Translations under genes and position numbers: made by a program
Part shown: positions 1 through 64,000 of the stretch, piece after piece
Position numbering within the stretch: position 1 is the first letter of the stretch
Layout of the letters: every line of letters begins with the position of its first letter
NCBI GenBank assembly: GCA_963769885.1
Contig: CAVYNH010000004.1
Span: 75,904 to 139,903, forward strand
Direction: 5' to 3'
Source: Methanobacteriota archaeon
GTDB lineage: Archaea; Thermoplasmatota; E2; DHVEG-1
DNA length: 64,000 nucleotides
Notes under the pieces: generated by a model
What the model was told of the DNA's origin: nothing
Seen by the model: the letters and a program-made list of their open reading frames with translations, nothing else
Databases searched by the model: none

Positions 1-1738
1 GATTACTCGCATCCCAAACCGCCAATAGACCATCATTTACAGGAGTTGAGGATGCATCTATTAAATTCCAATCATTTGGATAAATACCTTCCCCATAATA
101 AACTTCATAGGATTGAAAACTATCAGTATACGATATTGCAGTACCCCGTATATCAAATGTATGGGGGCCAATAAAGGTTTCATCAAGATATGAATTTAAT
201 TTTGCGATTAAATGGGGGTTTAAAGTGAGGGCATTATAGGCATTAATTCGCCCTGTTCCAATATAATAATCAGTATTTATAGAATCGACGGATGAATGAA
301 GAATAGTCCTTATTTCGTCGGTAGAAAGAGAATTATAAGAAAGCATGAGTCCAACCAATCCTGAAACAAACGGACAAGCAGCGGAGGTACCTGAAAAATT
401 ATCATAATACATATCGTAGCCTAGATCATTCATATAGACATGGTAAGTTGGAAGTACTGTGAGAATATTCTCTCCAGGTGCAGCAATATCAGTCCACGAT
501 CCATAGCCAGAAAATTCAGACCTCTCATCGACATTGTTTGTAGCAGCAACATTGATAACGTTGTCATACACTGCTGGGTAGGCTCTCATATCTCCGACAT
601 AATTCCCCCGCGATGCAACGAGCACAACGCCATGAGATGAAGCATAGTCAAGAGCCTCTTTCAAAATAGTATCAGGACAAAGCGAACCCCAACTCATGCT
701 AATGATGGATGCACCATTATCTACCGCGTATTCTATGCCACTTACAATAGATGAAAGATAGCCGGTTCCATACTCGTCAAATGCTTTAATAGGCATAATT
801 TTACAATTCCAACTCACTCCTGCCATGTATTGAAGATTATTAGTCTTGGCAGCAGCAATACCTGAACAAGCCGTTCCGTGTCCGCAATCATCTAAAGGAT
901 CATTATCATAATTAACAAAATCCCATCCTATAACATCATCAATGTAGCCGTTATTATCGTCATCTATACCATTGCCTGGAACTTCGTTTATATTGTTCCA
1001 AATTTTATTATTCAAATCTGGATGACTGTAATCTATCCCAGTATCCAATACCGCGATAACCACATCTGGATTTCCCTGCTCTATATCCCAAGCTTGAGTA
1101 GCGTCAATGTCATGATCATTACTCTGTTCAAGTGCCCATTGATTATCAAAAAAAGGATCATTTGGTTTTACGTATACTTGATAACAGTTGTCGAAATTAA
1201 CATATTCGATATTGGGATCTTGTTTGTATTTAAAAACACATTCACAAACATCAATTGTTTTTTGGAATTTAAATACATAAGTGTTTGAGTGCTCTGAAGT
1301 ATCCTTTTCATCAAATATTTTTTCGATTTTTTCTATATTGTATTTTGCATTCAATTGATCTATATATGGCAATCCAGTTAAAACAGATTTATTATCATTA
1401 TGAATGTTTACTATTGCATTTTTTTTAAATTTAATAATGATACTAGTGTGAGAAAAGTTATTTTTAAAATTTTCATTTAATTTGGCTAATTTTGCGGATG
1501 TAAATTGATCAGTACCATTGAATAAAATATCTATATTCTCTTGTTCTCCCTTGTAGTCGTAAATATTTTTATTGTTAAAATTTTTCTTTAAAGTTTCGTT
1601 AACATCTGTAGATAGCATTGATTTTGGGGATTCATTCGTGTGTGATAACATATGAGTATTTCCAGGTAAAACAAAAATACCGACAATCATTAATATAATA
1701 GCCAATCTCCAGCATCGTTTTAATAAAATAATTTTCAT
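1..1738 (-). CDS. Subtilisin-like serine protease (peptidase S8), secreted; start ATG at 1738, C-terminus runs past the window start
   Basis: Own translation of minus strand: N-terminal signal-like MKIILLKRCWRLAIILMIVGIF; catalytic triad motifs in order VIAVLDTGID (Asp), HGTACSGIAAA (His), GTSAACPFVSG (Ser); GAGG-type RBS 7-8 nt upstream. Not in ORF track because no stop lies inside the window. Confidence 0.75.
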   Translation of the reverse strand, partial: MKIILLKRCWRLAIILMIVGIFVLPGNTHMLSHTNESPKSMLSTDVNETLKKNFNNKNIYDYKGEQENIDILFNGTDQFTSAKLAKLNENFKNNFSHTSIIIKFKKNAIVNIHNDNKSVLTGLPYIDQLNAKYNIEKIEKIFDEKDTSEHSNTYVFKFQKTIDVCECVFKYKQDPNIEYVNFDNCYQVYVKPNDPFFDNQWALEQSNDHDIDATQAWDIEQGNPDVVIAVLDTGIDYSHPDLNNKIWNNINEVPGNGIDDDNNGYIDDVIGWDFVNYDNDPLDDCGHGTACSGIAAAKTNNLQYMAGVSWNCKIMPIKAFDEYGTGYLSSIVSGIEYAVDNGASIISMSWGSLCPDTILKEALDYASSHGVVLVASRGNYVGDMRAYPAVYDNVINVAATNNVDERSEFSGYGSWTDIAAPGENILTVLPTYHVYMNDLGYDMYYDNFSGTSAACPFVSGLVGLMLSYNSLSTDEIRTILHSSVDSINTDYYIGTGRINAYNALTLNPHLIAKLNSYLDETFIGPHTFDIRGTAISYTDSFQSYEVYYGEGIYPNDWNLIDASSTPVNDGLLAVWDASN

Positions 1739-1984
1739 ATTAATACCTCCTCATAACTTACAAAAATAAATAAATTATTAATTAATAAATCTTTCGTAAA
1801 TGTGTATGTTGCCCGTACATTCGTTCCTCTTCCTGTTCAATGCATGCAATTTCATAAGGTGAGCCTGCAGAGCACTTCAATGTACTGATGGAGTCTTTTC
1901 TTCGATGCAAGCACCGAGCCGAACACTTTCTTGATGGCCGAGATGATGCCCTCGGTAACCAATCAATAGTAATATTCTTTCATG

Positions 1985-2735
1985 AACTCCTCAAATGGTC
2001 CTTTTAATGGCGGATGTTCCTCCTCCAGGATGAGTTCCCTGACTTTGGCGGTCGAGTTGTTCTTCATCTTGATGTATGGCGTCGCTTGGGAACCGTTCGA
2101 CCTCGCTAGTCATTTCCCGGGAGAGGTATCCAGAGCCCGAACCTATGGTCGTGCTTCCAGCCTTTGGAGCTGAGGTCGACGAGGATCCTGCCGCTGTCTA
2201 GATCCACGGCGAAGTGGACCTTGATGAATTTCCGTTTCGCCTTCTTTTTTCCGTTCCGTACCTGAATCTCTTGCAGAAGACCGTTCGCGGTCTGGATGGT
2301 CGCGGGATAGCGGTGATCATTGACGCCACCGGTCTGTCACTGAACCAGTACGGTCAGTGGATCGGCGAGGTAAGTAACGGGGATGTCCTTGATGTGGTCC
2401 TGCACGATGTTCGCATCAGGGACCGCTTCAAGCAACCACGAATTGTCCTCGCAAACCCACGCAAGAAAACTCTCCGTATCCAGATAGGAGAGGCAGAACA
2501 GGTACTCGAACATCAGGAAGACCGCTATGTCCTTCGGGCGGACCGGAGGCCGGCCCATCGTACCCGACGGACGGACCGTGTACGGGTCCGGCTTTGCTTT
2601 GACCAGTTGTTTCACTCTAAGGATACACCGGGCGTACTTCCATTTCCTCTGCTCTTTGTATCCAACCCAGAATCCCTTGCGGTATTGCTTGTATTTGCGT
2701 CCGCTGTATTTGCTTTTTCTCCTGTTTTTCTTCAT
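1985..2735 (-). pseudogene. IS5-family-like DDE transposase remnant (frameshifted, C-terminally truncated)
   Basis: Track ORF 2337..2735(-) has GRPPVRPKDIAVFLMFEYLFCLSYLDTE, resembling the N-terminal region of IS5-type transposases; after a frameshift the downstream frame reads KVHFAVDLDSGRILVDLSS (first DDE Asp block), then the reading frame decays. GC-rich unlike flanks. Confidence 0.4.
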
Positions 2736-3099
2736 TTTCGCATCCCATCCTGCACCACACTTTTTCGGGATGGATGCTGTCCGACAGTATTAAAACAGTG
2801 AGCGGATTACCCTTAGGAAAGATGCCCATCCTCGCTTTCTTGTGATGGCAAAAACGATATGGGCTTTATCCCGATAAACTTAATTTACGGGCAACACTTT
2901 GAACCAGGAAAAACAATAATAATCGAATGATTGTAAAAAACTAAGATTTTTGACCCCCAACTTTATTAAAATATGTAAGAGATATTATGTAAGAGATATG
3001 TATTAATATAAAGAATTGATAGATATTTGTAGCTCTAAGAAATACATAACTCGTGTCTGAGCAAGTTTTTTAACTCATCAGCCATGTTTTATCCTTACA

Positions 3100-4200
3100 A
3101 CCGCCAAGTTGCAAGCACCGAAACGATCCGCTTATGATTTTCTAATCCCCGATTGGACCGGAAGGCGCCGATGATCTTGCGCATAACCACATGCTCGTGA
3201 ATCGTTTGCTTGGCGACGTTGTCCGTCGGCTGCATCTCTGGATACAGCAAGCACGTATGCTAGCTGCTCGGTCCGTTCATTAGGTATTGCGCCTTCACTC
3301 GCGCCTCAGGATTATCGATGTAGTTATCAACCAGGGATTTAAGTTCCCGGTCCCAGTGCATTTTTTGTTTGATGCGCTGGGACATCGGCGGGTCCTTGCC
3401 GACGAAGACTTTCAACTTCTTGAATCGTCGATGCAACTTTCGGGAGAACCTCTGTTCGTGGTCTGAGAGGGTCGCCAGCATCGACCTCTCGGTGGAGGTG
3501 TGCCCAGCAGCGCTTTACCGTGGGCAGCGCCTGGTAGCTGCGGTGGCCGTCGTTGACCAAGGTGCCGTTGACACCTCGGCGCCGAAGATTTCCTTAGCCC
3601 TTTCTGCTACGGGATGCTCTGATCATTATTAGGACACCCGTACTAATCGGTTAAAAAATCCGCAGCTAGTGGTTCCTCCTCGTGATTGGCACCCCGGTCC
3701 CGCCGGTATGCCGCCAGCGAGTGGTCCTAATCCTCAGTTGGAGACATTCGTATTCGGGAGCGCAGGTGCCCCCAACCCGTAGGGAGATGTTGTGGACGTC
3801 TTTGGGACTAATCTGCAGCCCATATTGTTGGTGGAGGGCGTCCTGGATGCGTCGCAGGACGCCCCGTTGGTGGAACTTCATGAGGGTAATGGTGGTCATG
3901 AGGTGGACGCAGAAGCTGCCTTGGTGTGGACAGTCCAGATGCGCAGCAGTGATTTCGATGCCGCACCCGAGGCAGTGACAGCAGTGAAGGTCGTCACAGG
4001 CAACCTTGACGTGTGGTGGTGGGATGTCTTCGATGGTGCGGAATTCGATGCTGGTCGCGGCTTCTACCTCGGAGCCACATCGGGAGCAGCAAGGGTAATG
4101 ACGATGATTTCATTGGGGTCTGGTATGTCCCGGGTGGCACTGCGGTGGCCCGATAGGGCACCATGTCGCCCTGGCGTGCTGCCCTGCCAGCGTAGATTTT
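3100..4200 (-). pseudogene. GC-rich degenerate segment with transposase-like ORF fragments (family uncertain)
   Basis: Several short overlapping minus-strand ORFs with Cys/His-rich stretches (CDDLHCCHCLGCG) and no continuous frame; composition differs from the AT-rich neighbours. Family assignment not supported. Confidence 0.2.
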
Positions 4201-4515
4201 AAATCGTTGTTGGGACAGTAGCGTATGAGCATTCTCCTACGCCTTTAGTCGTTGTTTGGGCTCTTTTATTCTCCGTTTTTTAAATGGAGCATATTCTGCC
4301 TGACTTTGTCAAGCTGGTTCTGCAGCCCATCCAACTAGTTCTATATCGATAAAAGGCTGCAAGGTTTTTTCAATCAAGAAAAGAGAAGGTCAACTAAATA
4401 ATACACAGATAAAATCTTATAATTATTATATAGTCTATTAAAGCCGATATTCCCTCTTTTGAATAACAAATTTAATATAGTAGTATGTCATTTCATAATG
4501 GTAGAGAGGGAGAAA

Positions 4516-5292
4516 ATGAAAAATAAACCTTTGTATATATCCCTTGGAATCGTTTTTCTATTCATGAGTATTGTGATTTTACCTAGTATCTATGCAGATA
4601 ATACTACATCGATAACCGACAATCTGATTGTTGTAGTACAAACAGATAAATATAACTATGAAGTGGGCGAACCTATTGAAATTTCAATTTATGTTGAAAA
4701 TCATGAAGAGACGGATATTACAGTTGTTTTTCCAACCACCCAAAAAGCAGATTTTCAAGTAAACAATTGCTATCTTTGGTCATTTGGTAAATTTTTTACT
4801 ACATTACCGACAACAGTAACAATACAACCTAAGGAAAAAGTACTACTATTAAATGATAGTTGGGAACAAGTTGATTTCGATGGAAATCAAGTTTCTCCTG
4901 GTTTATTTATTATTACCGGATGGATGGTTCAAACCCAACAATACCCTCCAATTATTTCTGAGCCAGTTACCATTAGAATTGGTTCAGAAATAAAAATCGG
5001 GATTAATTACGGGCTCGGCGTCACAATATCCGCTGCCAATGTCGGAATGTTCAATCTAACCGATATTCGGGAAAATATATCAATCACGGGCGGCAACCTT
5101 GGTTTTATTCACATATCAAGATTATATGAAGTTGATAATTTGAATATTAATCAATCATTTACAAAAACTTTTTATCCCTTTGGTATTGGTCCAATAAAAA
5201 TTGATATTAAAGTTATTGCATCCAACGCTCCAGAATCAACTCTTAAAAAACAATTGTCTTTAATTTTCTTATTTGTGTATCCTGAAGAGTAA
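4516..5292 (+). CDS. Secreted protein, possible BsuPI-like (proteinase-inhibitor-type) beta-sandwich domain
   Basis: ATG at 4516 preceded by GAGGGAG; signal peptide MKNKPLYISLGIVFLFMSIVILPSIYA; YEVGEPIEISIYVENHEETDITVVFPTTQKADFQVNN...WSF pattern recalled as BsuPI-like. Track ORF 4459..5292 probably over-extended at the N-terminus. Confidence 0.45.
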   Translation: MKNKPLYISLGIVFLFMSIVILPSIYADNTTSITDNLIVVVQTDKYNYEVGEPIEISIYVENHEETDITVVFPTTQKADFQVNNCYLWSFGKFFTTLPTTVTIQPKEKVLLLNDSWEQVDFDGNQVSPGLFIITGWMVQTQQYPPIISEPVTIRIGSEIKIGINYGLGVTISAANVGMFNLTDIRENISITGGNLGFIHISRLYEVDNLNINQSFTKTFYPFGIGPIKIDIKVIASNAPESTLKKQLSLIFLFVYPEE

Positions 5293-5648
5293 TCCTATGG
5301 AATAATCAGTTACAGAACTTTTATACTTTTATATAAGGAGGCATGCAGTATATGCCTTACCTATTTACCATTCAAGCATCCGTCGTCTTTCTTTTTTCTT
5401 ATGAGTGTTCATGGTGAGTCCAGGGTAGAGTAATTTCGGTTATTGGTCTTTACCGAAATTCAATGTTCATTTAAGCCATCACGCCCAGAGTCTCCACTCC
5501 TTAACCATCGACAGGATTTATCCGCACCCAACAGAAGTTAAGTTCTGCTGACACAAAGCTGTTTTTCGGCCTCGAATAGAGAGATCCCGTAGGTATTCCT
5601 CATTTCTCAAGGAAAAATTATTATTCATGAAATGGTTATGAGAATAAT

Positions 5649-6374
5649 ATGTCTCAAAAAATATCTCCCATGACAGGATTACCGCGCATTCCCCCACGGA
5701 TACGACTCAAGGCAATATTACCACCTACTTTACCAAAAGATTCCGATGAAATTAATAAAATTATGAAGGAATTCCCGTTTAATGCATTTTTACTCTATAG
5801 TGATATGGATATGGATATCACCGAGTTTGTCCGGTTGCAGGGAGGTCTTCTCCACGATTTGTCTGGTAAGGATTGTCTCATCCATGTCCTAGAAAATCCC
5901 ACGGAATGGGATAACAACTGGGAAAAATATTGGGAGGAAAAACTAGGAGACAAATATTCTGAAATATCGAAATATTGGCATACCTTGCAACCCTGTGAAC
6001 GGAATAAAGCATTCGAGATCGCGAAGGAATTTGGCGTTAAACTTGATTCCCTTCCCTCCATTTTCTTATTTGTTGATTATCAGAGCCGGGAGGGGATATC
6101 AATCCCTATTGTAATCAGCAAGGATAATTATCTAAAATTTTTTGAAGGGCTCTTCCAGAAGATCCATGAAGTATGTGATAATGATTACCAAATTCGACTC
6201 GGGGAATTTAGAAAGTCATACCGTAAATTTTGGCTTAAATGGGTATTGCCGGTGAAAGTGAAAAAAGGTCTTGAAGCCTTCAATGATTGGGGTTCACTCA
6301 TAGCTCAAACAGAAAAGACAATTAAAGACATCATGTCGCCTTTCAATTTGTTACCTGAATCGACCAATAAATAA
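5649..6374 (+). CDS. Hypothetical protein
   Basis: 241-aa track ORF, AT-rich; no motif recognised. Confidence 0.4.
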   Translation: MSQKISPMTGLPRIPPRIRLKAILPPTLPKDSDEINKIMKEFPFNAFLLYSDMDMDITEFVRLQGGLLHDLSGKDCLIHVLENPTEWDNNWEKYWEEKLGDKYSEISKYWHTLQPCERNKAFEIAKEFGVKLDSLPSIFLFVDYQSREGISIPIVISKDNYLKFFEGLFQKIHEVCDNDYQIRLGEFRKSYRKFWLKWVLPVKVKKGLEAFNDWGSLIAQTEKTIKDIMSPFNLLPESTNK

Positions 6375-6735
6375 GGTGCACAATTAAATCAGCACTTTCA
6401 AAGAAGGAATAGATGTTCTCTTGCCACATAGAAAAAACATAGATGAGAATAATAGTTATGATTGAATAAGGGAGGGTTCATTACACCAGTGGTCATAGAA
6501 GCAAACCAGCGGTAATAATGCTTGGGCAAGTGGTCTAGTGGTTATCAGAGGAAAATAACCGTTATGTTTTTTCGTTAAAATATTCAGCGAAGATTTCTAC
6601 GGACTTACTAAAAAACCATTCTTTTTTCTCCCTTTTCTTTCACTATATATTTTTATGACAAATATCACTCTGATATTAACGGAGTAGAACTGACTTGGGT
6701 CCTAAGAAAAAAAAGAATCAGGCTTGAAAGCTTGA

Positions 6736-7010
6736 TCATTTAACCACTGTGAACTGCCAGGAGGCGGCAAGTAGATTCTGATCACTATCGACCAAGATGT
6801 TGCCTTCAGGGTCACGGAACGACGCATAGGCACGATACAAGCCCTCGCCGTTCTTTAAATCCCCTGCCCGAACAAGACCGTTGAAAATCTGATCCAATGC
6901 AAGCTGCTGACCAGGTTCAATCATTCTAGGACTCGATTCATTGACTGCATCATTATCAAGGACCCACTCTCCAGATTGTGGATCGTGGAACTGCACCTGA
7001 ATCGAGAGAC
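6736..7010 (-). pseudogene. Orphan C-terminal fragment homologous to the C-terminus of the giant surface protein (26964..32828)
   Basis: Translation LSIQVQFHDPQSGEWVLDNDAVNESSPRMIEPGQQLALDQIFNGLVRAGDLKNGEGLYRAYASFRDPEGNILVDSDQ aligns with LLIQVEFQDPRTGQWMLDTKAVDEQTPRLIQSGGLLALDSIFHGLVKTDDLRHGNGQYRVYAAFCDQQGNVLIDSDQ; similarity stops within ~30 nt of the stop codon of the OLD-family gene. Confidence 0.5.
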
Positions 7011-7027
7011 ATCCGCATTTTCCTGCC

Positions 7028-8977
7028 TCATAATGCTTTTTTCAAAGTAATTATTTTATTAACAATATTCTCAATTGATTTACACGATTTTCCGTCATTC
7101 TTAGCTTTCTTGATTAACTCCTCAAAAACTGTTGGGTTCTTATCAACTTGTTCAGAACGAAGGCAAAATTGTTTACAACACCCTGCTTTGAAAGTGGTGA
7201 CAAAATCTAACCCCAGTTCACTTGACATCGTTTGTGGTAAATTCTGCTTGAAACATGCATATTTATCTGATATATTGTCGGGCCAATCTACTTCCGGTTC
7301 GCCACATAACTTTAACAATTTTCGATTTTCAATAGGCGTTGATTGAGGTTCTTCAGGAGGATGAAAATCACCATCCCATAATGGATATACTAATATTCCC
7401 ATTTTTTGGAATATTATTAGTGGTTTGTCCATGTTTCCTTTGCCCATACAGGGTATTATGGGGATCCCTTCTGTCTCCATATTTATACCGATAGCTGCAG
7501 CCGTTCCCATGAGTGCAGCCTTATCGCTTTCCCCCTCGACTAAAATTACTAAATTAGAAAAAAAGCCTTCGTTCATAATCGGCGTCATAATTATTCTCAA
7601 ACGGGCTTCTAAACTGTGCGGATTTAAGGTACCTTTTGGTTTTCCATCCGCTCGGTCAATAATTTCAGCTACCTCAAGTAAATTTGTCGATGTGATTTTT
7701 GCCTGTTTTGGTTTTGCTGGATCTATTGTCTTCTTCCGTATTGACCTTATTTGGTCAAGTTTTTTAATATCAACAAATAAAGGAGAGTGTGTAGTGTAAA
7801 TAATCTGTATTTTATCGATAATTTCTCCAATTCTACCTGCTGCCAATTCTTGCAAAATATTTGCAAAATGACGCTGTCTGATTGGATGCTGATATAATTC
7901 TGGTTCTTCGATACCTATTATGAGGTTTGGCAATTTTGCCTTAACAGTAGGAGGAACCCCTGGTTCGCCTTCTTTTTTTTCTTCTGTCGATTGTGTTATT
8001 GCTAACTGTTGAAATAATGTTAAAATAAAAGCTCGTTGCAATCCATGGCCCACTCGATCTATTGATGATGGATAGTCATCTTCTATTAGTTTGATGTCTG
8101 CGATTGGTGATGGAATTTCTATTGTTTTTTGGAAATTCCAGTTTAATTTGATACCCGCATCAGGAATAAACTGTTTTAGGGCAGTATTCAAATTTTCTTC
8201 AAGAACGCCCAGCTCAGTGAAATCTTTAGCTTGTAAAATTTTTTCATATTCACTTTGTGTATTTTCCCCCAATCTGACCAGTTTTGTGTTTCCTGCTAGT
8301 GTTTTACGAACTACTAAATCCATAAGTTCAGTTAAGGGTGTGCCCTTTTTTTCCTCTGCATCCTCTGCAGCATCACGAACGGCAGGAATTAAAATGAATT
8401 TTGTAAATTTTTCAAGATGACTGTTTCCAACAGCATTGAATCCAAAAAACTGACCATCATCTCTACGTCTTGTGCAAGAAGCTTTATTCGCCTCCTCCCA
8501 TTGCTGAAGGAAACTTTCGCATTCTTCCTTGTTAGTATAATCTGGTAACCCAAAAGTTTCCTTCAATGAAGAGTATTCTTTTCTAAGTTGCGATGTGCCA
8601 TGAGCAGATCTAAAAGAATCAAAAGCTGGATTCCGAAGACTTTCGCCATAATATTTTTGTATTGACTTTGGAGTCTGAAACGTAATTATTTTTTGAACAG
8701 TAAGTGTATTGTCGAAAATATATTTATTAAAAAGGGTTTTTTCGTCTTGGTTCAAGTCTTTGTATCTGACGGATATGATTATTTCATTTGAAGTCTCATG
8801 ATTATAAAAATCTTCTTCAGTTATAGTATAATTTATTTCGTAGAAGATTCTTAGAGCTGTTAAAAAGGTTGATTTCCCTGATCCGTTTGGACCTATCAGG
8901 GCAATGAGTTGTTGACAATTAAGTGTTTCATCAACGATACAGCGAAAATTTTGTACCCGTAAACTTTCGATGATCAC
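7028..8977 (-). CDS. OLD-family ATP-dependent endonuclease (N-terminal ABC-type ATPase + C-terminal Toprim)
   Basis: Walker A LIALIGPNGSGKSTFL near N-terminus; C-terminal Toprim-like motifs LVILVEGESDKAAL and PLWDGD; 649 aa; GTG start in track frame. Confidence 0.8.
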   Translation of the reverse strand: MIIESLRVQNFRCIVDETLNCQQLIALIGPNGSGKSTFLTALRIFYEINYTITEEDFYNHETSNEIIISVRYKDLNQDEKTLFNKYIFDNTLTVQKIITFQTPKSIQKYYGESLRNPAFDSFRSAHGTSQLRKEYSSLKETFGLPDYTNKEECESFLQQWEEANKASCTRRRDDGQFFGFNAVGNSHLEKFTKFILIPAVRDAAEDAEEKKGTPLTELMDLVVRKTLAGNTKLVRLGENTQSEYEKILQAKDFTELGVLEENLNTALKQFIPDAGIKLNWNFQKTIEIPSPIADIKLIEDDYPSSIDRVGHGLQRAFILTLFQQLAITQSTEEKKEGEPGVPPTVKAKLPNLIIGIEEPELYQHPIRQRHFANILQELAAGRIGEIIDKIQIIYTTHSPLFVDIKKLDQIRSIRKKTIDPAKPKQAKITSTNLLEVAEIIDRADGKPKGTLNPHSLEARLRIIMTPIMNEGFFSNLVILVEGESDKAALMGTAAAIGINMETEGIPIIPCMGKGNMDKPLIIFQKMGILVYPLWDGDFHPPEEPQSTPIENRKLLKLCGEPEVDWPDNISDKYACFKQNLPQTMSSELGLDFVTTFKAGCCKQFCLRSEQVDKNPTVFEELIKKAKNDGKSCKSIENIVNKIITLKKAL

Positions 8978-9232
8978 AATAATTCCTTTCTAGGATATCC
9001 AGTTGATATATGCTTTTTCCTTTTCATTCTTCTCGAAAAAGTTATACCCTCGCTAACAACTCTTTCAGACTAGAAATGTTTTAGGGCCCTATAAATTAAT
9101 CTAATTTTGATTTTATCAAGACGGTTAACAATGCAACTAATAAAAAGATTTTAATAGAACCTTTAGTTAAGAATCATGCATAGAGGCGCAGGATGACAAA
9201 AGATGACATACTACTGAAATGGGGATATTTTC
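8978..9232. promoter_or_regulatory. Divergent intergenic region between the OLD-family gene and the SbcD-like operon; candidate bidirectional promoter
   Basis: 255-bp AT-rich spacer with TATA-like ccctataaattaat near 9087-9100 and GGGGA RBS before ATG 9233. No experimental support. Confidence 0.25.
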
Positions 9233-10366
9233 ATGCCGATTAAGTTTCTACATACGGCTGACTGGCAAATGGGTATGAAAGCTCTTCAAGCTGGCGAGAA
9301 AGCAAAGGAGGTTCGTGTTAAGCGTTTTGAGACAGCGAAGCGAGTTATTGAATTGGCAAAAAATGAATCTGTTGATTTTGTCATTCTTGCTGGTGATTTA
9401 TTTGAGCATCATGATATTGATGAATTAGTTGTCCGGAAAACAGTGGATATTCTGAACAACTTCAATCCCATTCCAGTCTTTATACTGCCAGGTAATCATG
9501 ATCCTCTTGTTTCCGGCGGCATCTGGGATCGGCATAGCTGGCAGCAAGTTAAAGGTCATATTACACTACTTCGAGAGGCTAAAGAAACCTTGGTCTCGGA
9601 TCAGGTCGTCATTTATCCTTCGCCATTATCCCAGAAACAAAGTTCGACCGATCCGACAGAATGGATTCCAACCAGAACTCCTGGCGATAATCGTATTAGG
9701 ATTGGGATCGCGCACGGTTCTTTAAACATATTACCTGAGCGTACCAACTTTCCTATTGCAGCTGACCGTGCGGATAAATGTTCATTGGATTGTTTGGCTC
9801 TTGGAGATTGGCACAGTTTCCTACAACATGGTCGGACTGTCTATCCTGGTACTATGGAGCAGACAAGCTTCACCGAAAAAGATTCGGGAAACGTTGCAAT
9901 AGTAGAGATTAAGAAAGTGGGTAATGAGCCGATTGTTTTTAAAAAACATATTGGACAATTCCTTTGGAGCGAGCATCAACCAACTATTCAGGACAAAACC
10001 GATGTTGATGGTTTTCGTGCCTTACTCTTGAAACAAGCATCGCTTTCCAACCAACTACTTAGGATAGCACCGATAATCACTCCAGAAGCCTCTTCAGACG
10101 CTATATCCGAACTAAAAATACTTCGAGATGAGCTGTTTGAAGAATCATTCTTTCTCAACTGGCCAGATGAAATGTTTAATACCACCCTTGATACCTCAGC
10201 GCCCTTACCGGACGGACTACTATCTAATGTGGATATTGACTTCGCAAACATTCTCAATCACCGGATTCCAGATGGACCTGGCCAGGAGTTCGCATCAGCT
10301 GACTTAACAGTGGTCCTTGAGGCACGAACTCTTCTCAGACGAATTGCAAAAGAGGGGGCAAAATGA
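9233..10366 (+). CDS. SbcD/Mre11-like calcineurin-type metallophosphoesterase (nuclease subunit-like)
   Basis: Motifs FLHTADWQMG (motif I with Gln where SbcD has His), ILAGDLFEH, LPGNHD, IAHGSL, GDWH; stop overlaps start of downstream gene (ATGA at 10363-10366). Confidence 0.75.
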   Translation: MPIKFLHTADWQMGMKALQAGEKAKEVRVKRFETAKRVIELAKNESVDFVILAGDLFEHHDIDELVVRKTVDILNNFNPIPVFILPGNHDPLVSGGIWDRHSWQQVKGHITLLREAKETLVSDQVVIYPSPLSQKQSSTDPTEWIPTRTPGDNRIRIGIAHGSLNILPERTNFPIAADRADKCSLDCLALGDWHSFLQHGRTVYPGTMEQTSFTEKDSGNVAIVEIKKVGNEPIVFKKHIGQFLWSEHQPTIQDKTDVDGFRALLLKQASLSNQLLRIAPIITPEASSDAISELKILRDELFEESFFLNWPDEMFNTTLDTSAPLPDGLLSNVDIDFANILNHRIPDGPGQEFASADLTVVLEARTLLRRIAKEGAK

Positions 10367-19093: not shown

Positions 19094-20023
19094 TTATAAT
19101 GTCTCCCCAATCATCAATGAATTTTGGGCAACCGATTCATATACAATATGATAAAAGAAATCTTTAATACTCTTCGAGTTCAAAAAAATTATTGGAAGTT
19201 TCCTCACATAAGGAGGTTCATTCCATATATTATTATAGATTAAAATTTTATTACTTTGTCTAGTTTGCAAATAAGATGGCAAAGGATATTCATAGACTAA
19301 CCAAGGAACTGGAGTTAATTTGAAATTCTCCACGTTTCCTTCTGTTAGTGTTATTTCAGTTGGTTTAAATTCACTTACCATTAAATCTGCATTGGTTACT
19401 ACCACTGGAACAAACCAAAAATTATATTTTATGTCATCACGAAATTGACAGTTTTTCATATCGAGTTCATCGAGTAGTTCAGCAAAATTTGATTTTACCC
19501 CGAATAATGCATGAGATACTTCAGATGAGGCTTGATAAATCGATGTTGAATCATTCCTAATATTTTCTTTTTTCAGCATTTGACCTTTTTTATCGTTATC
19601 ATGTCTTAAAACAATTTGATCATAACAATAGGGTATTTTTATATTTGAAAAATGTTTAAAAAAATTATATTCATTCTCTATTTGCTGAGGTAATTCAATT
19701 GCCCAAGATTCAATTGGTGCATCCTTTGTTTTAAAGAATATCCATTTGTTTTTTGCCGAATATGATTTCTTGCACTCTAAAATTAATTTGACAGTTGCTC
19801 TATCACGATCTGGTAATCTTTTGGTTGCTACAATGTCAGCAGCTCTTGACGCTCCTTTTTCCGATGTATATCTTTGTAGAGAATAAGGTGATTCGAGGTC
19901 GCAAGACCAGTGTAATTCGGATAATTTTTCAGCAACCGCTTTTCTAAAGAAAATCCCTTCACGAGCAATCGCATTTTGGATTTCGATAAGGTTATTCAAA
20001 GGATTATTATTTTCATCATTCAT
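19094..20023 (-). CDS. Hypothetical protein, possible PD-(D/E)xK nuclease-like core
   Basis: 309-aa track ORF with GAGGT RBS upstream of ATG 20023; RAADIVATKR...VKLILECKKS fits a D...E-x-K pattern; weak, motif-level only. Confidence 0.4.
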   Translation of the reverse strand: MNDENNNPLNNLIEIQNAIAREGIFFRKAVAEKLSELHWSCDLESPYSLQRYTSEKGASRAADIVATKRLPDRDRATVKLILECKKSYSAKNKWIFFKTKDAPIESWAIELPQQIENEYNFFKHFSNIKIPYCYDQIVLRHDNDKKGQMLKKENIRNDSTSIYQASSEVSHALFGVKSNFAELLDELDMKNCQFRDDIKYNFWFVPVVVTNADLMVSEFKPTEITLTEGNVENFKLTPVPWLVYEYPLPSYLQTRQSNKILIYNNIWNEPPYVRKLPIIFLNSKSIKDFFYHIVYESVAQNSLMIGETL

Positions 20024-20909
20024 CCGGTTTTACCTCAAGAAATAGAATGGTCGGGTTGTTTTTGATGGTTTGGGTAGTTCCTTCGATAGACTTAAAAGAA
20101 AGGATGGTTAATAGGTAGTGAGGTGAGAAGATTTCTCCTGAACCAACAAATGCTGAAATAATAGCCAAGCTTGAAAGAATTGAATGGAAAGCAGGGCGTT
20201 CTTGGTTGATTGCCTGGGTCTTCGGAGGGTTTGCGCTCGTCGTCGCCGGATCCAGGTTCCTGAAAGACTATACAGCCTATTCATTCATGTGGGGTTATAC
20301 GCTCCTAATTACATGCCTTGGAGTTATCATCATGGCTGCTGCCTTTATTGGATGGATTTGGCATTACCGAAAAAAACCACAGGAACCACATTGCCCACTT
20401 ACAGAGAGATCGAACAAATTATAAAGAAGAATCCCTCTCTGAATTATAGAGGATTTTTGATGGATGAAAGTAAGGGGTTCAAATCCTGGGATGATTATTT
20501 TTCCTATTGGGAGAAGAAAGTTCAGGATCTTCGAAAGGAGATGTTGTCACCTGATGCTTGCGGTATGATTTTATCAACTTTCCACACCGGCTTTGGCGTG
20601 TTGACGGTGTTGTGTCATTGCTCTGAAGAAAAAATGACGGGTTATTATCTGAAGTATGACCGTTGAACAGCAAACTTGATGTTGCTTTATCCCTTGCCAG
20701 AACAAAATATATGGACGAACATCCTCCGCTTACGGAGAAATTTATTGAAGCCCTTGGGAATTTGATAAGACAAAGGACAATATCAAAAAAACCGTGACAA
20801 GGCTTGATCCGACTTGTTTCGTAGAATATGAATCTATGGATTAATATTTGGTGTTTCAGCGGGATGCCAATCGATATCAAAAGTAGGGAAGCAGCCCGGT
20901 GGATTCGTG

Positions 20910-21189
20910 GTGCTCGTACCCGCTCCAGAAGGCAACCGCGTGGGTAGCGTTTGCGGAACCCGGGGTGTGCCTCGAACATCCTCTTAGCGCTGTGGGATTT
21001 TAGCATGGTCTCAGCGGCTTGGATGGAGTACCGCTTGGGGACGTTGACCTGGAAGAGGATGTGGTCTTCGGCGAAGCCGAGTTCGCCGAAGCCAAACCCG
21101 TGGTGTTCCAGATCGTGGAACGCCTGGGTGCAGATGTCGATGTGGCTTTGTCTGCTGAAGCAGTGGTAGCGGTTTTTGGTCACAAACAT
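20910..21189 (-). pseudogene. Degenerate IS200-like TnpA (HuH Y1 transposase) remnant
   Basis: Inside track ORF 20479..21366(-): NRYHCFSRQ...GELGFAEDHILFQVNVPKRYSIQAAETMLKSHSAKRMFEAHPGFRKRY resembles TnpA (YHC...PDHVHLLVSIPPK...LKG.SAR.LF.EFP) but HVH is HIL and the Tyr region is lost; GC-rich. Confidence 0.35.
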
Positions 21190-21452
21190 CGTGGTCACCC
21201 AGTTGTTGCGGGTGTCACCCGCAATCTTTTTAGAGCTGCCGCTCGATACCATCTCCATAAATGTATTTTCTCCTGTCGCGCCTTTACAGGGGGCAGGCGG
21301 ACGCCTGCCCGCGCGCGACAAAAAACAGTATATCGAGTGTTTTGGGAAAAAGATGGCGTCTTTCATCAGCGAGTCTTCACTGCGGTTCAGACCGCATAGT
21401 ATTCCCAGTCCAGCAAAGAACCCAAAGAGATGGAACCAACAAAGAGAGCTGG

Positions 21453-21854
21453 TTATTTCCTTGGTTGATACTCGTGAGGTATGGTTACTGGTTTTGAATC
21501 GACCTTGTTTTCCCGGGCAAGCCAGCCCAATGCTGCGTAGACATCCCGCTCATCCATCTGGTGTAACGTGGAGACGTCGCAGACATCGATGGTCCCTCGT
21601 GTTTCCAGCTCTTTCCATATCTTCCCTGCATCGACCCCAATCTTTCCCGTGAGATTGGTATCCCCAAGCCTATAGATAGGACCTTCCTTGCAGATCTTGT
21701 TCTCTCGGGCAAGCCAGCCAACCGCGCTGTAAAACGCGTCATCATGCATCCGCGTGGTTTCCTTTAATTTCGTTTCAGTTTGTGGTCCAAACGTCTGAAG
21801 CGTCCTCCAGATCTCTCCAGCATTCTTTCCGAATTCTTCCATGACATTCGTCAT
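21453..21854 (-). CDS. Tandem winged-helix protein (DUF2582-like, two internal repeats), GC-rich copy
   Basis: Two repeats each containing NAGEIWRTL / DAGKIWKEL and (A/V)GWLARENK motifs; 133 aa. Confidence 0.6.
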   Translation of the reverse strand: MTNVMEEFGKNAGEIWRTLQTFGPQTETKLKETTRMHDDAFYSAVGWLARENKICKEGPIYRLGDTNLTGKIGVDAGKIWKELETRGTIDVCDVSTLHQMDERDVYAALGWLARENKVDSKPVTIPHEYQPRK

Positions 21855-21959
21855 ATATGTCCACCTTCAAAAATTACATATGTAACAGAAGTCTATATAA
21901 GACCTTTTTGTCTGTGAAAATCTGTAAGAGGATTGACTCAGGAGAATAATCTGGAGTTG

Positions 21960-22382
21960 CTATTTCAATTTTATTTGGTATTTTTTTGGTATTGTTTTCG
22001 TTGTTTCTATTTTATCTTCTCGAGCGAGCCATCCTAATGCGCAGTAGACATCTTTTTCATCTATCTGGAGATGATTCATAATGTTGTGCATGTCAACCTT
22101 TCCGTGCATCTCCATTATTTTCCATACCTTTCCTGCATCGGCTCCGATTTTATCGGTTAAATTTGTTTCTCCAAGTTTGTATATAGGTCCATCTTTGCAA
22201 ATTTTATTTTCTCGTGCCAGCCATCCAATTGCCACATAGAATTCATTATCATGGAATCGTGTGGTTTCTTTGAGTCTTGTTTCAGTTAACGGTCCGTAGG
22301 TATTCAGCGTCTTCCATACCTCTCCAGCATTCTTTCCGAATTCTTCCATGACATTCGTCATCAAGTGTCCACCTTCGTGCAT
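21960..22382 (-). CDS. Tandem winged-helix protein (DUF2582-like), AT-rich paralog of 21453..21854
   Basis: About 75% identical to the upstream copy at protein level (MTNVMEEFGKNAGEVWKTL...IGWLARENKICKDGPIYKLG) but much lower GC; true start probably the internal MTNVMEEF. Confidence 0.6.
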   Translation of the reverse strand: MHEGGHLMTNVMEEFGKNAGEVWKTLNTYGPLTETRLKETTRFHDNEFYVAIGWLARENKICKDGPIYKLGETNLTDKIGADAGKVWKIMEMHGKVDMHNIMNHLQIDEKDVYCALGWLAREDKIETTKTIPKKYQIKLK

Positions 22383-22437
22383 GGATACGTAATAGAGATA
22401 CCTATAAAGGTTTTTTCGAGAGAAAGAAAAGAATGGA

Positions 22438-22968
22438 TTAGAGTAATTTCTTCTTCTGCTTGATTCCAGGGTTGAGGAACTCGCTTCGCTTTATCGGAAG
22501 GACCACGTCCAACATAGTTACAGAAGCGATATTCCCCGCATAGGTGGTAAGGAACAGTTCTTGGAATTGCTTCGCCTTAGCCACATCAGGGGCGGTGAAC
22601 ACAAAGACCTGATCAATCGTTCCACCACCAACCCAGAAGTCATCCTCCACAACGACATCAACCCCCTCGCCGGCCTTATCAATGGTCCTTTTCACAAGGA
22701 TATCCTCAAAATCGTTCTCAACTGGCATGTGCCTCCATTGCACGAGCGGCACGTAGCTTTTCCTGTTGATTTTCTCCATGTCAGCCACGGCATGGTATCC
22801 CCACGTCAACTGGTCTGCATCAATATTTTTCACAATACGCCATACTTTCTGTCGGGAGAAGCCGCAATGCTTCGCGATAATATCCAAGCGTTCGTTACTG
22901 TTTTTCTGAAGTTCTGCAAGCACTTTTACCCGATCATCCTTCATTTGTTTCTTACTGACCTTCGTCAT
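22438..22968 (-). CDS. Lrp/AsnC-like HTH transcriptional regulator-like protein (paralog of 54656..55222)
   Basis: DRVKVLAELQKNSNERLDIIAKHCGFSRQKVWRIVKNI HTH segment; 176 aa; ~60% identity with the 54656..55222 protein. Confidence 0.45.
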   Translation of the reverse strand: MTKVSKKQMKDDRVKVLAELQKNSNERLDIIAKHCGFSRQKVWRIVKNIDADQLTWGYHAVADMEKINRKSYVPLVQWRHMPVENDFEDILVKRTIDKAGEGVDVVVEDDFWVGGGTIDQVFVFTAPDVAKAKQFQELFLTTYAGNIASVTMLDVVLPIKRSEFLNPGIKQKKKLL

Positions 22969-23070
22969 CCAAACAATCTCCCTGCATCCGTTTTTTCGTA
23001 AGCGATATCTAAGAAAGGTATTTTATTTTTTTCTACAAAAAGAAATTTCTATTCATTGAATTGAATGAAA

Positions 23071-23180
23071 TGAAATAGAGGCTTTTCGTCTATGACCCCG
23101 TTCCGCCTTCGTTCCTTTCATCTGCGGATCTGAACCGCAGTAAAAATCGCGCAGTATTCCCGGCCGCTATTGATAAGATC
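23071..23180 (+). repeat. Intact copy of the ~110-bp intergenic repeat family
   Basis: tgaaatagaggcttttcgtctatgaccccgttccgccttcgttcctttcatctgcggatctgaaccgcagtaaaaatcgcgcagtattcccggccgctattgataagatc; internal hairpin ctgcgg/ccgcag. Confidence 0.65.
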
Positions 23181-23236
23181 AGGCTTTGCACATAAAATAT
23201 TTTTCTCCTTCTAATGATAAATAAAAAATACTTAAA

Positions 23237-23656
23237 TTATTCATCCCATCGAGGTTTCACCCATGAATCAATAAATCGCTTCGTAAGGTCTGGTCTTGCA
23301 TGTGCTAGATCAGTAAGAGTAACCATTCCGACAAGAGTACCATTAGATATGACTGGGAGTTTTTTAATTTTATATTTTTCCATCAACTCCAATGCCTTCT
23401 CTATTGTTTCCAATGATTGAATTGTTTTAACATCAGAAGACATAATTTCACTGACTTTGGTTTTTTTAGGGTCTCTGCCAGGGCAAACAATTTTTTGAAT
23501 GATGTCACGTTCCGTTATGATACCTACACAAGATTCTTTCTCAGTTACAATTAAACAACCAACTTTATTATCACGATATATACGACATGCATCAGTAACT
23601 GTATCATCAGGAGTTACAGTGATTATTTTTTTAATCATTATTTCGTTGACCAGCAT
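23237..23656 (-). CDS. CBS-domain pair protein
   Basis: Two CBS-like repeats (IITVTPDDTVTDA...VGCLIVTE; IQSLETIEKALELMEKYKIKKLPVISNGTLVGMVTLTDL). Confidence 0.7.
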   Translation of the reverse strand: MLVNEIMIKKIITVTPDDTVTDACRIYRDNKVGCLIVTEKESCVGIITERDIIQKIVCPGRDPKKTKVSEIMSSDVKTIQSLETIEKALELMEKYKIKKLPVISNGTLVGMVTLTDLAHARPDLTKRFIDSWVKPRWDE

Positions 23657-23683
23657 ATATTTTTTATCTCCTCTTTTATCTCA

Positions 23684-24052
23684 TCAATATTTTTTTAAGA
23701 TACGATCAACGCTAGCTTTCAATTCCATGACGTCGAAGGGTTTGACGATGTACTCCTCGGAGGCCATGCGGCCCATGCCAACGCTAAAATCGTCGCCTTT
23801 TGCCGTGAGGAAAACGATAGGGATGCTGCTCAATTCTTCGTGCTGCTTGATGTGAGCGGCGACGTCCCAGCCGCTCATCCCTGGCATCATGATATCTAAG
23901 ATAATAAGGTCGGGTCGTTCACGTTCCAATTTCCACAGGCAGACCATTCCGCTCTCAGCAGAGACGACATCATAGCCGCTGGCCTTGAGTATCTGTCCGA
24001 CCGTCAGTCGGATGTCCGTCTCGTCATCAACCACCATGATTTTCTTACGCAT
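23684..24052 (-). CDS. Response-regulator receiver (CheY-like REC) domain protein
   Basis: MRKKIMVVDDETDIRL, LIILDIMMPGMSG (phospho-acceptor Asp region), FLTAKG, YIVKPF; start taken at internal ATG (track ORF begins 2 codons upstream at TTG). Confidence 0.75.
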   Translation of the reverse strand: MRKKIMVVDDETDIRLTVGQILKASGYDVVSAESGMVCLWKLERERPDLIILDIMMPGMSGWDVAAHIKQHEELSSIPIVFLTAKGDDFSVGMGRMASEEYIVKPFDVMELKASVDRILKKY

Positions 24053-24597
24053 GATCAAGCGCCCCGTTTGAAGATTGATATACGCTTTTTTTCAGACATA
24101 TTTATCCCATCATCCATATTTTCCCAAAATCCCTTATCATACTTATTATTGCAATCCTGTATTCTAAATATTTTTTTGAAAAACTTTTTTCTGTTTTTTC
24201 AAGCTGAAAATCAATTTTATGAGTATCAAGAATGCCGTCTGATTCCTGCTCCTTCATCATCCCTCAGATATGGTATATGCATCAATGAGAATTTAAAATG
24301 ATTCCATGCCTTTTTCCAGCAAAATTCAAAAAAAATTCGTATATTCCATTGTCTTGAAGAATTTTTTCGCTTTTTTATCAAGCTGTTGTCAGGAAGTTCG
24401 ATATTATTCTATGGTAATTTATTTACTTAATAAAAATCAAGTGAAAAATTCTAGTTCTTATAGAATCCTCCTGCTTTTTCCAGAAGGTGCCACCATCCTT
24501 AATATTAGTAATAATCCGAGAAAAACAGAATATAATTAACAATTGAATCCAAAAGTATAATAATAAAATTTGTATTACCTAATCAGGAGGGAGACAT

Positions 24598-26580
24598 ATG
24601 AAAAAAAGACGCTTTAGTGTAGTAATAATATTGATGCTGGTCCTGTCAACGACGACCCTAATTTACTTAAACAACCCAATAACGAAAGCAGGCACACAAA
24701 ATTGGTTTCCACTGATTCCGGATGGGTTTGGAAAGGCTTCAAACGTGGCGACACGAGGCATGGCTATCTTCAAAGGTGATCTCTACGTCGGCACTCAAAA
24801 CAATAATCCTATCCTCCATAATCTAGAACTCGGTGGTTTCCCTGCAAGCACACTCATCTTGATGGCGGATGGCTCTTCCAAAACTGTTGAACAAATCAGG
24901 GTTGGGGACATGGTGAAAGCCTATGATTTCGATAGTAACGTCTTCACCAGAGCCAGGGTAACTTCATTAATGCAGACCTCTCTTCAAGATATATCCAGCC
25001 TCATCGTAATCAACAACAAAGTCACTGCAAGCCCGTATCAACTCTTTTCTGTCGGCGATACCTTGAATATCGCTGAGAATCTCAGAATCGGTGACCGTCT
25101 AGTAGATAGCCATGGATTAGCCGCCCCGATAACCTCAACATCTCAAATCACCAACCTCGGAAAAGTATATAGTTTCACTATGACGGTGAATATATCACAA
25201 CTCGGCAGCCTTGCATTCTATGCTAACAATATCCAGGTGTATCCCTGGGTTCCGAATCAGCCTGCACAACCGTATGGACTGCAGGGTGGGCAAGAGGGAC
25301 GAGATGGGGAATGCATCGACTCACTGTTCCCATTACTCAAAGGATTGGGGAACTGGACTGCGACAAAGATATGCAATGTAGGAATTGATCTTATCGCAGC
25401 GTCTAGTGACGGTGGTGAACTATGGAAATATAATGCAACCCAACAACACCCCTGGACGCCAATCATCGGGAACACCAGCAGGATACACTCTGGGTTCAAC
25501 CACACTACGAACTGGGTGATAACCGCTCCAACGGTGTTTACGAACAATACTAACATGACTCACCTTTACGTTGGTACATGGCGATCAAGAATCCCCCTCG
25601 ACCAACCGTTAGTTGGCGGCTGTCAGATATGGCGATTCGATGGGACGACATGGCAAGAAGTCGTCTTCGCTGGATTCGGCGATGCCTACAATGTCGGTGT
25701 CATGACCATGGCGGTCTTCAATAACACCCTCTACGCGGGTACGTTGAACTTCAACTGGATGTCGAACGGATTCACGCAAATCTGGCGGACTGTGGATGGT
25801 GTGAATTGGAATAAGGTCGTCGATCGAGGATTCCGAGATGTGCAGCCGGTAGGGGGCTTCAAGAATGCATATACTTGGAGTATGGGCGTGTTCCAAAACC
25901 AGCTCTACGCTGGGACATTCAATATCCCCGTCGGTGATAATAGTACGCAGGGCTGCCAGCTCTATCGAACCTCTACTGGTAATCCGAGTGATTGGACCCT
26001 AGTACCCATCAATGGTTCAGCGTATGGCATCGGAGAACAAACGATATTCTATGGCATTCGGAACTTAATAAATTATAACAACCAATATTTCTACGTTGGC
26101 GTCACCGCCAGTTTCTTGCAACGGAAACTGCAAAACCATCCCGATCCCAAGGGGCTTGAGATCTGGAGGTACGCAGGAGGAACCAGTTGGACTTGTATGG
26201 CGGGGGACAAGGCGACGAACAACCCTAACTCCACTAGCTACTGTGGTTTCGGCAATTACTATAATAAATACCCCTGGTCGATGGCTCTGTGTGGTGGCAA
26301 GCTCTGGGTAGGGACCGCAAATACACAAGAACTAGCGAATTGGTCTTCGATTACCCAAGGAGGCGAAGTCTGGCGGCTAGATAATACAACATGGACGCAG
26401 GTTGTAGGAAACCGATCAGGCGCTGAAATGCCGAGCGGGTTTGATGAATTGTTAAATTGGGCCATGCGGTCGATGATTGAGTACCCCAAGGACAGCGGAC
26501 AGCTCATCGTGGGAACCTACAGTGATCAGACCTACACGAATCCTCCGGAAGCCTGCGAGATCTGGATCCGGTATCCATAA
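24598..26580 (+). CDS. Secreted repeat (beta-propeller-like) protein with an embedded Hint-like domain lacking catalytic residues
   Basis: AGGAGGGAG RBS; N-terminal hydrophobic signal; residues ~78-220 GGFPASTLILMADGSSKTVEQIRVGDMVKAYD...KVYSFTMTVNISQLGSLAFYANNIQVYPW follow Hint block order; remainder has repeated LY(V/A)GT...C(Q/E)IWR..G..W units. Confidence 0.6.
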   Translation: MKKRRFSVVIILMLVLSTTTLIYLNNPITKAGTQNWFPLIPDGFGKASNVATRGMAIFKGDLYVGTQNNNPILHNLELGGFPASTLILMADGSSKTVEQIRVGDMVKAYDFDSNVFTRARVTSLMQTSLQDISSLIVINNKVTASPYQLFSVGDTLNIAENLRIGDRLVDSHGLAAPITSTSQITNLGKVYSFTMTVNISQLGSLAFYANNIQVYPWVPNQPAQPYGLQGGQEGRDGECIDSLFPLLKGLGNWTATKICNVGIDLIAASSDGGELWKYNATQQHPWTPIIGNTSRIHSGFNHTTNWVITAPTVFTNNTNMTHLYVGTWRSRIPLDQPLVGGCQIWRFDGTTWQEVVFAGFGDAYNVGVMTMAVFNNTLYAGTLNFNWMSNGFTQIWRTVDGVNWNKVVDRGFRDVQPVGGFKNAYTWSMGVFQNQLYAGTFNIPVGDNSTQGCQLYRTSTGNPSDWTLVPINGSAYGIGEQTIFYGIRNLINYNNQYFYVGVTASFLQRKLQNHPDPKGLEIWRYAGGTSWTCMAGDKATNNPNSTSYCGFGNYYNKYPWSMALCGGKLWVGTANTQELANWSSITQGGEVWRLDNTTWTQVVGNRSGAEMPSGFDELLNWAMRSMIEYPKDSGQLIVGTYSDQTYTNPPEACEIWIRYP

Positions 26581-26963
26581 AGAAACAGAAGGAAATGGCT
26601 GGCCTTTGCGTGATGGTGCCGGCCATTTTTCTCCTCTTTTCTTCGATGGCATGTTACGCAATCGACGCATTAGCTTGTTCTGCAAGTTAAAATTATAGTT
26701 GATATTGGACCTGTGAGGGTTCCGTTTATAGGGAGGGGGGTTCTCCCCGATGTGTCGGGGGAATTCTTTGTATTGGAATCGAAGATTAAAGGTCTGAATG
26801 AGCAAAGAGGTTACGAATTTCACTCAATTCTCTCTGTCTCTTCTCAGTCAGAATATATCGCAATATCGGGAAAAAGGTGATCCGGCGGACTTCATGAATG
26901 GATAATGCAAGACTTCAAATTAGAGAAAAAAGAGAGATAGAATCAGGGGAGGATCCCCTGATT

Positions 26964-29900
26964 CTACAGGCCGCTGACGCTGAACACAAACGCGGAGACG
27001 AGATGATGCTGGTCGCTGTCGATGAGGACGTTCCCCTGCTGGTCGCAGAATGCCGCATAGACCCGATATTGCCCATTCCCATGTCTGAGGTCATCGGTTT
27101 TCACAAGGCCATGGAAGATGCTGTCAAGGGCCAACAGCCCGCCGCTTTGAATGAGCCGCGGGGTTTGCTCGTCAACCGCCTTCGTATCCAGCATCCATTG
27201 TCCAGTCCGCGGGTCCTGGAACTCCACCTGGATCAGGAGGTAGCCCCGGATGTCCGTGATCCCAGTGTTCTTGATCTTCGACTGGTTCCGGCACTGCACG
27301 ACCAACCGAGGCTGGCATCCAATCCCCTGGAACTCATAGGAGGAGATAGCGACGTATTCATTCCCGGTCGGCGTGGTCCCGCTGATGTCCCTGCTGCTAC
27401 GTAGGCAGAGTTTTGTCACTCCGATCCGATTGATCCAGCCGAGCCCCTGGCTGTTGAGGGAGAGATCGTTGAACCCGTTGACGAAGTTATTAGTGTTGAA
27501 CTGCCCGCCGTTCCCTGAATACAGGCTCTTGTCGTAATCCGTGACGATGAGAGGATTATGGGGATAGGTCGGCTGTCCGTTCTGGACCGTGATCAGGAAG
27601 TCTGTCGTCGAGTAGTCACCCATTTTATAGAGGCCTAGTGTGGCGGCGTCGATGATGGCGTTCGACGGGATTCGTGTCGTGTCGAAGAAGAGGAATCCTC
27701 GGTAAAGGGAGTATGGTCCGAACGGTGGATTGAATTTTTGCCCGATGAGGATGGAGGCGCCAGTGTTGTCGACGGTGCCTCGGGTGCTTGTCCACGCGGT
27801 GTTGTAATTCGTGTTCGAGTTGTAGATATAGCCATCCGTTGCTTGGGAGTAGAGCGTGATGCTGGGATCGACCTCGGGGAATGCGTCGGTCAGTTCAATG
27901 ACCTCTCCTTTGGTGTACGAGGTTTTGAGCGTACCGACGCTAAGGGTCGCATGGGCGGCGATGTCGAAGTAGAATCCGGTCGCGGTTTGCTCGTTGCCGA
28001 GGTTATCGACGGCCCTGACGCTCACGGGATATCGCCCGGTGAGCCAGGTGTCGTTGAAGTAGCACTCGTATCTGTTCGGGACGCCAGTGACGAGGGTCAT
28101 TGGGATCTGTGTTTCTTTCATTTGTTGGGATTGGTTCGGTAACTGGATTGCTGCTGTTGCTGCCTTCACGCCGCTGATGTTATCCATGATGGTGGCTTGG
28201 ATGTGGATTTGTGAGCCGAAGCCACTCAGTGAGGGCGTGACCAAGACTGACGTGATGTACGGTCCGTCGGCGTCGAACGTGGCATGGTGGGTCTCGGTGG
28301 AGCTTTGATTGCCCTGGATGTCGATGGCGTGGGCGGAGAAGGTGTAGGTGCCGGAGAGTCCGGTGAAGGTGTGGGCGAGCTTGTGGACGCTGTTGTTGTA
28401 GGAGGCTTGGATTTCTTCCCAGCTTAATGCCCTGGCGTAGAGCTGCGGCTCGTCGAGGAGGCCGCGGAAATGGTGGTACTCCGCCGTGTTCTCTTCTGAG
28501 AGGCAGGTCTCCTGGTTGTTTGTGATGTCGCGGACGGTGCCGGTGGTGCTCTGGTCGAATTCGCCGTCGACGTAGAGTCGAAGCTCGGTGCCCTGCCGGA
28601 CGTAGGCGATGTGATGCCATGCCTCGGCGGTGATGGGGATGGTTCCGGTGAGGCTGGTGGTTTGGCCTGGGAGTGATCCTTGCGAGGTGAAGATGCGTGC
28701 GTATGAATTGGAGATGCCGCAGTAGTATCCCTGGCCGGTGGCTTCAGGCTGGTTGCTCAGGATGATGCGGATGCTTGGGGGCTCGAAGGAGACGGGGACG
28801 TTCACCCACGTCATGAAGGTGAAGTCGCCTGTTCCTAAGTTCAGGCTAGGGTCTTTTCCGCAGTGGACCGCATCGTCGATGCCGTCAAAGTCTAATGCCT
28901 TTCCGAATTTCCCGGTGACAATATCGGATGGCCCAAGGCCTCCCCAGAAGACCCCGTTGTTGTGATACGTCGAGTCGTCAATCACACTGGTATCGTTGTA
29001 GTCGTCCATGGGCCAGTAGCCGCGGAGGGTTCTGTTCCAGTCGATGAACGCCGCTGTCTGGAGGCCGTCCTCGACGGTGGCGTTCACTTGTGCCCAGCTC
29101 TGGTTGATCATCGCGTTATCTGGCGGTGTGGGCGGGACAAAGTAGATGATGGGGGTGGGCGTGACCGTGAAGTTGAACTCGTTTGAGTAGTTGGTGTTGT
29201 TCGCGTTGTCGACGGCCCATACCCGGCCTCTGTATTCGCCGCTCTGCTGGGTGTCGGAGAAGGTGAGGAAGTAGCTGTCGTTGATGATGTGGGTCATGGG
29301 GTATTCAGCCGTCGAGTTGTCGGGGGCGGTGATGTTGACCCAGGCGGTGTTGATGCCGCTGTCGTTGTCGGCGATCACTGCCGCTATTGAGGCGTTCATG
29401 CCGACGCCGACGACTTCCGGCGTGACGTCGAGGTACGTGATCTTCGGCGGGGTCATCTCGAAGGTGATGTTGAGCTGTTTTGTTATGGAGTGGAGTTGGT
29501 GTGTATCATCGGTCACGGTCAGCGTGACGTTGTATTGGCCTACGTTTTCATAGAAGTGGGTCACGTTTCGACCATTGGTGATGTTTCCATCCCCGAAATT
29601 CCACGTCCAATCGGTGATATGGAGGCCGTCGCAGGCGGCCGAGGTGTCATTGAAGACGATGGGGTAATCCGGGTTAACGTAGGGGTAGTTCGGGACGCTG
29701 AGGTTGTAGCTAACGTTGAGCGGCATGACCGAGACGTTGACTGAAATCTCCTCTATGTAGTTATTCGCATCCGAGACCCTGAGACGAACGACGTTGTCGT
29801 CTCCGGCTCTTTCGAAGTGATGGACCAGGGTCTGTTCATGGTGGGGGATCAGCTCGTTGTTTATGGTCCACTCATAGTCGACGGGGGCAATCGCGCCGGC

Positions 29901-32828
29901 TACCTGCGCGGCATAGATGGAGTCGATACCGACGACGGACGGCATCGAGGTCGCTCCGAGCACGCTCTGTGCGGATGCCGCTGCGGAACAGGACATCAAC
30001 AGATCCAACGAGAACTTGACCGTGACCGTGAACGGATCGGAGAATACACTCCAGTTTCCGTATCGGCTGACGCCAGGCATGGCTCCATCGAAGAGATACC
30101 CTTTGAAGTCCTCGCGGGCTCTCACCACGATCGTGCGCGATCCCGCCCAATGGTAGACGTGGGATGCGTCGCATGGGTGGTCTTCAACGATCGGCCCGAC
30201 GCGATCATTGTCATTTGTCCACTCATAGTTCCAGTACCATTGATATTGTAATGGGTCTCCTTCGTCATCATCGGTCCCGGTTGAACTGAATGTGGCTTTC
30301 TCTCCGGCATGGACGGTGGTCGGGCCGGTAATGTCCCCTGGCTTGTTGGGGTCGACATTGCTGCGCTTATCTAAATGAACGAAAGGAACCTGCGTCGCGA
30401 TATCATTCGGGCGACTGGTTTCATCCCTGATAATATTGTCAATTCGTCCGGAGGAATTGTACAGCTCGAGGTGGAGTTTATACCAGCCGGCGTTCACCCC
30501 ATTTACCGGCGGCAGCGTCATCGTGATCGTCTTCTGAACGCCGTCGGAGGTCGCTTCGAAATCAAAGTATTTCCACGTGACGTCCTGGCAATCGTCATTT
30601 AGGAGGCTGGCTTTGATTCTCACCTTGTCTGAGGGGAGGGTGGATGTCACGGTGAGCGTCGCCTGAATAGAGTCATCCTTTCCATCCTGATCGATGTCAA
30701 CAACGTTAAAAGTCACCGGTCCGTCGAACTCGCAGTCGGGGTTCAGCATGTAATATTTGAAGATATCCCAGATCAATTCCGTAGAGGCGACGACGTCGCT
30801 GTGATCGATGTATTGCATGCTGTCGCCGTCGGTATAGTTGTCGCCGGCTCGATGCCATTGATCCCAGGAGTATCCGATATATTTTGGTTTGCCAAAAATG
30901 TTCTTGCCGACGACGCTGTCACCCTTGAACAGACAGGTCGTATTTGCTTGGGGAAATGTAGCATTGACCGTCCCCTGTTCTGATCCAAAACCAGATCCAG
31001 CTCTGACCCAGCAATCGTAATTCGAATAGCCGCTCTCTTTTCGAATGGTATCCAATGTTTTTTCTCTCTCTTTTTCTGTTGTGAAAATCGACACTCCGCA
31101 GTTCTTCTGGTTAAAGCCGAGTTGGTCGAGGATCAGCCAATGTACTAGGGTATTACCCAGACTACCTGAATGATTGTCGACGTAGTGTCGAGCGCCTTGG
31201 AATCCGTGTTCCTCCGCCGTTGTGAAAAGGAACGTGAGGTTGTATTTTGGTTTGATGGAGGGATGGTCTTTGACGTATTTTGCTATGGTGAGGACGATTG
31301 CGCACCCGACTCCGGAGTCGCCGGGTGTCTGTCCCCACATGCCGTCGTACCTATTTGAGAAGATCCCAACAGCGTTACCGGGGCTTCCGCCGGGAATCGA
31401 GATGTTGGCATAGACGTCGTCCCCTATCGTCCCTGGATGTCCCGGCGTCTCTTCGAGGTAATCCTGTCTTGCATCGCCGGTAAGAGTCGTGGTGTCATGA
31501 TTCTCGCTTAAGAAATCGCCAGCCGTGTAATTTAACGTCAGTATTGGCAGCATATAGGTAGAATTTTTTTCGGTATTTTGATCGACAACAAAATGGTAGT
31601 CATGCGAATCATATAAAATAACAGCTGTGCAATTGAGTGCCGGACAATTGATGAAATTAAAGAATTGTGTGACGAGTGTGGCAGCAAATAAGACATGAGC
31701 AAAACTTACTTTGGCATGGATGGCTTCGTCCTGGTGGGTGGGGAAATTCACGAGGGTTTCACCTAATGCGATCGTCTTGTATAATGGGTGACTATACCAT
31801 GTCACATTCAACAGTTCACTGTGATCCGGGATTCTACAAAGGAGAACAAATGGCTGGTACGCGGGATAAATACCAAGGAAATCATAACGGAAGGTCAGAT
31901 CCGTCATGAAGTCTCCAAAGTTATCTACTAAGACGACAGGGTAGCTTGACAGGCGTTCTTTCACCTCGTTCCCAGATTCGTTATCAATCCAAAGAACGGG
32001 GTAACAACAATTTGAGGTATCAGTAATGTATTCGATTCCTTGATCATTGTAGTCAACGATGATGACCGCTGTTGCGTCAGTGATGGTATCCAGCTTTGCC
32101 TGCGCTCCTGGCAGATCGTCAATCAGGAAGACGCGGTCAATCATATAGTCTGGTGGGCAAGGATCGTCGGGTCCTATGTAATGAACAATTCCGAAGATCA
32201 CTTTGAAAATATAGTCAGTCAATTTCCCGAATTCACGAACGGTGTAGGAGCCTCTCCCTCCAAATAATTTTCCGAGCTCAAAGGGGACGATCTTGGTATT
32301 ATCGAAGACATAATGCTTTGTCCAATTTTCGCTTCGCGAAGCGGCATTGTCTTTACTTGCTTCTATTGTGTTTTTATAGGGGATATATCCGATTTCCTTC
32401 CGTGAAATAGGATTCATGAATGGGTACGTCGGTGCTCCAGGATCTGTGTTGACGCTCAAGTGAAAATCGGTGTCGTTGATGATGCATGAATAGTTTCTAT
32501 GCGCTTCATTGATGTAGGCAAGTCGCTCTGTTTTTACATTCCCCTGGCCGAACATGGTTTCAAGTCGAGGCACCAGTATTTCATTTGCAGTGTATATTCC
32601 TCCTTTTGAGTCAAAGTTCCTTCCCTTGGGGATATCAGTTTGGTTGTATGCATCGTATATCACATTGGTCAGATTCCCTAACACTTCCCAGAGATAATCA
32701 TAGTCGAGGCCTTCTGGCACAGCCACGGCTTTTGAGACGCTGTTCTTTGGGTCGAATTTGGTTACCATTAGACTGGTTGCCACGAGCATCAAACAGACTA
32801 CTAGTCCGAAAAATTTCCTACTTACCAT
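26964..32828 (-). CDS. Giant secreted multidomain surface protein (M28-peptidase-like, PKD-like and LamG-like domains; many N-glycosylation sequons)
   Basis: 1954 aa; GGAGG RBS; signal peptide MVSRKFFGLVVCLMLVATSLMV; FLFTTAEEHGFQGARHYV (M28-like EE motif); WNFGDGNITNGRNVTHFY and YQWYWNYEW (PKD-like); LRGYWPMDDYNDTSVIDDSTYHNNG...LRLYVDGEF (LamG-like). Confidence 0.8.
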   Translation of the reverse strand: MVSRKFFGLVVCLMLVATSLMVTKFDPKNSVSKAVAVPEGLDYDYLWEVLGNLTNVIYDAYNQTDIPKGRNFDSKGGIYTANEILVPRLETMFGQGNVKTERLAYINEAHRNYSCIINDTDFHLSVNTDPGAPTYPFMNPISRKEIGYIPYKNTIEASKDNAASRSENWTKHYVFDNTKIVPFELGKLFGGRGSYTVREFGKLTDYIFKVIFGIVHYIGPDDPCPPDYMIDRVFLIDDLPGAQAKLDTITDATAVIIVDYNDQGIEYITDTSNCCYPVLWIDNESGNEVKERLSSYPVVLVDNFGDFMTDLTFRYDFLGIYPAYQPFVLLCRIPDHSELLNVTWYSHPLYKTIALGETLVNFPTHQDEAIHAKVSFAHVLFAATLVTQFFNFINCPALNCTAVILYDSHDYHFVVDQNTEKNSTYMLPILTLNYTAGDFLSENHDTTTLTGDARQDYLEETPGHPGTIGDDVYANISIPGGSPGNAVGIFSNRYDGMWGQTPGDSGVGCAIVLTIAKYVKDHPSIKPKYNLTFLFTTAEEHGFQGARHYVDNHSGSLGNTLVHWLILDQLGFNQKNCGVSIFTTEKEREKTLDTIRKESGYSNYDCWVRAGSGFGSEQGTVNATFPQANTTCLFKGDSVVGKNIFGKPKYIGYSWDQWHRAGDNYTDGDSMQYIDHSDVVASTELIWDIFKYYMLNPDCEFDGPVTFNVVDIDQDGKDDSIQATLTVTSTLPSDKVRIKASLLNDDCQDVTWKYFDFEATSDGVQKTITMTLPPVNGVNAGWYKLHLELYNSSGRIDNIIRDETSRPNDIATQVPFVHLDKRSNVDPNKPGDITGPTTVHAGEKATFSSTGTDDDEGDPLQYQWYWNYEWTNDNDRVGPIVEDHPCDASHVYHWAGSRTIVVRAREDFKGYLFDGAMPGVSRYGNWSVFSDPFTVTVKFSLDLLMSCSAAASAQSVLGATSMPSVVGIDSIYAAQVAGAIAPVDYEWTINNELIPHHEQTLVHHFERAGDDNVVRLRVSDANNYIEEISVNVSVMPLNVSYNLSVPNYPYVNPDYPIVFNDTSAACDGLHITDWTWNFGDGNITNGRNVTHFYENVGQYNVTLTVTDDTHQLHSITKQLNITFEMTPPKITYLDVTPEVVGVGMNASIAAVIADNDSGINTAWVNITAPDNSTAEYPMTHIINDSYFLTFSDTQQSGEYRGRVWAVDNANNTNYSNEFNFTVTPTPIIYFVPPTPPDNAMINQSWAQVNATVEDGLQTAAFIDWNRTLRGYWPMDDYNDTSVIDDSTYHNNGVFWGGLGPSDIVTGKFGKALDFDGIDDAVHCGKDPSLNLGTGDFTFMTWVNVPVSFEPPSIRIILSNQPEATGQGYYCGISNSYARIFTSQGSLPGQTTSLTGTIPITAEAWHHIAYVRQGTELRLYVDGEFDQSTTGTVRDITNNQETCLSEENTAEYHHFRGLLDEPQLYARALSWEEIQASYNNSVHKLAHTFTGLSGTYTFSAHAIDIQGNQSSTETHHATFDADGPYITSVLVTPSLSGFGSQIHIQATIMDNISGVKAATAAIQLPNQSQQMKETQIPMTLVTGVPNRYECYFNDTWLTGRYPVSVRAVDNLGNEQTATGFYFDIAAHATLSVGTLKTSYTKGEVIELTDAFPEVDPSITLYSQATDGYIYNSNTNYNTAWTSTRGTVDNTGASILIGQKFNPPFGPYSLYRGFLFFDTTRIPSNAIIDAATLGLYKMGDYSTTDFLITVQNGQPTYPHNPLIVTDYDKSLYSGNGGQFNTNNFVNGFNDLSLNSQGLGWINRIGVTKLCLRSSRDISGTTPTGNEYVAISSYEFQGIGCQPRLVVQCRNQSKIKNTGITDIRGYLLIQVEFQDPRTGQWMLDTKAVDEQTPRLIQSGGLLALDSIFHGLVKTDDLRHGNGQYRVYAAFCDQQGNVLIDSDQHHLVSAFVFSVSGL

Positions 32829-32869
32829 TTCCTAACCTCCAATTTTACGTACCTATTTTCCATTAATAA

Positions 32870-32915
32870 CCTTTTTCATTTTTTGAAAAATTTAAATAAT
32901 ATATATAATATAACA
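32870..32915 (-). promoter_or_regulatory. AT-rich candidate promoter (TATA-like) upstream of the giant surface-protein gene
   Basis: aaaaatttaaataatatatataatataac 45-85 nt upstream of ATG 32828 on the minus strand; position-based guess. Confidence 0.2.
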
Positions 32916-32995
32916 AAATTATTTCTTTTATTACACATACACATTTACCTCATAACCCATAAACCCACCAATTAGGATAAAAGACAAAGAAGGAA

Positions 32996-33231
32996 AAAGC
33001 GGTATTCATCAACGAACATAGGCAGAGAATCGGTGAGCATTACATCAGGAATCACCTAAAACAATGCGCCATCGAGGCAGGGATCCAAAAAAGGGTCAAT
33101 CCTCACATGCTCCGGGCGTCGTGCATCACCCACCTCTTCAACAAAGGGGTAAATCCGCTCACAGTCCAGAAACATGCACGACATACCGATTTCGCCCAAA
33201 CCATGACCTACAACCGCCCTACGCAACAATA
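32996..33231 (+). pseudogene. Tyrosine recombinase C-terminal fragment (catalytic region), paralog of integrase 48019..49014
   Basis: AVFINEHRQRIGEHYIRNHLKQCAIEAGIQKRVNPHMLRASCITHLFNKGVNPLTVQKHARHTDFAQTMTYNRPTQQ aligns with AVFLNKKGVRIGEWDVRGYLKKCGKEAGITSRMYPHMLRASCITHLLNKGVNPLTVQLHARHRNFMTTMRYNRPTQQ; N-terminal two thirds absent. Confidence 0.6.
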
Positions 33232-33585
33232 GATGAAAGGGGACATCGAGAGGATATTCATACGAAAGGCGGACCTCAACAATGAAGACCGCGTCAAGGT
33301 CTTCATCGACAAATACTTGCGTGGAGAGCTATCCAACAAAGGGGTTGATACAGCCCATTCGCCTAAAATATCGCCAAAAAATTCAATGAAAAGTTGCAGC
33401 ATCTTTCTCTCTTCTTTTTTCTTTTTGCGGTTGTCGCCTGTCGCATGCGATAAAGACAAGTATTGATGGTTGTTCTGAAAAAGACGGCGGCCTTTAATCT
33501 GCGGGTCTTTACTACTCTGTTTAAACCACGTGATATTTCCGGTTGCTATCTAGATCAAAATCGTTGCCTTTCGATAATCTTCTTT

Positions 33586-33795
33586 CTAATCACTTCGAGA
33601 GTCGATATGTAACCCATTAATTTGATTTTGGTTAAAATAATTAAAATTTAAAGACTGTATATTTACCTTTGTATCAATCTTTGTATCAATCTTTGTATCA
33701 ATAATAGTTAAAGTAAATTTATAAAAAATAAAATTAATGGTAACATTTATTACTAAACTAATTCCAACAATTATTATAATTAAACTCAGCTCCAT
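33586..33795 (-). CDS. Small hydrophobic ORF containing an IDTK tandem repeat (doubtful)
   Basis: 69-aa track ORF; N-terminal hydrophobic segment; three tandem 12-bp DNA repeats (ctttgtatcaat) encode IDTKIDTKIDTK; starts 13 nt after the stop of 33808..35229. Confidence 0.2.
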   Translation of the reverse strand: MELSLIIIIVGISLVINVTINFIFYKFTLTIIDTKIDTKIDTKVNIQSLNFNYFNQNQINGLHIDSRSD

Positions 33796-33807
33796 GGTCT
33801 TTTTCCT

Positions 33808-35229
33808 TTATATGGGATTATTATACTGAACAAGCATGAAAGGAGTATTAATTTCCTCTTTCATGCCCCATAATTCAACCGAACCACTTAATGTTCTTAT
33901 CTGATTTACGACTTTTTGTACAATTTGTGGATCATCCTCTTGAACTAAACGCGCTTTAATTAAAAGAATCCAGATAGTCTTAACAATGTTTTTAAGAGGA
34001 GATGTCGTTAAATCAACCAATTCTTCAAAACTATCTACCAAAGTCCTCCGATCCTTCTCCCGAATGGCTGCGGGAATAGAAGTTACTCCTGCTGAGAGTG
34101 TATTAATAATTTCACGTCTTCTACCTTTGCGTTTAAGTTCTTCTAATAATTTATCCGAAAAAGTCCCAAATGCGCTGTGTAAGTCTATAGTATTTTTTTT
34201 ATACATCTTTATAGGATCTTTTTGAAAAGAATATGTATGCCATGTTCTATTCATAACTTCAATTATATTCCCTCTCAGCATTTTCTCTTCTTCGGTAACT
34301 TCTTTGTCATGCTTTCGAATCTCAATAACCAAATTTACCGCTTGCTTAACCTCCCACTTTTGCATGGGTATTTGAACTATTTTTGCTGCATGAACAGTTT
34401 CAGTTTCGCTACTTCCGAAGGGAAATGCCGGCGCTAATATTTTTCCATCTTCGTCTGTTAATTGTAAATCATCATCAATGGCCATCATAGTAAAACCTCC
34501 TCGACTGTATATCTTTGGGGCCACAATATAATGCAAAGTCCTGGCAGTTCTGTAAGCTGTCAAAGGTGAATTATTTAATGAATTCTCTATCCGCTCAACA
34601 TTATGATTTAACCCATAAAGTTCCTGCCATTTAACCCTTTCAGCAATAAAAAAAGGAAGTCTACTCAAGTCTTGAATCAGTGGATTTTCCTGTTTTTTAA
34701 TATTATACTCTTCTCTTGCATGCTTATCAAATCCATTAATTCTCAATTGATACTCTTTAGATTTTTCAGATACTTCTCTTTGAAACTCAAGATCACCATC
34801 CAAACGTGCATCCTCAAATAATTGAGCACGAATAAGAGGCTTATCTTTAGGAAGTTCTTTAATAAACTTATCAAAGATATCCTTTTGATAACTTTCAAGG
34901 CTATTTCCAATAATAGGTACGAGTAAATCCGCTTTTATTAACTCCAATACTTGATCTAAAGATGCACCACAATAATTAAAAAATTCATCATCACTCCGAT
35001 AAGGTGGTAAATACATAATAACTTTGTCTAAAAAGACTGGATAGAGCCATACTGGAATGAAATTACCTGTATACGCAGGTTTATCTCCCCTTCTATAATA
35101 AGTGTCGAGATTCCCTAATTCATAATATGGTAAAAATATACTACGAGGTTCTTTCTTTTCTTCCAACTGATCGATACTGAAAATTGTTTTCTCCTTAATA
35201 AGTTCCTCAAAGCTGCTCATTTCCTCCAC
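33808..35229 (-). CDS. Hypothetical protein (473 aa), overlapping-coupled to the upstream DUF692-like gene
   Basis: Track ORF; start overlaps end of 35217..35939 by 13 nt; no motif recognised. Confidence 0.5.
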   Translation of the reverse strand: MEEMSSFEELIKEKTIFSIDQLEEKKEPRSIFLPYYELGNLDTYYRRGDKPAYTGNFIPVWLYPVFLDKVIMYLPPYRSDDEFFNYCGASLDQVLELIKADLLVPIIGNSLESYQKDIFDKFIKELPKDKPLIRAQLFEDARLDGDLEFQREVSEKSKEYQLRINGFDKHAREEYNIKKQENPLIQDLSRLPFFIAERVKWQELYGLNHNVERIENSLNNSPLTAYRTARTLHYIVAPKIYSRGGFTMMAIDDDLQLTDEDGKILAPAFPFGSSETETVHAAKIVQIPMQKWEVKQAVNLVIEIRKHDKEVTEEEKMLRGNIIEVMNRTWHTYSFQKDPIKMYKKNTIDLHSAFGTFSDKLLEELKRKGRRREIINTLSAGVTSIPAAIREKDRRTLVDSFEELVDLTTSPLKNIVKTIWILLIKARLVQEDDPQIVQKVVNQIRTLSGSVELWGMKEEINTPFMLVQYNNPI

Positions 35230-35939
35230 CCCTTAATCATATTTAATTGTTCAACAATATCTTTTTCTGATTCTATGTTTAATATCAATTCTTTATTTAA
35301 ATTTTTTTCTAAAATAAGTTTAAGTATTTTTTCCGCATCATTAGAATAATAAAAAGGTTCATTTATATCATACCAAACTCCATCCTTCCGTAACGGAGAA
35401 TTCACGTGAATCTCATAAATCAAATCAATTCCTATCCTTTTCACGAAATCAACAGTATCTATCTTAAACTCACAAGCAGAAATCATCGTATGTGCGATAT
35501 CGAGCAAAATTCCACATCTTGTTTTCCTTGCTATTTTTGAAATAAATTCATACTCACAAACAAATTCATAGGCTCCAGTAGGATGATAGTCCAAGTTCTC
35601 CACTAAAATCATTCCTTTATAACCTTCTTCGCCTAATACATCTTTGACTATATTCAACGACTCGGAAATGCTTTTGAAAATTTCGCCCATTGATAGAGTT
35701 TCTCCTATAGCAAAATTATGTTTGTCTATCCCCTTCATTCCAACTATTTTAGATGAGAAACCGAGATGAAAAGAAATTACAAAAGGCTGTAAAATTTTAT
35801 AAATCTTGTAAATGGAAGAACCACTATCCTTTAACATCTCCTTAACTTCGTCTGAAACCAGATTTAACGTTACGCTCTTATTATGCTCGTGGAGATATTG
35901 AACATGCATTGAAATTGGAAACTTCCTTAAGATTTCCAT
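35217..35939 (-). CDS. Xylose-isomerase-like TIM-barrel protein, DUF692-like (MbnB/MNIO-type) candidate
   Basis: FHLGFSSKIVG, ILVENLDYHPTGAYEF, CGILLDIAHTMISA, EIHVNS follow the order of recalled DUF692 blocks (HGVSLS / ENxSSY / CxLLLDVNN / HLAGH); N-terminus shorter than typical. Confidence 0.45.
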   Translation of the reverse strand: MEILRKFPISMHVQYLHEHNKSVTLNLVSDEVKEMLKDSGSSIYKIYKILQPFVISFHLGFSSKIVGMKGIDKHNFAIGETLSMGEIFKSISESLNIVKDVLGEEGYKGMILVENLDYHPTGAYEFVCEYEFISKIARKTRCGILLDIAHTMISACEFKIDTVDFVKRIGIDLIYEIHVNSPLRKDGVWYDINEPFYYSNDAEKILKLILEKNLNKELILNIESEKDIVEQLNMIKGWRK

Positions 35940-36055
35940 TTTAGATTTAATGAGTTCAGTTTCCAGATCTTTAACCTCTACAAAGTCAATACGAGGGTCT
36001 GTAAGTATTACTTGTTCAAGTTCTGGATTATAGGGATTATATGTAACACCGATCT

Positions 36056-36727
36056 TTATATCTCCACCATCCTATGAACAATAAATGCTTCCGCATATTG
36101 AACTTTGGCTTGAAATCCTCTGAAAATAGCTTTTGAAACTATCACTTTTTTATTCATATATGGTTTCCCTGCTTGTGTTTTATGCAGTTTAATAGCCTCA
36201 ATTTTCTTTTGTACATATGCTGTGGTGTCTACAAAATAATTAGGTGAAAATGAAGTTCTCGTCGTTGGTGATTCATAAAACAGCATTGTTTTTATTCTTC
36301 TTGCTGCATGAAGGCTGATAAGCGATGTGTTAACATGATCCAAATGATCGTCTTCAAAATGATGAGTGTAGATTGCGTCTGGGTTTACTTCCATTATGTG
36401 CTTATACACATCCTCAATAACCTTTTTGTTAATTTTAATCCCATTGTCTGGAAGCCCGAGAATTTTTATATTTTCTTTTTTTACTCCAAGAAGCTTTAAG
36501 GCATTTTTTGTTTCATTTTCTCGCGTTCGTCCTTTCAGAACATTTCTCTGTTTTTCATCCAACTCCCCTCTATCCTCAAGTTTGTCATCGCTTACACCTT
36601 TTTCGCCTCTCGAAAGTATCAAGATACACATATCATCTCCATTTTCTGCATGCTTTGCTAAACAGCCACCTAATCCAAGTTCTACATCATCAGGATGAGC
36701 CCCAATAGCCAAGATTTTAATTGACAT
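36056..36727 (-). CDS. PIG-L/LmbE-family deacetylase
   Basis: ILAIGAHPDDVELGLGG and HHFEDDHLDH motifs. Confidence 0.7.
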   Translation of the reverse strand: MSIKILAIGAHPDDVELGLGGCLAKHAENGDDMCILILSRGEKGVSDDKLEDRGELDEKQRNVLKGRTRENETKNALKLLGVKKENIKILGLPDNGIKINKKVIEDVYKHIMEVNPDAIYTHHFEDDHLDHVNTSLISLHAARRIKTMLFYESPTTRTSFSPNYFVDTTAYVQKKIEAIKLHKTQAGKPYMNKKVIVSKAIFRGFQAKVQYAEAFIVHRMVEI

Positions 36728-36817
36728 CTTTATCTTTCCTTTTTTAAAAAATGAGTAGTGCTTTATAATGGCTTTGCTGGCTTTGTATATAAATTAGTTA
36801 GAGTTCTATCTTGCACA

Positions 36818-36932
36818 TGAAATAGGGGCTTTGCCCCTATAATCCCATTCTGCCTTCATTCCTCGGCAAGCCTTGGGAGGTCTTGCCGTATCTCACTCGG
36901 CGGTCAGGCACCGCTGCCGGTCGTCAACAATG
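36818..36932 (+). repeat. Copy of the intergenic repeat family with a diverged 3' half
   Basis: tgaaataggggctttgcccctataatcccattctgccttcattcct followed by a different hairpin (ggcaag...cttgcc). Confidence 0.5.
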
Positions 36933-38306
36933 GTTATGTTGTAATGTCGTTGTTGGTCTCAGAGGTAGGATGAGGATTAACCGAAGTTGATCCGTCCGAG
37001 GGATTTGTGGTGCTTGAATGCTTGATCAAATTCTATTCCATAATAGATTCTTCAGAATCTGGGTTACATTTCAAAAATGCGGTCTAAAGCAATAGACGGC
37101 TGAGTCAGTGGTTGTCACAGGAAAATGACTGTTATTTTTTTTGGAGAAAGGAATTTGAATATGAATTTTACCATTGCAGGTTCTGTAAAGCATAGCGTTG
37201 GTTAAATAGCGTTTGAAAATCAGAGTTGGCAAAGAAATATGTTTATTTTTTATTTTGATCTTTAATTACTTGAATCATTTCTAAATTATTTGCTCTAATG
37301 AAATCTGCCATCATAGAATTATTTGTTTCCATGAGTTTAGGAAGTTGAATCAACTCATTTCTAATCATTTCTAACTTACCCTCATACTCTTTTAATTCAG
37401 TCAATATCCCTATATCCCTATCATACGTACTTAAACCAACTTGCCATTGAATAAACATAGAAATAAGAAAACACAAGGTTCCCAATAAAAACCAGGAATA
37501 CCTCCGATGTAAAATAGAAAAATCCTATGAATAATGTTAAAATAGCTGTTGCCAGAATTTTAAATAAAATTATAGTTCTCCAATGTATCATAATTTCAGA
37601 ATATGCTTATGGAATTTAAATATCTATCATATTTTGTCTTTGTCAATTTAGTGTTTGCAAACTGGTTCTGTATAATCTGAGTGTGGTTAATTTAGTCTGT
37701 CAAATTTAATATCTTAAATGCAGTATTAGGGATGTAATTTTACCATTTTGAAAATCTACTCCAATAATACAAAATATCTGGAATGATACAATATAATATA
37801 AATGTGGGTAAGGCGTTCTCCAGACAAACAACAACAGCACGTTCCAGAATCGCTTAAAGAGTTTGAAAACTTTCTCAATAAAAACGGCGATAAGAAGAAA
37901 ATTGAGAAAGCGAAAAAAATATTTTATGAAACCTATCTCGAAAATATTCAAGGGGGGATGAGTCCAGAAGAGGCATTGCAAAAAGCGAAATCGGTTGCAT
38001 TATGCTTTTTGTTCGTACAGTAATCAACGAATCAATTTTAGATATTGTCGAGGAGAGAAGAAAAAGTTGTTGGAAGAAAAACTATTTGAGAAAACACACA
38101 ATACACATAAACATATGAATTCAGAACAAGCAGCAGATATAGCTATAAAATTTGCCAAAACACATGGAACTCCTTTTGTAAAACTAATAGATGCTACGCA
38201 AATTGGAAAAATCTGGTATGTAAAAATAGATGTCGGTGTAATTTCTGTTGATATTCGTACGATAAAAATCGATGATGTCTTAGGAAGAATCATCTCAATA
38301 TCATAA

Positions 38307-38417
38307 TGAAATAAGGGCTTTGCCCCTATGACCCCGTTCCGCCTTCGTTCCTTTTCTTTATAGGACTTACGCTGATGCTTCAGATCGCGCAGTATTCCCT
38401 GCCGCTATTAATAAATC
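38307..38417 (+). repeat. Intact copy of the intergenic repeat family
   Basis: tgaaataagggctttgcccctatgaccccgttccgccttcgttcc...cttacgctgatgcttcagatcgcgcagtattccctgccgctattaataaatc. Confidence 0.65.
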
Positions 38418-38487
38418 GTCAGAACTTCTATTCTGCAAATTGGCACGACACGAAATCTTTAAGGAATGTTGGAACCTTCTCGAAGTC

Positions 38488-38712
38488 ATGTCTGTTGAAG
38501 AGCCACACAGAAGTTGGTTTGAATATTCGAATGTCTTAATCGTTGTGTGGATGGTAGGATTGTTTGTAGCGTTTGGTCTCCTTTCGAACTTCTATGACCA
38601 AGAGAGCATTCTCCAAAACCTTGGTCAAGGCGCGTTCATTGCTCTGTTCGTGGGTGCGGTATTGTATATCGTGAGGTGGATTGCTCTTAGACGAAAGAAG
38701 GCGGTCAGATGA
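38488..38712 (+). CDS. Small membrane protein (hypothetical)
   Basis: Two hydrophobic segments (VLIVVWMVGLFVAFGLL; GAFIALFVGAVLYIV); start guessed at internal ATG of track ORF 38440..38712. Confidence 0.3.
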   Translation: MSVEEPHRSWFEYSNVLIVVWMVGLFVAFGLLSNFYDQESILQNLGQGAFIALFVGAVLYIVRWIALRRKKAVR

Positions 38713-39698
38713 GTATAAGCCGTACATCTCACCTACCCCCTCCTGTGCGTAGAAGAACCCTTGGATATTTAAATCTTTGTTAGGATCATTTTACTATTTA
38801 GGTAAGGAGAGAAAAAATGCAGGGGAAGGGATACCAACCTCGAGTTCAAATCTCACAAGAGCCCTGTTATTTCTCCTAGGATTTCCCTTATAATTCGTTT
38901 ACCCACAGAAGAGGACCTGTCGAAAAGAAAAAATGCTTCTGTCGGGGTTAAGGTTTTCACGCTTCTGTTGAAAATCTTAACAAACACCCCTAAAACGCGG
39001 TTGAATAGTTCGCCTACATTACTCTCTAAAAGCTTCTCTTTTTTTCTTTCCTTTTTTTGAATTTTACAATAGGTGGGTAACAAAGGGGTTCCCCCTCCTG
39101 TTTTTGCAAAAATATCGCCGGAAAATTTGTCAAATTTTTAACACTCTTCCACCCCTCTTTTTTTGTAGTGCCGATTAGGCGTTCTCTTTTAGCGAAAGGA
39201 AATTTTATGAGGATTAGACAACGACCAGTTTCAATTAGATGAGTGTGTCAAAATTACACAACATGCTTCCGAGAATACCCTCTTATCTGACCAATGTTTT
39301 GTCATTATGACATACCCTCTCCTGGTTATTCATTTCGCTTTTTACCGAGGTGTCTAGAAATGACAAGAAATTCAATCAGAAAGCACATTATACTCAAAGA
39401 TTCTAAACAGAATGATTATCTTGAAAAATTCAAAAAGGACGGGGGATTCGGCTCATTTTTACATATGGCTGTTCATTCGATGATGGAAGCAAGCAAAAAA
39501 ATTTACGAAGGGAACCATGCATCAGATGAGATAACTCGGATACAAAATATTGTGTCCAATTCGCATCATTCTATACACGACCAGCTTCTTCCTACCTAAA
39601 AGTGCAAAAGTTCTGTTAAAAATATTTTTTTGTAACTATTAATAATGATTGTATAATAAGATTTATATATTAAAGCGACGTTCGTTGAACGTGAGTAA

Positions 39699-41561
39699 AT
39701 GATAAAAAACAATATATTGTATCGAAAAAAAGGCAAGTTCGCACCGCTGATCAAGATACTGGTTACCCTCTCCCTGATCTTATCTAGTAGCGTCATCGTC
39801 GCAACTCAAGGACACCCTCCTCCTATCAATAAATGGCGCCAACTCATAGGGAGCAGTAGCACAATTAATAAGGGCTTTAACAACAGCCATAACATTGCAA
39901 CCCGAGGGATTACCATCTACAAGAATGAACTGTATGTTGGTACAGAAAATCATTGCTTATCAAACTGGAAATCCATTTTTTTAAACTGGATATTAAATCA
40001 GACAGTCTTAACCCCGCAAAGTATCGTCCAATATATTCTCTCACAGCCACTATCGATGGATCCCGTGGTTCGGAGCATACAGAACCTCCTCCAAATCGAA
40101 CAGAGGCAAGGTCTCCTCAACCTTGATCCGACGCCTTTGAACAGCACTAGTTATGACGAACACTATTATTTTTCGCCTGATGGTGGTCAACATGTCTATT
40201 ATCTTGATCCAGAGGTCTTTGGCATGAGTGGTGTCCCCGATATACTCCTTGGGTTAGCGAAAGGCATGACGAACGGCACAAATGTCCTGCGGGTACTACT
40301 TCATCTTGGAGCCTTATGTAGCGATGGATGTGATCTCTGGAAATATAATAGCTCCACCGGAGCATGGACACACGTTGTGGGTAAGAACTCAACCACGGGA
40401 ATGGGCGCTGGATTTAACTATCAGTCTAACTTCTGTGTCGGCGTCATGAAAGAGTTCAAAAATAAACTCTATGTGGGAACCTGGAATACTCCAGGGTGTG
40501 GCCCGCTGCTTGATGGCATATTCCATATTACCCGAAAAGGTTGTGAAATCTGGCGTTTTGATGGCACCAACTGGGAACAAGTCGTTGGATTAGACGCATA
40601 TAACAGAACCGGGCGGACATCAAACAATGGCGGGTTCGGCAACCCTGACAACATGGCCGCAGGTAGCATCGAAGAATATAACGGCTATCTGTACGTTGGG
40701 ACAATGAATTTTAATTTCACACAGACTGGTGCATGTGAAGTCTGGAGAACCAACGATGGTGAAAACTGGACGAAAGTAGTGGACCATGGGTTCCGACCGA
40801 ATATGACCATACCAGCAGACCCAGACCCAGACCTAAACAATGGCGTCACAAATACCTATGCCTGGGAGATGAGAAACTACTCGGGCAATCTGTATGTCGG
40901 GACGGGTAATTCTCACGCCCCATTCGGTATCCTTAGGAATGGTACCGGGTGTCAACTATGGAAATCAAGTAATGGTATCACTTGGACAAAAGTTTCGCTT
41001 CCGAATGGGACTCACCCAGGGCATCGTGATGGGTTTGGTGAATGGTCGACTGACGGGATTCGACGGATGGGCGTTTACAACGGGTTACTGTATATTGGAA
41101 CTGCGACTAATGTGCTCGCCAAAACCCAAGCATGTGAAGTCTGGAGTTACGATGGAACGAACGGGCCGAACGCCTGGCATAACCTCATTGGTGAGAAAGC
41201 ATATAACGAGCACCATAACAATGCAAATTATAGTGATGGTTTCGGAAATACATCTAATAAATATGTCTGGGGTATGACGGTTGCAACAGATGGCATCTGG
41301 ATGGGCGCAGCAAAAGGCGGCGGCTGCCAGGTGTTCCGGTACAACGGAACAGGCTGGTACGTCAGTGTTCGGACCCGTGATGGTGAAATATCTGATGGGT
41401 TCGGAGATACGTGGAACTCAGCAGCCCGCTCAATGATCGAATACCCTAAAGGGACAGGGACGATCATTGCAGGGACGTTTACTGCCATTTATAATTGGGA
41501 CAAAACCAAACATGGGTTTGGTCCTGAAGTCGGCTGTGAAATCTGGAAACGGTCTCCTTAA
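39699..41561 (+). CDS. Secreted repeat (beta-propeller-like) protein, paralog of 24598..26580 without the Hint-like insert
   Basis: Signal-like N-terminus; repeated LYVGT...GCE(I/V)WR..G..W units; shared N-terminal ATRG(M/I)(A/T)I(F/Y)K..LYVGT motif with 24598..26580. Confidence 0.6.
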   Translation: MIKNNILYRKKGKFAPLIKILVTLSLILSSSVIVATQGHPPPINKWRQLIGSSSTINKGFNNSHNIATRGITIYKNELYVGTENHCLSNWKSIFLNWILNQTVLTPQSIVQYILSQPLSMDPVVRSIQNLLQIEQRQGLLNLDPTPLNSTSYDEHYYFSPDGGQHVYYLDPEVFGMSGVPDILLGLAKGMTNGTNVLRVLLHLGALCSDGCDLWKYNSSTGAWTHVVGKNSTTGMGAGFNYQSNFCVGVMKEFKNKLYVGTWNTPGCGPLLDGIFHITRKGCEIWRFDGTNWEQVVGLDAYNRTGRTSNNGGFGNPDNMAAGSIEEYNGYLYVGTMNFNFTQTGACEVWRTNDGENWTKVVDHGFRPNMTIPADPDPDLNNGVTNTYAWEMRNYSGNLYVGTGNSHAPFGILRNGTGCQLWKSSNGITWTKVSLPNGTHPGHRDGFGEWSTDGIRRMGVYNGLLYIGTATNVLAKTQACEVWSYDGTNGPNAWHNLIGEKAYNEHHNNANYSDGFGNTSNKYVWGMTVATDGIWMGAAKGGGCQVFRYNGTGWYVSVRTRDGEISDGFGDTWNSAARSMIEYPKGTGTIIAGTFTAIYNWDKTKHGFGPEVGCEIWKRSP

Positions 41562-41620
41562 AGCTATGGATAAAAGAGGGAAAATTCCCTCTTTTCCTCA
41601 TTTTTAAATATAGACAATTA

Positions 41621-41727
41621 TGAAATAGGGGCTACGCCCCTATGACCCCGTTCCGCCTTCGTTCCTTTCATCTGCGGGCCTTTACTGCGGTTCAGACCGC
41701 GCAGTTTTTCCGGGCCTCTATTGATAA
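41621..41727 (+). repeat. Intact copy of the intergenic repeat family
   Basis: tgaaataggggctacgcccctatgaccccgttccgccttcgttcctttcatctgcgggcctttactgcggttcagaccgcgcagtttttccgggcctctattgataatag. Confidence 0.65.
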
Positions 41728-41825
41728 TAGAAAAAATCATTTGGTTTTTTCATATTTTAAAAGAATTTATATATGCATTTATTGTTCTCTTTGTAATTTA
41801 AATTAATAAATTGAGGAGATAGTGA

Positions 41826-42299
41826 ATGGCTGATCAAAAAGATTCTTTTCTGTTGGATTTAAAAGATGACGTATTTCCGTTTGTTCTGGCTTTGACAATG
41901 ATTTTAACTTTTTTTATTATTGTGTATTGGTTTGTAAGGCCGGCTGATACTGACAACGTTGACAAGGTGATTACAGCGTTTGTGGCTTGGATTGGAGCCA
42001 TTATCGGTTTTTATTTTGGAAATAAGCCTGTGAAAGATTTGAGGAAGCAGGTTCAAAGCGTTTCGAATGAGGCCGGAAAAAATCAAGTGAATTACAATAA
42101 TGAGCATAAAAATTTTGTAAAAACAGTCAGCGCACTTAGTGAGTTGAATCATAATGTGGAGTTATATACAAATGAAAAGGCGCCCCAAGTAAAAGCAATG
42201 GCGGCAATGGAAGCGGATCCTGCGTTGGGAAAATTAATCAGAGCGTTAGAAGATTCAAAAGATAAATTAAAATATTTCGAACAGGAACTTCATAAATGA
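41826..42299 (+). CDS. Membrane protein with C-terminal coiled-coil region (hypothetical)
   Basis: Two hydrophobic segments (VFPFVLALTMILTFFIIVYWFV; ITAFVAWIGAIIGFYFG) followed by a charged helical tail. Confidence 0.45.
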   Translation: MADQKDSFLLDLKDDVFPFVLALTMILTFFIIVYWFVRPADTDNVDKVITAFVAWIGAIIGFYFGNKPVKDLRKQVQSVSNEAGKNQVNYNNEHKNFVKTVSALSELNHNVELYTNEKAPQVKAMAAMEADPALGKLIRALEDSKDKLKYFEQELHK

Positions 42300-42399
42300 A
42301 TAATGTGAATTCAGCGTAGGATCAAGAATTCAATCATGGTCAAAGTTGCGAGAGTTAGATGCTGGGCGGGGCTGATTTTTCCATACAGCTCACTATTCG

Positions 42400-42810
42400 C
42401 TACGGTCCCCAGTGTGATGGTTCGAATCGCCACTCGACGACGTCGTTGTCTCTAAGAAAGTATTGGCTGCATCCGATTGCGGAGAACTGCCCGTTCACAT
42501 AGTACTGCCAATAGCAGCCCTCATCCCCGTTCTTCACCCCGTTGATCCCGCGGATGAAATAGGAATGGTAGCCCTTCCAGTATTCTTTTTGCATAGTGAT
42601 GTTCAAGGCGGCTGCGCATTCATCCGAGAAATCGGCGACCGTCACGTTGGTGGTATTCCTCCCAAGATACTCAAGGGACCAGGACGGCGTGATGATCCTC
42701 ATGCTGATGTTGCGCGCCAGGCCGTCAGGGTTACGCTGTAATGAGAGCGAGAGGAGATCGCAGTGGGAGACGAGGGCCATCAGGGACAGCAGGACGGCGA
42801 CGACCACCAC
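42400..42810 (-). CDS. Secreted DUF4430-like protein
   Basis: Signal-like N-terminus; CYWQYYVNGQFSAIGCSQYFLRDNDVVEWRF resembles the DUF4430 signature; non-ATG (GTG) start in track frame; 54 nt downstream of the toroid gene. Confidence 0.45.
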   Translation of the reverse strand: MVVVAVLLSLMALVSHCDLLSLSLQRNPDGLARNISMRIITPSWSLEYLGRNTTNVTVADFSDECAAALNITMQKEYWKGYHSYFIRGINGVKNGDEGCYWQYYVNGQFSAIGCSQYFLRDNDVVEWRFEPSHWGP

Positions 42811-42864
42811 GTAGACGATGATAGCCCGTTTCTTGGTATGCGGCAGGCGGATGCGCTCACCTCA

Positions 42865-44757
42865 TCACTGTCTATGGAAGTGTGGGAAACAGTTCAGGAG
42901 GGTGACTTGGAGTTCGTCGCTGTCGTACAGGCTCAGAGGCCGGCCGTACTCAGAGGTGTAGCCGTAGACGCTGAGGGTTGCCTCCGTCAGGAACATCCTG
43001 AGGTTCAGTCTCCAGGTGAAGGGCCGGCTGGCGTCGGTGTGGTACAAGGTGCCGTCGAGGTAGAACTCGACCTTGTCGATCGCGGCGACGGCGTTGACCT
43101 CGATGTCGAGGGGGCCGAGGACGAAGACGCCTTTGTGGGGGCGCTGGAGCGGCCGGTTCCATAGATATATCGTGTTGTTCTGTGGTCTGGTGATCTGTAG
43201 GGACTTGACGACCGAAAGCGGTGTTTTTTCTGAGCGGACGTAGCCGGGATTTTCCGCGTAGACCTGGTAGTCACCGGGTGTGGTGCATTGGATGATCGCG
43301 GTCCCGGACTCATCAGTCGCGTAGCGGGTGGTCCCGACCCAGATCGTGATGTTCCCGACAGGGGCCATGGTCTCGTTGTAGGTATGCACAAGGAGTTCCT
43401 CTGAGACGTTGATGGTGTGCTTGCCAAGGGTGATGCGCAGGGCGTGGGCGTCCCATTGTTCCAGGTAGCCGAAGAGGACCTGCCGGGTGGTGTTGTTGAG
43501 GAGGTAGTGTCCGGCGTCGATCATGGGCAGCGTGTAGTCGACCCAGTAGTGCCACCAGTCGGAGTCGTTGGCGATGGTCTTGACGTAGAAGGCGCCCCAG
43601 TCGGGATAGTAGATGATGTCGTAGGTGATGTGTGCGGCGTCCAGGGCGGTGACCAGGGCGCTGAGGACCGTGGGGTCTGGGAAGGTGTAGTGTTGCATCT
43701 GCCCACTGCTTTGGTTGTAGGCCTGGATGGTGGTGTTGCTGCAGTGGATGGTGCCGTTGAAGAGGGTTGTGGTTTTTCCTTCGACGCGCACGGTTCCTGT
43801 CCATTCGGCTCCGGTGGAGGGGTCCTGGTGATGGGTCGGCTGCCAGATCCTCACGGGGTAAGGATGTGCGAGGAGCGCGCAGAGGACGTAGGAGGTCATC
43901 CATTCGGGGTTGAGGTTCTGGGTGGTGCTCCAGTTGAAGCCGCCGTCGGTGCGCTGGAGGCTTGTGAGGTAGTCGATGGGTGTGTGGTTGTTCTTCTGCC
44001 AGGATGGGCTGGTGGGGTCTTGGTCGGCTTTGATAAGGGCGCAGGTCGTCCAGGCGGTGGAGGCGGCATTGGTGGTCCCCCAGGATTGGAAACCTCCGTT
44101 ATTAGCTTGAGTGGTTTTGAGGTAGGCGAGGGCGGTGGCGATGGACGTGTCTTGCGGGTCTTCTCCTGCGGCGGTGAGTGCCATGATGGCGGCCGCGGTG
44201 GTGTCGGCGTCGCCCCAGCCGCCGTTATTTTGTTGGTAGGTGAGGATGTAGGCTTTCTCCTGCTGGATGAGGGGTGCCTGTGGTGCGGTGCCGCAGGCGA
44301 CCAGGGCGAGGATGCCGAAGAGGTCGTCGTAGAGGAGGGTGGGGTTTCCAATCTGTGTGCCGTCGTAGAAGCTTTCCAGTTTGGTGAGGAGGTTTGTTCC
44401 TGCGACTGTGGTGGGGTCTTGGCCGCAGGCGACCAAGGCGAGGGTCTGTCGCTGCCAGTCTGTAGCCGTGTTGTTGTCGAGGAGGGTGAGGCTGTCGACG
44501 AGGTAGGCGGTGAGGCGGGGGTCTGTTTTGTTGGCGGCGGCGTAGGCCATGGCTGCCCATGCTGAGGTGGCGGGGCCAGCGATGCTTCCGTCCGGTGCCT
44601 GTATTGTTTGGAGGTATTGGAGGGCGTTGGTGATGACAGGGTCGTCGGGTGAGTAGGGGTAGGTCGCTTGTGGGTCTGCGGTGACGAGAGATAATGGTTG
44701 GGTGATGAGGGGGAGGGCTAGTGTGAGGAGAAGGAGGGTGGCTGTTGTTTTTTTCAT
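42865..44757 (-). CDS. Secreted protein with prenyltransferase/terpenoid-cyclase-like alpha/alpha-toroid repeats and a C-terminal beta-rich domain
   Basis: Start set at internal ATG 44757 (MKKTTATLLLLTLALPLITQPLSLV signal peptide); repeats GGWGDADTTAAAIMALTAAGEDP, NNGGFQSWG, TDGGFNWS; track ORF extends to 45210 but that extension overlaps the divergent ArsR gene and is Ser/Thr/Arg-rich. Confidence 0.6.
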   Translation of the reverse strand: MKKTTATLLLLTLALPLITQPLSLVTADPQATYPYSPDDPVITNALQYLQTIQAPDGSIAGPATSAWAAMAYAAANKTDPRLTAYLVDSLTLLDNNTATDWQRQTLALVACGQDPTTVAGTNLLTKLESFYDGTQIGNPTLLYDDLFGILALVACGTAPQAPLIQQEKAYILTYQQNNGGWGDADTTAAAIMALTAAGEDPQDTSIATALAYLKTTQANNGGFQSWGTTNAASTAWTTCALIKADQDPTSPSWQKNNHTPIDYLTSLQRTDGGFNWSTTQNLNPEWMTSYVLCALLAHPYPVRIWQPTHHQDPSTGAEWTGTVRVEGKTTTLFNGTIHCSNTTIQAYNQSSGQMQHYTFPDPTVLSALVTALDAAHITYDIIYYPDWGAFYVKTIANDSDWWHYWVDYTLPMIDAGHYLLNNTTRQVLFGYLEQWDAHALRITLGKHTINVSEELLVHTYNETMAPVGNITIWVGTTRYATDESGTAIIQCTTPGDYQVYAENPGYVRSEKTPLSVVKSLQITRPQNNTIYLWNRPLQRPHKGVFVLGPLDIEVNAVAAIDKVEFYLDGTLYHTDASRPFTWRLNLRMFLTEATLSVYGYTSEYGRPLSLYDSDELQVTLLNCFPHFHRQ

Positions 44758-44812
44758 AAGTTTCTTGCCTCTTGGGGTGTGTAGGGAGTCGGTAGGTTTA
44801 AATGTAGCAAAA

Positions 44813-45358
44813 ATGATGATGATTGTTAGTACTATGGGTAACGATGTGTTTAAGGCCTTGAGTAGTCCGACGCGGGTGAGGATTCTCAAGGAGCTTGCGG
44901 GCCGGGAGCTGCATGTGTCCGAGGTTGCGCGAAGGCTTAAGTTGTCGGTGCCTGTGGTCGCTCGGCACGTGCGGGTGCTGGAGGGTGCTGGGTTGGTTCG
45001 GAAGCGGGTTGTGGGGAATCTATATTTGTTGTCGTCGGTGGGGGTGAACGTGGAGGAGGCGTTGGATCCGCTGGGGGAGGAGGCGCGGGTGTCGATTGGG
45101 GAGCGTGAGAGCCTGTTTGATGCGCTGCGGCAGGTGCCTGGGGTGGAGATTACGCGGGTGGGGGATGTGCAGTATATCACGTCGATTAACGGGGAGCGGG
45201 GGTACTTCATCTATGAGGTGGATGGGAAGGCGCCGGGGGTGCCGATCGATCAGTACCGGCCGGGGCGGACGGTGCGGCTGCAGGTGAAGCGGCTGGTGCC
45301 GGTTCGGAAGAAGACGGTCGAGGTACAGGTGCAGCGGGGGGAGAACCAGGAAAAATAA
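44813..45358 (+). CDS. ArsR/SmtB-family HTH transcriptional regulator, divergent from the toroid/DUF4430 operon
   Basis: VFKALSSPTRVRILKELAGRELHVSEVARRLKLSVPVVARHVRVLEGAGLV; start chosen at internal ATG so as not to overlap the divergent gene. Confidence 0.6.
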   Translation: MMMIVSTMGNDVFKALSSPTRVRILKELAGRELHVSEVARRLKLSVPVVARHVRVLEGAGLVRKRVVGNLYLLSSVGVNVEEALDPLGEEARVSIGERESLFDALRQVPGVEITRVGDVQYITSINGERGYFIYEVDGKAPGVPIDQYRPGRTVRLQVKRLVPVRKKTVEVQVQRGENQEK

Positions 45359-45370
45359 GAAGATGTGGAA

Positions 45371-46729
45371 TTAATTCGAATTATTCCCCCAAAATGCGTA
45401 TCCAGCAGGATTGCCTGGAACCCACTCGGGTGGAACCATGTATGCCCGGTAGAGAACGTTCTTTCTCTGTGGGGTTGTGTAGCTCCACACGACTGTATTT
45501 GCCGGAGTTATTTGAAAAACACGGCCAGACAGGCCCTCAGTCACCAATGTATTTCCGTTTGGAAGCCTTTGGACGGAACTCATGGAAGCACTGAATAATT
45601 TATGAAGACAACCATTTCGAAATAAAACGTTGAACCCCTCATTATGACGATATTCTTGGACTATGTCCAAGGTAATCGGATTAAATTCAAGTACCCTTGA
45701 GAACCATCTGAATTCATTTGGGAAACCTAACAGACCGTACCCGGCTGCTCCGCCGTTGTCGAATACGAGGATGTCGCCTGCTCCTGGTAGACCGTCAGGA
45801 ATCATGTGTGCATGGTGAAAGCCGATCATTTTTCCAAGCTTTCGTCCTTCTTCGGTTTTTTCTGAGAAATCTGGCCCAATTCTCCAGACGATTTTTCCTG
45901 TCTGTCTGCTGATGATCGCCATGAAATTCGTGTTTCGTGTGCTAATGATGATGTTTTCAGGATTGAACCGTTCATCGCCTTTCTCGAACCACTTATTTTT
46001 ACCTAGGAGGGACACTGAATTGATATGGATCCAATCGCCAGGTAGGCAACCTAGGATCAATCCAGCTCCGCCAGGGTTCAACCAGATTGCTCTCCTTTCT
46101 TGTGCACTAAGCCCCATTTCATCGATATGGTCGGAGGCGTGCCATTCGAAGCCTGTCAGCGTTCCATTCCAGTCAACTTCGTAAATCACGTCATCTATTA
46201 TTTGCTTAAAGCTGACATTAGCGTTCGTTGTTGTATGATGCCCTAGAATCAAGGTTTTGCCGTGTGGCACAAAATCCTGACCTGGCGCATAGTACCCCAC
46301 TGGATTTCCTTCTCTTTCAAAATCGTGATGTTCGCGTGCAATTGGTGTTCCGTTTTCATCCGTTTCCCAGCCGTTAAAATTCCATTCGACAGATCCGTTC
46401 CAATCCAATTGCGTCAGGTTTGAACTGTCCCATTCGCTCATATATCGTCCAGTCGCAGAAATGATTGAACCGCCGGGCAGCATCTTTGCCGGGTCTGGGG
46501 TCGTATTCCACCTGTGTATCTCTGTTCCATTCATTTCGATGAGAGACGTCCAATAACCTTCACCTTCATCATTCTTTATGACCGGCATGACGCTGCAGAG
46601 AATGTATCCTTCACAGATGCCTGCATTGTTATTGTCTGTATTCTCATGGGCCTGTACAGTCGCATGGAAGGTTGAGGCATTGAGAGATAACAACAGAAAA
46701 AGTACACAGGAAACAAGGGCTTTTTTCAT
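45371..46729 (-). CDS. Secreted beta-propeller protein, arylsulfotransferase (ASST)-like candidate
   Basis: Signal peptide MKKALVSCVLFLLLSLNASTFHA; His-rich motifs REHHDFE, ILGHHTT, IGFHHAHMIPDG; assignment from memory. Confidence 0.4.
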   Translation of the reverse strand: MKKALVSCVLFLLLSLNASTFHATVQAHENTDNNNAGICEGYILCSVMPVIKNDEGEGYWTSLIEMNGTEIHRWNTTPDPAKMLPGGSIISATGRYMSEWDSSNLTQLDWNGSVEWNFNGWETDENGTPIAREHHDFEREGNPVGYYAPGQDFVPHGKTLILGHHTTTNANVSFKQIIDDVIYEVDWNGTLTGFEWHASDHIDEMGLSAQERRAIWLNPGGAGLILGCLPGDWIHINSVSLLGKNKWFEKGDERFNPENIIISTRNTNFMAIISRQTGKIVWRIGPDFSEKTEEGRKLGKMIGFHHAHMIPDGLPGAGDILVFDNGGAAGYGLLGFPNEFRWFSRVLEFNPITLDIVQEYRHNEGFNVLFRNGCLHKLFSASMSSVQRLPNGNTLVTEGLSGRVFQITPANTVVWSYTTPQRKNVLYRAYMVPPEWVPGNPAGYAFWGNNSN

Positions 46730-46916
46730 TTCTCGTATTTTGATATATAAAGGACTATTAATAATTTTTTTTCAAATAAGTGTGCAGAAACAAGCCAAGG
46801 ACAGTGATTGGGTGAACCTCATACAAAAGCTGGATGAAGTACCCGGGATGGTCAAAGCTATAGGAATATATAAACAAATTAAAAGTTAAATATATGTTAT
46901 TTATTATCTTGTAAAA

Positions 46917-47888
46917 ATGCAAAAAAAAGAACAGGGAAATAATTCTATTGCTTATTACTATGATGTTGCATTATCGTTTGCTGGGGAGGATAGAAATTTT
47001 GTTGAAAAAGTGGCTCAGGAATTAATAAAAATGGATATTAAAGTTTTTTATGATAAATATGAAGAAGTAATTTTATGGGGAAAAAATCTGTATACACATC
47101 TAAGAGACATCTATCAAACAAAAGCAAGATATACAGTAATGTTTATTTCGAAGAATTATGCCCAGAAAGTCTGGACAAATCATGAACGAGAAAGCGCACA
47201 AGCTCGGGCTTTTATTGAAAATAAGGAGTATATCTTACCTGTTCGTTTTGATAATACAAAAATTCCAGGGGAGTTACCTACCATTGGTTATATCAGTTTA
47301 AAGGGTAAAACACCTAGAATGTTAGCTGAATTAATTAAAGAAAAAATAGGGCCGATACCTCGGATTAACTATTTTCCAGATAATCCCGATCGATTATTCG
47401 AAGAATTAAAAGTAAGAGAACCAAAAAAACAGGAATTAATATATAATTTAGCATATACATTTCATGAGAGCTTTAAGTTAATGACTCCTACTGAGAGAGA
47501 TATTTTGTTTAAAGCATACTTAGAGACTTGCCCGGAAGGGCCCCCAGAGAATATTCATTTAAACCTTCAATATTTTTTAAGAATATTGTCCATGGAAAAA
47601 CAAGAACTTATTGCGATTTTCTCTAGGCTGGACTGTTTGGGTTTCCGAACAAAAATTAATAAGGTAAATGAAAAGAAAGACCGTCACAAAATATGTGGGG
47701 ATAGTGAGATAATAACAATTACATATGAAATAAATAAACCTGCCTTTTCAGGGAATGCATCCTTTATAATGATTTCAATTTTCGATATTATGACAGACTT
47801 GATATGTAAGGATTGTTTACGGATAACTTTGGAGAATGCGGATTTTTCAATTTTAAGCACGGCAGTTGGATATAAAGAAAAGAAATAG
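46917..47888 (+). CDS. TIR-domain protein with C-terminal domain of unknown function
   Basis: N-terminal YDVALSFAGEDRNFVEKVAQELIKMDIKVFYD...ARYTVMFISKNYAQKVWTNHERESAQ matches the bacterial TIR pattern (DV(F/A)(I/L)SxxxED...S.W...E); ~170-aa C-terminal region without recognisable motif. Confidence 0.65.
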   Translation: MQKKEQGNNSIAYYYDVALSFAGEDRNFVEKVAQELIKMDIKVFYDKYEEVILWGKNLYTHLRDIYQTKARYTVMFISKNYAQKVWTNHERESAQARAFIENKEYILPVRFDNTKIPGELPTIGYISLKGKTPRMLAELIKEKIGPIPRINYFPDNPDRLFEELKVREPKKQELIYNLAYTFHESFKLMTPTERDILFKAYLETCPEGPPENIHLNLQYFLRILSMEKQELIAIFSRLDCLGFRTKINKVNEKKDRHKICGDSEIITITYEINKPAFSGNASFIMISIFDIMTDLICKDCLRITLENADFSILSTAVGYKEKK

Positions 47889-48018
47889 TTTCTCTGACCC
47901 CCTCCAGGAATTTATAAGGAGTAGAACGATTATCTTTCTCCGAGAAAAATAAGGTCAAAATTGACCCCCAGATGCTGCGAGCATCCAGGGGTCTGAGACC
48001 ATAATAGGATGTGCTATT

Positions 48019-49014
48019 ATGATCCCAAGCGGGAACAATACCCATAGTGGTAATAAGATTTTGGTGCAGGCCAGTTTAAATCAGATAGCGACTCAAAAAC
48101 AGTTGAACACATCACCTAAGGCAATTACGACTTCGGTCATACAGACTTCTTCTTCGAAACAAGAAAATGACAATGACAATCTCTTGGACAAGTTCAACCG
48201 TTACATGCGTGAGAACAACTACAGCAAGAGCACCATCTACATGTATACAAAGGTTGTCAGCCAGATGCTTGCCATGAAAGATCCGCTCTCCATGACGGAG
48301 GATGATCTCAGCGACGTTCGGCTCTACCTTGTTGAACGCTATGCTCAGAATGGGAACCGGGCGAGGTTCGCTGCCATCAACGCCTTCTGCAAGCATATCC
48401 TTAAACGAAAAGACCTGCACCTAAGGATTCCCGGACCCGTCATCAAGAACAAGGACGTGTTCACCAATGAACAGATCGATGCTATCCTTGCTGTTGCGAA
48501 GACAAAAAACAAGCTTGCCTATGCCATACTTCAGACCTTGTACCACTGCGGACTACGCAAGATGGAGCTGGTTAACCTGAACCTCTCTGATCTCAACTTC
48601 GAAACTATGGAACTTCGATTGGACAACACCAAGACCGGAAACGCCATCGTGTCAATGACCACGGCTGTTGCTTTGGCGCTGCAGGATTACATCGAGAATG
48701 AAAGATCTAAGAAAGAGGGTGAACAAGCCGTTTTCCTCAACAAGAAAGGAGTTCGCATTGGAGAATGGGATGTTAGAGGGTACCTCAAGAAATGTGGAAA
48801 AGAAGCCGGGATAACATCCCGGATGTATCCACATATGTTACGCGCATCATGTATCACACATTTATTAAATAAAGGCGTGAATCCTCTCACGGTGCAGCTT
48901 CATGCCAGACACAGAAATTTCATGACAACCATGAGATATAACAGGCCAACTCAACAACAGATGAAGGCTGATATAGAAAGAATATTCTCTATAACTAATC
49001 AAGAAAAGATTTAA
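48019..49014 (+). CDS. Tyrosine recombinase (XerC/XerD-like integrase), intact
   Basis: C-terminal catalytic region HMLRASCITHLLNKGVNPLTVQLHARHRNFMTTMRYNRP (R..H..R..Y pattern); N-terminal SAM-like region NRYMRENNYSKSTIYMYTKVV. Confidence 0.75.
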   Translation: MIPSGNNTHSGNKILVQASLNQIATQKQLNTSPKAITTSVIQTSSSKQENDNDNLLDKFNRYMRENNYSKSTIYMYTKVVSQMLAMKDPLSMTEDDLSDVRLYLVERYAQNGNRARFAAINAFCKHILKRKDLHLRIPGPVIKNKDVFTNEQIDAILAVAKTKNKLAYAILQTLYHCGLRKMELVNLNLSDLNFETMELRLDNTKTGNAIVSMTTAVALALQDYIENERSKKEGEQAVFLNKKGVRIGEWDVRGYLKKCGKEAGITSRMYPHMLRASCITHLLNKGVNPLTVQLHARHRNFMTTMRYNRPTQQQMKADIERIFSITNQEKI

Positions 49015-49025
49015 AATATTATTTC

Positions 49026-50522
49026 ATGTTCCTAAATATTATGCTGAATAAAATAAGGAAAATACAGGAATCTTATTTTACCTTAGTCGAAGATTACTTA
49101 GGAGATTTTTACAAACTTGCTAATAAAAAAGATGGATTATATGGAAAAGTAATTAAAGAATTATATGAAAATAAAATATCTGGATTATCCCATACAGAGT
49201 GTGAACTTACACTAGATTCTTTTGAAGAAGATATTTCAAAAATATGGAAAAAGAATTTTTGGACTATTACAAAAGAAATCGAGGAATTGAACGGAGTAAA
49301 AACATATAATTTTTTCGTCCCGATGCCAAAATCTTTTTCTCTTACAGATACACATGCAACAGAGATTTTTCGAAGATTTGGTCTTTATTCTGATACTATA
49401 ATTTTGGATGATCCAATGTGGCGGGCTGTAGCTAATAAACAAGAGTATGAGGTTCTTTTTCGGTATATGAAATTTTTAATTTATGGTTTAAACATTCTTA
49501 AGATGAAGAATATAGTTCTTGCAGACGTCGACCAACCTATCGCATTAATAGTATCTCTCGACTCCATCGATTCAGCTAGAAAAAAACAATTTCAGTCTAT
49601 TGTTGAAGAACAAATTTGCATGTTTTCATCAACTTTATTCCAAAAAAAACTAGCCAGTTTAGATCAGATTAAATCATTTATGGATTCCAAAATAAAATCT
49701 TTAAAAGAGTTTCAAATGTTCACAAAAAATCAATATACGAATAACAAATTTTTTATCGATGCCGTCAAAGAATTATTTAAATTAAAGACAACTGGCGATA
49801 GTGGAATTCGCTATTTTTATGGAGATGGATTACCATATGTTCTCCCTAAAAAGGAAATCTTCAGTGACATTTTTATTCATGCAGCATATGGTTATGTATC
49901 CTATTCAAATCAAATTTATTTAAAATCATCTCTTATAGATTCTTTCCCATTATTTACAGAAAAAAAAGTGTGGGAAGAATCAAATCAATTTCTTATGAAT
50001 GATTATTCAATGACTGCGAGTTATTTAAAAGGGAAAACGCCAACTCATTTAATTGGAGTCAATGTTTTAGCAGATGATACATTCAAATGGTTAGGTAATG
50101 TTCCAGAACAGACTTTAATTGAACTTAGAAAAAAAGAAGAATTAAGTAATTTTAGACATTTTTTCTCTGATAAATTAAATGAATATCATGATGCAAATTT
50201 AGAAAATATTAATAAAATTATTAAGGACTTAAATTACTCACTGTCTAATGCTTTCAAAAAGCACGAACAAGAGGTAAATGAATTATTGAAAAAATATTCT
50301 ATTAAAAAAGATATCGGCAAACTAATTGTCTCTGGATCTATAGCTATAAGTGGGTCTGTTTATTTTCCATTAGGAGTATTAGGCACAATACTTGGGGGGA
50401 AAACGATAACCGATATTTTCAATAATATTAAACAAAAGAAAAGTGAAATAGAAATATTGAACAAGAGACCTGTGGCAATTTGTTATGAGGCATATAAAGA
50501 TGAAGCAACTGAAAATATTTAA
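49026..50522 (+). CDS. Hypothetical protein (498 aa) immediately downstream of the integrase
   Basis: Track ORF 12 nt after integrase stop; AT-rich; no P-loop or other motif recognised. Confidence 0.45.
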   Translation: MFLNIMLNKIRKIQESYFTLVEDYLGDFYKLANKKDGLYGKVIKELYENKISGLSHTECELTLDSFEEDISKIWKKNFWTITKEIEELNGVKTYNFFVPMPKSFSLTDTHATEIFRRFGLYSDTIILDDPMWRAVANKQEYEVLFRYMKFLIYGLNILKMKNIVLADVDQPIALIVSLDSIDSARKKQFQSIVEEQICMFSSTLFQKKLASLDQIKSFMDSKIKSLKEFQMFTKNQYTNNKFFIDAVKELFKLKTTGDSGIRYFYGDGLPYVLPKKEIFSDIFIHAAYGYVSYSNQIYLKSSLIDSFPLFTEKKVWEESNQFLMNDYSMTASYLKGKTPTHLIGVNVLADDTFKWLGNVPEQTLIELRKKEELSNFRHFFSDKLNEYHDANLENINKIIKDLNYSLSNAFKKHEQEVNELLKKYSIKKDIGKLIVSGSIAISGSVYFPLGVLGTILGGKTITDIFNNIKQKKSEIEILNKRPVAICYEAYKDEATENI

Positions 50523-50610
50523 AAGGATTAAATCCCCTTAGCAATACTACTAAGAAATTTTACTTATTAAGGCTTAATCTTCTAATAAATAAATTTGAAA
50601 TTCCCCGCCC

Positions 50611-50904
50611 TTATTTCTCAGGCTTCAATTCGCCGCATTTGGGGCATATATAAGTAGCCTTTGAAGTCAATTGACCATGGCAGTAAGGGCAAATATAAGT
50701 AGATGGTTTAAGGGAATATCTTCTATAGACAATGGCTGCAATCGCTAAGGCATTGAACAATAAGTATACCCATAAAACATCCAACCAAACAATAGGAATA
50801 CTAAAGAGACTCCAAAAATTGGCGGCTAATAGAAAAACATCGAAAACGAAAAACCATTTACCACTTCGTAGAGCATAATCAACCAAAATAGGAGGAATCC
50901 TCAC
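50611..50904 (-). CDS. Small membrane protein with C-terminal zinc-ribbon (hypothetical)
   Basis: Hydrophobic segments plus CPYCHG...CPKCG. Confidence 0.4.
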   Translation of the reverse strand: MRIPPILVDYALRSGKWFFVFDVFLLAANFWSLFSIPIVWLDVLWVYLLFNALAIAAIVYRRYSLKPSTYICPYCHGQLTSKATYICPKCGELKPEK

Positions 50905-51159
50905 TTAGACCCTCCTTTCCACAAAACAACCACAATTAGGACATTGAATCATTTCTTTTGTCAAAACTCGATTACATCTCGGGCATTTCCGGCCAGAAGA
51001 TACTCTAGAAGGGCTCCTAAAGCTATACCCCCAATAATACCGAGAGCGACCCCAGCTATTGCTTCACCCAGATCAGCATCGTCTCTCTTACTCATCTCGT
51101 GCAAATGAAGTCAAACACTACATAAAAACATTGCTCCAAGCTTAGTTTTTTATTTTTCT

Positions 51160-52449
51160 TTACAATTCACTAAGGGTATCATTATCAATTTGTTCAATAG
51201 TCTCGATGCCAAAATGTTTCCTTAGTATTATGATCAATTCAGATATCAGATAAATAGCTAAAATTGCTGTTAATCTTATGTTTGCTCTTTTTTCAAAAGT
51301 GTCAAGATCATTAGGTTCTGGAAATAACTCATGAGCTGACTTAGAAGCCGAGATGTGAAAAGAAAGAAAATAGGAGCCTACCCTGCTATCAATAATATTT
51401 TTTGTTTCAAGGATTTTTTCCAAGTCTCTAAGAGATTCCTTCTTATTAAACTCTATCTTTTTCAAGGAACAAATCTTTTCTCCTATCGATTGTAATAAGG
51501 CTCTAGCATCTCTGAATAATGAACTATATTCTCTATTTCTGTAAGATTGATATATTTTTTCTATCGAAGGATAATAATATTCTAAAATTTCGCCTAATTC
51601 CTTATTAGAAGTCCCCCTTAAGTTCTTCAAATGTTGATAAAGAGCCTCAGCAATTTTCATTGTTTTTAAAGGATCTCGGTCAAAGAAGTCAAATCTTTCA
51701 TCTTGATAAGATCCTGAATCAAAAGAGTCTTCCAATTTCTTCTGAATTTCTTCATATGGAATATCAAATTCTAATATCTTTTTCTTGATTTTTGGTGAAA
51801 TATTATTTATCAAACTAACTATAGAATTATAATCAGTAAGAGCACCACCACTATCCAAACCACAACAATTGGGGAAAATGACCCAAAAAGAGAAATCGCC
51901 AAGACCCGCTCTTAAATCTAAGAAAATTGCCCAGGTGAAATTTCTATTTTGCAAATGACCTATATGTCTTATCTTATAAATTAAAATCTTTTTGGGTTTA
52001 AATGAAAGATAACCATTGAGAATAATCTCAAAAAAAACAGAAGCTGAAAGACCAATATTACTGAAAATTTTAATGGGACGATCTCCAAAAATAAAATTAA
52101 CTTTTTCCTTCTCCTTTTTATTATTAAATTCATGAGCTGAAGAAGAGATCCATCTTGAGAAAAATTTTAATCCCGGAAAATAAGAGAAAAAGGATGTTGT
52201 ATTGAGCTGAGTCAAACCAAACTCATTCTGATAGATCAAAGAGCACTTTATTACTGGTAAATTCTCCTTATCTTGACCTTCTAAACTAGCAAATAAAAAA
52301 ATCGATTCTTCTTTCGATTCAATATTCGCTAAAAAATAATCTGTAAGTTCTGCATCTTCTATCCCTCTCTTTTCCACTTTCGGTTTTTTTATATTGAACT
52401 CTCGAATAATTTGATTTACGCCTTCCTCAAATTCTTCCCTTGTCAACAT
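51160..52449 (-). CDS. Hypothetical protein (429 aa)
   Basis: Track ORF; AT-rich; no motif recognised with confidence. Confidence 0.45.
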   Translation of the reverse strand: MLTREEFEEGVNQIIREFNIKKPKVEKRGIEDAELTDYFLANIESKEESIFLFASLEGQDKENLPVIKCSLIYQNEFGLTQLNTTSFFSYFPGLKFFSRWISSSAHEFNNKKEKEKVNFIFGDRPIKIFSNIGLSASVFFEIILNGYLSFKPKKILIYKIRHIGHLQNRNFTWAIFLDLRAGLGDFSFWVIFPNCCGLDSGGALTDYNSIVSLINNISPKIKKKILEFDIPYEEIQKKLEDSFDSGSYQDERFDFFDRDPLKTMKIAEALYQHLKNLRGTSNKELGEILEYYYPSIEKIYQSYRNREYSSLFRDARALLQSIGEKICSLKKIEFNKKESLRDLEKILETKNIIDSRVGSYFLSFHISASKSAHELFPEPNDLDTFEKRANIRLTAILAIYLISELIIILRKHFGIETIEQIDNDTLSEL

Positions 52450-52648
52450 TCGGGTTAAGAAGGAATTAATTAAAGATAAATCTTGGTATCTAAAGGTAAA
52501 GGTAGGTATAGTTGAGGCTACACCTTATCCTATGAGAAAATCATGCAATAATCCTAACCCTCTCTTTTGGCATAGCTCGAACCCCCAGCCAGTTTAAAGC
52601 GGTTCATGAATAATAAAAGAAATAAACGACTTACCTAAAAGCTGTGTT

Positions 52649-53050
52649 TTATTCTGATTCAGTATTGGTATCTTCCTTAGATATTACGATAAGCCATCCA
52701 GGAGAATTTGACTTAACATACATTTTATTCCCGCTTGGAAAATATGTAATTTCAGAGGGCGGATATTTCGGAACGATTTTTGGACCTTTGCGAGGTTCGA
52801 TCTCATACAAGTTTTGCCCAGATTGAACATATAAAAGATCAGGCTCCCCATATCCAATAAGCCTTAACTTTGATTCCTGAGAACTGTTTTTTTTATCTTC
52901 CAAATCATAGTGATGCTGACTCTTATCAGGTAAAATAATATGAAGCCCTGAAGGAGAAGCCTGGGGTTTTAATTTCCACCACACTCCAGGTTTTTCTATT
53001 AAGTAGTATTTCTTTTGATTGATTATTACTGGTTTACCTGATTTAGTCAT
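52649..53050 (-). CDS. Hypothetical protein (133 aa)
   Basis: Track ORF; no motif recognised. Confidence 0.35.
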   Translation of the reverse strand: MTKSGKPVIINQKKYYLIEKPGVWWKLKPQASPSGLHIILPDKSQHHYDLEDKKNSSQESKLRLIGYGEPDLLYVQSGQNLYEIEPRKGPKIVPKYPPSEITYFPSGNKMYVKSNSPGWLIVISKEDTNTESE

Positions 53051-53206
53051 AGACTTGAATATATCTCCGTTGTTTTCTTTTTTCCTTTTAGTGTTAATGA
53101 CCGGCTTTAAAACCTTCCCGGAATTATCCCTTATTGATCAAACTATTATTAAAAAATAGCACACTTTCAAAAGCATGTTTATATAGTTTTTAATCATTAA
53201 CATGGA

Positions 53207-53452
53207 CTTAGTGTTTTCGGGCCTGTTTTTTATAAGGGGATGTGAACAAGTTTTCAGAGTTCCTTCAGCGGCTTTGAATATCCATCTAGCAATTCCACTA
53301 GATAACAGTTAGATTTCCTATTCGAATAGTCAATATTTTTCAATCAGATAAGTAATCATATTTGACAAACTACGTTTTTCCTTTTCTGCTATCTTTTTTA
53401 ATTTTTCTACGCTTTCTTTAGGGATGGTAATGTTGAGTCTCACGTATGCCAT
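53207..53452 (-). CDS. Ribbon-helix-helix (CopG/Arc-like) small DNA-binding protein candidate
   Basis: Own translation (not in ORF track): MAYVRLNITIPKESVEKLKKIAEKEKRSLSNMITYLIE... beta-strand then two helices typical of RHH; 81 codons to a TAA stop by my reading. Absence from the track means a reading error cannot be excluded. Confidence 0.35.
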
Positions 53453-53549
53453 GCTTATTTAATATGTGGTAAATGTGTTTTATGCTATATACAGATTTTA
53501 TACATACTTGATATGTTTATATACTGTATTCAGTATGCATGAATAAAGA

Positions 53550-54452
53550 ATGAAAAAAATCGTTCAAGAGAGAAACGCAGTTGCAGGAGTTATTGAAGCA
53601 TTGCTTCTCGTCGCTCTCATCGCCATCATCATCTCAATGATCCAACTCCAATACATCCCGCAAATCATGGAACAACGAGAAGCAGACCACATGGACCAAG
53701 TCGCAAACCAATTCGCGTACCTTAAATCTCTCATTGACATCCAGGCTGTCGCAGGATCCATGGGAACAGGAACGCCCCTCGCCTCCGCGCCCATGAACGC
53801 CCAGTTGACACTAGGAAGCGGGCAGCTGCCATATTTCATTACTGCGCCAGCAGTCGGCCAGATACAAGTAGAGAACGACAGTCAATCCTTCATCACTATA
53901 GGACCCTACCCGTTATATGAAGAGAAGACACAACATCCAAAAGACAAGTTTTGGTTGGCTTGTATCGAGTATGATGCTGATAACTCCTATTTCGTTGATC
54001 AGACATATATCCTTGAAGGCGGAGGTATCATCCTAAGTCAGCCGCATGGGAAACCCGTCATGAGAGCGGACCCCTGCATTTCCTTCACAAACAACAGCAA
54101 TAATAGTATCACGGTACGATTCTACCTCCCCATCATCATCGGATACGCTGGGAAGAATATGACCTCTGGCACAGGCAGCTGCTTTGTACGGACAACCTAC
54201 GCTAATTCCACCACCTATGCCACAAGGCCAGGGGATTGGAGCAACATCACCATCCAATCACGGTACGCAGACGCCTGGAACGAGTCATTGCATCGAGCCT
54301 TCAGCCCAGTTAAAAACTACGTACAAGTTGCTCACATCCCAGGGACGAATACCGTACAAATAACGTCGTCAGCGCCACGAATACAACCAATAAATCTTGT
54401 GTTAACCATAGTGGTGATTCAGTGCGAGATCGGCCCCGGATGGGTCATCTAA
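53550..54452 (+). CDS. Putative archaeal type IV pilin-like protein (class III signal peptide)
   Basis: N-terminus MKKIVQERNAVAGVIEALLLVALIAIIISM: charged region then hydrophobic helix as in prepilin signal peptides; Thr/Ser/Asn-rich remainder. Confidence 0.4.
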   Translation: MKKIVQERNAVAGVIEALLLVALIAIIISMIQLQYIPQIMEQREADHMDQVANQFAYLKSLIDIQAVAGSMGTGTPLASAPMNAQLTLGSGQLPYFITAPAVGQIQVENDSQSFITIGPYPLYEEKTQHPKDKFWLACIEYDADNSYFVDQTYILEGGGIILSQPHGKPVMRADPCISFTNNSNNSITVRFYLPIIIGYAGKNMTSGTGSCFVRTTYANSTTYATRPGDWSNITIQSRYADAWNESLHRAFSPVKNYVQVAHIPGTNTVQITSSAPRIQPINLVLTIVVIQCEIGPGWVI

Positions 54453-54655
54453 CAAGAAAGATGATAAGGCGTAAGAACAACAGCCACAAGACACACCAAA
54501 CAAGTAAGAGAATGGCTCTTGTTATATCCTATGACTCGCGTCCCCTTCTTGTTTTTTGTGCCTTGTTTTAGTGGTCTTGTGAGTTTCGCTCGGTTCTCCT
54601 CGAGATCACAAGAGTCCAGCCAAGAACCCTCGAACCCCTCGCAAGAGATTGCATC

Positions 54656-55222
54656 TTAGAGAAGTCTCTTCTCCTTCTTGATGCTTGGATTCAGGAACCC
54701 ACTGCGTTTCAACGGCACAACCACATCTAACAATGTCATGTCAACGACGTTACCCGTATAGGAAGTTCGGAATAGCTCCTGGAACTGCACGGCCTGAGCC
54801 ATGCCTGGAGCAGTGAAGACAACGATCTCATCCACGATGCTACCGTCGACCCAGAGATCATCCTCCACCACAACCCCAAGCTTCTCCCCAGTCTTATCAG
54901 CCACCCTTTTCACTAGGGCGGCTTCAAACTCATTCTCCACCGGCTGATGCGACCATTGCACAAGCAAGACGTACGCCTTCCTGTTGATTTTCTCCAAATC
55001 GGGGACGGCGTGATATCCCCAAGTGAACTGTTCGGAGTCCAAAGTTTTAATGATCCGCCAGACCTTCTGCCGGGAAAACCCGACGTTCTTGGAGATTTCA
55101 TCGATACTTGCATTACAGTTCTTCTGTAATTCCGCCAGCACCTTGATCCGGTCATCCGCCATCTTCTTTTTACTCGTCTTTGCCATAGCCTTCTCTTCAG
55201 ATGTGTTCAACCCTCGGTACAC
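54656..55222 (-). CDS. Lrp/AsnC-like HTH regulator-like protein (paralog of 22438..22968)
   Basis: DRIKVLAELQKNCNASIDEISKNVGFSRQKVWRIIKTL; same domain order and ~60% identity with the 22438..22968 protein. Confidence 0.45.
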   Translation of the reverse strand: MYRGLNTSEEKAMAKTSKKKMADDRIKVLAELQKNCNASIDEISKNVGFSRQKVWRIIKTLDSEQFTWGYHAVPDLEKINRKAYVLLVQWSHQPVENEFEAALVKRVADKTGEKLGVVVEDDLWVDGSIVDEIVVFTAPGMAQAVQFQELFRTSYTGNVVDMTLLDVVVPLKRSGFLNPSIKKEKRLL

Positions 55223-55672
55223 AAGAACGGTATTTATACGTAACCCCTAACCAACAAAAAGGAGGAGAGACATCCTCTGAAGAGCATCATCTTTTTTTCT
55301 CTGGTTCTCTCCTAGTACTCCTTCAAGGACGAATAGGGCTTTGCATACAAACTCCTTAAATTCGACAATTGGACATAAAGTCCAACGGACCTCCTCGCCT
55401 CAATATCGACCTTGAGGCCAAGCTCGACCAAGGTAGTGGCTGCCGATGCACCGCGCTGCGGTTCACATGATTCGCAATAGTTGGGTTCATCTGTTGGCTG
55501 GCTTGTTGGTTGGGGTCCACCTTCGGAATCAGATATATGTAGTCGTTTTCAACCAACAAACCAATCAACGAACCTTTAGACCCATCGAATTTCGGTTATT
55601 ATTATTAACCGAAAAACAGCACAAAAAATGAAGCCAGTTTCAAAGAAAAATACACATATATGAGAAATTACA

Positions 55673-56050
55673 ATGGCAGGTTCTATGGATTTCAGGACGA
55701 CGCTGAGACATCTCAATGGTGCAGGAGAGGTTACGCCTCGTGAATTTGTTCAGTATCTGATACGAAAAGGAGTCATGAAGGGGATGCCAGCGAAGAATGC
55801 CTCGCAATATCTTTCACGGTTGTTCAAAATGGGGCTCGCGTACAGGAGGTTAGATAAACGAAGCTACTATGGTGAGAGACCCCGGAAAAAACCGTACCGC
55901 TACCGGATCAGTCAGCAAGGAATCCGCTACCTCAAATGGCTGAAGGAACAAGAAACTAAAATTGACCTGCCGATGACAATTGCAGAGCGACTCGCGGAAT
56001 TAGATAAAGAACAAGACGCCCTCGAAAAACAGTTGTTCTCCCGACATTAG
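55673..56050 (+). CDS. Small winged-helix DNA-binding protein upstream of the integrase (possible element regulator)
   Basis: 125 aa; basic, helix-rich (REFVQYLIRKGVMKGMPAKNASQYLSRLFKMGLAYRR); position immediately upstream of the integrase. Confidence 0.4.
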   Translation: MAGSMDFRTTLRHLNGAGEVTPREFVQYLIRKGVMKGMPAKNASQYLSRLFKMGLAYRRLDKRSYYGERPRKKPYRYRISQQGIRYLKWLKEQETKIDLPMTIAERLAELDKEQDALEKQLFSRH

Positions 56051-56341
56051 ACATTGATCTCCTTAGGAAAAAATAGCGGGTCTTTTTCCGTTGAAAATCG
56101 GAAATGCTATTAACCACCTCGGTTTCGTCACCTATGAGCATTGATGACAGGCAGCCAATCCATACCTGAGGGAGTCCGAACACCGGGGACGCTCACAGGT
56201 AATTTTTTATCCCAGGGATCGTATATAATCCCTACCAGATCGCCGTATGACCTGGTAGGAGGCGTATCAAAAAAATGGACCCACACTACACCACAGTTAG
56301 GCGAACATTTTGCAAACAATCAACCCCTACACGGGGAGGAA

Positions 56342-57493
56342 ATGGTGAATCGACCTTATGTAATTCAACCGTACCTTAATGTAGACGAAAGACCACGAAT
56401 CGATGATAGAAAGCTGATCATCTCGTTGCATGTCGACCGATCTAAATATACCACCCATGAAGAAATATACCATGAGATCACAAAATGGTGGGTCAACATC
56501 AAGAATCGATCCGCAACTACCGTAAAAGACCGCATATGCCATGCACGATCTATGCAACACCACCCGATCTACCCGGTAGACTGGCTGCAATTTGACCCAG
56601 TGCAAATCCTAAACCAATTACTCTACCGGCAGATCCACGAGTATCCAGAACTCGCTAAAAAGACCGGCAGACCAACCTACGGAGTGACACAGTTAAACAA
56701 TCTCTGGAAAGTCGTACGAATGTTCTCAGAGGCGTACGGCGTCGATATTTCGCATTGGGGCTGGACTCCGCCAACTCCGCCAGAGCCACAAGTCAAAATC
56801 GTTCCCAGGCCAGAAACCGTCAACAAACTCATGCACCATTGGTACACGAACGATCGATTCGAGAACGCCCTCATTCGAACGCTGTTAACCGTTGGTTTTC
56901 ACACTGGAGTACGACCAGAGGAACTTGTCATCCTGAAGGTTAAAGATGTGCGCTTTGATGAAGGATATCTCCTCATCCACGAACAAAAAAAGAAATACCG
57001 AGAGCGACAAGTATGGATCGATGAATCGGTTCTCTCAAGCCGCCAACAAAACAGCCTACGAAACTGGGTAATCCTTTGGAGACCGCGAAAAGCCAACGAG
57101 AAATCTGGAGATTTTCTGTTCATCCAGAAGAATGGCACCCCGTTTCCATCTGCAGAAGCCCTTCGCATGTACCTCATGCCTTTCTGCAAGCCAGTATGGC
57201 CTGATTTCAAGCCTAGAATCATGAGGGACTGGAGCGCCATCGCACGGTTGATACGAACAAAAATCGAGACAAAGAAATGGGATACCAGGATCGTGAAAAA
57301 CGATCTCGGGCATAAACATGAGAAAACGACGGAAAGCTATATTCGATTCGCGGAAAACTACTATCGCAGGGACCCATACGATTGGCTACGGGCCGTCCTG
57401 AAATTTCACCCAGACAGCAAACGAATGCTGTCTCTGAGACAGGAATACGGGCCGAGCCAAGAAGTTACCGTAATAGTTCCGCACGCAATGTAG
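56342..57493 (+). CDS. Tyrosine recombinase/integrase adjacent to the 3' end of tRNA-Arg
   Basis: Start set at ATG 56342 preceded by GGGGAGGAA; catalytic region VGFHTGVRPEEL...LGHKHEKTTESYIRF (H...Y); ends 70 nt from the tRNA 3' end. Confidence 0.7.
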   Translation: MVNRPYVIQPYLNVDERPRIDDRKLIISLHVDRSKYTTHEEIYHEITKWWVNIKNRSATTVKDRICHARSMQHHPIYPVDWLQFDPVQILNQLLYRQIHEYPELAKKTGRPTYGVTQLNNLWKVVRMFSEAYGVDISHWGWTPPTPPEPQVKIVPRPETVNKLMHHWYTNDRFENALIRTLLTVGFHTGVRPEELVILKVKDVRFDEGYLLIHEQKKKYRERQVWIDESVLSSRQQNSLRNWVILWRPRKANEKSGDFLFIQKNGTPFPSAEALRMYLMPFCKPVWPDFKPRIMRDWSAIARLIRTKIETKKWDTRIVKNDLGHKHEKTTESYIRFAENYYRRDPYDWLRAVLKFHPDSKRMLSLRQEYGPSQEVTVIVPHAM

Positions 57494-57563
57494 GTACATG
57501 TGGAATCTCAACAACGGGTAAAAACAGGGCTCCTGAGGTACGAGTCCCTCCTGTTGAATTTTA

Positions 57564-57637
57564 CGGACCTGTCGGGATTTGAACCCGAGTCAGAGGCTCC
57601 GGAGGCCTCTGTGATATCCAAGCTACACTACAGGTCC
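57564..57637 (-). tRNA. tRNA-Arg (anticodon CCG)
   Basis: Own fold: acceptor GGACCTG/CAGGTCC, anticodon stem GAGGC/GCCTC with loop CTCCGGA, T-arm TCGGG-TTCAAAT-CCCGA, discriminator G; 74 nt. Confidence 0.75.
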
Positions 57638-57740
57638 ACGAGTGTTTCTTTGCTATCAATCCAACCTTAATTAGATTTTCCACAAGCAACATAAACCACC
57701 ACGAGCCTCGACCACATATAATAAAACCGGAGAACCACGT

Positions 57741-58253
57741 ATGGAACTCTCAGATGCCATCGCCAGGCGCGTCAGCATCCGCGCCTATCAGGACCGCCCC
57801 ATCCCTAAAGACCTTATCACCGAGTTCATCCGACAGGCACACCTCGCGCCCTCCGCCGGCAACCTCCAAGCCCGCGACTTCATCGTCGTCGACAACCAAG
57901 GCGTAAAAGACCAGCTTGCCGCCGCCGCCAACCACCAGACCTTCATCGCCGACGCCCCCTACATCATCGCCGTCTGCGCCAACACCCAGCGCATCGCCAC
58001 CTACGCCTGCCGCGGAACCAGCCTCTACATGATCCAGGATGCGGCCGCCGCCGTCGAACACCTCCTCCTGCTCGCCGCTGACCATGGCCTGGGCAGCTGC
58101 TGGATTGGCGCCTTCGACGATCAACAAGTCGCACGAATCCTTGACCTGCCCTCGCATGTCATCCCTCAGGCGCTCGTTCCCATCGGCTACCCCGCGAAAC
58201 CCGGCAGCCCCCACCAGCGACACCGCCTCCAGATTCACTGGAACGAATGGTGA
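57741..58253 (+). CDS. Nitroreductase-family protein
   Basis: RVSIRAYQDRPIP, LAPSAGNLQ, GLGSCWIGAFD motifs typical of NADH/FMN nitroreductases; GC-rich. Confidence 0.7.
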   Translation: MELSDAIARRVSIRAYQDRPIPKDLITEFIRQAHLAPSAGNLQARDFIVVDNQGVKDQLAAAANHQTFIADAPYIIAVCANTQRIATYACRGTSLYMIQDAAAAVEHLLLLAADHGLGSCWIGAFDDQQVARILDLPSHVIPQALVPIGYPAKPGSPHQRHRLQIHWNEW

Positions 58254-58300
58254 ACAAACAAAGGGAAAAAAAGAGGAAAAAATAGAACCAAAGAGCTGTT

Positions 58301-58453
58301 CTATTTCTTGAACTCGGTGTAGCCGCACTTGCCGCAGCTCACCCGGTTTTTATGCTCGGCGAGGAACACGCCGTCGCCGCACTTCGGACAGCTCTTCCGC
58401 GTGCGGACAATCTTGTCACCTTCGACCTTAAAGACTTCACGTTTCTCAACCAT
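58301..58453 (-). CDS. rps27ae: 30S ribosomal protein S27ae
   Basis: Own translation [50 protein letters not shown] (C4 zinc ribbon); below track length cutoff. Confidence 0.75.
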
Positions 58454-58459
58454 GAACCC

Positions 58460-58855
58460 TCACTTCTTCTCCTCAGCGGCGGGCTTCGCAGTGGCAGGCT
58501 TCGCCTGGCCGCCCTCCTTCTTCTCTTCCTTCTTTTCTTCTTTCTTCTCTTCTTTCTTCTTCGCCTTCTTCTTCGTCCCCATCCCATTGCGCTTTAGGAT
58601 CGGGTCAGCCTCCGCGGCCTTGGCATCAGCCGGACTTGCGTACACCTTGGCGTACCCCAAGGTCGTCCGCATCCCAAACGAAGACCGCATGTGGTCGATC
58701 ACCACGTTTTCCTTCTTCGCGCTCAGTTTCTCCGCGAGCTCACTGCGAATAAGCTCGCGCTTTGGCGTCCCCTCGTTCTCATGTCGGACGAGGAACTGGA
58801 CCTCCATGCGCTTGAGCAGGACATTGTCATTCTTCGATTGAATCTCAACTTCCAT
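58460..58855 (-). CDS. rps24e: 30S ribosomal protein S24e with Lys/Glu-rich C-terminal tail
   Basis: MEVEIQSKNDNVLLKRMEVQFLVRHENEGTPKRELIRSELAEKL...; conserved neighbourhood with rps27ae. Confidence 0.75.
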   Translation of the reverse strand: MEVEIQSKNDNVLLKRMEVQFLVRHENEGTPKRELIRSELAEKLSAKKENVVIDHMRSSFGMRTTLGYAKVYASPADAKAAEADPILKRNGMGTKKKAKKKEEKKEEKKEEKKEGGQAKPATAKPAAEEKK

Positions 58856-58861
58856 AGACCA

Positions 58862-59365
58862 TCACTTCATACGCTGCAAGACATCGTTGACTTTCTTCTT
58901 ATGCTCTGGGGTGGCACTGACCACTACGACCCCCCTATTCGGCAATCCATATATTATTGTTGCGCCTCCTGGCGCAAGCGCAATCGCGGCCAGCCCGGCA
59001 AGGTCCTCCTCGCCGTCGACCTCAATCCGCGCCGGGTACAGCTCCGGATGCCCAAACAGTCGCTCTAACGCCACCCATAGCTCATCCGAGATCGTCCCCG
59101 GCATGTTACGGACCTTGATGACGGTTTTCCCATACCTCGTGATCAGGTCTTTCATCTCCGCCGAGCATGGACGCCGCTCCAGGATAAAATCAACCACGCA
59201 GATACACGGATGGATCCCGGCGGACAAGACCGTGTACGTCACCCGGTCGCCAATAGACACAATACAGCGCTCGTTCCGAAGCAGATCGATCAACGCAGGA
59301 CCTGAAACCAGCCGGCCGATCGGCTCCTTGAGCTCCGCCTCAAGACTCTTTGGGAGGACGTACAT
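58862..59365 (-). CDS. DUF359-family protein (archaeal GTP-dependent dephospho-CoA kinase-like)
   Basis: 167 aa; position between rps24e and spt4 as in the conserved archaeal cluster; family call from memory of this neighbourhood plus size. Confidence 0.5.
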   Translation of the reverse strand: MYVLPKSLEAELKEPIGRLVSGPALIDLLRNERCIVSIGDRVTYTVLSAGIHPCICVVDFILERRPCSAEMKDLITRYGKTVIKVRNMPGTISDELWVALERLFGHPELYPARIEVDGEEDLAGLAAIALAPGGATIIYGLPNRGVVVVSATPEHKKKVNDVLQRMK

Positions 59366-59381
59366 AAACGCAAAAAAAACG

Positions 59382-59567
59382 TCAGCTGACCTTCAGGGCA
59401 TACTTCCCCGGCTTCGTGATGTTCATCTTCTTGGCGATCTGCGACCTCTCCGGGTTCAACACGACGACATACCCACGCCAGCGGTTCACGGTCTGCTCAG
59501 AACACGCGGGACACCGGTCCTTCTCCGTCAGCAGATGGCAGTTCTTACACGCATTGAGGGTTTTCAT
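59382..59567 (-). CDS. spt4: Transcription elongation factor Spt4 (RNA polymerase subunit E'')
   Basis: MKTLNACKNCHLLTEKDRCPACSEQTVNRWRGYVVVLNPERSQIAKKMNI (C4 zinc ribbon); ATG overlaps rpoE' stop (ATGA); track ORF 59382..59678 is over-extended upstream. Confidence 0.75.
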   Translation of the reverse strand: MKTLNACKNCHLLTEKDRCPACSEQTVNRWRGYVVVLNPERSQIAKKMNITKPGKYALKVS

Positions 59568-60199
59568 TTCGTCACCTCTTTCTCCCTCGCCTGCTTCTTC
59601 GCTGGCTCCTTCTCCTTGCCCGGCTCCTTCGCCTTGGCCTCCCGCGCCTCCTTCTTCTCCGCCTTCTCCTGCAACCACTCAAAACTGCCAAGCGTCGGCT
59701 GCCGCATCGTCAACCCAATCTTACTCTCACGCGACGACAACTCATTCAAACTCACCGCTACAATCCGCGCACGAATCGAATCACCGACCTTCAACACCCG
59801 CTTGGTCTCCTTCCCCTGGATCCGCCCCGCCTCCACGTCCACATCCACATAATCATTCATGATCTGACTCATATGCAGCAAGGCATCCATCGGCCCGATA
59901 TGACAGAACGCGCCGAACTCCACAATCTCACAGACCACCGCGTCCGTCAACTCCTGAAGAATCGGATTAAACGTCAACGCATCAAACTGCACCTTCTGAT
60001 ACATCCCCCCGTCACCATGAATGACAATCCCATCACCCATCCCCTCGATGTTATCAACGACGACGATCAAGCCATGCGACCGACGAATCGTCCCCTCAAA
60101 TGTCTTCTGCACGATATCACAGATCACCTCATCCAAATCCGCGCCAAAACGCTCAGGAGGCACCCGAATCGTGTCCTGCAAAGTCACCATCGTGTACAT
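59564..60199 (-). CDS. rpoE: DNA-directed RNA polymerase subunit E' (Rpb7-like, S1 domain)
   Basis: MYTMVTLQDTIRVPPERFGADLDEVICDIVQKTFEG...; start set at internal ATG matching the canonical N-terminus; K/E-rich C-terminal tail. Confidence 0.75.
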   Translation of the reverse strand: MYTMVTLQDTIRVPPERFGADLDEVICDIVQKTFEGTIRRSHGLIVVVDNIEGMGDGIVIHGDGGMYQKVQFDALTFNPILQELTDAVVCEIVEFGAFCHIGPMDALLHMSQIMNDYVDVDVEAGRIQGKETKRVLKVGDSIRARIVAVSLNELSSRESKIGLTMRQPTLGSFEWLQEKAEKKEAREAKAKEPGKEKEPAKKQAREKEVTK

Positions 60200-60345
60200 A
60201 ATAACCCTCTCACACAATTACAAACGAAATTTCGAAAAGGAATACCATCCACCCTTAAAACCCTTTGGGAACACCGCCCCCACCATCAAAGGAGAAAAAA
60301 CCATCCCAACAACACCCCCGACCCACCGTTCCTATCAGGGAGAAG

Positions 60346-60353
60346 ATTTATAA
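60346..60353 (+). promoter_or_regulatory. Candidate archaeal TATA box upstream of the rps6e-aIF2gamma operon
   Basis: tttataaa ~80 nt upstream of ATG 60431, followed by AGGAGAA RBS; position-based only. Confidence 0.3.
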
Positions 60354-60430
60354 AACATCTCTGATTCCACATCCATTAACAGCCAGGCCACCTCGGCATC
60401 CCGAACCAACCCGGCACACAGGAGAACTCC

Positions 60431-60850
60431 ATGGTAGAATTCAAAGTCGTCGTCAACGATCCCACAGACGGAAAATCCTACTCCATCCCAGTCAGCGGCC
60501 ACCACGCCAACTCCCTCATCGGCAAAAAAATCCGCGACGAAGTCGACGGCATCTTCGTCTCCCTCCCGGGCTACAAACTCACAATCACCGGCGGAACCGA
60601 CAAAGACGGATTCCCCATGCGCCACGACATCCCCGGCACCACACGCCGCCGCCTCCTCCTCTCCAAAGGACTCGGCTACCACCCCACCGAACGCGGTAAA
60701 CGCCAGAAAAAATCAGTCCGCGGCACCGTCATCAACCCCGAAACCGTTCAAGTCAACATGACCGTCACCAAACCTGGTGCCAAGCCCATCGTCGACCTCA
60801 TCACCACCGAAAAGAAAGAGGAGCCGGCCAAGGAGAAGAAGGCACCATAA
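60431..60850 (+). CDS. rps6e: 30S ribosomal protein S6e
   Basis: MVEFKVVVNDPTDGKSYSIPVSGHHANSLIGKKIRDEVDGIFVSLPGYKLTITGGTDKDGFPMRHDIPG. Confidence 0.8.
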   Translation: MVEFKVVVNDPTDGKSYSIPVSGHHANSLIGKKIRDEVDGIFVSLPGYKLTITGGTDKDGFPMRHDIPGTTRRRLLLSKGLGYHPTERGKRQKKSVRGTVINPETVQVNMTVTKPGAKPIVDLITTEKKEEPAKEKKAP

Positions 60851-62092
60851 ATGACCTTCCCTAAGCCCCCGGAAGTCAACATCGGCATGATCGGCCACGT
60901 CGACCACGGGAAAACCACACTGACACAGCGGCTCACCGGGAAATGGACTGACGTCCACTCTGAGGAAATAAAACGCGGCATCTCAATCCGCCTCGGCTAC
61001 GCGGACGCCGCCTTCTACAAATGCCCACACTGCGAACGACCCCAATGCTACACGACCCAGAAAACCTGCCCGCACACCAACGAACCCACGGAACTGCTCC
61101 GCGTCGTCTCCTTCGTCGACGCCCCCGGCCATGAGACCCTCATGGCCACCATGCTGTCCGGCGCGGCAATCATGGACGGCGCCATCCTCGTCATCGCCGC
61201 CAACGAGCCCTGCCCGCAGCCGCAGACTCGCGAGCACCTCATGGCCCTCGAGATCGTGGGCACCAAGAACATCATCATTGTCCAAAACAAGATTGACCTC
61301 GTCTCCGAGGCCGACGCGAAGAAGAACTACGAGCAAATCAAAGCCTTCGTGAAAGGCACCTGCGCAGAGAACGCGCCAATCATCCCCGTCAGCGCGCATC
61401 ATGATATCAACATCGACGCCCTCATCCAGACCATCGAGACTGTTATTCCTACACCGAAACGGAACTTCAACAAGCCCCCGTTGATGCACGTCGCACGAAG
61501 CTTCGACATCAACAAACCCGGCATCAAACCCAGCGAGCTTCACGGCGGCGTTGTCGGCGGCACCCTCATCCAGGGGACCCTCCTAATCGGGGAAAAGATT
61601 GAGATTGCGCCCGGCCGTAAGATCGAGGCCGAGGGCAAGTCGCATCTCGAGCCGATCTACACGACGGTCAGCTCCCTTGTCACTGGAGGAGAACCCGTGG
61701 ACAAGGCGCTGCCTGGCGGACTCTTGGCGATTGGGACGGAGCTGGACCCGGGGCTGGTGAAGTCGGATTCGTTCGCCGGCAAAGTCGTGGGGCGCCCCGG
61801 GGAACTGCCGCCGGTGGTCGACACCCTGACGCTGACGATGTGCCTGCTGAAGCGGGTCGTCGGCACAATCGACGAGAAAAGCGTCGAGCCATTGAAGACG
61901 AACGAGCCGTTGATGCTGACGGTCGGGACGGCGACAACGGTTGGTATTATCTCTGATTTGCGCAGCGACTGGATTAAGGTTCGGCTGAAGCTTGCCGTCT
62001 GCGCCGATAAGGGGCAGCGGATCGCGGTAAGTCGGCGTATTGAGGGGAAATGGCATTTGATCGGGTACGCGGAGATCAAGGCTACCGGGTAG
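60851..62092 (+). CDS. eif2g: Translation initiation factor 2 subunit gamma (aIF2-gamma)
   Basis: G1 motif [10 protein letters not shown], zinc-ribbon [30 protein letters not shown]; starts 1 nt after rps6e stop. Confidence 0.85.
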
Positions 62093-62460
62093 TCGTCCTT
62101 GATAGTAGTGCGGCGTTGATGCCGTTTGAGTTTTCGATTGACCTTGAGGCTGAGTTGAAGCGCCTGTTGGGCGCGATTTTGATTGTCGTTCCATTATCAG
62201 TTGACAAGGAGCTGCGGTTGTTGGCGCAGCGTGAGACCGGTGAGAAAAAAGGGAAGGTGCAGGCGGCGTTGAAGCTGATTGACCGGTATGAGCGTGCAGG
62301 GGTGGAGGCGCTGTCTGCGGATGATGCAGTGGTGATGGTTGCGTTGAAGCGGAAGGGGGTGGCGGTGACGAACGATACGAAGCTGCGTCGTCGGTTGCGT
62401 GATGTTGGTGTGCCGGTGGTGTTTTTGCGGGGGAAGCAGCAGCTGGTGCTTGAGGAGTAG
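62050..62460 (+). CDS. PIN-domain protein
   Basis: [16 protein letters not shown]...[27 protein letters not shown] (acidic residues in PIN-like order); start uncertain (track ORF overlaps aIF2-gamma end by 43 nt). Confidence 0.5.
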
Positions 62461-62521
62461 CGTTTGGTTTTTGGGGTCGAAAGTTATTAGAAGGCGGGTG
62501 GGTTTTCCGTGTGGTATTCCT

Positions 62522-62642
62522 GTCGGGGTGGCTCAGCCTGGCCAGAGCGCCTGACTCATAAGCGTAGCTTGAAAGGTTCGTACAATCGTTTCGGGCGAGC
62601 GAAGACATCTGGAGGTCGCGGGTTCAACTCCCGCCCCCGACA
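62522..62642 (+). tRNA. Intron-containing tRNA with CAT anticodon (Met or Ile2), ~45-nt intron
   Basis: Acceptor GTCGGGG/CCCCGAC, D-arm GCTC-AGCCTGGCCA-GAGC, anticodon loop CTCATAA, T-arm GCGGG-TTCAACT-CCCGC, discriminator A; ~45 extra nt after the anticodon loop. The 3' anticodon stem has a U-U mismatch in my fold, so the intron boundaries are uncertain. Confidence 0.5.
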
Positions 62643-62737
62643 TGCTATTTATTAGCATGGGTTTCTATCAGGAGAAAAATTCAATTTTTAATTTTTGAAT
62701 TGACGTTCAAATCCCATCGCTTGCACTTCATTCTTTT

Positions 62738-63787
62738 TTAGGGGGATCTGTAGCCGGGGATTTGGATTGAATCCACCCCAAATTCTTGTTCAAAAGATGG
62801 AAATTCATGCTTATTTTCGCGTTTCCAATTAGAGATTAGATTTAGAGTTTTAATACGCTCAAATTCTTTGAGAGTTATACCATCATTAAATGCAATTTCC
62901 TCACTAAAATCATGTTCAAGGACATAAGCAATCTTATCAATTTTTTCATACGAATATCCAATGATATACTCATCTCTTATACCTTTAAACATATCTGGAG
63001 AAGGAACTTCTTCTATTATCTCTGAGGGCACACCAAGAAAACGAGCAAGCTGGCGCACTTGGTTTTTGTAAAGCCCCAAAAGAGGTTCGATAGGAAGATC
63101 ATTTATCCCGTCTTTTACAAACCAGCCTACAAAAGACTCGGACCTATTAGCTGCCCCAATCAAAACCAGGTTTTGCTCTACGGCAAAATTCTCTAAGATT
63201 TTTCTTCTCCAAATGTGTCGAGTATTGAAACTTTTTTCAATAGTTCCAGCTAATGCGCTATAGAGTATTTTCGTAAGCTTATTCTTCGTTGGCTCCCCCT
63301 TCTTTGAAGTCAAAACAAAGGGACTTTCTCTAAAAACCAAGGAATAAATTATTTTAGATGAGAAAACACCCAATCTATTCAGCGCTGGAAAAAACAAGAT
63401 TGTTCTCATTACTGAGGGTTTGTAAGTACCCTGTTCTTTTACTACTGCACTGATATCTCTTATCTCGAAGTGTATACCCAGTTCGTCAGCAACTCTCTGA
63501 GCGTATTGCCTAAATTTCTTCTGACTATCTCGATTATATAAATGGAGCCCGTACACTTTCGAAGGATCCCTCATTGCTTTCACAGCTAATATTGAGACCA
63601 CTGCAGAATCCAACCCTCCACTTATTCCTATGCATATACCATCTTTTCCCGCTTCTGTGACCTTTTGTCGAATAAAATTAACAATGCTATTCGATACCTG
63701 TTCGCAGTCGATAGTCATTGAATCCATAAGACTCATCGGATCAGTCATTTCCTTTCTTTTATCATATTTTTCAACTATTGTGGACAT
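62738..63787 (-). CDS. nadE: NAD+ synthetase-like PP-loop ATPase
   Basis: GISGGLDSAV PP-loop motif; 349-aa track ORF (true start may be internal); AT-rich unlike the adjacent core block. Confidence 0.6.
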   Translation of the reverse strand: MSTIVEKYDKRKEMTDPMSLMDSMTIDCEQVSNSIVNFIRQKVTEAGKDGICIGISGGLDSAVVSILAVKAMRDPSKVYGLHLYNRDSQKKFRQYAQRVADELGIHFEIRDISAVVKEQGTYKPSVMRTILFFPALNRLGVFSSKIIYSLVFRESPFVLTSKKGEPTKNKLTKILYSALAGTIEKSFNTRHIWRRKILENFAVEQNLVLIGAANRSESFVGWFVKDGINDLPIEPLLGLYKNQVRQLARFLGVPSEIIEEVPSPDMFKGIRDEYIIGYSYEKIDKIAYVLEHDFSEEIAFNDGITLKEFERIKTLNLISNWKRENKHEFPSFEQEFGVDSIQIPGYRSP

Positions 63788-63866
63788 AATAATTATTTAT
63801 TGTAATTAGCAGATGGTTTTTTAAATTTAGACTCATCAAATCCAAGGGATTTATACCCATAGGTAC

Positions 63867-63884
63867 CAAATCCCGACAGGTCCG
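63867..63884 (+). repeat. 18-nt exact copy of the tRNA-Arg(CCG) 3' end, inverted relative to the gene at 57564..57637; candidate att-site remnant
   Basis: caaatcccgacaggtccg equals the reverse complement of 57564-57581 (T-loop 3' part, T-stem 3' strand, acceptor 3' strand, discriminator). Confidence 0.5.
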
Positions 63885-64000
63885 CTTCACTCAACTAATG
63901 AAAGAATCTCTTTTTCTCCCTTGGTGTACGACCGATAGAATTGAAGTACGACGATGCTTGCGAATAGCACCATCGTCATTACCGCCCATGGGATCACATA

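Follow-up and report, generated by a model that had tools for sequence, protein, structure and literature searches.

The DNA analyzed here is a 64,000-nt stretch (the window) from an uncultured Thermoplasmatota archaeon. On its minus strand lies a complete OLD-family nuclease gene (7028..8977), which encodes a 649-aa protein with an AAA_15 ATPase and an OLD TOPRIM domain and ends with a TGA at 7030-7028. Past this stop come a junction of 13 nt (7015..7027; GGCAGGAAAATGC on the minus strand), which holds a breakpoint, and then the first homologous base of a minus-strand block of 92 codons (6739..7014; GCLSIQVQFHDPQ...WQFTVVK), referred to here as the stub. The block corresponds to the C-terminal three quarters of the terminal beta-sandwich domain of a family of giant proteins and is read here as a truncated gene remnant. 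It is followed by a TGA (6736..6738, minus strand), taken as the original stop of the truncated gene, and by an inherited 3' element (6700..6735, minus strand) made up of a weakened hairpin with one stem mismatch, ATCAAGCTT..AAGCCTGAT, and a run of eight T residues (T8) at 6707-6714. Farther on, 188 nt beyond the stub's stop and antisense to the stub, the plus strand carries an orphan 5' piece of a tRNA-Val gene (6524..6547; tRNA positions 1 to ~24; GGGCAAGTGGTCTAGTGGTTATCA), which marks a second breakpoint. On the far side of this sliver lies a convergent plus-strand gene (p241; 5649..6374; GC content, 0.39) for a 241-aa ORFan protein, for which no homolog except itself was found in 5.8 billion proteins. 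The comparison reference was the intact family member of the window, a minus-strand gene (26964..32828) for a 1954-aa protein with Peptidase_M28, PKD, and Laminin_G_3 domains, whose terminal domain is encoded at 26967-27320.

The stub was compared with this protein by BLASTP, using the translation of 6736-7026 (minus strand) as the query and the 1954-aa product as the subject. The two align without gaps over 90 residues (window 6745-7014, minus strand), with 48 identities (53%; 78% positives) and an E value of 2e-33, and the matched part of the giant protein, residues 1862-1951, is its extreme C terminus. An earlier note on this DNA, made from the letters alone, had described about 90 codons from the C-terminal end of the giant surface protein directly after the OLD-family gene; that description holds, although the amino acid identity is 53% rather than the ~60% given there. 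The note's further point that no upstream remainder exists is borne out by tblastn, which retrieved no other piece of the giant anywhere in the 64 kb. When the stub is aligned with the 3' end of 26964..32828, as the note had proposed, homology ends at 7014, and at the DNA level BLASTN returns only two patches of 70-74% identity. Amino acid identity rises from 53% for the in-window giant to 62% for the best full-length relative and 81% for the closest fragment.

The window was queried with 81 large ORFs from related loci, and 35 of them matched the stub. The alignment of these family proteins from other genomes starts at 7014 in 31 cases, at 7017 in 3, and at 7029 in 1, so the boundary is sharp. 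Given the OLD stop at 7030-7028 and alignment starts at 7014 or 7017, homology begins 11 to 14 nt past that stop, an even shorter distance than the ~30 nt claimed earlier. The stub's reading frame is open over the 92 homologous codons and for only 9 codons further upstream. It is in the +1 frame relative to OLD and is open across the four codons preceding the OLD stop (7028-7045, minus strand). An OLD-stub fusion through a +1 slip on the A6 run there (TTG AAA AAA GCA TTA TGA) found no support and is probably a coincidence. A palindrome at the 5' boundary, CCTGATyCAGG, was considered as a recombination site and set aside, as it is explained by conserved LLIQV codons.

The family to which the stub belongs is defined by its terminal domain of ~115 aa, for which there is no Pfam model. 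A profile search with this domain yielded 510 cluster representatives; by far the most of these are proteins of 1000-2400 aa in which the match stops within a few residues of the C terminus. The same placement prevails in ~100 loci fetched from genomes and metagenomes, where several paralogs per genome occur, sometimes as tandem pairs, and where the neighboring genes are archaeal (e.g., archaeosine TGT and ribosomal proteins L19e and L32e). An AlphaFold (AF2) model of the domain, built from a shallow alignment (pLDDT 73), is a beta sandwich. Its Foldseek matches are all of a generic Ig/FnIII/transthyretin-like kind (E about 0.01; TM 0.35-0.45), and a specific fold assignment was abandoned. Two paralogous proteins of ~640 aa, whose N termini give a weak Hint-like signal, are also encoded in the window (24598-26580 and 39699-41561, plus strand), and their homologs in relatives are fused to the terminal domain or lie directly after it (L042 10325-11230; L010 11655-12929).

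Homology of the stub to this family rests on the BLASTP result, on the 35 aligning family proteins, and on a family hidden Markov model built without the stub, which gives the stub 124 bits, more than the 109 bits of the window's intact giant. The stub has kept the residues that are invariant in the family. However, the stub begins at domain residue 26: residues 26-118 are present, and the first 25 residues, including one predicted strand, are missing, as are the 1000-2000 or so further residues that a full-length member would have. A full member of the family carries a complete domain of ~115 aa at the end of a protein of >1000 aa, and the stub has neither. Judged by its sequence, then, the stub is a remnant of a family member and not a functional member.

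In public data, the stub appears as a small hypothetical protein: one record annotates a 62-aa protein (P0001), and a second source calls an 86-aa ORF. The two calls differ because of the available start codons, a GTG at 6996 (86-aa ORF) and an internal ATG (62-aa product), both of which lie inside the homologous stretch; there is no ATG at the stub's start. A free-standing small gene in relatives, the observation that the earlier note had set against its own reading, was sought and not found, and the closest relative is longer and disrupted. Neither the short database matches followed up, nor the orphan loci, nor that closest relative offered a conserved small-gene counterpart. Among the short representatives, three domain proteins were traced: P0142 and P0143, both from very short contigs of low coverage, are pieces of bigger genes in which a stop or a frameshift interrupts the reading frame, and in P0090 a family gene is cut off where its contig ends. 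A further protein, P0002, is the end of a larger gene that continues into junk sequence.

Orphaned copies of the domain do recur among the related loci, where they make up roughly a tenth of all domain copies, a share that fits a fast-turnover family shedding pseudogene fragments. Loci L002-L005 carry a decayed remnant of the whole domain beside purH, and L020 has a copy of ~150 codons between rpS15 and a PQQ-protein gene. In L022 (2602-3770), ~150 codons start where a DDE transposase gene ends, a clean case of the same type of remnant made by an insertion sequence. L044 and L049 retain stubs of ~55 codons each. The 5' ends of these orphans are scattered and differ from that of the window stub. 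A site-specific cut common to the window and L002-L005, which an apparent shared "G[CS]L" start had brought up, was rejected, as the L002 remnant reaches further upstream (IKQIGG aligning with IKNIGS), contains indels, and has different boundaries. The closest relative of the stub, on metagenome contig L059 (81% amino acid and 77% nucleotide identity), extends ~65 codons further upstream and carries both an in-frame stop and a one-base frameshift. Homology between L059 and the window is confined to 7016 to ~6700, and since an IS701-like transposase gene sits directly past the L059 terminator, that flank is uninformative for synteny.

Comparison with L059 also bears on the age of the truncation. 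The two sequences differ at 12, 8, and 42 sites at codon positions 1, 2, and 3, respectively, and their dN/dS ratio is 0.07 (Nei-Gojobori). Nearly all of this divergence must therefore have arisen under protein-level selection, while both copies lay within working genes. The stub itself carries no disabling mutation, its 92 codons being free of stops and frameshifts. Because the frame is still open and the divergence from L059 is almost entirely synonymous, the truncation is probably recent in evolutionary terms.

The stub also retains the 3' end typical of its family. Genes of this family are followed, 20-50 nt past the stop, by a hairpin of the form (A/G)TCAGG-loop-CCTGA(T/C) and then a T-run. 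In a survey of the 3' tails of family genes in L006-L117, in which the motif was sought within 100 nt after the stop, a relaxed version was found in 61 of 93 distinct tails, compared with 50 of 3000 random 100-mers (1.7%). The intact in-window giant has a perfect copy at 26942-26962. That of the stub is degraded by its single stem mismatch: the 55-nt stretch at 6691-6745 that holds it has a predicted folding energy of -7.4 kcal/mol, versus -22.2 kcal/mol for the equivalent stretch after the intact gene. The retention of hairpin and T-run after the stub indicates that the surviving unit is the true 3' end of a gene, terminator included. Variants such as GTCAGG..CCTGAC and ATCAAG..CTTGAT look compensatory. 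The hairpin could be a candidate terminator, an RNA-stability element, or a protein-binding site, and its variable loop lengths argue against a recombinase core site. Archaeal transcription termination relies on oligo-T tracts, and the first such tract on the minus strand after the OLD stop is the stub's T8 (6707-6714). As OLD has no oligo-T of its own, its transcripts would probably run through the stub and end at this inherited T8. Serving passively as a terminator for OLD transcripts is the only role that the stub is likely to have at present; as a protein it is most likely functionless.

The gene on the other side of the junction is complete. Its product matches AAA_15 (1.6e-41) and OLD-like_TOPRIM (3.8e-15), its best PADLOC match is "Old" (1.9e-53), and homologs of 640-670 aa cover 100% of it, with the C terminus collinear to the last residues. 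Its GC content is 0.36, compared with 0.49 for the stub. Its nearest relatives (60-65% identity) lie in three distinct contexts: in L054, OLD is followed by a 200-aa protein and a SIR2_2-like protein, with an integrase and a tRNA-Arg gene 5.5 kb away; in L056, it faces RmuC; and in L057, small ORFs follow it. Metagenome and viral scans added no close relative. The only DNA common to the window and these three loci is the OLD ORF with ~50 nt upstream of it, ending at the stop codon. With the context different each time, OLD appears to move as a single gene and behaves as a mobile single-gene cassette. It shares AAA_15 and the OLD-like TOPRIM with P2 Old, Gabija GajA, and PARIS AriA; unlike those OLD-family systems, the window gene lacks a partner, and the neighbors of its closest relatives vary. 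Six kilobases from OLD, a weakly SIR2-like 377-aa protein and a 160-aa partner are encoded at 14618-16239 (minus strand), and the SIR2_2-like 361-aa protein directly after OLD in L054 (2513-4197) is 26% identical to the former (E 1e-9); the window's OLD and SIR2-like genes may be a broken-up OLD-SIR2 system.

The earlier note attributed the truncation to the arrival of an AT-rich "OLD/SbcCD island." The AT-richness and mobility of OLD agree with this, but there is no such unit. The Mre11/Rad50-like pair next to OLD (9233-13053) has a GC content of 0.41-0.44, equal to the window mean, and scores far under the curated cutoffs for housekeeping Mre11/Rad50 or SbcCD. In none of the relatives examined (L054, L056, and L057) does the pair adjoin OLD.

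Nor does the stub sit at the edge of an AT-rich block, as the note had supposed. Its GC content forms a small bump between two AT-rich stretches of ~0.35 on either side, and the ORFan and the tRNA-Val piece occupy the far side. The tRNA-Val piece was found by eye and then confirmed against L023/L083, where 22 of 23 nt match the 5' end of tRNA-Val(TAC). It is single copy in the window, and the rest of the tRNA is absent downstream. ARAGORN and Rfam searches identified no tRNA or known RNA anywhere in the 1- to 34-kb region, the junction included, and the 150-nt spacer between the stub's terminator and the tRNA-Val piece gave no matches. With AT-rich DNA, an ORFan, and a broken tRNA-Val beyond the stub, at least two breakpoints are needed: judging from what adjoins it, a sliver of ~490 nt (6524-7014), composed of the stub, its terminator, and the antisense tRNA-Val piece, is framed by them. 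The order and nature of the underlying events, insertion or deletion, we infer rather than observe.

We consider it highly probable that one giant secreted/surface-protein paralog has left only a dead 3' remnant, the stub, at the OLD junction in this archaeon. The stub resembles other gene remnants at rearrangement junctions in the variable or defense regions of prokaryotic genomes, being a partial ORF whose homology ends abruptly in mid-domain, with mobile or accessory genes on either side, and it is comparable to the same-family remnants in relatives, one of which was cut by a DDE transposase. Compared with the usual gene remnant, it is unusually clean, and it has kept its own terminator, now located where the OLD gene needs one.

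Two alternatives would assign the stub a specific place in an insertion. In one, a single AT-rich OLD/SbcCD island entered a full-length paralog, and the stub marks the island's edge. The short distance of at most 13 nt between the OLD stop and the stub agrees with this account, as does the character of OLD itself: AT-rich (0.36), mobile, set among varying neighbors, and represented in L054 by a copy 5.5 kb from an integrase and tRNA-Arg. The 5' part of the interrupted gene would be expected at the island's other end, however, and none is present in the 57 kb upstream of the stub. In addition, OLD and the Mre11/Rad50-like pair are unlinked in relatives, with the pair not AT-rich; the far side of the stub is as AT-rich as the near side and holds the ORFan and the broken tRNA; and neither a target-site duplication nor terminal repeats rise above chance, a 16-nt inverted pair (7027-7042/14281-14296) being 1 of 17 similar pairs. 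Of the note's view that an insertion truncated a paralog, the truncated 3' end and the mobility of OLD survive, whereas the lack of a 5' part in 57 kb and the two AT-rich flanks tell against it. No relative with an empty site or an intact ortholog at the locus was found, so truncation by the arrival of OLD cannot be shown, and no neighborhood shared with the window emerged when 49 related loci were searched by tblastn with 35 of its proteins. We therefore regard a single-island insertion as unlikely. In the other alternative, an element entered the 3' end of the 26964-32828 giant itself and supplied a substitute end, pushing the old end 20 kb downstream. The icd fragment at e14/phage 21 is a displaced target-gene fragment of this kind. 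Such fragments mark the ends of integrated islands, including the tRNA and tmRNA islands in Islander (PMC4383910), and the same principle applies to dusA islands (PMC4482086). As in those islands, a 3' fragment lies downstream of a full-length homolog in the same orientation: giant and stub are on the same strand, ~20 kb apart, and bracket accessory DNA. The interval nevertheless differs from them in lacking an integrase and an identical core, and the tRNA piece near its end is a 5' one. Pfam scans of all ORFs of ≥120 aa detected no integrase between 7 and 27 kb, the window's integrases lying outside it at 48019-49014 and 56141-57493. The genes in this interval encode OLD, the Mre11/Rad50-like pair, an IS110 DEDD transposase, the SIR2-like protein, a Y1 transposase, and HTH, response regulator, CBS, and Hint-like proteins, so that ordinary regulatory genes are among them. 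The longest exact runs at the 5' boundary are 6-7 nt, with no identical crossover core, and the giant, at 53% amino acid identity to the stub, is no nearer to it than paralogs in other genomes, which reach 62% (81% in the case of L059). Displacement from the giant is thus very unlikely.

The remaining alternatives concern what the stub is rather than how it arrived. A free-standing small gene for an autonomous domain of 62-86 aa would account for the open frame, the invariant residues, the HMM score in the range of functional members, and the low dN/dS against L059, features equally expected under continuing selection, and two sources do annotate or call a gene here. Against this, homology extends upstream of every possible start, preceding both the GTG and the ATG, and ends in mid-domain; the stub has neither the N-terminal strand nor a signal sequence; every short family match that was checked proved to be a broken or incomplete large gene or to end with its contig; and L059 has a stop, a frameshift, and a different 5' end. 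The low dN/dS is explained by divergence while both copies sat in full-length genes. A missing domain start, a missing start codon, and a disrupted closest relative argue against a stub kept by selection, and we hold a functional small gene to be highly improbable. A silent donor cassette for recombinational replacement of C termini, of the pilS or Rhs/CdiA type, is suggested by the recurrence of orphan 3' fragments in the lineage (~1/10 of domain copies) and by the conserved 3' hairpin that these fragments keep. Rhs/CdiA orphan modules consist of a variable toxic tip, with a conserved recombination tract before it and an immunity gene after it. The likeness lies in the repeated occurrence, within one lineage, of C-terminal fragments of giant surface or secreted proteins that have no promoter. 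The stub, in contrast, is the conserved part of the family and not a variable tip, with no partner or immunity gene after it: downstream are only a spacer, the tRNA piece, and the convergent ORFan. Orphan boundaries are scattered, several orphans carry stops or frameshifts, and DNA identity to the window's only expressed copy, ~65-70% in short patches, is too low for homologous exchange. A donor function can hence be given very little credence. A diversity-generating retroelement with template and variable repeats was likewise considered and discarded, given ~65-70% nucleotide identity in patches and no reverse transcriptase domain in the ORFs scanned. Finally, the junction might have arisen through chimeric assembly: the source is evidently a metagenome-assembled genome, and the repeated 3' ends of this family break assemblies, several contigs starting inside the domain. 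Yet an independent Logan assembly of run ERR10755944 (L001) spans the junction, matching window positions 2215-14114 (11.9 kb) at 99.98%. The junction is therefore not the artifact of one assembler, and we regard a chimera as negligibly probable.

If the stub is a dead 3' remnant, the related loci suggest how its parent gene might have come to lie beside a tRNA. Among 64 family gene ends having enough downstream sequence, four (L011, L015, L018, and L025) show the order family gene, tyrosine integrase, and convergent tRNA within 3 kb; in L023/L083, L061, and L073, an integrase and a tRNA follow a family gene at a greater distance or on loci outside this count. In L025 (2442-11759), a 17-nt direct repeat of the tRNA-Arg 3' end (AACGGACCTGGCGGGAT) brackets 9.3 kb containing a 633-aa ORF, a 1699-aa giant gene, and an integrase. 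The 633-aa ORF matches, in position and orientation, the PQQ beta-propeller partner found at other loci, its PQQ identity being by position only. In L083 (714-17014), 16.3 kb with content as in L025 lies between two copies of a 12-nt repeat from the tRNA-Val 3' end. The giant family genes of these two loci look like cargo of integrative elements.

The sliver has the order and orientation of such ends (giant gene, integrase, then a tRNA facing them), minus the integrase and the 3' two thirds of the tRNA. One may therefore imagine that the paralog was once carried by an element integrated at tRNA-Val and that 6524-7014 is the collapsed end of that element after decay: the body of the gene would have been lost in one event, beside OLD, and the integrase together with two thirds of the tRNA in another. 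However, the tRNA-Val piece comes from the 5' end of the gene, whereas relatives have tRNA 3' ends as their att repeats. As the piece is not an att site, this origin requires an extra deletion that was not site specific. An element of this type is recognized by a tyrosine integrase beside an intact tRNA whose 3' end recurs as a direct repeat on the far side; the sliver has neither integrase nor repeat. It is plausible that a tRNA-integrating element decayed here and left the stub as its last trace, although we would sooner bet against this than for it.

The window as a whole is a pronounced GC mosaic. Housekeeping genes to the right of a tRNA-Arg gene (57700-62600; eIF2-gamma and Rpo7-like) have a GC content of 0.52-0.61, and positions 1-57500 lie mostly at 0.26-0.45, with GC-rich inserts at the giant gene, 42865-45210, and 1950-4300; accessory DNA may make up most of the window. 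At 56141-57638, a tyrosine integrase gene (56141-57493; 450 aa, 64% identical to the L054 integrase near OLD) lies beside the 3' end of tRNA-Arg(CCG). No att repeat of this tRNA exists to the left of the 56-kb integrase. The only exact copy of its 3' end is an inverted one of 18 nt at 63867-63884, located 6.2 kb rightward, across housekeeping genes. A TIR-domain protein (323 aa) adjoins a second, XerC/D-like tyrosine recombinase (331 aa) at 46917-49014, a further defense-plus-recombinase pair of this AT-rich region. The flanks of an IS110-family transposase gene (13302-14279), at 13192-13218 and 14569-14601, are contiguous at 23098-23180 (93% and 91% identity), so this insertion sequence sits inside a short repeated element, an uninterrupted copy of which lies 9 kb away. 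Tandem DUF2582 winged-helix genes form a 243-nt repeat with 75% identity (21612-21854 versus 22119-22361).

For annotation, the consequence is that a sequence recorded or called as a small hypothetical protein of 62 or 86 aa in two public sources deserves a fragment flag. The stub also fixes one breakpoint of a mobile OLD defense cassette to within 13 nt, and it is a predicted example of a leftover terminator reused by a newly adjacent gene. Alone, the stub matters little; of more interest is the lead offered by the giant genes themselves, which carry a conserved 3' hairpin, are bracketed by att repeats in two relatives, and thus point to a mobile surface-protein repertoire. It is possible, though on balance doubtful, that in this lineage tRNA-targeting integrative elements carry the giant surface-protein genes as cargo, often together with a PQQ beta-propeller partner, and that stubs such as this one are footprints of the rapid gain and decay of these elements. 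If so, the surface-protein repertoires of these archaea would turn over by element traffic and not by evolution in place.

Follow-up and report, generated by a model that had tools for sequence, protein, structure and literature searches.

The window analysed here, a stretch of archaeal DNA of 64,000 nucleotides, contains a block of three open reading frames (ORFs) within positions 7028–13053, which ORF calling resolves into an OLD-family nuclease, a metallophosphoesterase (MPE) and an SMC-like (Rad50-like) ATPase. The OLD gene is located on the minus strand (7028–8977) and, as judged from its ORF and from domain and motif matches, encodes a class-1-type nuclease of 649 amino acids with a GTG start codon. 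On the plus strand, domain, motif and fold matches identify an MPE of 377 amino acids with the Mre11/SbcD fold (9233–10366), and domain, motif and model matches identify a hook-less Rad50/SbcC-like ABC ATPase of 896 amino acids directly after it (10363–13053); the stop codon of the former and the start codon of the latter overlap as ATGA at 10363–10366. As originally predicted, this translationally coupled operon is divergent from the OLD gene across an AT-rich intergenic spacer of 255 bp (8978–9232; GC content 0.31). The spacer contains ATATAT approximately 30 nt 5′ of the OLD start and GGGGA 8 nt 5′ of the ATG of the MPE gene, and both promoters, that of the OLD gene and that of the operon, presumably lie within it. 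On its other side the OLD gene adjoins an ORF of 86 amino acids, and a SIR2-like gene is found 6 kb away from it. The right edge of the block is formed by the gene of an IS110-family transposase, recognized in an ORF and domain scan on the plus strand 249 bp past the end of the ATPase gene (13302–14279), which lies outside the module. In related loci the slot of this transposase is occupied by KTSC–OLD, UvrD or other genes.

The GC content of the block is 0.395 (0.358 for the OLD gene and 0.41–0.44 for the MPE–ATPase operon), whereas archaeal core genes located at the window's right end, such as those of aIF2-gamma and NAD synthase, reach 0.57. The expectation that the block is AT-rich acquired DNA set against a GC-rich core is borne out by these values and by the IS elements and integrases that lie within the low-GC island around it; this island is a mosaic that spans approximately 1–57 kb of the window and far exceeds the block itself. 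Archaeal marks in the window are aIF2-gamma and an intron-bearing tRNA. Neither HerA nor NurA, which the original prediction had reported as absent, nor any Hma gene was found among the scanned window ORFs, which comprised the larger ones.

The OLD protein carries the motifs GPNGSGKST (residues 29–37), VEGESD (480–485) and WDGD (534–537), and matches the Pfam families AAA_15 (1.6e-41) and OLD-like_TOPRIM (3.8e-15). The sole solved structure that it matches is the class 1 OLD of Thermus scotoductus (TsOLD; 6P74), and its VEGESD and DGD residues align with the Toprim Glu and DxD of that enzyme; the initial assignment to the OLD family, together with its coordinates and motifs, is upheld. Among the PADLOC models, 'Old' is the best match (1.9e-53) and the GajA models are weaker (best 1.6e-27). 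An N-terminal ABC ATPase and a C-terminal Toprim part are fused in this one protein of 649 residues, of which the PADLOC AriA model spans only residues 1–402. No UvrD/PcrA-like helicase, reverse transcriptase or separate AriB was found beside the OLD gene, and no UvrD match was obtained in the window. The three closest relatives of the protein (65, 65 and 60% identity) have no MPE–ATPase pair nearby, and their flanks show no synteny with those of the window OLD, the only link being a weak SIR2-like similarity (E = 1e-5). An activity as an ATP-regulated Toprim nickase and 5′–3′ exonuclease may be expected from the precedent of P2 Old, TsOLD and the OLD of V. cholerae.

The proposed SbcD-like character of the MPE is supported by a Pfam match to Metallophos (2.5e-13) and by its AF2 model (pLDDT 88.6), for which the best 50 PDB matches in Foldseek are all Mre11 or SbcD, with E values down to 5e-15; in this model, the Mre11 fold includes the capping domain. 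Profile matches to solved structures were those to T. maritima and P. furiosus Mre11. Motif I reads HTADWQ (nt 9251–9274), in which Gln replaces the usual His, and motif V reads LGDWH (nt 9800–9817), in which Asp replaces the first His, while motifs II, III and IV are GDLFE, GNHD and AHG, respectively. Among 95 MPE members, the replacement of His by Gln in motif I occurs in 88 and that of the first His by Asp in motif V in 90, and no variation is seen in motifs II, III and IV or in the second His of motif V. The metal site appears to be altered but conserved, and the protein is regarded as a putative nuclease.

The ATPase matches the Pfam families SMC_N (residues 3–878), AAA_23 and AAA_29, with a borderline N-terminal match to AAA_27 (23.2 bits, cut-off 22). 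Its Walker A motif is GRNEAGKST (nt 10453–10479), its Q-loop LWYLQ, its signature motif LSYGAKEQ (nt 12799–12822) and its Walker B/D-loop VVIDDHLVNAD (nt 12883–12915). Walker B has DD in place of the usual DE, with Asp substituted for Glu, and the H-loop His is absent. Since the ATPase deviates in these respects and the MPE lacks two canonical His ligands, the catalytic activity of the pair is only putative. In profile searches the best solved relatives of the ATPase are Rad50 heads (T. maritima and P. furiosus Rad50), and the top Foldseek match of its AF2 model, which is of moderate quality (pLDDT 71) with poorly resolved heads, is the Rad50 entry 7zr1. In this model a helix of approximately 190 residues folds back at residues 429–474, giving an ABC head split by an antiparallel coiled coil. 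The apex of the coiled coil (nt 11647–11784 on the plus strand, delimited by the model and the alignment) is modelled as a five-strand beta insertion at the place where Rad50 and SbcC have the CxxC zinc hook, and contains the family-invariant residues V431, F433, P446, V458, T462 and F464. The early observation that this Rad50/SbcC-like protein has no CxxC was thereby extended to the family, as the motif is absent from the window ATPase and from all 29 aligned members.

A pair of this kind might be the ordinary single-copy mre11/rad50 of the lineage, in which the hook had been missed. Its weak N-terminal similarity to the archaeal Mre11 and Rad50 models of NCBIfam would agree with this, as would its best structural matches, which are Mre11 and Rad50. 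However, the scores against the archaeal equivalogs remain far below their cut-offs (at most 43 bits against 500–600 for Mre11, and at most 63 bits against 700–1087 for Rad50), and the hook is missing from all 29 members. Furthermore, no herA or nurA was found among the scanned neighbours of the pair, the low-GC island in which it resides contains IS elements and integrases and contrasts with the core at a GC content of 0.57, and the closest relatives of the pair include bacterial ones. We therefore consider this explanation to be highly improbable, in accordance with the original prediction, in which the pair was separated from the canonical Mre11/Rad50 of the lineage.

The MPE–ATPase pair is a widespread, self-contained two-gene unit. 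The two genes are adjacent and co-directional in approximately 150 bacterial and archaeal loci that were fetched, and in essentially every fetched locus with a long enough contig the MPE gene is directly upstream of the ATPase gene on the same strand, usually with an overlap of 4 bp. A profile search with the ATPase yielded 4,701 cluster representatives (50% identity) at E ≤ 1e-30, the best 150 of which are nearly all full-length (approximately 900 amino acids). The nearest homologues share 55–61% identity and include proteins from the bacterial phyla Hydrogenedentota and Eisenbacteria, with most of the close matches on metagenome contigs, and the spread of the pair over bacterial and archaeal phyla is sporadic. 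No match to the pair was obtained in 50,697 phage records or in IMG/VR.

In the clade of at least 47% identity, the pair is found inserted in Hma/BREX-related systems, with the helicase HmaA on one side and the DUF1156 methylase HmaB on the other, and its neighbours are McrBC, SIR2_2 with HerA, GmrSD, TIR, caspase, HEPN, type IIG RM, ABC-3C and SLFN genes. Distant members of the pair are carried by conjugative plasmids. A distant member (approximately 25–30% identity) lies in housekeeping synteny in at least nine Paraburkholderia species, among cobalamin, sulfite reductase, PanE and DUF445 genes, and in several lineages some members adjoin AddAB or share its operon, as is likewise the case for sbcDC of B. 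subtilis. Because distant members occur in housekeeping synteny or beside AddAB, a defence role cannot be ascribed to the family as a whole, which, in view of the AddAB operons, may basically be a repair machine. The same observations raise the question of whether the window pair itself is an accessory SbcEF-type repair or recombination paralogue without an immune role, the defence neighbours of which are mobile DNA inserted in the same variable region. The existing annotations of the family, 'DNA repair exonuclease SbcCD' or 'YhaN', point in this direction as well. However, the flanks of the window clade consist almost entirely of defence genes, and the Hma/BREX-related operons into which the pair is inserted are a known seat of auxiliary defence modules. 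Its sporadic distribution across phyla at 55–61% identity, its carriage on conjugative plasmids and a clade-specific enrichment of OLD genes beside it also argue against a pure repair paralogue, which we judge to be unlikely.

This enrichment is marked. Of 23 loci of the window clade, 10 have a full OLD gene no more than approximately 1.5 kb from the pair, compared with one of approximately 120 other loci (Fisher p = 1.6e-8), a count made by loci, in which the KTSC–OLD loci represent one ATPase (SMC) clade and many contigs are short; when only five independent events are counted, p = 1e-4. The OLD proteins that adjoin the pair belong to at least five lineages, which are 21–43% identical to one another, and all of them match the class-1 'Old' model of PADLOC best. 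Their genes are placed divergently upstream, co-directionally upstream, downstream, or downstream after a KTSC gene. A tight co-directional MPE–SMC–KTSC–OLD cassette, in which SMC denotes the Rad50-like ATPase, occurs in unrelated islands, and downstream of an identical KTSC gene there are OLD genes of two different clades. Among the fetched loci, the source organism alone shows the window arrangement, in which the OLD gene is divergent and KTSC is lacking; near the window operon no KTSC gene was found, the only tblastn match being a weak one at 1439–1600 (E = 0.016). At the same position, other loci carry a UvrD/GajB-like helicase (GajB-like, 1.9e-51) or AddAB, and in one locus (L008) a complete Gabija system adjoins the pair. 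About half of the pairs of the window clade, and most pairs overall, have no OLD. The OLD gene is thus a recurrent but optional neighbour of the pair, in what is probably a facultative partnership, and not a fixed third part. Since UvrD or AddAB would fill the role of the second enzyme in sister clades, OLD is to be seen as facultative and exchangeable rather than as an integral subunit. The difference in GC content between the OLD gene and the operon, together with their divergent transcription, would fit separate acquisition.

In the original prediction, the three genes had been taken as one candidate defence module. In its strict form, this would be an integrated system of three components, in which neither OLD nor the hook-less Mre11/Rad50 complex acts without the other, either with OLD as the effector and the pair as the DNA sensor, or with OLD guarding the pair and firing on a viral end-binding inhibitor, as P2 Old kills RecBCD-less cells. 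The enrichment of OLD beside the clade, the independent recruitment of at least five OLD lineages, the occurrence of the co-directional cassette in unrelated islands and the presumed divergent promoter region of 255 bp common to the window genes are consistent with such a system, as is the genetic tie of P2 Old to the loss of RecBCD, a DNA-end nuclease (PMC10568477). However, most pairs lack OLD, about half of those in the clade included, the nearest relatives of the window OLD lack the pair, and the KTSC gene of the cassette is missing from the window. In addition, UvrD or AddAB takes the same slot elsewhere, the GC content of the OLD gene is unlike that of the operon, and the class 1 OLD of V. 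cholerae is reported to be able to defend alone (PMC12392090). An integrated system is therefore improbable. Of the single-module claim, the association of OLD with this clade stands, whereas the unity of the three genes does not hold for most pairs or for the nearest OLD relatives.

On balance, we find it probable that the window contains two adjacent modules in a large acquired archaeal island, with OLD as a facultative partner of the hook-less Mre11/Rad50-type pair. The first module would be a stand-alone class-1-type OLD enzyme, and the second an obligate two-gene operon for a hook-less Mre11/Rad50-type complex, the arms of which would meet in the small beta domain. We infer the defence role of the pair only from its genomic context, and we likewise infer the formation of a complex, its substrate and its cooperation with OLD. 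The ATPase heads would clamp DNA and, after ATP turnover, would place the nuclease to cut free, hairpin-capped or protein-blocked DNA ends. As the pair of the window clade lives in defence islands, its likely substrates would be the ended DNA of viruses or plasmids; a circular chromosome has no such ends. A second enzyme could then degrade or unwind the DNA from the break, namely OLD in the window clade and UvrD or AddAB in sister clades. A bolder proposal, which is possible although doubtful, is that the hook-less Mre11/Rad50 clade is a dedicated anti-virus or anti-plasmid system with an exchangeable second enzyme, which would be a class 1 OLD (often via the KTSC protein), a GajB-like helicase or AddAB. 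With OLD as the second enzyme, such a system might work in either of two ways: ends of foreign DNA might be opened or marked by the pair for OLD to act on, or OLD might keep guard over the pair and be released once a viral inhibitor that mimics DNA ends (Gam-like) has blocked the pair.

Mre11/Rad50-type machines are universal sensors of broken DNA, and Rad50-like proteins without a nuclease partner, such as that of Lamassu, are known immune factors. If the defence role is true, a complete hook-less Mre11/Rad50 complex in defence islands would show the conversion of a repair machine into an immune machine, a case that is strengthened by the insertion of the pair inside BREX-related operons. Which partners and triggers class 1 OLD enzymes have was explicitly asked in a 2023 review (PMC10568477). 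The recurrent, clade-specific link of OLD to a DNA-end-processing complex provides a directly testable hypothesis, which echoes the tie between P2 Old and RecBCD. If the clade is indeed a dedicated system, the pair would be the first physical partner for class 1 OLD enzymes, and MPE–SMC–KTSC–OLD would be a new multi-gene defence system across bacteria and archaea. Since the family is large (thousands of clusters at 50% identity) and only generically annotated, an assigned function would re-label many genes.

As anticipated, the combination of OLD with an SbcCD-like pair matches no named system in PADLOC v2 or in the searchable literature, and literature searches for an SbcCD-like or Mre11/Rad50-like defence system, or for KTSC with OLD, returned nothing relevant. 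Gabija (the OLD protein GajA with the UvrD helicase GajB) resembles the window block in having an OLD-family nuclease beside a second DNA-handling ATPase; however, membership was rejected because GajB/UvrD is missing from the window and the match of OLD to GajA is far weaker than that to 'Old'. PARIS was rejected because the ATPase and Toprim parts of the window protein are fused and are not separate AriA and AriB. Lamassu (LmuA/B/C) and Wadjet (JetABCD) have in common with the window the use of an SMC/Rad50-like ATPase against foreign DNA, but the partner of the window ATPase is an Mre11-type nuclease, which is absent from those systems. Membership of these two was also rejected, as the matches to LmuB and JetC (1e-7 to 1e-8) did not go beyond the level of the P-loop or coiled coil, with no kleisin, LmuA, LmuC, JetA, JetB or JetD. 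Septu was rejected owing to missing partners and weak, partial PADLOC matches. MADS was considered because relatives adjoin a DUF1156 methylase, and was rejected because OLD matches mad3 only at the P-loop level and the context of the methylase is Hma/BREX-related. In these Hma/DUF499-centred BREX-related systems, relatives of the pair, with OLD or UvrD, are embedded between HmaA and HmaB, where Septu and OLD-ABC modules have been reported; the BREX/BR survey and its searchable supplements do not mention a pair of the SbcCD/Mre11/Rad50 type.

The window OLD is similar to the class 1 enzymes P2 Old, TsOLD and V. cholerae OLD in its fused ATPase and Toprim parts, its length of approximately 650 amino acids and the lack of a downstream UvrD. 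However, class 1 OLDs have been described as single genes away from other defence genes (2023 review; PMC10568477), whereas the window OLD and those of nine related loci directly flank an Mre11/Rad50-like operon in a defence island. With SbcCD and Mre11/Rad50 the pair shares the Mre11 fold, Rad50-type heads with a long coiled coil, and a gene order in which the nuclease comes first; it differs from them in the missing zinc hook, the His substitutions of the MPE, the DD of Walker B, the lack of the H-loop His and the absence of HerA/NurA neighbours. The closest characterized analogue of the pair is SbcEF (YhaO/YhaN) of B. subtilis. SbcE (YhaN) is an SMC-like ATPase closest to SbcC, with no CxxC hook, a unique and conserved central domain with a conserved proline, and deviant Walker and signature motifs, and the SbcD-like gene SbcF (YhaO) is directly upstream of it (PMC2811018). 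Compared by this published description, the window pair is alike in combining a hook-less SbcC-like ATPase that has a central domain with an upstream SbcD-like gene. Indirect hints of kinship in sequence are the borderline AAA_27 match and the name 'YhaN' given to one fragment of the family in IMG; no yhaM-like gene is located downstream of the window pair. Given the precedent of SbcE/SbcF, the lack of a hook in an SbcCD-like pair is not by itself novel. However, SbcEF serves Gram-positive bacteria as a conserved, chromosomally encoded factor for repair and competence, whereas the window clade is mobile, is associated with defence islands and is also archaeal.

The three genes lie where the original prediction had placed them: an OLD nuclease of 649 aa with a GTG start on the reverse strand (7028–8977), a 255-bp spacer (8978–9232) and, on the forward strand, a 377-aa metallophosphoesterase (MPE; 9233–10366) and an 896-aa Rad50-like ATPase (SMC; 10363–13053), the last two sharing an ATGA overlap at 10363–10366. 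Every motif named in that prediction was found in the proteins. The 649-aa protein matches AAA_15 (1.6e-41) and OLD-like_TOPRIM (3.8e-15) in Pfam, and its top PADLOC model is 'Old' (1.9e-53), above every GajA and AriA model; the one relative whose structure has been solved is a class 1 OLD from Thermus scotoductus (6P74), and its VEGESD and DGD align with the catalytic Toprim glutamate and DxD of that enzyme. The 377-aa protein is assigned to Metallophos by Pfam, and all of the best 50 PDB matches of its AlphaFold model (pLDDT 88.6) are Mre11 or SbcD. The ATPase matches SMC_N, AAA_23 and AAA_29, with AAA_27 barely above the cut-off; the solved structures matching its profile are Rad50 heads, and the top structural match is a Rad50 entry (7zr1). 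Pfam, PDB profile and structure matches are in accord with an SbcD-like phosphoesterase and a Rad50/SbcC-like ATPase. The pair consists of an Mre11-fold nuclease and a Rad50-like ATPase that are translationally coupled. The proposed lack of a zinc hook also holds, since CxxC is absent from the window ATPase and from 28 of 28 aligned relatives (0 of 29 members); the long helices are predicted to turn at a five-strand beta insertion (residues 429–474), in a model with a pLDDT of about 65–76 at this apex and poorly modelled heads.

The metal site of the MPE is altered but conserved. Motif I, HTADWQ (9251–9274), has D-W-Q in place of D-x-H, 88 of 95 members carrying Gln at the position of the metal-binding His. 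Motif V, LGDWH (9800–9817), has G-D-W-H in place of G-H-x-H, with Asp at the position of the first His in 90 of 95; GD, GNHD, AHG and the final His are invariant across the family alignment. The two substitutions seem to be linked, to judge from the few members that have a His at one of these positions. The ATPase retains Walker A, the Q-loop, the signature and the D-loop, whereas in residues 841–878 (12883–12996) Walker B carries Asp-Asp instead of the Asp-Glu of ABC ATPases and an invariant Thr-Cys-Asn occupies the expected position of the H-loop histidine, which is absent. As read from sequence, these changes hint at slow or switch-like ATP turnover.

Relatives of the pair were fetched as 80 loci from species-representative genomes, 78 from metagenomes and several more by exact look-up. 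Wherever the contig reaches far enough, the MPE gene immediately precedes the ATPase gene in the same orientation, mostly with a 4-bp overlap, and no other neighbour is conserved family-wide among these loci; the conserved unit is therefore the pair and not the trio. The ATPase family has a near-constant length of about 900 aa, and the profile search returned 4,701 cluster representatives at 50% identity (E<=1e-30). The hosts are diverse (Hydrogenedentota, Eisenbacteria, Thermoplasmata, Methanoculleus, Legionella, Marinobacter and Paraburkholderia), distant members are carried by conjugative plasmids of sphingomonads and Burkholderia, and no members were found in the phage and viral collections searched. 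In at least nine species of Paraburkholderia (L057, L062, L064–L070, L072 and L078 among the fetched loci), a distant member of 874 aa, with about 25–30% identity, has conserved synteny with genes for cobalamin biosynthesis, sulfite reductase, PanE, DUF445 and an AI-2E transporter, and looks like a stable chromosomal gene. In a clade of 35–40% identity, 11 loci of anaerobic-digester or methanogen type (L123, L127, L128, L130–L133, L135 at 2879–3418, L137, L146 and L152) have a conserved 180-aa protein after the ATPase, which has no match in Pfam or PADLOC.

The OLD nuclease and the pair had been proposed to form a single candidate defence module, which the evidence bears out only in part. Seen from OLD, the link does not hold: its family is very large (about 650 aa; 3,535 matches at E<=1e-10 among scored candidates), and the neighbourhoods of the three nearest relatives of the window OLD (65%, 65% and 60% identity) contain HNH, RmuC or SIR2_2-like genes and no MPE-SMC pair. 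From the pair side, however, the signal is real. In an HMM scan of all loci, 10 of the 23 close-clade loci, in which the ATPase is at least 47% identical to that of the window, have a complete OLD (ATPase plus Toprim, Pfam-confirmed) no farther than about 1.5 kb from the pair, versus one of about 120 others (Fisher p = 1.6e-8; p = 1e-4 counting only five independent events). The linked OLDs, for all of which class-1 'Old' is the best model, are polyphyletic, comprising six lineages with 21–43% mutual identity, and the window OLD clusters with its unlinked relatives. Upstream OLDs are divergent in the window and co-directional in L101. An OLD is downstream in L098 and also in a fourth arrangement, where it comes after a 70-aa KTSC-domain gene without a PADLOC match. 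The last arrangement, MPE-SMC-KTSC-OLD, is a tight co-directional four-gene cassette repeated in unrelated islands (L002, 8877–14939; L172, 7871–14066; L091, 602–6837; L092, 2072–8300; L163; L164). The KTSC protein is identical in L091, L092 and L172, yet the OLDs after it come from two clades that are 37–38% identical, so that the OLD must have been swapped. A further locus, in a Ca. Eisenbacteria MAG (L008, 8815–18047), has a complete Gabija, OLD plus GajB (1.5e-168), after the pair; its MPE and SMC genes are broken up into several frames, whether by pseudogenization or by errors in the long-read assembly. The ATPase phylogeny groups the KTSC-OLD loci in a single clade, with the window as a branch next to it and L098 and L101 falling in a different clade. 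At L093 (11807–15547), KTSC is followed by proteins of 359 and 683 aa instead of an OLD, neither with a Pfam or PADLOC match; these may be an alternative partner.

OLD is not the sole occupant of the slot beside the pair. In L004/L005 and L095/L096, the gene after the ATPase encodes a GajB-like UvrD helicase. In two further lineages, AddB/AddA-like helicase-nucleases flank the pair (L116, 2585–11978; L115; L118; L120; L107, 1–12709; L169–L171), co-directionally downstream in L116 and divergently upstream in L107/L169, which mirrors B. subtilis, where addBA and sbcDC are clustered. Only one distant member of the pair was found with an OLD-like gene nearby, in a Roseateles MAG (L031, 5933–7999, reverse strand); that gene is on the opposite strand, 1.8 kb downstream. 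An obligate three-gene system, one form of which is a guard model raised by the finding that P2 Old is lethal to recBC cells (PMC10568477), is consistent with the enrichment of OLD beside the close clade, but is unlikely given that the pair alone is conserved, that the relatives of the window OLD are unlinked and that UvrD or AddAB may substitute. We lean instead towards two modules in a facultative partnership.

Close-clade neighbours in the fetched loci are overwhelmingly defence genes: McrBC, SIR2_2 with HerA, GmrSD, a TIR protein, caspase-like peptidases and HEPN, as well as type IIG restriction-modification, an ABC-3C component, SLFN/AlbA, a MORC-like ATPase and SAD/SRA-HNH. In four loci (L002, 3737–22195; L004, 5174–19525; L095, 5174–19777; L096), the pair lies between an HmaA (HTH-SNF2-NOV_C) helicase and an HmaB (DUF1156) methylase, together with OLD or UvrD. 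Hma denotes DUF499-centred BREX-related systems, in which the HmaA-HmaB slot hosts auxiliary modules (Septu, OLD-ABC nucleases); the available portions of the survey of these systems and its supplements do not mention an SbcCD-type pair. These surroundings argue against the pair being a repair paralogue with merely incidental neighbours, which we regard as improbable even though the Paraburkholderia synteny and the AddAB linkage are in keeping with it. The same two observations count against a purely defensive family; from them, the whole family looks like a DNA-end-processing machine, one clade of which has moved into defence islands.

The block had been described as acquired AT-rich DNA, which is right in view of the GC contrast (core genes, 0.57; three-gene block, 0.395; OLD gene, 0.358), the integrases, the IS110 and an IS200-like gene (20.5–21.4 kb); the island is, however, much larger (tens of kb) and mosaic, as two large reverse-strand genes within the low-GC region have a GC of 0.53–0.60, namely those for a 1954-aa protein with PKD/LamG/M28 domains (26964–32828) and a 781-aa prenyltransferase-like protein (42865–45210). 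A TIR_2-domain protein is followed by one tyrosine integrase (46917–49014), and another abuts tRNA-Arg(CCG) (56141–57638), beyond which GC rises to 0.57 and core genes start; this junction probably marks where a very large integrated island ends. The aIF2-gamma gene (60851–62092) is a core gene of this archaeal window, and a 121-nt Rfam tRNA match was interpreted as an intron-bearing tRNA. The IS110-family transposase gene (13302–14279, forward strand) starts 249 bp past the ATPase stop codon and may have displaced a former downstream neighbour of the operon. The same organism is also represented by an independent Logan contig of 11.9 kb (L001), whose right end falls inside IS110. Just past IS110, on the reverse strand, are a weakly SIR2-like protein of 377 aa (PADLOC, 9e-5; no Pfam match) and an adjacent 160-aa ORF (14618–16239); the former weakly resembles (E = 1e-5) the SIR2_2-like gene located two genes downstream of the 60%-identical relative of the window OLD (L089/L090).

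On the model of SbcCD and Mre11-Rad50, the MPE and the ATPase would form a complex whose ATP-bound heads would clamp DNA and bring the nuclease to ends that are free, hairpin or protein-blocked, with the beta apex substituting for the hook as the arm-arm contact. Genomic context suggests that close-clade substrates may be ended viral or plasmid DNA and that a second enzyme (OLD, UvrD or AddAB) could widen the damage from the first cut. The window OLD is predicted to nick DNA under ATP regulation and to act as a 5'-3' exonuclease, like P2 Old and TsOLD (PMC10568477); V. cholerae OLD is described as a DNA nickase sufficient alone for defence (PMC12392090).

The pair is not canonical archaeal Mre11/Rad50, because equivalog scores are approximately tenfold below the cut-offs, the hook is absent, no herA or nurA occurs near it among the window ORFs scanned, and the closest named relatives are bacterial. 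PADLOC v2 has no model for the MPE or the ATPase. Neither it nor the searchable literature describes a named OLD plus SbcCD-like system, a combination that the original prediction had likewise not recognised as named; the same holds for the two-ligand metal-site change across the MPE family, for the recurrent exchangeable partnering with class 1 OLD, often through KTSC, and for the presence of the close clade in defence islands and within operons of the Hma/BREX-related type. Each part is already known in kind: the OLD is of class 1, and the pair is hook-less and SbcEF-like. The nearest characterized analogue is SbcE/SbcF of B. subtilis, likened here through the published description of SbcE: SbcE (YhaN, a name that IMG gives to one fragment of the ATPase family) is SbcC-like without CxxC, with deviant motifs and a unique conserved central domain containing a conserved proline, and the gene for its SbcD-like partner SbcF (YhaO) is directly upstream (PMC2811018), which is the same architecture as that of the pair.

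Follow-up and report, generated by a model that had tools for sequence, protein, structure and literature searches.

The 64-kb window, by which we mean the whole stretch of 64,000 nucleotides that was analysed, carries a pair of overlapping genes encoding an SbcD/Mre11-like metallophosphoesterase, referred to below as the nuclease, and a Rad50/SbcC-like ATPase. Together they form a two-gene cassette with an OLD-family gene as its divergent upstream neighbor:

7028 to 8977, minus strand: OLD-family ATPase-TOPRIM nuclease (AAA_15, 1.6e-41; OLD-like_TOPRIM, 3.8e-15; PADLOC Old, 1.9e-53)
9233 to 10366, plus strand: ORF of 377 aa, SbcD/Mre11-like metallophosphoesterase and putative nuclease subunit
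10363 to 13053, plus strand: Rad50/SbcC-like ABC ATPase of 896 aa, its start overlapping the nuclease stop (ATGA, 4 nt)

Directly downstream of the cassette stands an IS110-family transposase gene (13302-14279, plus strand; DEDD_Tnp_IS110 and Transposase_20), and an independent Logan contig stops inside it, as expected of a repeat. Farther along, an ORF of 377 aa (15106-16239, minus strand) gave a weak SIR2-like match (PADLOC SIR2, 9e-5) and no Pfam match, contains a GAGxS motif and two CxxC pairs by eye, and may represent a diverged SIR2-type defense effector. The window also holds an IS200-like Y1 transposase gene (20479-21366, minus strand; Y1_Tnp, 7e-7) and, in its GC-rich part, an ORF of 1954 aa (26964-32828, minus strand) with Peptidase_M28, PKD, Big_13 and Laminin_G_3 domains, which probably encodes a large surface protein. 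Base composition changes along the window in a strongly mosaic fashion; measured in 2-kb steps, GC lies between 0.32 and 0.58. Two 309-aa ORFs (16549-17478 and 19094-20023) were considered as repeats and discarded after comparison showed them to be unrelated.

Fold and active site of the nuclease

The sole Pfam domain in the nuclease is the generic Metallophos domain (PF00149; 51.3 bits, gathering threshold 21.5, E = 2.5e-13), and more specific family models score it far lower than they require, with 43.8 bits against TIGR00619 (sbcd; cut-off, 77.65) and values far under the cut-offs of NF041029/30/31 (Mre11) and NF008206 (SbcD). Searched against PDB, the family profile matched Mre11 of T. maritima (5e-26), SbcD of E. 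coli (5e-22) and the P. furiosus protein (4e-19). An AlphaFold (AF2) model of the nuclease (pLDDT 95.2, pTM 0.85) agreed with this assignment, since the top 50 Foldseek matches in PDB were all Mre11/SbcD, with probability 1.0 and E values down to 8e-15, and included full-length Mre11 of Rad50 complexes (3tho_B and 3qg5_C) aligned over more than 400 columns. The modeled protein comprises a phosphoesterase core (about residues 1 to 240), a capping-type beta/alpha region (about 240 to 310) and C-terminal helices (313 to 376), and the alignments with full-length chains suggest that the latter are the counterpart of the Rad50-binding region. None of the models in PADLOC-DB v2.0.0 recognizes the nuclease, the best match reaching 7e-5 over 70 residues and the next 8e-3; a phage origin was considered and discarded, the PHROG matches being weak (9e-6 and 5e-8). 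In the literature on SbcCD-like pairs and defense, we found no paper on this nuclease clade.

The 377-aa product begins with MPIKFLHTADWQMG, and its active-site motifs are laid out along the gene (plus strand) as follows:

9260 to 9268: motif I, D10-W11-Q12, with Gln12 (CAA, 9266-9268) at the position of a metal-ligand His
9392 to 9397: motif II, G54-D55, containing the bridging Asp; D55 invariant in 141 sequences
9491 to 9502: motif III, G87-N88-H89-D90; H89 and D90 invariant, N88 in 140 of 141
9713 to 9715: motif IV, His161, invariant; its counterpart in T. maritima Mre11 is the His within 'FMGHFT'
9803 to 9814: last motif, G191-D192-W193-H194, with Asp192 in place of the first His of the canonical GHxH

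The initial annotation had proposed that a Gln replaces the metal-binding His of motif I, and the alignment with SbcD/Mre11 that it had called for bears this out. Gln12 falls on the His of D-x-H when KFLHTADWQMG is set against KILHTSDWHLG of T. maritima Mre11/SbcD (HMMER alignment), and the register is identical when the profile of 141 family members is aligned against PDB. A second, independent assembly (Logan ERR10755944) holds an identical nuclease protein, which together with the conservation of the residue in homologues excludes a sequencing error or pseudogene as the source of Gln12. With Gln12 aligned at a ligand position, the first coordination shell must, on this mapping, differ chemically from that of characterized SbcD/Mre11, presenting an amide where those enzymes present an imidazole.

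The same annotation had described the remaining phosphoesterase motifs as intact, which is true of GDLFE (D55), GNHD (N88 and H89) and H161 but not of GDWH, where Asp192 replaces a ligand His. Aligning ALGDWHSF with ALGHIHSF of T. maritima Mre11 places Asp192 on the first His of GHxH and retains H194. By this alignment, Asp192 is a second altered metal ligand, which the initial annotation had overlooked, and provides a carboxylate where a second imidazole is expected. The motif that it had written as GDLFEH extends one residue too far, since position 59 is variable in the family alignment (D52, H42, S16, N15). Measured against the signature of the PF00149 superfamily, the nuclease therefore has the GD, the GNH[DE] and the motif IV His, and departs from it at D-x-H, which reads D10-W11-Q12, and at GHxH, which reads GDWH and keeps the second His only. 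In P. furiosus Mre11, Mn1 is held by D8, H10, D49 and H208, and Mn2 by D49, N84, H173 and H206, with H85 as the catalytic residue; by homology these positions would map to D10, Q12, D55, N88, H89, H161, D192 and H194 of the nuclease.

Conservation at positions 12 and 192

Whether Gln12 is peculiar to this gene was addressed through its homologues. In an alignment of 141 family members that share 28 to 66% identity with the query, Gln occupies position 12 in 113 sequences and His in 21, with no other residue found, so that Gln accounts for 84% of the 134 scorable sequences. Position 192 is divided among Asp (70), His (65) and Glu (6). The rest of the site is fixed: all sequences covering position 10 have D10 there, no exception was seen to D55, H89, D90, H161 or H194, and N88 is kept in 140 of 141. 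Closer to the query, the 120 nearest database homologues (48 to 66% identity) include 111 whose N-terminus is complete, and approximately 108 of these read D-W-Q; GDWH occurs in 119 of the 120. An exhaustive HMMER search over 1.84 billion cluster representatives returned 3888 clusters (50% identity) at E<=1e-3, of which 1484 also pass E<=1e-10, and Gln12 was found in 80% of the best 150 of the 3888 50%-identity cluster representatives. The fully canonical combination, His12 with His192, is the rarest state in both sets (3% of the family alignment and 6% of the best 150 representatives), and at least one replacement of an imidazole by an oxygen donor is seen in 94 to 97% of the family. Copies on plasmids of cultured bacteria fall into the same pattern, Sphingomonas pISP0 and a Burkholderia plasmid encoding HTADWQ...GDWH and a Rhizobium copy HSSDLH...GDWH.

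Mapped by parsimony onto a quick neighbor-joining tree, which makes the counts approximate, position 12 has changed at least 14 times and position 192 at least 10 times, and switching between Gln and His occurs among close relatives with no other change in the active site. The exchange is an easy one, as the codons for His (CAY) and Gln (CAR) are a single third-position change apart. The two positions may also be linked, given that Asp or Glu at 192 accompanies His12 in 17 of 21 sequences versus 53 of 113 with Gln12 (Fisher p = 0.004, a value that ignores shared ancestry), and that Glu192 was found with His12 only; this pairing hints that positions 12 and 192 are balanced against each other.

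As read from these alignments, Gln12 is what most members of this large, horizontally spread family carry, and the gene at 9233-10366 is not peculiar in having it. That only metal-binding residues appear at positions 12 and 192, with the remaining site fixed, points to purifying selection for catalysis and is what would be expected of an active enzyme that admits Gln as an alternative ligand, not of a decayed site. The initial annotation had inferred altered metal coordination or specificity, a proposal that survives insofar as the ligand chemistry differs and falls away as a gene-specific trait, Gln being the majority state in homologues. It had also named frequent occurrence of the substitution in active homologues as an outcome that would speak against its reading; the substitution is frequent by each of the three counts above (84%, 80% and approximately 108 of 111), and the activity of those homologues is putative.

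The partner ATPase and the gene neighborhood of the cassette

The downstream ATPase gave Pfam matches to SMC_N, AAA_23 and AAA_15, and it weakly matched Rad50 models. Alignments show its motifs to be intact and conserved: a Walker A (N33...G36-K37-S38), a Q-loop (W145 and Q148), a signature-like LSxGxxEQ (813-820) and a DD Walker B (844-845). Its best PDB profile match is P. furiosus Rad50, covering both lobes (6e-22), and the best Foldseek match of its model is also Rad50 (7zr1). The AF2 model (pLDDT 84) places head lobes at both ends, joined by helices 205-398 and 479-780, and the ABC head is split by a long antiparallel coiled coil as in Rad50/SbcC. At the modeled apex, the helix breaks at the conserved Pro402 and is followed by a five-strand beta domain (about 428-478, strands 429-474), and neither the 896-aa ATPase nor its aligned homologues contain a CxxC zinc hook. 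AAA_27 (PF13514), which we take to be the YhaN-type domain, covers only approximately 50 N-terminal residues (1-50, the P-loop region). PADLOC matches arise solely through the generic P-loop region, and those to LmuB are weak and partial. The ATPase model further matches PDB entry 9a6c_A, an integrative model of B. subtilis YydD-YydB, in which an SMC-like ATPase is presumably likewise paired with a metallophosphoesterase.

Compared with the SbcCD/Mre11-Rad50 systems of E. coli, T. maritima and P. furiosus, the cassette shares the nuclease fold with motifs II, III, IV and the final His, the overlapping gene order of nuclease then ATPase, and a Rad50-type ABC head with a long antiparallel coiled coil. 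It differs in having D-x-Q for D-x-H and GDxH for GHxH, in a partner that bears an apical beta domain instead of a CxxC hook and DD at Walker B, in NCBIfam scores far below cut-offs, and in its location in defense islands and on plasmids. Listeria comparator records, which were weak matches, encode canonical SbcD together with SbcC carrying a CPVC hook. The gene is a member of an uncharacterized variant of the SbcCD/Mre11-Rad50 type.

The pairing of nuclease and ATPase is kept in 25 of 28 loci, and all-against-all clustering of ORFs from 29 loci recovered the two as the only conserved unit, with no third conserved gene among them and with clusters consisting of the two cassette genes and antisense shadow ORFs. 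Among 83 neighbor proteins of distant relatives, no recurrent family was found by Pfam or PADLOC. The cassette occurs in Eisenbacteria, Planctomycetota, Hydrogenedentota, Acetothermia, Synergistota, Verrucomicrobiota, Methanomassiliicoccales, Methanomicrobiales and others, and also on 115 PLSDB plasmids and in Legionella. The cassette moves horizontally.

Within the close clade, defense genes accompany the cassette in 7 of approximately 9 independent contexts. These include the window itself, with the divergent OLD nuclease gene upstream, the IS110 transposase gene downstream and the weak SIR2-like ORF; loci L024/25, with genes for an SLFN-type helicase, HNH/SRA, a BglII-type endonuclease, a MazG-like protein and OLD; L026/27, with SNF2, UvrD, DUF1156 and pAgo; L034, with a type III-like restriction-modification set, GmrSD and HepT-MNT; L035, with SIR2-HerA and OLD; and the Burkholderia plasmid (L030), with DUF4297-HerA. 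Distant relatives that combine Gln with GHWH have mostly housekeeping neighbors.

We regard the OLD gene in the window (7028-8977, minus strand) as a divergent neighbor, part of the context rather than an established part of the cassette. OLD genes adjoin the cassette in four separate contexts with differing orientations, namely, the window, L024 (14166-16196) with L025 (8340-10316), L035 (12049-13728) and L007 (14556-16535), where the OLD gene resembles a GajA/GajB pair. Between the window and L024, the OLD proteins are 30% identical over their full length and the SbcD-like proteins 64%. This adjacency could be a functional link or merely a shared location in defense islands. A small KTSC-domain gene (70-71 aa) likewise adjoins the cassette in L024 (13836-14048), L025 (7956-8168) and L035 (6770-6985). 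Genes resembling AddB and AddA (PDDEXK_1; UvrD-helicase with PDDEXK_1) follow directly after the cassette in Methanofollis sp. W23 (L028, 13976-20370), and such genes flank it in a metagenomic contig where Ku is also present (L033, 11964-17134); B. subtilis presumably has a similar addBA-sbcDC arrangement.

Proposed mechanism, rival explanations and meaning

We consider it probable that the nuclease is a subunit of a self-contained two-gene module of the SbcCD/Mre11-Rad50 kind in which Gln12 is a normal residue exchangeable with His, and whose likely role is the cleavage of foreign or aberrant DNA, the cassette of the close clade being usually located in defense islands. From the residue mapping onto P. 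furiosus Mre11, we infer that D10, Q12, D55 and H194 would bind metal A and D55, N88, H161 and D192 metal B, with H89 as the catalytic residue, and that Gln12 most likely contacts metal either by its amide group, probably via the oxygen, or with a water molecule in between. Together with Asp or Glu at 192, it would make the site richer in oxygen ligands than that of canonical SbcD, favoring the hard ions Mn2+ or Mg2+ and phosphodiester cleavage. The nuclease would act as a dimer with a two-metal site, its C-terminal helices docking on the base of the coiled coil of the downstream ATPase, whose heads would engage upon ATP binding and whose apical beta domain would dimerize the ATPase in place of a zinc hook. 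In such a complex, the heads would recognize DNA ends, hairpins or blocked ends, and the nuclease would cut under the control of ATP.

It is also possible, in our estimation doubtful, that Gln12, in combination with Asp192, reflects a genuine change of metal specificity or chemistry relative to the repair enzymes SbcD/Mre11, as the initial annotation had supposed for Gln12, for example a preference for Mg2+ over Mn2+, a mechanism with a single metal or a changed balance between endonuclease and exonuclease activity. The exchange of two imidazole ligands for oxygen donors, with at least one such change in nearly all of the family, and the uneven distribution of Asp/Glu192 between His12 and Gln12 sequences are consistent with a shift of this kind, as is the altered metal and substrate specificity of Pnkp from C. 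thermocellum (CthPnkp) when it is mutated at the equivalent His (PMC2190708). In the metallophosphoesterase domain of CthPnkp, the D-x-H residue His189 is dispensable for Mn2+-dependent phosphodiesterase activity, H189D and H189E raise kcat and narrow metal and substrate specificity, and H189Q and H189N reduce activity (PMC2190708). Of the ligands, the motif I His is the one least needed for Mn2+-dependent diester hydrolysis (PMC2190708), and these data mark its position as the most tolerant one for diester cleavage, where oxygen donors can tune specificity; the lowered activity of H189Q argues that Gln is not automatically neutral or a universally good substitute. These were engineered mutants of an RNA-repair enzyme, in contrast to the natural variation seen in the present family, where Gln as majority state and at least 14 Gln/His swaps with the other catalytic residues fixed argue that the two are nearly equivalent and count against a gene-specific functional shift. 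Natural interchange of Gln and His at a ligand is known from another active dinuclear metallophosphoesterase, the E. coli 5'-nucleotidase (UshA), in which Gln254 is a metal ligand that is His in eukaryotic orthologues, although its Gln lies in the last motif and not in motif I and the enzyme acts on nucleotides rather than as an ATPase-coupled nuclease (PMC2843633). That the nuclease is instead a catalytically dead scaffold serving only to bind the ATPase, like inactive subunits of the metallophosphoesterase fold or the SbcD-derived LmuC of Lamassu, seems to us very improbable. Two of its metal ligands are noncanonical, and SbcCD-derived defense systems are reported without the nuclease domain, as in Lamassu (LmuACB), an SMC-like defense-island module in which the SbcD nuclease domain has been lost (PMC12663957). 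In the present family, however, the other ligands and the nonligand catalytic His89 are invariant down to approximately 28% identity and positions 12 and 192 are restricted to metal-capable residues, where a dead site would drift. Lamassu resembles the cassette as an SbcCD-derived SMC-like module of defense islands, with the partial LmuB matches of the partner noted above, and differs in having separate effectors; here the nuclease domain is conserved and neither LmuA nor LmuC is present.

A different question is what the complex is for, and a role in housekeeping repair of double-strand breaks or hairpins, whether orthologous or merely analogous to SbcCD or to SbcEF (YhaN/YhaO), the second and hookless SbcCD-like pair of B. 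subtilis, and with no part in defense, is a serious possibility that we nevertheless judge to fall short of even. YhaO-type proteins presumably have His in motif I; one candidate relative of YhaO, P0268 (408 aa, HAADLHLG), was dropped because it came from an unrelated short metagenomic contig. The AddB/AddA-like genes that follow the cassette in Methanofollis and lie beside it with Ku in L033, and the housekeeping neighbors of distant relatives, would suit a repair function, as would the similarity of the partner to B. subtilis SbcE (YhaN), which lacks CxxC, has a conserved proline in its central domain and is encoded beside the SbcD-like SbcF/YhaO (PMC2811018). By that description, SbcEF resembles the cassette in architecture, with a hookless SMC-like ATPase, a central proline and a metallophosphoesterase neighbor; the AAA_27 match, confined to the P-loop region of the partner, counts on the other side. 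Also weighing against a repair role are scores far under every SbcD, Mre11 and Rad50 equivalog cut-off, a patchy spread across phyla and domains at 55 to 66% identity together with plasmid carriage, and the prevalence of defense genes around the close clade. Between defense and end processing or repair, we lean toward defense for this clade, a preference drawn from gene neighborhood only. Taken further, the nuclease and its hookless ATPase might constitute an uncatalogued, widespread and mobile anti-phage or anti-plasmid descendant of SbcCD that has kept its own nuclease for cutting foreign ends or hairpins, with the oxygen-rich metal site as an adaptation, for instance to Mg2+ activity at cellular concentrations, and perhaps in cooperation with neighboring OLD or AddAB/UvrD-type enzymes; we offer this fuller proposal tentatively and think it rather unlikely to hold.

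The preferred reading, a two-gene SbcCD-like module in which Gln and His are interchangeable at position 12, bears first on annotation, where Gln at the motif I position is not to be taken as a sign of inactivation. From the conservation pattern and gene pairing, we infer an active nuclease working in complex with its ATPase, and if Gln12 is indeed a working ligand, the clade would offer a natural series of Gln/His and His/Asp/Glu swaps for studying first-shell tuning in Mre11-type nucleases. The cassette in defense islands is a more interesting lead than Gln12 itself, being a reasonable candidate for an undescribed defense module derived from SbcCD.

What the first reader, a model, noticed from the sequence alone, without database searches (positions are those of the whole stretch)
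23071..23180. Family of ~110-bp conserved, hairpin-containing intergenic repeats, all in the same orientation
Near-identical elements occur at 23071-23180, 38307-38417, 41621-41727, split at 13166-13218 plus 14544-14600, and with a diverged 3' half at 36818-36932. Conserved blocks are tgaaataggggctttgcccctat (8-bp stem hairpin), gaccccgttccgccttcgttcct, a variable hairpin (ctgcgg...ccgcag) and cgcgcagtattcccggccgctattgataa. All copies are on the plus strand regardless of the orientation of flanking genes. This could be a MITE-like element, a small structured RNA or a regulator site, and it is the apparent IS110 target.
Basis: seen in the sequence. Interest (0 to 1): 0.6.

Follow-up and report, generated by a model that had tools for sequence, protein, structure and literature searches.

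The report
IS200-derived miniature transposon, targeted by IS110
The ~108-bp repeats are gene-less, internally deleted copies (MITEs) of a ~700-bp IS200-type jumping gene common in Thermoplasmatota archaea, and the IS110-type element sitting in one copy carries a guide RNA matched to that exact spot; both are ordinary kinds of mobile DNA.

Summary
Four ~108-bp copies lie on the + strand at 23070, 38306, 41620 and 13165/14544; the last is split by an IS110-family element. Three decayed fragments of the parent element lie on the same strand.

In 67 genome loci and 120 metagenome loci, almost all from Thermoplasmatota, the two halves of the repeat are the ends of a 696-718-bp element. That element encodes a ~154-aa Y1/HUH transposase on the opposite strand (Pfam Y1_Tnp E=5e-14). 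It is an IS200-group insertion sequence.

The window copies join 47 nt of the right end to ~62 nt of the left end. All share one junction, at a CCT microhomology, so they are a trans-mobilised MITE/PATE. Both end hairpins show compensatory changes. TTAT abuts the left end at 128 of 135 sites. [quoted passage not shown]

The IS110 element is IS1111-like. Its 3' non-coding region folds into a two-loop bridge RNA whose target guides match CATCTG^CGGGTCTT in the left-end hairpin. A relative inserted elsewhere has correspondingly different guides.

Verdict: new member of known kinds, modest interest.

The parts
23070..23176 (-). MITE copy A. Right-end part is 23070-23116 and left-end part 23117-23172 as read on +. 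The flanking target motif ATAA (TTAT on the inferred active strand) is at 23173-23176. The right-end hairpin is degenerate (ATAGAGGC..TCGTCTAT).
38306..38414 (-). MITE copy B, with ATAA at 38411-38414. The foot of the left-end hairpin is mutated (CTTTATAGGAC in place of CATCTGCGGGTC).
41620..41727 (-). MITE copy C, with ATAA at 41724-41727. It has the best-preserved right-end hairpin (ATAGGGGC-TAC-GCCCCTAT).
13165..13218 (-). MITE copy D, first piece as read on +. It holds the right-end part and the first nucleotides of the left-end part, up to CATCTG.
14544..14597 (-). MITE copy D, second piece. It holds the left-end hairpin from CGGGTCTT to the terminus, plus ATAA at 14594-14597.
13219..14543 (+). 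IS110-family element of the IS1111-like group, inserted in copy D. Its ends are ATGGCAGTAGAAC... and ...GTTCTAAGGAATG. The core dinucleotide is TG. It has ~15-bp subterminal inverted repeats at 13222-13239 and 14523-14538.
13302..14279 (+). IS110-family DEDD recombinase gene, 325 aa.
   Evidence: Pfam PF01548 and PF02371. NCBIfam transpos_IS110 207.8 bits against a cut-off of 140.
14324..14475 (+). Predicted bridge RNA. An outer stem (GGCAAGGGC/GCCCUUGCC) encloses two internal loops. Target-loop guides: AAGACCCGC (14340-14348) is the reverse complement of G+CGGGTCTT, and CATCTGA (14384-14390) equals the left flank CATCTG plus A. Donor loop: CTTGCCAC (about 14410) and AGGAATG (14448-14454).
20892..21412 (-). 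Truncated parent IS. It keeps the left end (terminus decayed) and transposase codons 1-122. It has a frameshift, the HUH motif is mutated to HIL, and the catalytic Tyr region is missing. It is 84.5% identical in nt to L053.
33434..33558 (-). Decayed left-end remnant of the parent IS.
36817..37081 (-). Right end plus the decayed 3' part of the transposase gene (codons ~93-154, with stop codons).

Best explanation
The ~108-bp repeats are non-autonomous deletion derivatives (MITE, or 'PATE') of a ~700-bp IS200-group insertion sequence of the IS200/IS605 family. This IS is widespread in Thermoplasmatota archaea.

Each copy is the 47-nt right end fused to the last ~62 nt of the left end. The right end carries the 8-bp hairpin ATAGGGGC/GCCCCTAT and finishes in TTTCAT on the transposase-sense strand. 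The left end carries an imperfect hairpin CTGCG-GGTCT...AGACC-CGCAG. The whole transposase gene has been lost by one deletion at a CCT microhomology.

Shown here:
- identity of the repeat's two halves with the ends of the parent IS
- one deletion junction shared by all copies
- compensatory changes in the hairpins
- TTAT abutting the left end
- co-orientation of neighbouring copies

Inferred by homology with IS608 and ISDra2: a Y1/HUH TnpA supplied in trans binds the two hairpins on the single-stranded top strand, which is the window's minus strand. An intact 154-aa copy, P0123, appears to lie on the same 392-kb contig outside the window. TnpA cuts 3' of TTAT and at the right terminus, releases a single-stranded circle, and re-inserts it 3' of a T-rich TTAT in lagging-strand template DNA. 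No duplication is made. This would explain why all seven loci in the window point the same way whatever the genes around them do.

The copies are old (77-83% identical) and partly decayed, so most are probably no longer mobile.

Separately, an IS1111-like IS110 element uses a bridge RNA in its 3' non-coding end to insert at CATC[TG]CGGGTCTT. That site is the foot of the left-end hairpin, so the repeat family serves as its landing site.
For: 1. Parent element. In 14 loci the two halves of the repeat bracket 696-718-bp elements. Each holds on the opposite strand an ORF with HVH and a conserved Tyr (SSAYLRDQ). Pfam Y1_Tnp gives E=4.9e-14, 52.9 bits against a cut-off of 23, covering 7-121 of 121 positions.

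2. Junction. All four window copies, and one in an unrelated metagenome contig (L190), share the junction TTCCT|TTCATCTG. A virtual right-end-47 plus left-end-62 construct made from L053 aligns end to end at 80-88%.

3. Remnants. Fragments of the full-length element lie in the window on the same strand.

4. Hairpins. In the right-end hairpin 97% of cells are paired and 3 of 8 pairs show compensatory change; 0 of 500 shuffles reach the observed score, and slid controls give 29-62% paired. RNAalifold recovers the left-end structure, and the outer stem covaries: TGCGAC/GTCGCA, CAGGCC/GGCCTG, GCGGCC/GACCGC.

5. Target motif. ATAA (TTAT on the top strand) is at the fixed position at 128 of 135 distinct left-end sites, against 18 of 137 control windows. 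A-rich sequence follows it. The head-to-tail junction in L133 joins the left terminus directly to the right terminus without ATAA, so TTAT lies outside the element.

6. Flanks. There are no terminal inverted repeats and no consistent flanking duplication.

7. Geometry. TTAT lies 18 nt 5' of the left hairpin foot, against 19 nt in IS608 (PMC3201880). The 4 nt before the foot are AATA.

8. Orientation. Adjacent elements are co-oriented 23:6 over all loci (binomial p=0.001), and 17:6 without the window. Lagging-strand bias is established for this family (PMC5027513).

9. Partner. An intact TnpA, P0123, sits on a 392,430-bp contig.

10. IS110 targeting.
Against: - No empty site was recovered, so the exact ends and the absence of a duplication rest on flank comparison and one tandem junction.
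- The left and right hairpins are not alike in sequence, unlike those of IS608.
- TnpA scores below NCBIfam's IS200 cut-off (46.8 against 55 bits). Its sequence matches to solved TnpA structures are marginal (E=0.02).
- No intact transposase gene is in the window.
- GC skew in the window is uninformative about replication direction.
- Some co-oriented pairs at contig ends could be assembly artefacts.
- No transposition was observed.
Confidence: 0.9

Rival explanations
1. The repeats are a REP/REPIN-type element served by a domesticated single-copy RAYT transposase, kept by the host rather than being a decaying transposon derivative.
For: - JGI's automatic name for many homologs of the transposase is 'REP element-mobilizing transposase RayT'.
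- There is a weak NCBIfam REP_Tyr_transpos hit, E=6e-4.
- Palindromic 'left-end-only' mini-elements that look REP-like exist in other loci: L096, L087, L002 and L013.
Against: - The REP_Tyr_transpos score is 19.6 bits against a cut-off of 80. The IS200 model scores 46.8 and Pfam Y1_Tnp passes its cut-off.
- The gene lies inside a discrete ~700-bp unit with two different ends, not between inverted REPs.
- That unit is multi-copy within single genomes. Thirty-five loci of one MAG (CAZSHJ) carry its right end, most at contig ends.
- The window copies are right-end plus left-end fusions, not hairpin pairs.
Confidence: 0.04
2. The repeat encodes a small structured RNA or a cis-regulatory site, for example a terminator or operator, that was spread or is retained for function.
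For: - The hairpins are conserved with compensatory changes.
- All copies are intergenic.
- On the minus strand the right-end hairpin is followed by TATTT, which looks like a terminator.
Against: - No Rfam match at gathering thresholds, nor at E<=1 apart from a chance FsrA hit of 26.9 bits against 80.
- Whole-element folding energy is within the range of shuffles.
- Copies lie in every arrangement relative to neighbouring genes.
- Copies are decaying. One has lost the right-end hairpin and another the left-end stem.
- The same sequences are simply the ends of a transposase-bearing IS.
Confidence: 0.04
3. The repeats are part of the IS110 element's own machinery (ends, or solo remnants left after excision) rather than an independent element.
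For: One copy is split exactly by the IS110 element. The same association recurs in other samples.
Against: - About 96% of left-end copies with readable context carry no IS110.
- A close IS110 relative (80% aa identity) sits in an unrelated target with no repeat nearby (L069/L070).
- The IS110 ends (ATGGCAG... and ...AAGGAATG) are unrelated to the repeat.
Confidence: 0.01

Closest known systems
IS200 (Salmonella/E. coli) and the IS200 group of the IS200/IS605 family; mechanistic models IS608 and ISDra2
   Same: - Parent element of ~700 bp with a single ~150-aa Y1/HUH TnpA
- Different hairpin-bearing left and right ends, with no inverted terminal repeats
- A fixed tetranucleotide (here TTAT) abutting the left end, 18 nt from the hairpin foot (19 nt in IS608)
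- Orientation bias
   Different: - Archaeal host (Thermoplasmatota)
- TnpA is divergent, below NCBIfam's IS200 cut-off
- The left and right hairpins are dissimilar in sequence
- The left end has an extra covarying outer stem
- The right cleavage motif lies directly after the hairpin rather than 10 nt away
PATEs (palindrome-associated transposable elements) and other MITEs of IS200/IS605, e.g. in Haloquadratum and Geobacillus stearothermophilus (PMC3119063, PMC10055086)
   Same: - Gene-less elements made of the IS ends
- Presumably mobilised in trans by TnpA
- Multi-copy and intergenic
- The end motif TTCAT/TTCAC resembles the ISGst TAM/TEM motifs
   Different: - Derived from an IS200-type parent that has only TnpA, so no TnpB guide RNA is carried
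- A single defined deletion junction
- Seen so far only in this genome and one metagenome contig
IS1111-group IS110 elements that target repeats or other transposons' ends: IS621 and ISPpu9/10 in REP, IS4321/IS5075 in Tn21 inverted repeats (PMC11208160)
   Same: - DEDD recombinase
- Long 3' non-coding end with a two-loop bridge RNA
- Subterminal inverted repeats
- Dinucleotide core
- Insertion at one position of a multi-copy mobile or repeat sequence
   Different: - The target is the TnpA-binding hairpin of an archaeal IS200-type element and its MITE
- The core is TG
- Not yet shown experimentally

Membership tests
IS200/IS605 family (IS200 group), for the parent element | Encodes a Y1 HUH transposase (TnpA) with an HUH motif and one catalytic Tyr | tested here: met
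   Pfam Y1_Tnp E=4.9e-14, above its cut-off, over the full profile length. HVH and the Tyr are conserved in 14 elements. NCBIfam IS200 scores 46.8 bits, below its cut-off of 55.
IS200/IS605 family (IS200 group), for the parent element | Subterminal imperfect hairpins at both ends; no terminal inverted repeats | tested here: met
   The right-end and left-end hairpins are maintained with compensatory changes. The two ends are unrelated in sequence.
IS200/IS605 family (IS200 group), for the parent element | Left end always abuts a specific tetra- or pentanucleotide; no target-site duplication | tested here: met
   TTAT is present at 128 of 135 sites against 18 of 137 controls. The tandem junction in L133 lacks it. 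No consistent flank duplication is seen. No empty site was available.
IS200/IS605 family (IS200 group), for the parent element | Strand-specific (lagging-strand template) insertion | tested here: inconclusive
   Neighbouring copies are co-oriented 23:6 and the window is 7 of 7. The replication direction is unknown and GC skew is uninformative.
IS200/IS605 family (IS200 group), for the parent element | Single-strand 'peel and paste' transposition through a circular ssDNA intermediate | not testable with these tools
   Needs biochemistry, or sequencing reads that span circle junctions.
MITE / PATE (non-autonomous derivative), for the window repeats | Both ends of an autonomous IS are retained, with no coding capacity | tested here: met
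   The copies are right-end 47 nt plus left-end ~62 nt, 103-105 nt in all, with no ORF.
MITE / PATE (non-autonomous derivative), for the window repeats | Amplified as such: the same internal junction at several unrelated sites | tested here: met
   Four window loci and L190 share the junction TTCCT|TTCATCTG, each with different flanks.
MITE / PATE (non-autonomous derivative), for the window repeats | A cognate transposase is available in trans in the same genome | tested here: inconclusive
   The window holds only dead remnants. An intact P0123 lies on a contig of the same length as the window's source, but its DNA could not be retrieved.
REP / RAYT system | A single-copy RAYT gene flanked by inverted REPs, matching the RAYT model | tested here: not met
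   NCBIfam REP_Tyr_transpos scores 19.6 bits against a cut-off of 80. The gene lies inside a multi-copy ~700-bp unit with distinct ends.
IS110 family, IS1111-like group, for the inserted element | DEDD recombinase | tested here: met
   NCBIfam transpos_IS110 scores 207.8 bits against a cut-off of 140.
IS110 family, IS1111-like group, for the inserted element | Right non-coding end longer than the left | tested here: met
   The non-coding ends are 83 nt (left) and 264 nt (right).
IS110 family, IS1111-like group, for the inserted element | Subterminal inverted repeats | tested here: met
   13 of 15 nt match between the two subterminal repeats.
IS110 family, IS1111-like group, for the inserted element | Bridge RNA whose target guides match the insertion site | tested here: met
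   A two-loop fold is predicted. The guides covary with two different targets.
Known RNA families (Rfam 15) | A match at or near a family's gathering score | tested here: not met
   No match at the repeats. There is only a chance FsrA hit of 26.9 bits against 80.

The most novel reading that the evidence does not exclude
The IS1111-like element may be a dedicated 'parasite of a parasite'. Its bridge RNA is hard-wired to the TnpA-binding hairpin of this IS200 family. Each insertion would then use a harmless multi-copy landing site and also split the left-end hairpin, disabling an IS200 or MITE copy. That would make a three-layer nested mobile-element system in archaea that could restrain the IS200 family. 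The REP-like 'left-end-only' palindromes seen in other genomes could mark a transition of this family towards a REP/RAYT-type relationship.
Probability: 0.15. Interest if true: 0.5.

Novelty: new member of a known kind. Interest (0 to 1): 0.3.

Why it matters
This result explains a puzzling same-strand repeat family without invoking a new RNA or regulator.

It defines an apparently uncatalogued archaeal IS200-type element, giving its ends, its TTAT target motif and a MITE derivative. These should be masked or annotated in Thermoplasmatota MAGs, where the element breaks assemblies: many contigs end inside it.

If the lagging-strand rule holds in archaea, the orientation of these copies is a cheap marker of replication direction in uncultured genomes.

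The inserted IS1111-like element gives a clean natural example of guide-target covariation in a bridge RNA. It comes from an archaeal host and has 9-nt and 7-nt guides and a TG core. That may interest people collecting bridge recombinases.

Tried and rejected
- **Exact-protein look-ups failed.** Look-ups for the IS110 protein, the CBS protein, P0001 and P0123 found nothing. The rest of the source contig could therefore not be read. The Rad50 look-up only returned the same genome (L068).
- **MITE-junction scan.** An exact metagenome scan for the MITE junction found nothing. A later left-end scan showed why: the one other MITE (L190) has a diverged right-end block.
- **Empty sites.** A BLAST of the flanks of 17 copies against all loci found no empty site.
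- **Circle-integration idea.** I considered that the two large remnants (20892-21412 and 36817-37081) were halves of one IS opened by integration of a ~16-kb circle. I rejected this. The remnants overlap by ~90 nt of transposase coding sequence and differ greatly in decay: 84% against 47% aa identity to P0123, the latter with stop codons. A third remnant also lies between them.
- **Structured RNA.** Whole-element folding as ssDNA gives no signal. Rfam is empty.
- **GC skew.** It gave no information on replication direction.
- **Solved structures.** Sequence matches to solved TnpA structures were only marginal. I did not run structure prediction because Pfam was already decisive.
- **Guide and cleavage-site pairing.** Both TTAT and the AATA before the hairpin foot are invariant, so no covariation test was possible. 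The right-end terminal base (T or C) does not covary with the bases before the hairpin.

Full report
**1. Observation**

The 23-nt and 29-nt conserved blocks and the hairpin block occur 3-4 times at up to 3 mismatches, against 0.00 expected in dinucleotide-preserving shuffles. An independent repeat search recovers the family and adds a partial copy at 21360-21411.

A profile built from full-length relatives finds seven loci in the window, all on the + strand:
- 13148-14606 (split copy)
- 20894-21412
- 23055-23186
- 33434-33558
- 36811-37078
- 38296-38418
- 41608-41737

No tRNA or Rfam family lies at any of them.

**2. What the repeat is**

I scanned one genome per species for the right-hand block and obtained 67 loci. 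Nearly all are from Thermoplasmatota or Thermoplasmatales MAGs, and many matches lie at contig ends, as expected of a multi-copy repeat.

In those loci the 5' 47 nt and the 3' ~62 nt of the window repeat are not adjacent. They lie ~600 bp apart and bound elements of 696-718 bp. Each element carries on the opposite strand an ORF of ~150 aa with an HVH motif and a conserved Tyr.
- Pfam Y1_Tnp passes its cut-off over the whole profile (E=4.9e-14).
- NCBIfam's IS200 model is the best hit but falls below its cut-off (46.8 against 55 bits).
- The RAYT model is far below its cut-off (19.6 against 80 bits).

This is the size and content of an IS200-group insertion sequence.

The window copies are right-end 47 nt joined to left-end ~62 nt. 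All four have the same junction (TTCCT|TTCATCTG), where the parent has ...TTCCT|CGGCAAG... on one side and ...GGCCT|TTCATC... on the other. This points to one deletion at a CCT microhomology. An artificial fusion of the L053 ends aligns end to end with them at 80-88%.

One more copy with the same junction lies in an unrelated metagenome contig (L190). Other deletion derivatives of 328 and 463 bp occur elsewhere. The same junction at five unrelated sites means the short form itself was copied. That is the definition of a MITE, called a PATE in this family (PMC10055086).

The locus at 20892-21412 is a left end plus codons 1-122, with HUH mutated to HIL and a frameshift. The locus at 33434-33558 is a left-end relic.

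**3. Anatomy and likely mechanism**

I read the elements on the transposase-sense strand, which is the window's minus strand.

*Left end.* A 13-pair imperfect hairpin has a strongly conserved lower stem. In full-length copies it is enclosed by an outer stem that covaries between subfamilies. RNAalifold finds the same structure, and slid controls collapse from 89% to 24-43% paired. The MITE has lost the inner half of that outer stem.

*Right end.* An 8-bp hairpin is 97% paired, with compensatory G-C to A-T and C-G to T-A changes. It is followed directly by TTCAT or TTCAC.

*Target motif.* TTAT abuts the left end at 128 of 135 distinct sites from genomes and metagenomes, against 18 of 137 control windows. 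It is preceded by T-rich sequence. In L133 two copies lie head to tail with the left terminus joined directly to the right terminus without TTAT, so TTAT is flank and not element.

*Ends and flanks.* Flanks on the other side are unrelated. No duplication or inverted terminal repeat is seen.

*Comparison with IS608.* TTAT lies 18 nt 5' of the hairpin foot, and the four bases before the foot are AATA. In IS608 the cleavage site lies 19 nt from the foot and is read by the four bases before the foot (PMC3201880).

These features match the family's published rules, so I infer 'peel and paste' single-strand transposition by TnpA supplied in trans. That step is inference.

*Orientation.* The family's known preference for the lagging-strand template (PMC5027513) would explain the same-strand orientation. 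Over all loci, neighbouring copies are co-oriented 23:6 (p=0.001), and 17:6 without the window.

*Partner transposase.* An intact 154-aa TnpA (P0123) is 84% identical to the window's dead copy. It is recorded on a single 392,430-bp contig, the same length as the contig that holds the window's own IS110 protein. I could not fetch that DNA.

*Age.* The MITE copies are 77-83% identical to each other, and two have damaged hairpins. Most are probably relics.

**4. The IS110 element**

*Identity.* The insert at 13219-14543 encodes an IS110-family recombinase. It has a short left non-coding end (83 nt) and a long right one (264 nt), plus ~15-bp subterminal inverted repeats. This is the IS1111-group layout, in which the bridge RNA lies in the right end (PMC11208160).

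*Position.* The element sits between CATC[TG] and CGGGTCTT at the foot of the left-end hairpin. The same element sits at the same nucleotide in:
- a full-length IS200-type copy (L071)
- L059
- four metagenome copies (L081, L165, L118, L177)

All have different outer flanks. About 4 of ~105 left ends with readable context are occupied.

*Guide covariation.* A relative 80% identical in protein (L069/L070) sits in a different target, GGTAAG[TG]|CGAAATTG. The 3' non-coding regions of the two elements align throughout except for two short segments:
- AAGACCCGC against CAATTTCGC. These are the reverse complements of G+CGGGTCTT and G+CGAAATTG.
- CATCTGA against TAAGTGA. These are the two left flanks plus A.

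*Fold.* The region folds into an outer stem with two internal loops (z=-2.1). The two variable segments face each other in the first loop. AGGAATG (the IS right end) and UUGCCAC (partly complementary to the IS left end) face each other in the second. This is the published bridge-RNA architecture with natural guide-target covariation, so the repeat family is indeed the programmed target.

**5. Comparison, novelty and verdict**

The repeat works like, and by the tested features belongs to, the MITE/PATE derivatives of IS200/IS605. The parent is a divergent, apparently uncatalogued archaeal IS200-group element. Public annotation calls its gene only 'transposase' or, wrongly, 'RayT'.

The REP/RAYT, structured-RNA and regulator readings are not supported.

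The finding is real and now explained. It is a new member of known kinds and of modest interest. The most useful by-products are the element definition for MAG annotation and a clean archaeal bridge-RNA example.

Noticed in passing
window 62522-62642 (+) and 57563-57638 (-): Rfam finds a 121-nt tRNA at 62522-62642 that ARAGORN (bacterial settings) misses. It is probably an intron-containing archaeal tRNA. A tRNA-Arg(CCG) lies at 57563-57638. Together with the relatives' taxonomy, this suggests the window is from a Thermoplasmatota archaeon.
   Followed up: no
window 26000-32000, 42000-46000, 58000-62000: Base composition is very uneven. Blocks of 50-58% GC alternate with 33-38% GC elsewhere. 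The blocks include a 1954-aa ORF at 26964-32828 (-) and a 781-aa prenyltransferase/Ig-domain ORF at 42865-45210 (-).
   Followed up: no
window 20892-21412 and 36817-37081: The two large IS remnants are arranged as if circularly permuted: the left part lies upstream and the right part 15 kb downstream, with overlapping coding sequence. I considered integration of a circle through the IS. The ~90-nt overlap, very different decay (84% against 47% aa identity) and a third remnant at 33434 make independent truncated relics more likely.
   Followed up: partly
L096, L087, L002:3270-3345, L013:137-210: Palindromic 'left-end-only' mini-elements of ~85-90 bp occur in other genomes. An example is TTATTAGTTGCGGC...left-end hairpin...GCCGCAACTAATAA. 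The left-end terminus is present in inverted form on both sides, which looks REP-like.
   Followed up: no
L133:428-1364; L183:6939-7401; L013:137-599; L092:1254-1581: L133 holds a head-to-tail tandem of two IS copies with a precise junction between the left and right termini. Other internally deleted derivatives of ~463 bp and ~328 bp occur in other metagenome and genome contigs.
   Followed up: partly
window 21453-21854 and 21960-22382 (-): Two adjacent paralogous genes with DUF2582 winged-helix domains share a 243-nt direct repeat at 75% identity. They lie immediately next to the truncated IS.
   Followed up: no
window 7028-8977 (-), 9233-13053 (+): An OLD-like TOPRIM/ABC-ATPase gene sits divergently next to an Mre11-like phosphoesterase and a Rad50/SMC-like ATPase pair. 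The split MITE lies 112 bp downstream of the Rad50-like gene.
   Followed up: no
window 33655-33702: There are three tandem copies of a 12-nt unit (CTTTGTATCAAT) about 100 bp downstream of the left-end remnant.
   Followed up: no
L007 (CAZSJH010000425.1): A 1.5-kb contig consisting almost entirely of this archaeal IS is binned in a 'Rikenellaceae bacterium' MAG. This is probably a binning error caused by the repeat.
   Followed up: no
window 3383-3396 and 33496-33509, 41669-41682: There are near-matches to the IS110 target CATCTGCGGGTCTT. The one-mismatch sites lie in the left-end relic at 33496 and in MITE copy C at 41669, and both are unoccupied. A two-mismatch site at 3383 lies outside any repeat.
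   Followed up: no

What the first reader, a model, noticed from the sequence alone, without database searches (positions are those of the whole stretch)
24829..25260. Hint-like domain with all catalytic positions substituted, embedded in a secreted repeat protein
The segment GGFPASTLILMADGSSKTVEQIRVGDMVKAYD ... KVTASPYQLFSV ... KVYSFTMTVNISQLGSLAFYANNIQVYPW follows Hint block order (A, B, F, G). It has Gly where the nucleophilic Cys/Ser is expected, no His in block B, and YP instead of terminal HN. The paralog at 39699-41561 lacks this insert. It looks like a Hint fold retained as a structural module or a decayed autoprocessing domain.
Basis: partly seen in the sequence, partly recalled or inferred. 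Interest (0 to 1): 0.55.

Follow-up and report, generated by a model that had tools for sequence, protein, structure and literature searches.

The report
Catalytically dead Hint domain in propeller
An archaeal cell-surface beta-propeller protein carries, in one of its loops, a well-conserved self-cleaving 'Hint/intein-like' domain that has lost every residue needed for self-cleavage, so it most likely stays in the protein as an ordinary structural or binding module.

Summary

This is not fresh decay. Eleven genes, including two Thermoplasmatales-type genomes, carry the same Gly1/Tyr-Pro domain at the same loop of blade 1 of the same propeller family. They form one clade (93% bootstrap). The Hint is 42% identical among them, against 50% for the propeller and 23% for the adjacent linker. 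The replaced residues are themselves fixed.

Best reading: a BIL-type Hint domain that entered a variable loop of a secreted archaeal propeller, lost autoprocessing, and is kept as a non-catalytic module. I rate it a new variant of a known kind, of moderate interest. What the module does, and that the protein truly stays uncleaved, are inferred and not shown.

The parts
24598..26580 (+). Host gene: 660-aa secreted/surface beta-propeller-like repeat protein (repeat signature GFG..N..LYVGT..GCEIWRYDG.W)
   Evidence: ORF list. 291 homologs, the closest named ones from Thermoplasmatales/Thermoplasmatota MAGs. Repeat structure visible in self- and paralog alignments.
24598..24690 (+). N-terminal signal peptide or membrane anchor (MKKRRFSVVIILMLVLSTTTLIYLNNPITKA)
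   Evidence: Sequence read directly. Inferred from the basic n-region plus an 18-residue hydrophobic core; no predictor was run.
24703..24813 (+). First half of propeller blade 1 (W..L..DGFG..N.ATRG..I....LYVGTQNNN), just upstream of the insert
   Evidence: Aligned with all family members, with or without the insert.
24835..25245 (+). Hint domain, aa 80-216, all catalytic positions replaced
24835..24876 (+). Block A, GFPASTLILMADGS; Gly80 occupies the Cys1 position
   Evidence: 255 of 289 relatives' domains have Cys here. 9/9 sequences of the clade have Gly against 60/60 Cys in canonical domains.
25018..25053 (+). Block B, KVTASPYQLFSV; Ser145/Gln148 replace Thr/His of TxxH
   Evidence: Alignments. 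Ser is fixed in the clade. Gln148 is shared by most orthologs; P0003 and P0145 have His here.
25162..25188 (+). Block F first strand, KVYSFTMTV (canonical TYNLEVE)
   Evidence: Alignment A2 and catalytic-only profile alignment.
25207..25245 (+). Block F/G end, SLAFYANNIQVYP: Leu205 for the block-F His, Tyr215-Pro216 for the terminal His-Asn; the next residue (+1) is Trp217
   Evidence: Tyr-Pro in 9/9 of the clade against His-Asn in 97% of canonical domains; +1 is Trp in 89% of the clade.
25246..25383 (+). Poorly conserved linker plus a short segment (..ECIDSLFPLLKGL..IDLIAASSDG) leading back into blade 1
   Evidence: 23% mean identity among orthologs. The second half aligns with insert-less family members.
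25384..26577 (+). Remaining propeller blades
   Evidence: 36% identity over 473 aa to the paralog; family alignment.
39699..41561 (+). Paralog of the same propeller family, with an unrelated filler of about 100 aa at the same loop and no Hint
   Evidence: P0023 is its ortholog with the same filler.
26964..32828 (-). Convergent neighbour: 1954-aa secreted M28-peptidase/PKD/LamG protein. Its C-terminal ~310 aa are homologous to the module fused directly upstream of the Hint-propeller in P0123 and related orthologs.
   Evidence: Pfam scan. 53% identity, E=1e-90, to P0123 aa 451-767.

Best explanation
Residues 80-216 are a genuine Hint (Hedgehog/intein) domain of the bacterial-intein-like / pretoxin type. 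It sits in a variable loop of blade 1 of a secreted archaeal beta-propeller protein. In the ancestor of one clade of these propellers the domain lost all of its autoprocessing chemistry: the Cys1 nucleophile, the block-B His, the block-F His, the terminal His-Asn and any +1 nucleophile. Without a nucleophile there can be no N-S acyl shift, and without a terminal Asn there can be no succinimide formation. The polypeptide is therefore neither cleaved nor spliced, and the Hint stays in the mature protein. Because the two ends of a Hint fold lie next to each other, it can sit in a loop as a plug-in domain without disturbing the propeller. It is kept by purifying selection as a non-catalytic module (a pseudo-enzyme domain), most plausibly a structural, adhesive or ligand-binding surface on the propeller. 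Shown here: the fold, the homology, the loss of every catalytic residue, the common origin and the conservation. Inferred: that no cleavage occurs, and what the module does.
Against: No experiment shows that the protein is uncleaved. The structural model was built with an alignment of Hint homologs, so it is not independent of the sequence similarity. I could not model the full protein (single-sequence AF2 failed), so how the Hint packs on the propeller is unknown. No positive evidence identifies a ligand or partner. The query itself scores below Pfam gathering cut-offs for all Hint families, although two orthologs pass PT-HINT. P0003 and P0145 keep a block-B His, and three orthologs have a Cys two residues upstream of Gly1, so some residual or alternative chemistry in some members is not strictly excluded.
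Confidence: 0.7

Rival explanations
1. Neutral remnant: a BIL or mini-intein that inserted in the loop, lost activity, and is simply tolerated while it decays, with no function of its own.
For: The insertion site is a loop that tolerates very different inserts or none. The Hint is somewhat less conserved than the propeller, 42% against 50%.
Against: The domain is retained intact in all 11 genes seen, across lineages only 34-61% identical in the Hint region. It is nearly twice as conserved as the adjacent linker. The replaced catalytic positions are fixed (Gly 9/9, Tyr-Pro 9/9) instead of drifting. AF2 predicts a compact, confident fold.
Confidence: 0.12
2. Pro-domain or processed insert: the Hint does not cleave itself but is removed, or the chain is nicked at its borders, by another protease after secretion. 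One candidate is the neighbouring M28 peptidase protein. The Hint would then act as a folding or secretion aid.
For: The neighbour is a large secreted peptidase-domain protein whose C-terminal module is fused to the Hint-propeller in orthologs. The linker after the Hint is poorly conserved and Gly/Gln/Pro-rich.
Against: There is no conserved cleavage motif at either border beyond G-F and Y-P-W. Removing the insert would break blade 1 into two chains. Nothing here tests the idea directly.
Confidence: 0.08
3. Non-canonical autoprocessing: the domain still cleaves or splices by chemistry that needs neither Cys/Ser/Thr at position 1 nor a terminal Asn.
For: Inteins are known that dispense with the position-1 nucleophile (class 2 and class 3), and BIL domains ligate without a +1 nucleophile (PMC7664689). 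The rest of the active-site scaffold is conserved.
Against: Class 2 needs a +1 Cys/Ser/Thr, and here +1 is Trp. Class 3 needs the block-F Cys of the WCT motif, and the domain has no Cys at all. The terminal Asn, both conserved His residues and the block-B Thr are all replaced. Pro at the last position is incompatible with succinimide formation.
Confidence: 0.04
4. Chance resemblance or a different fold: the block order is coincidental.
For: All Pfam Hint-clan hits on the query are below gathering thresholds.
Confidence: 0.01

Closest known systems
A-type bacterial intein-like (BIL) domains, e.g. Clostridium thermocellum BIL (PDB 2lwy) and Tetrahymena BUBL BIL2 (PDB 6tmm/6y75)
   Different: The query has Gly instead of Cys1 and Tyr-Pro instead of His-Asn, and it lacks both conserved His residues, so neither N- nor C-terminal cleavage is possible by the BIL mechanism. 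It is archaeal, and it is nested inside a propeller blade instead of lying between domains.
Pretoxin HINT domains of polymorphic toxins (Pfam PF07591; e.g. the Hint of PDB 8w20)
   Same: PT-HINT is the only Pfam family on which any ortholog reaches its gathering cut-off (P0123 32.1 bits, P0003 31.2 bits; cut-off 27.7). Best PDB sequence hit, E=2.7e-5.
   Different: PT-HINT is a releasing peptidase placed just before a C-terminal toxin domain (PMC3482391). Here no toxin follows, the catalytic residues are absent, and the query itself scores below the cut-off.
B-type BIL and Hedgehog Hog domains (N-terminal cleavage only)
   Same: They lack the canonical C-terminal His-Asn motif, as the query does. 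Relatives with Cys1 + TPNH + 'YPLK' (P0178, P0234, P0238, P0243) look like this functional class.
   Different: Those keep the Cys1 nucleophile and the block-B His; the query keeps neither. In the tree the Cys1/Tyr-Pro proteins are not the sister group of the query clade.
Class 1, 2 and 3 mini-inteins
   Different: The host site is variable, not conserved. There is no position-1 or +1 nucleophile, no terminal Asn and no block-F Cys. The domain is fixed in a clade and conserved as part of the host, not a mobile element.
Inactive intein in a pseudogene (Arthrobacter FB24 Arth_1007; PMC3196547)
   Same: A natural Hint/intein reported as inactive (title and abstract only).
   Different: That case is a decaying pseudogene. 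The present domain sits in an intact, conserved, apparently functional gene family.

Membership tests
Hint (Hedgehog/intein) superfamily | Hint fold | tested here: met
Hint (Hedgehog/intein) superfamily | Sequence blocks A, B, F, G in order, with significant profile similarity | tested here: met
   End-to-end alignment to a catalytic-only profile, 79.7 bits. 1075 relatives at E<=1e-3. All 81 profile hits carry Hint-clan Pfam domains.
Class 1 intein | Cys/Ser/Thr at position 1 | tested here: not met
   Gly80.
Class 1 intein | Block-B TxxH, terminal His-Asn, and Cys/Ser/Thr at +1 | tested here: not met
   S-P-Y-Q; Tyr215-Pro216; Trp217.
Class 1 intein | Protein splicing (excision with ligation of the flanks) | not testable with these tools
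   Needs expression and mass spectrometry.
Class 2 intein | No position-1 nucleophile, but a +1 Cys/Ser/Thr that attacks the N-terminal junction, plus a terminal Asn | tested here: not met
   +1 is Trp and the terminal residue is Pro.
Class 3 intein | WCT motif with a nucleophilic Cys in block F | tested here: not met
   No Cys anywhere in aa 80-216.
A-type BIL domain | Located in a variable region of a non-conserved secreted protein, with no +1 nucleophile | tested here: met
   The loop carries different inserts across the family. +1 is Trp. Definition from PMC7765530.
A-type BIL domain | N-terminal Cys and conserved C-terminal His-Asn | tested here: not met
   Gly80 and Tyr-Pro.
B-type BIL / Hog-type Hint | N-terminal nucleophile and block-B His present, C-terminal motif absent (N-cleavage only) | tested here: not met
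   The C-terminal motif is absent, but so are the nucleophile and the His.
Pfam PT-HINT (PF07591) | Score at or above the gathering cut-off (27.7 bits) | tested here: not met
   Query scores 16.8 bits (whole protein) and 21.2 bits (segment). Orthologs P0123 (32.1) and P0003 (31.2) pass.
Pfam PT-HINT (PF07591) | Position immediately upstream of a C-terminal toxin domain, acting as a releasing peptidase | tested here: not met
   It is followed by propeller blades, and no toxin domain was found. Definition from PMC3482391.

The most novel reading that the evidence does not exclude
The domain is not merely a dead relic. It could be the founding example of a Hint fold that autoprocesses, or covalently attaches something, by chemistry independent of Cys1, the block-B and block-F His residues and the terminal Asn. 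A milder version: it is the first described 'pseudo-Hint' family, in which the former junction-binding cleft (now lined by Gly1, Leu, Tyr-Pro-Trp and, in 7 of the 10 orthologs readable at this position, an N-L-T glycosylation sequon) has been re-used as a specific binding or glycan-display site on archaeal cell surfaces.
Probability: 0.05. Interest if true: 0.85.

Novelty: new variant of a known kind. Interest (0 to 1): 0.42.

Why it matters
Hint domains are known almost entirely as single-turnover enzymes: inteins, Hedgehog, BIL and pretoxin peptidases. The usual assumed fate of an inactivated intein is loss of the host gene or of the element. Here a whole clade of archaeal surface proteins has kept a Hint whose active site was remodelled and then frozen. 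That would be a natural case of domestication of a self-processing element into an ordinary nested domain. It offers a ready test of which residues suffice to restore cleavage, using the five or six clade-specific changes listed. It also offers a natural non-cleaving Hint scaffold for loop insertion. Finally, it points to a large and little-described reservoir of BIL-like domains, including tandem arrays, in Thermoplasmatota and DPANN-type archaea. My searches of the available literature found no description of such a conserved non-catalytic Hint family, but that library is incomplete.

Tried and rejected
(1) The word-indexed homolog search with the Hint segment alone found nothing. The exhaustive search and a profile were needed.
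(2) AF2 on the full-length protein without an alignment failed (pLDDT 30.6) and is not used.
(3) A combined alignment of propeller homologs and stand-alone Hint proteins (A3) mis-placed the Hint proteins onto the propeller and was discarded. The Hint-only alignment A4 was checked by eye before use.
(4) I first read the relatives as an evolutionary series: Cys1/His-Asn, then Cys1/Tyr-Pro, then Gly1/Tyr-Pro. The tree does not place the Cys1/Tyr-Pro proteins as sister to the query clade. The series is therefore only descriptive, and His-Asn->Tyr-Pro may have happened more than once.
(5) Class 2 and class 3 intein mechanisms were considered and rejected from the sequence (+1 Trp; no Cys).
(6) I checked whether the paralog's filler is an even more decayed Hint; there is no signal.
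(7) dN/dS was not attempted, because the closest ortholog with DNA (L001) is only 47% identical in protein and synonymous sites would be saturated.
(8) The exact-match look-up of the query's own contig found no record, and the GTDB scan did not return the window's own genome. The taxon is therefore inferred from aIF-2 gamma, an intron-bearing tRNA and the nearest homologs.
(9) The AFDB fold library was unavailable.
(10) Literature searches for natural inactive or degenerate Hint domains returned only engineered mutants and one pseudogene intein.

Full report
WHAT IS THERE. It is aa 78-221 of a 660-aa ORF, 24598..26580(+). The protein starts with a basic-plus-hydrophobic leader and has 14 N-X-S/T sequons. 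It consists of repeats of the type GFG..N..LYVGT..GCEIWRYDG.W, i.e. a beta-propeller-like surface protein. It has 291 homologs, and the closest named ones come from Thermoplasmatales/Thermoplasmatota MAGs. The window is archaeal: it encodes aIF-2 gamma at 60851-62092 (662 bits) and an intron-containing tRNA at 62522-62642.

IS IT A HINT DOMAIN? Yes.
- Pfam gives only Hint-clan families on the segment (Hint, Hom_end_hint, PT-HINT, Vint, Hint_2), but all are below their gathering cut-offs.
- Against PDB sequences the best hits are the Hint of 8w20 (E=2.7e-5), the Tetrahymena BUBL BIL2 domain and the C. thermocellum BIL domain.
- The exhaustive search of 1.84 billion representatives gives 1075 relatives at E<=1e-3 and 87 at E<=1e-10, best 2.8e-30.
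- A profile containing the query finds 81 short proteins, nearly all of which carry precomputed Hint-clan Pfam domains.
- As a control against circularity I built a profile from 12 relatives that all have Cys1 and a terminal His-Asn. It aligns the query from the Cys column to the His of 'HN' (aa 80-215) with 79.7 bits. The paralog gives nothing even with filters off.
- An AlphaFold2 model of aa 71-231, using a hand-checked alignment of 55 sequences, has pLDDT 88.2 and pTM 0.84.

ARE THE CATALYTIC POSITIONS REALLY GONE? Yes, and in register. Among the domains of the top 150 relatives, position 1 is Cys in 255, Gly in 23 and Ser in 9. Alignment A2 and a comparison with 60 canonical domains give:
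- Cys1 -> Gly80.
- Block-B T-P-x-H -> S-P-Y-Q.
- A Trp after block B that is 92% conserved -> Leu156.
- Block-F His -> Leu205.
- Terminal His-Asn -> Tyr215-Pro216.
- +1 Lys -> Trp217.
The domain contains no Cys and a single His at a non-catalytic position. This excludes the class 1 route. It also excludes the class 2 route, which needs a +1 nucleophile, and the class 3 route, which needs a block-F Cys (mechanisms as summarised in PMC7664689).

DECAY OR RETENTION? Retention.
- Three full-coverage homologs (P0001, P0002, P0003), four more from the exhaustive search (P0123, P0145, P0174, P0175) and three loci in two Thermoplasmatales-type genomes (L002, L003, L004) carry a Hint at the same loop of blade 1.
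- Every one of them has Gly at position 1 where that end is present. All have S-P-x-Q (His in P0003 and P0145), and [VA]-Y-P-[WL] where that end is present (L004 breaks off at a contig end before it).
- No ortholog retains Cys.
- With the catalytic columns masked, the nine full-length sequences form one clade at 93% bootstrap.
- Mean pairwise identity within the group is 42.4% for the Hint, 49.9% for the propeller and 22.8% for the linker that follows the Hint.
- The clade-specific fixed differences from canonical relatives are confined to the former active site, apart from Pro132; the rest of the domain is unchanged.
This pattern indicates a remodelled and then constrained site, not a drifting one.

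CONTEXT.
- The insertion point is a variable loop. The paralog 39699..41561 and its ortholog P0023 have an unrelated ~100-aa filler there. P0004 has two CarboxypepD_reg domains. P0006 has a short loop.
- That is the typical setting of BIL domains, which are described as lying in hypervariable regions of non-conserved secreted proteins (PMC7765530).
- Active-looking relatives (Cys1 ... [VA]-His-Asn) occur in many archaeal MAGs, some as tandem arrays joined by 'VHNK(G)C'.
- In several orthologs (P0123, P0174, P0003, P0145, L002, L003) the Hint-propeller is preceded by a long N-terminal region. The part of P0123 that immediately precedes it is 53% identical (E=1e-90) to the C-terminus of the 1954-aa M28/PKD/LamG protein encoded next door in the window (26964..32828, minus strand).

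MECHANISM. Shown: a Hint fold, homology to BIL/pretoxin Hints, loss of all residues used in any known Hint chemistry, single origin, and purifying selection. Inferred: the chain is not cleaved, and the Hint remains as a nested domain. This is possible because the ends of a Hint fold are adjacent (established knowledge of the fold; not measured on the model). Also inferred: it serves a structural or binding role on the propeller surface. I put 0.7 on this overall reading. The rivals are a functionless tolerated remnant (0.12), removal or nicking by another protease (0.08), non-canonical self-processing (0.04) and chance resemblance (0.01).

COMPARISON WITH KNOWN FAMILIES. It works like none of the catalytic Hint families. 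By descent it belongs to the Hint superfamily and is nearest to A-type BIL / PT-HINT domains. It fails the defining catalytic features of inteins (all three classes) and of A-type and B-type BILs. It also fails the PT-HINT context (a following toxin; PMC3482391) and the PT-HINT score cut-off, although two orthologs pass that cut-off. Relatives with Cys1 + TPNH but 'YPLK' in place of His-Asn are C-terminal domains of secreted clostripain-like or PKD proteins. They resemble the query in the Tyr-Pro ending but are not its sister group, so the apparent three-step series is descriptive only.

NOVELTY AND SCORE. Pseudo-enzyme domains are common, and individual Hint sequences lacking catalytic residues surely exist unremarked in databases. 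What is new is a conserved clade-wide non-catalytic Hint, nested in a propeller blade, in archaea. I found no description of this in the searchable literature. I rate it a new variant of a known kind, interest 0.42.

Noticed in passing
window 26964-32828 (-) versus P0123 aa 451-767 (also P0003, P0145, P0174, L002, L003): The C-terminal ~310 aa of the neighbouring 1954-aa M28-peptidase/PKD/LamG surface protein are 53% identical (E=1e-90) to the module fused directly upstream of the Hint-propeller in P0123. The other long orthologs carry N-terminal extensions that look similar by eye but were not compared. This split-versus-fused arrangement suggests the two adjacent window genes work together.
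   Followed up: partly
P0178, P0238 (Peptidase_C11 + Hint), P0234, P0229 (PKD + Hint), P0243: Secreted proteins ending in a Hint that keeps Cys1 and block-B TPNH but has 'YPLK' (or 'FTKK') in place of His-Asn; most are followed by a short tail, Ser/Gln-rich in P0234 and P0238. This is a Hedgehog-like layout that predicts N-terminal cleavage or transfer only. The acceptor, if any, is unknown.
   Followed up: partly
L070 (Nanoarchaeota MAG) ORF aa 70-674; L023 (Thermoplasmatales MAG); P0131, P0129, P0141, P0157: Head-to-tail arrays of 3 to 7 Hint domains joined by 'VHNK(G)C' junctions, each with intact Cys1 and His-Asn. They resemble BIL arrays and occur in archaeal as well as unassigned metagenomic proteins.
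   Followed up: partly
P0148, P0155, P0160, P0184, P0197, P0205, P0214, P0188 (second Hint of two-Hint proteins): A separate set of proteins pairs a Cys1 Hint with a downstream Hint that starts with Gly ('..dhkdhG[FM]..GT.....DGR'). This suggests Gly1 variants arose independently elsewhere.
   Followed up: no
orthologs of window aa 203-206 (P0002, P0003, P0123, P0145, P0174, P0175, L003): The position of the lost block-F His lies in a conserved N-L-T sequon in 7 of the 10 orthologs readable at this position (not in the query, P0001 or L002; L004 breaks off earlier). It could be an N-glycosylation site in the former active-site cleft.
   Followed up: no
same loop of blade 1 in P0004, P0006, P0023 and window 39699-41561: The loop that holds the Hint is a hot spot for unrelated inserts across the propeller family: two CarboxypepD_reg domains in P0004, a ~100-aa filler in the paralog and P0023, and a short loop in P0006.
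   Followed up: partly
window 35217-35939 (-) and 33808-35229 (-): An MbnB/TglH/ChrH-like RiPP-modification enzyme homolog sits next to an unannotated 473-aa ORF whose stop overlaps it, and close to a PIG-L deacetylase (36056-36727). This may be a small peptide-modification cluster.
   Followed up: no
window 7028-16239 and 20479-21366: An AAA/RecF-like ATPase with weak hits to anti-phage effector models (7028-8977), then weak, sub-threshold Mre11/SbcD-like (9233-10366) and Rad50/SMC-like (10363-13053) N-terminal matches, then an IS110-family transposase (13302-14279). An IS200-like Y1 transposase lies at 20479-21366. Together these suggest a mobile or defence-rich stretch.
   Followed up: no
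window 62522-62642 (+): A tRNA match of 121 nt that ARAGORN in bacterial mode missed. It is presumably an intron-containing archaeal tRNA, just downstream of the aIF-2 gamma gene.
   Followed up: no
L001 (contig of P0001): The closest ortholog is flanked by NosD/beta-helix surface proteins and a DDE transposase. The Hint-propeller genes therefore sit among other secreted repeat proteins, without conserved gene order.
   Followed up: no
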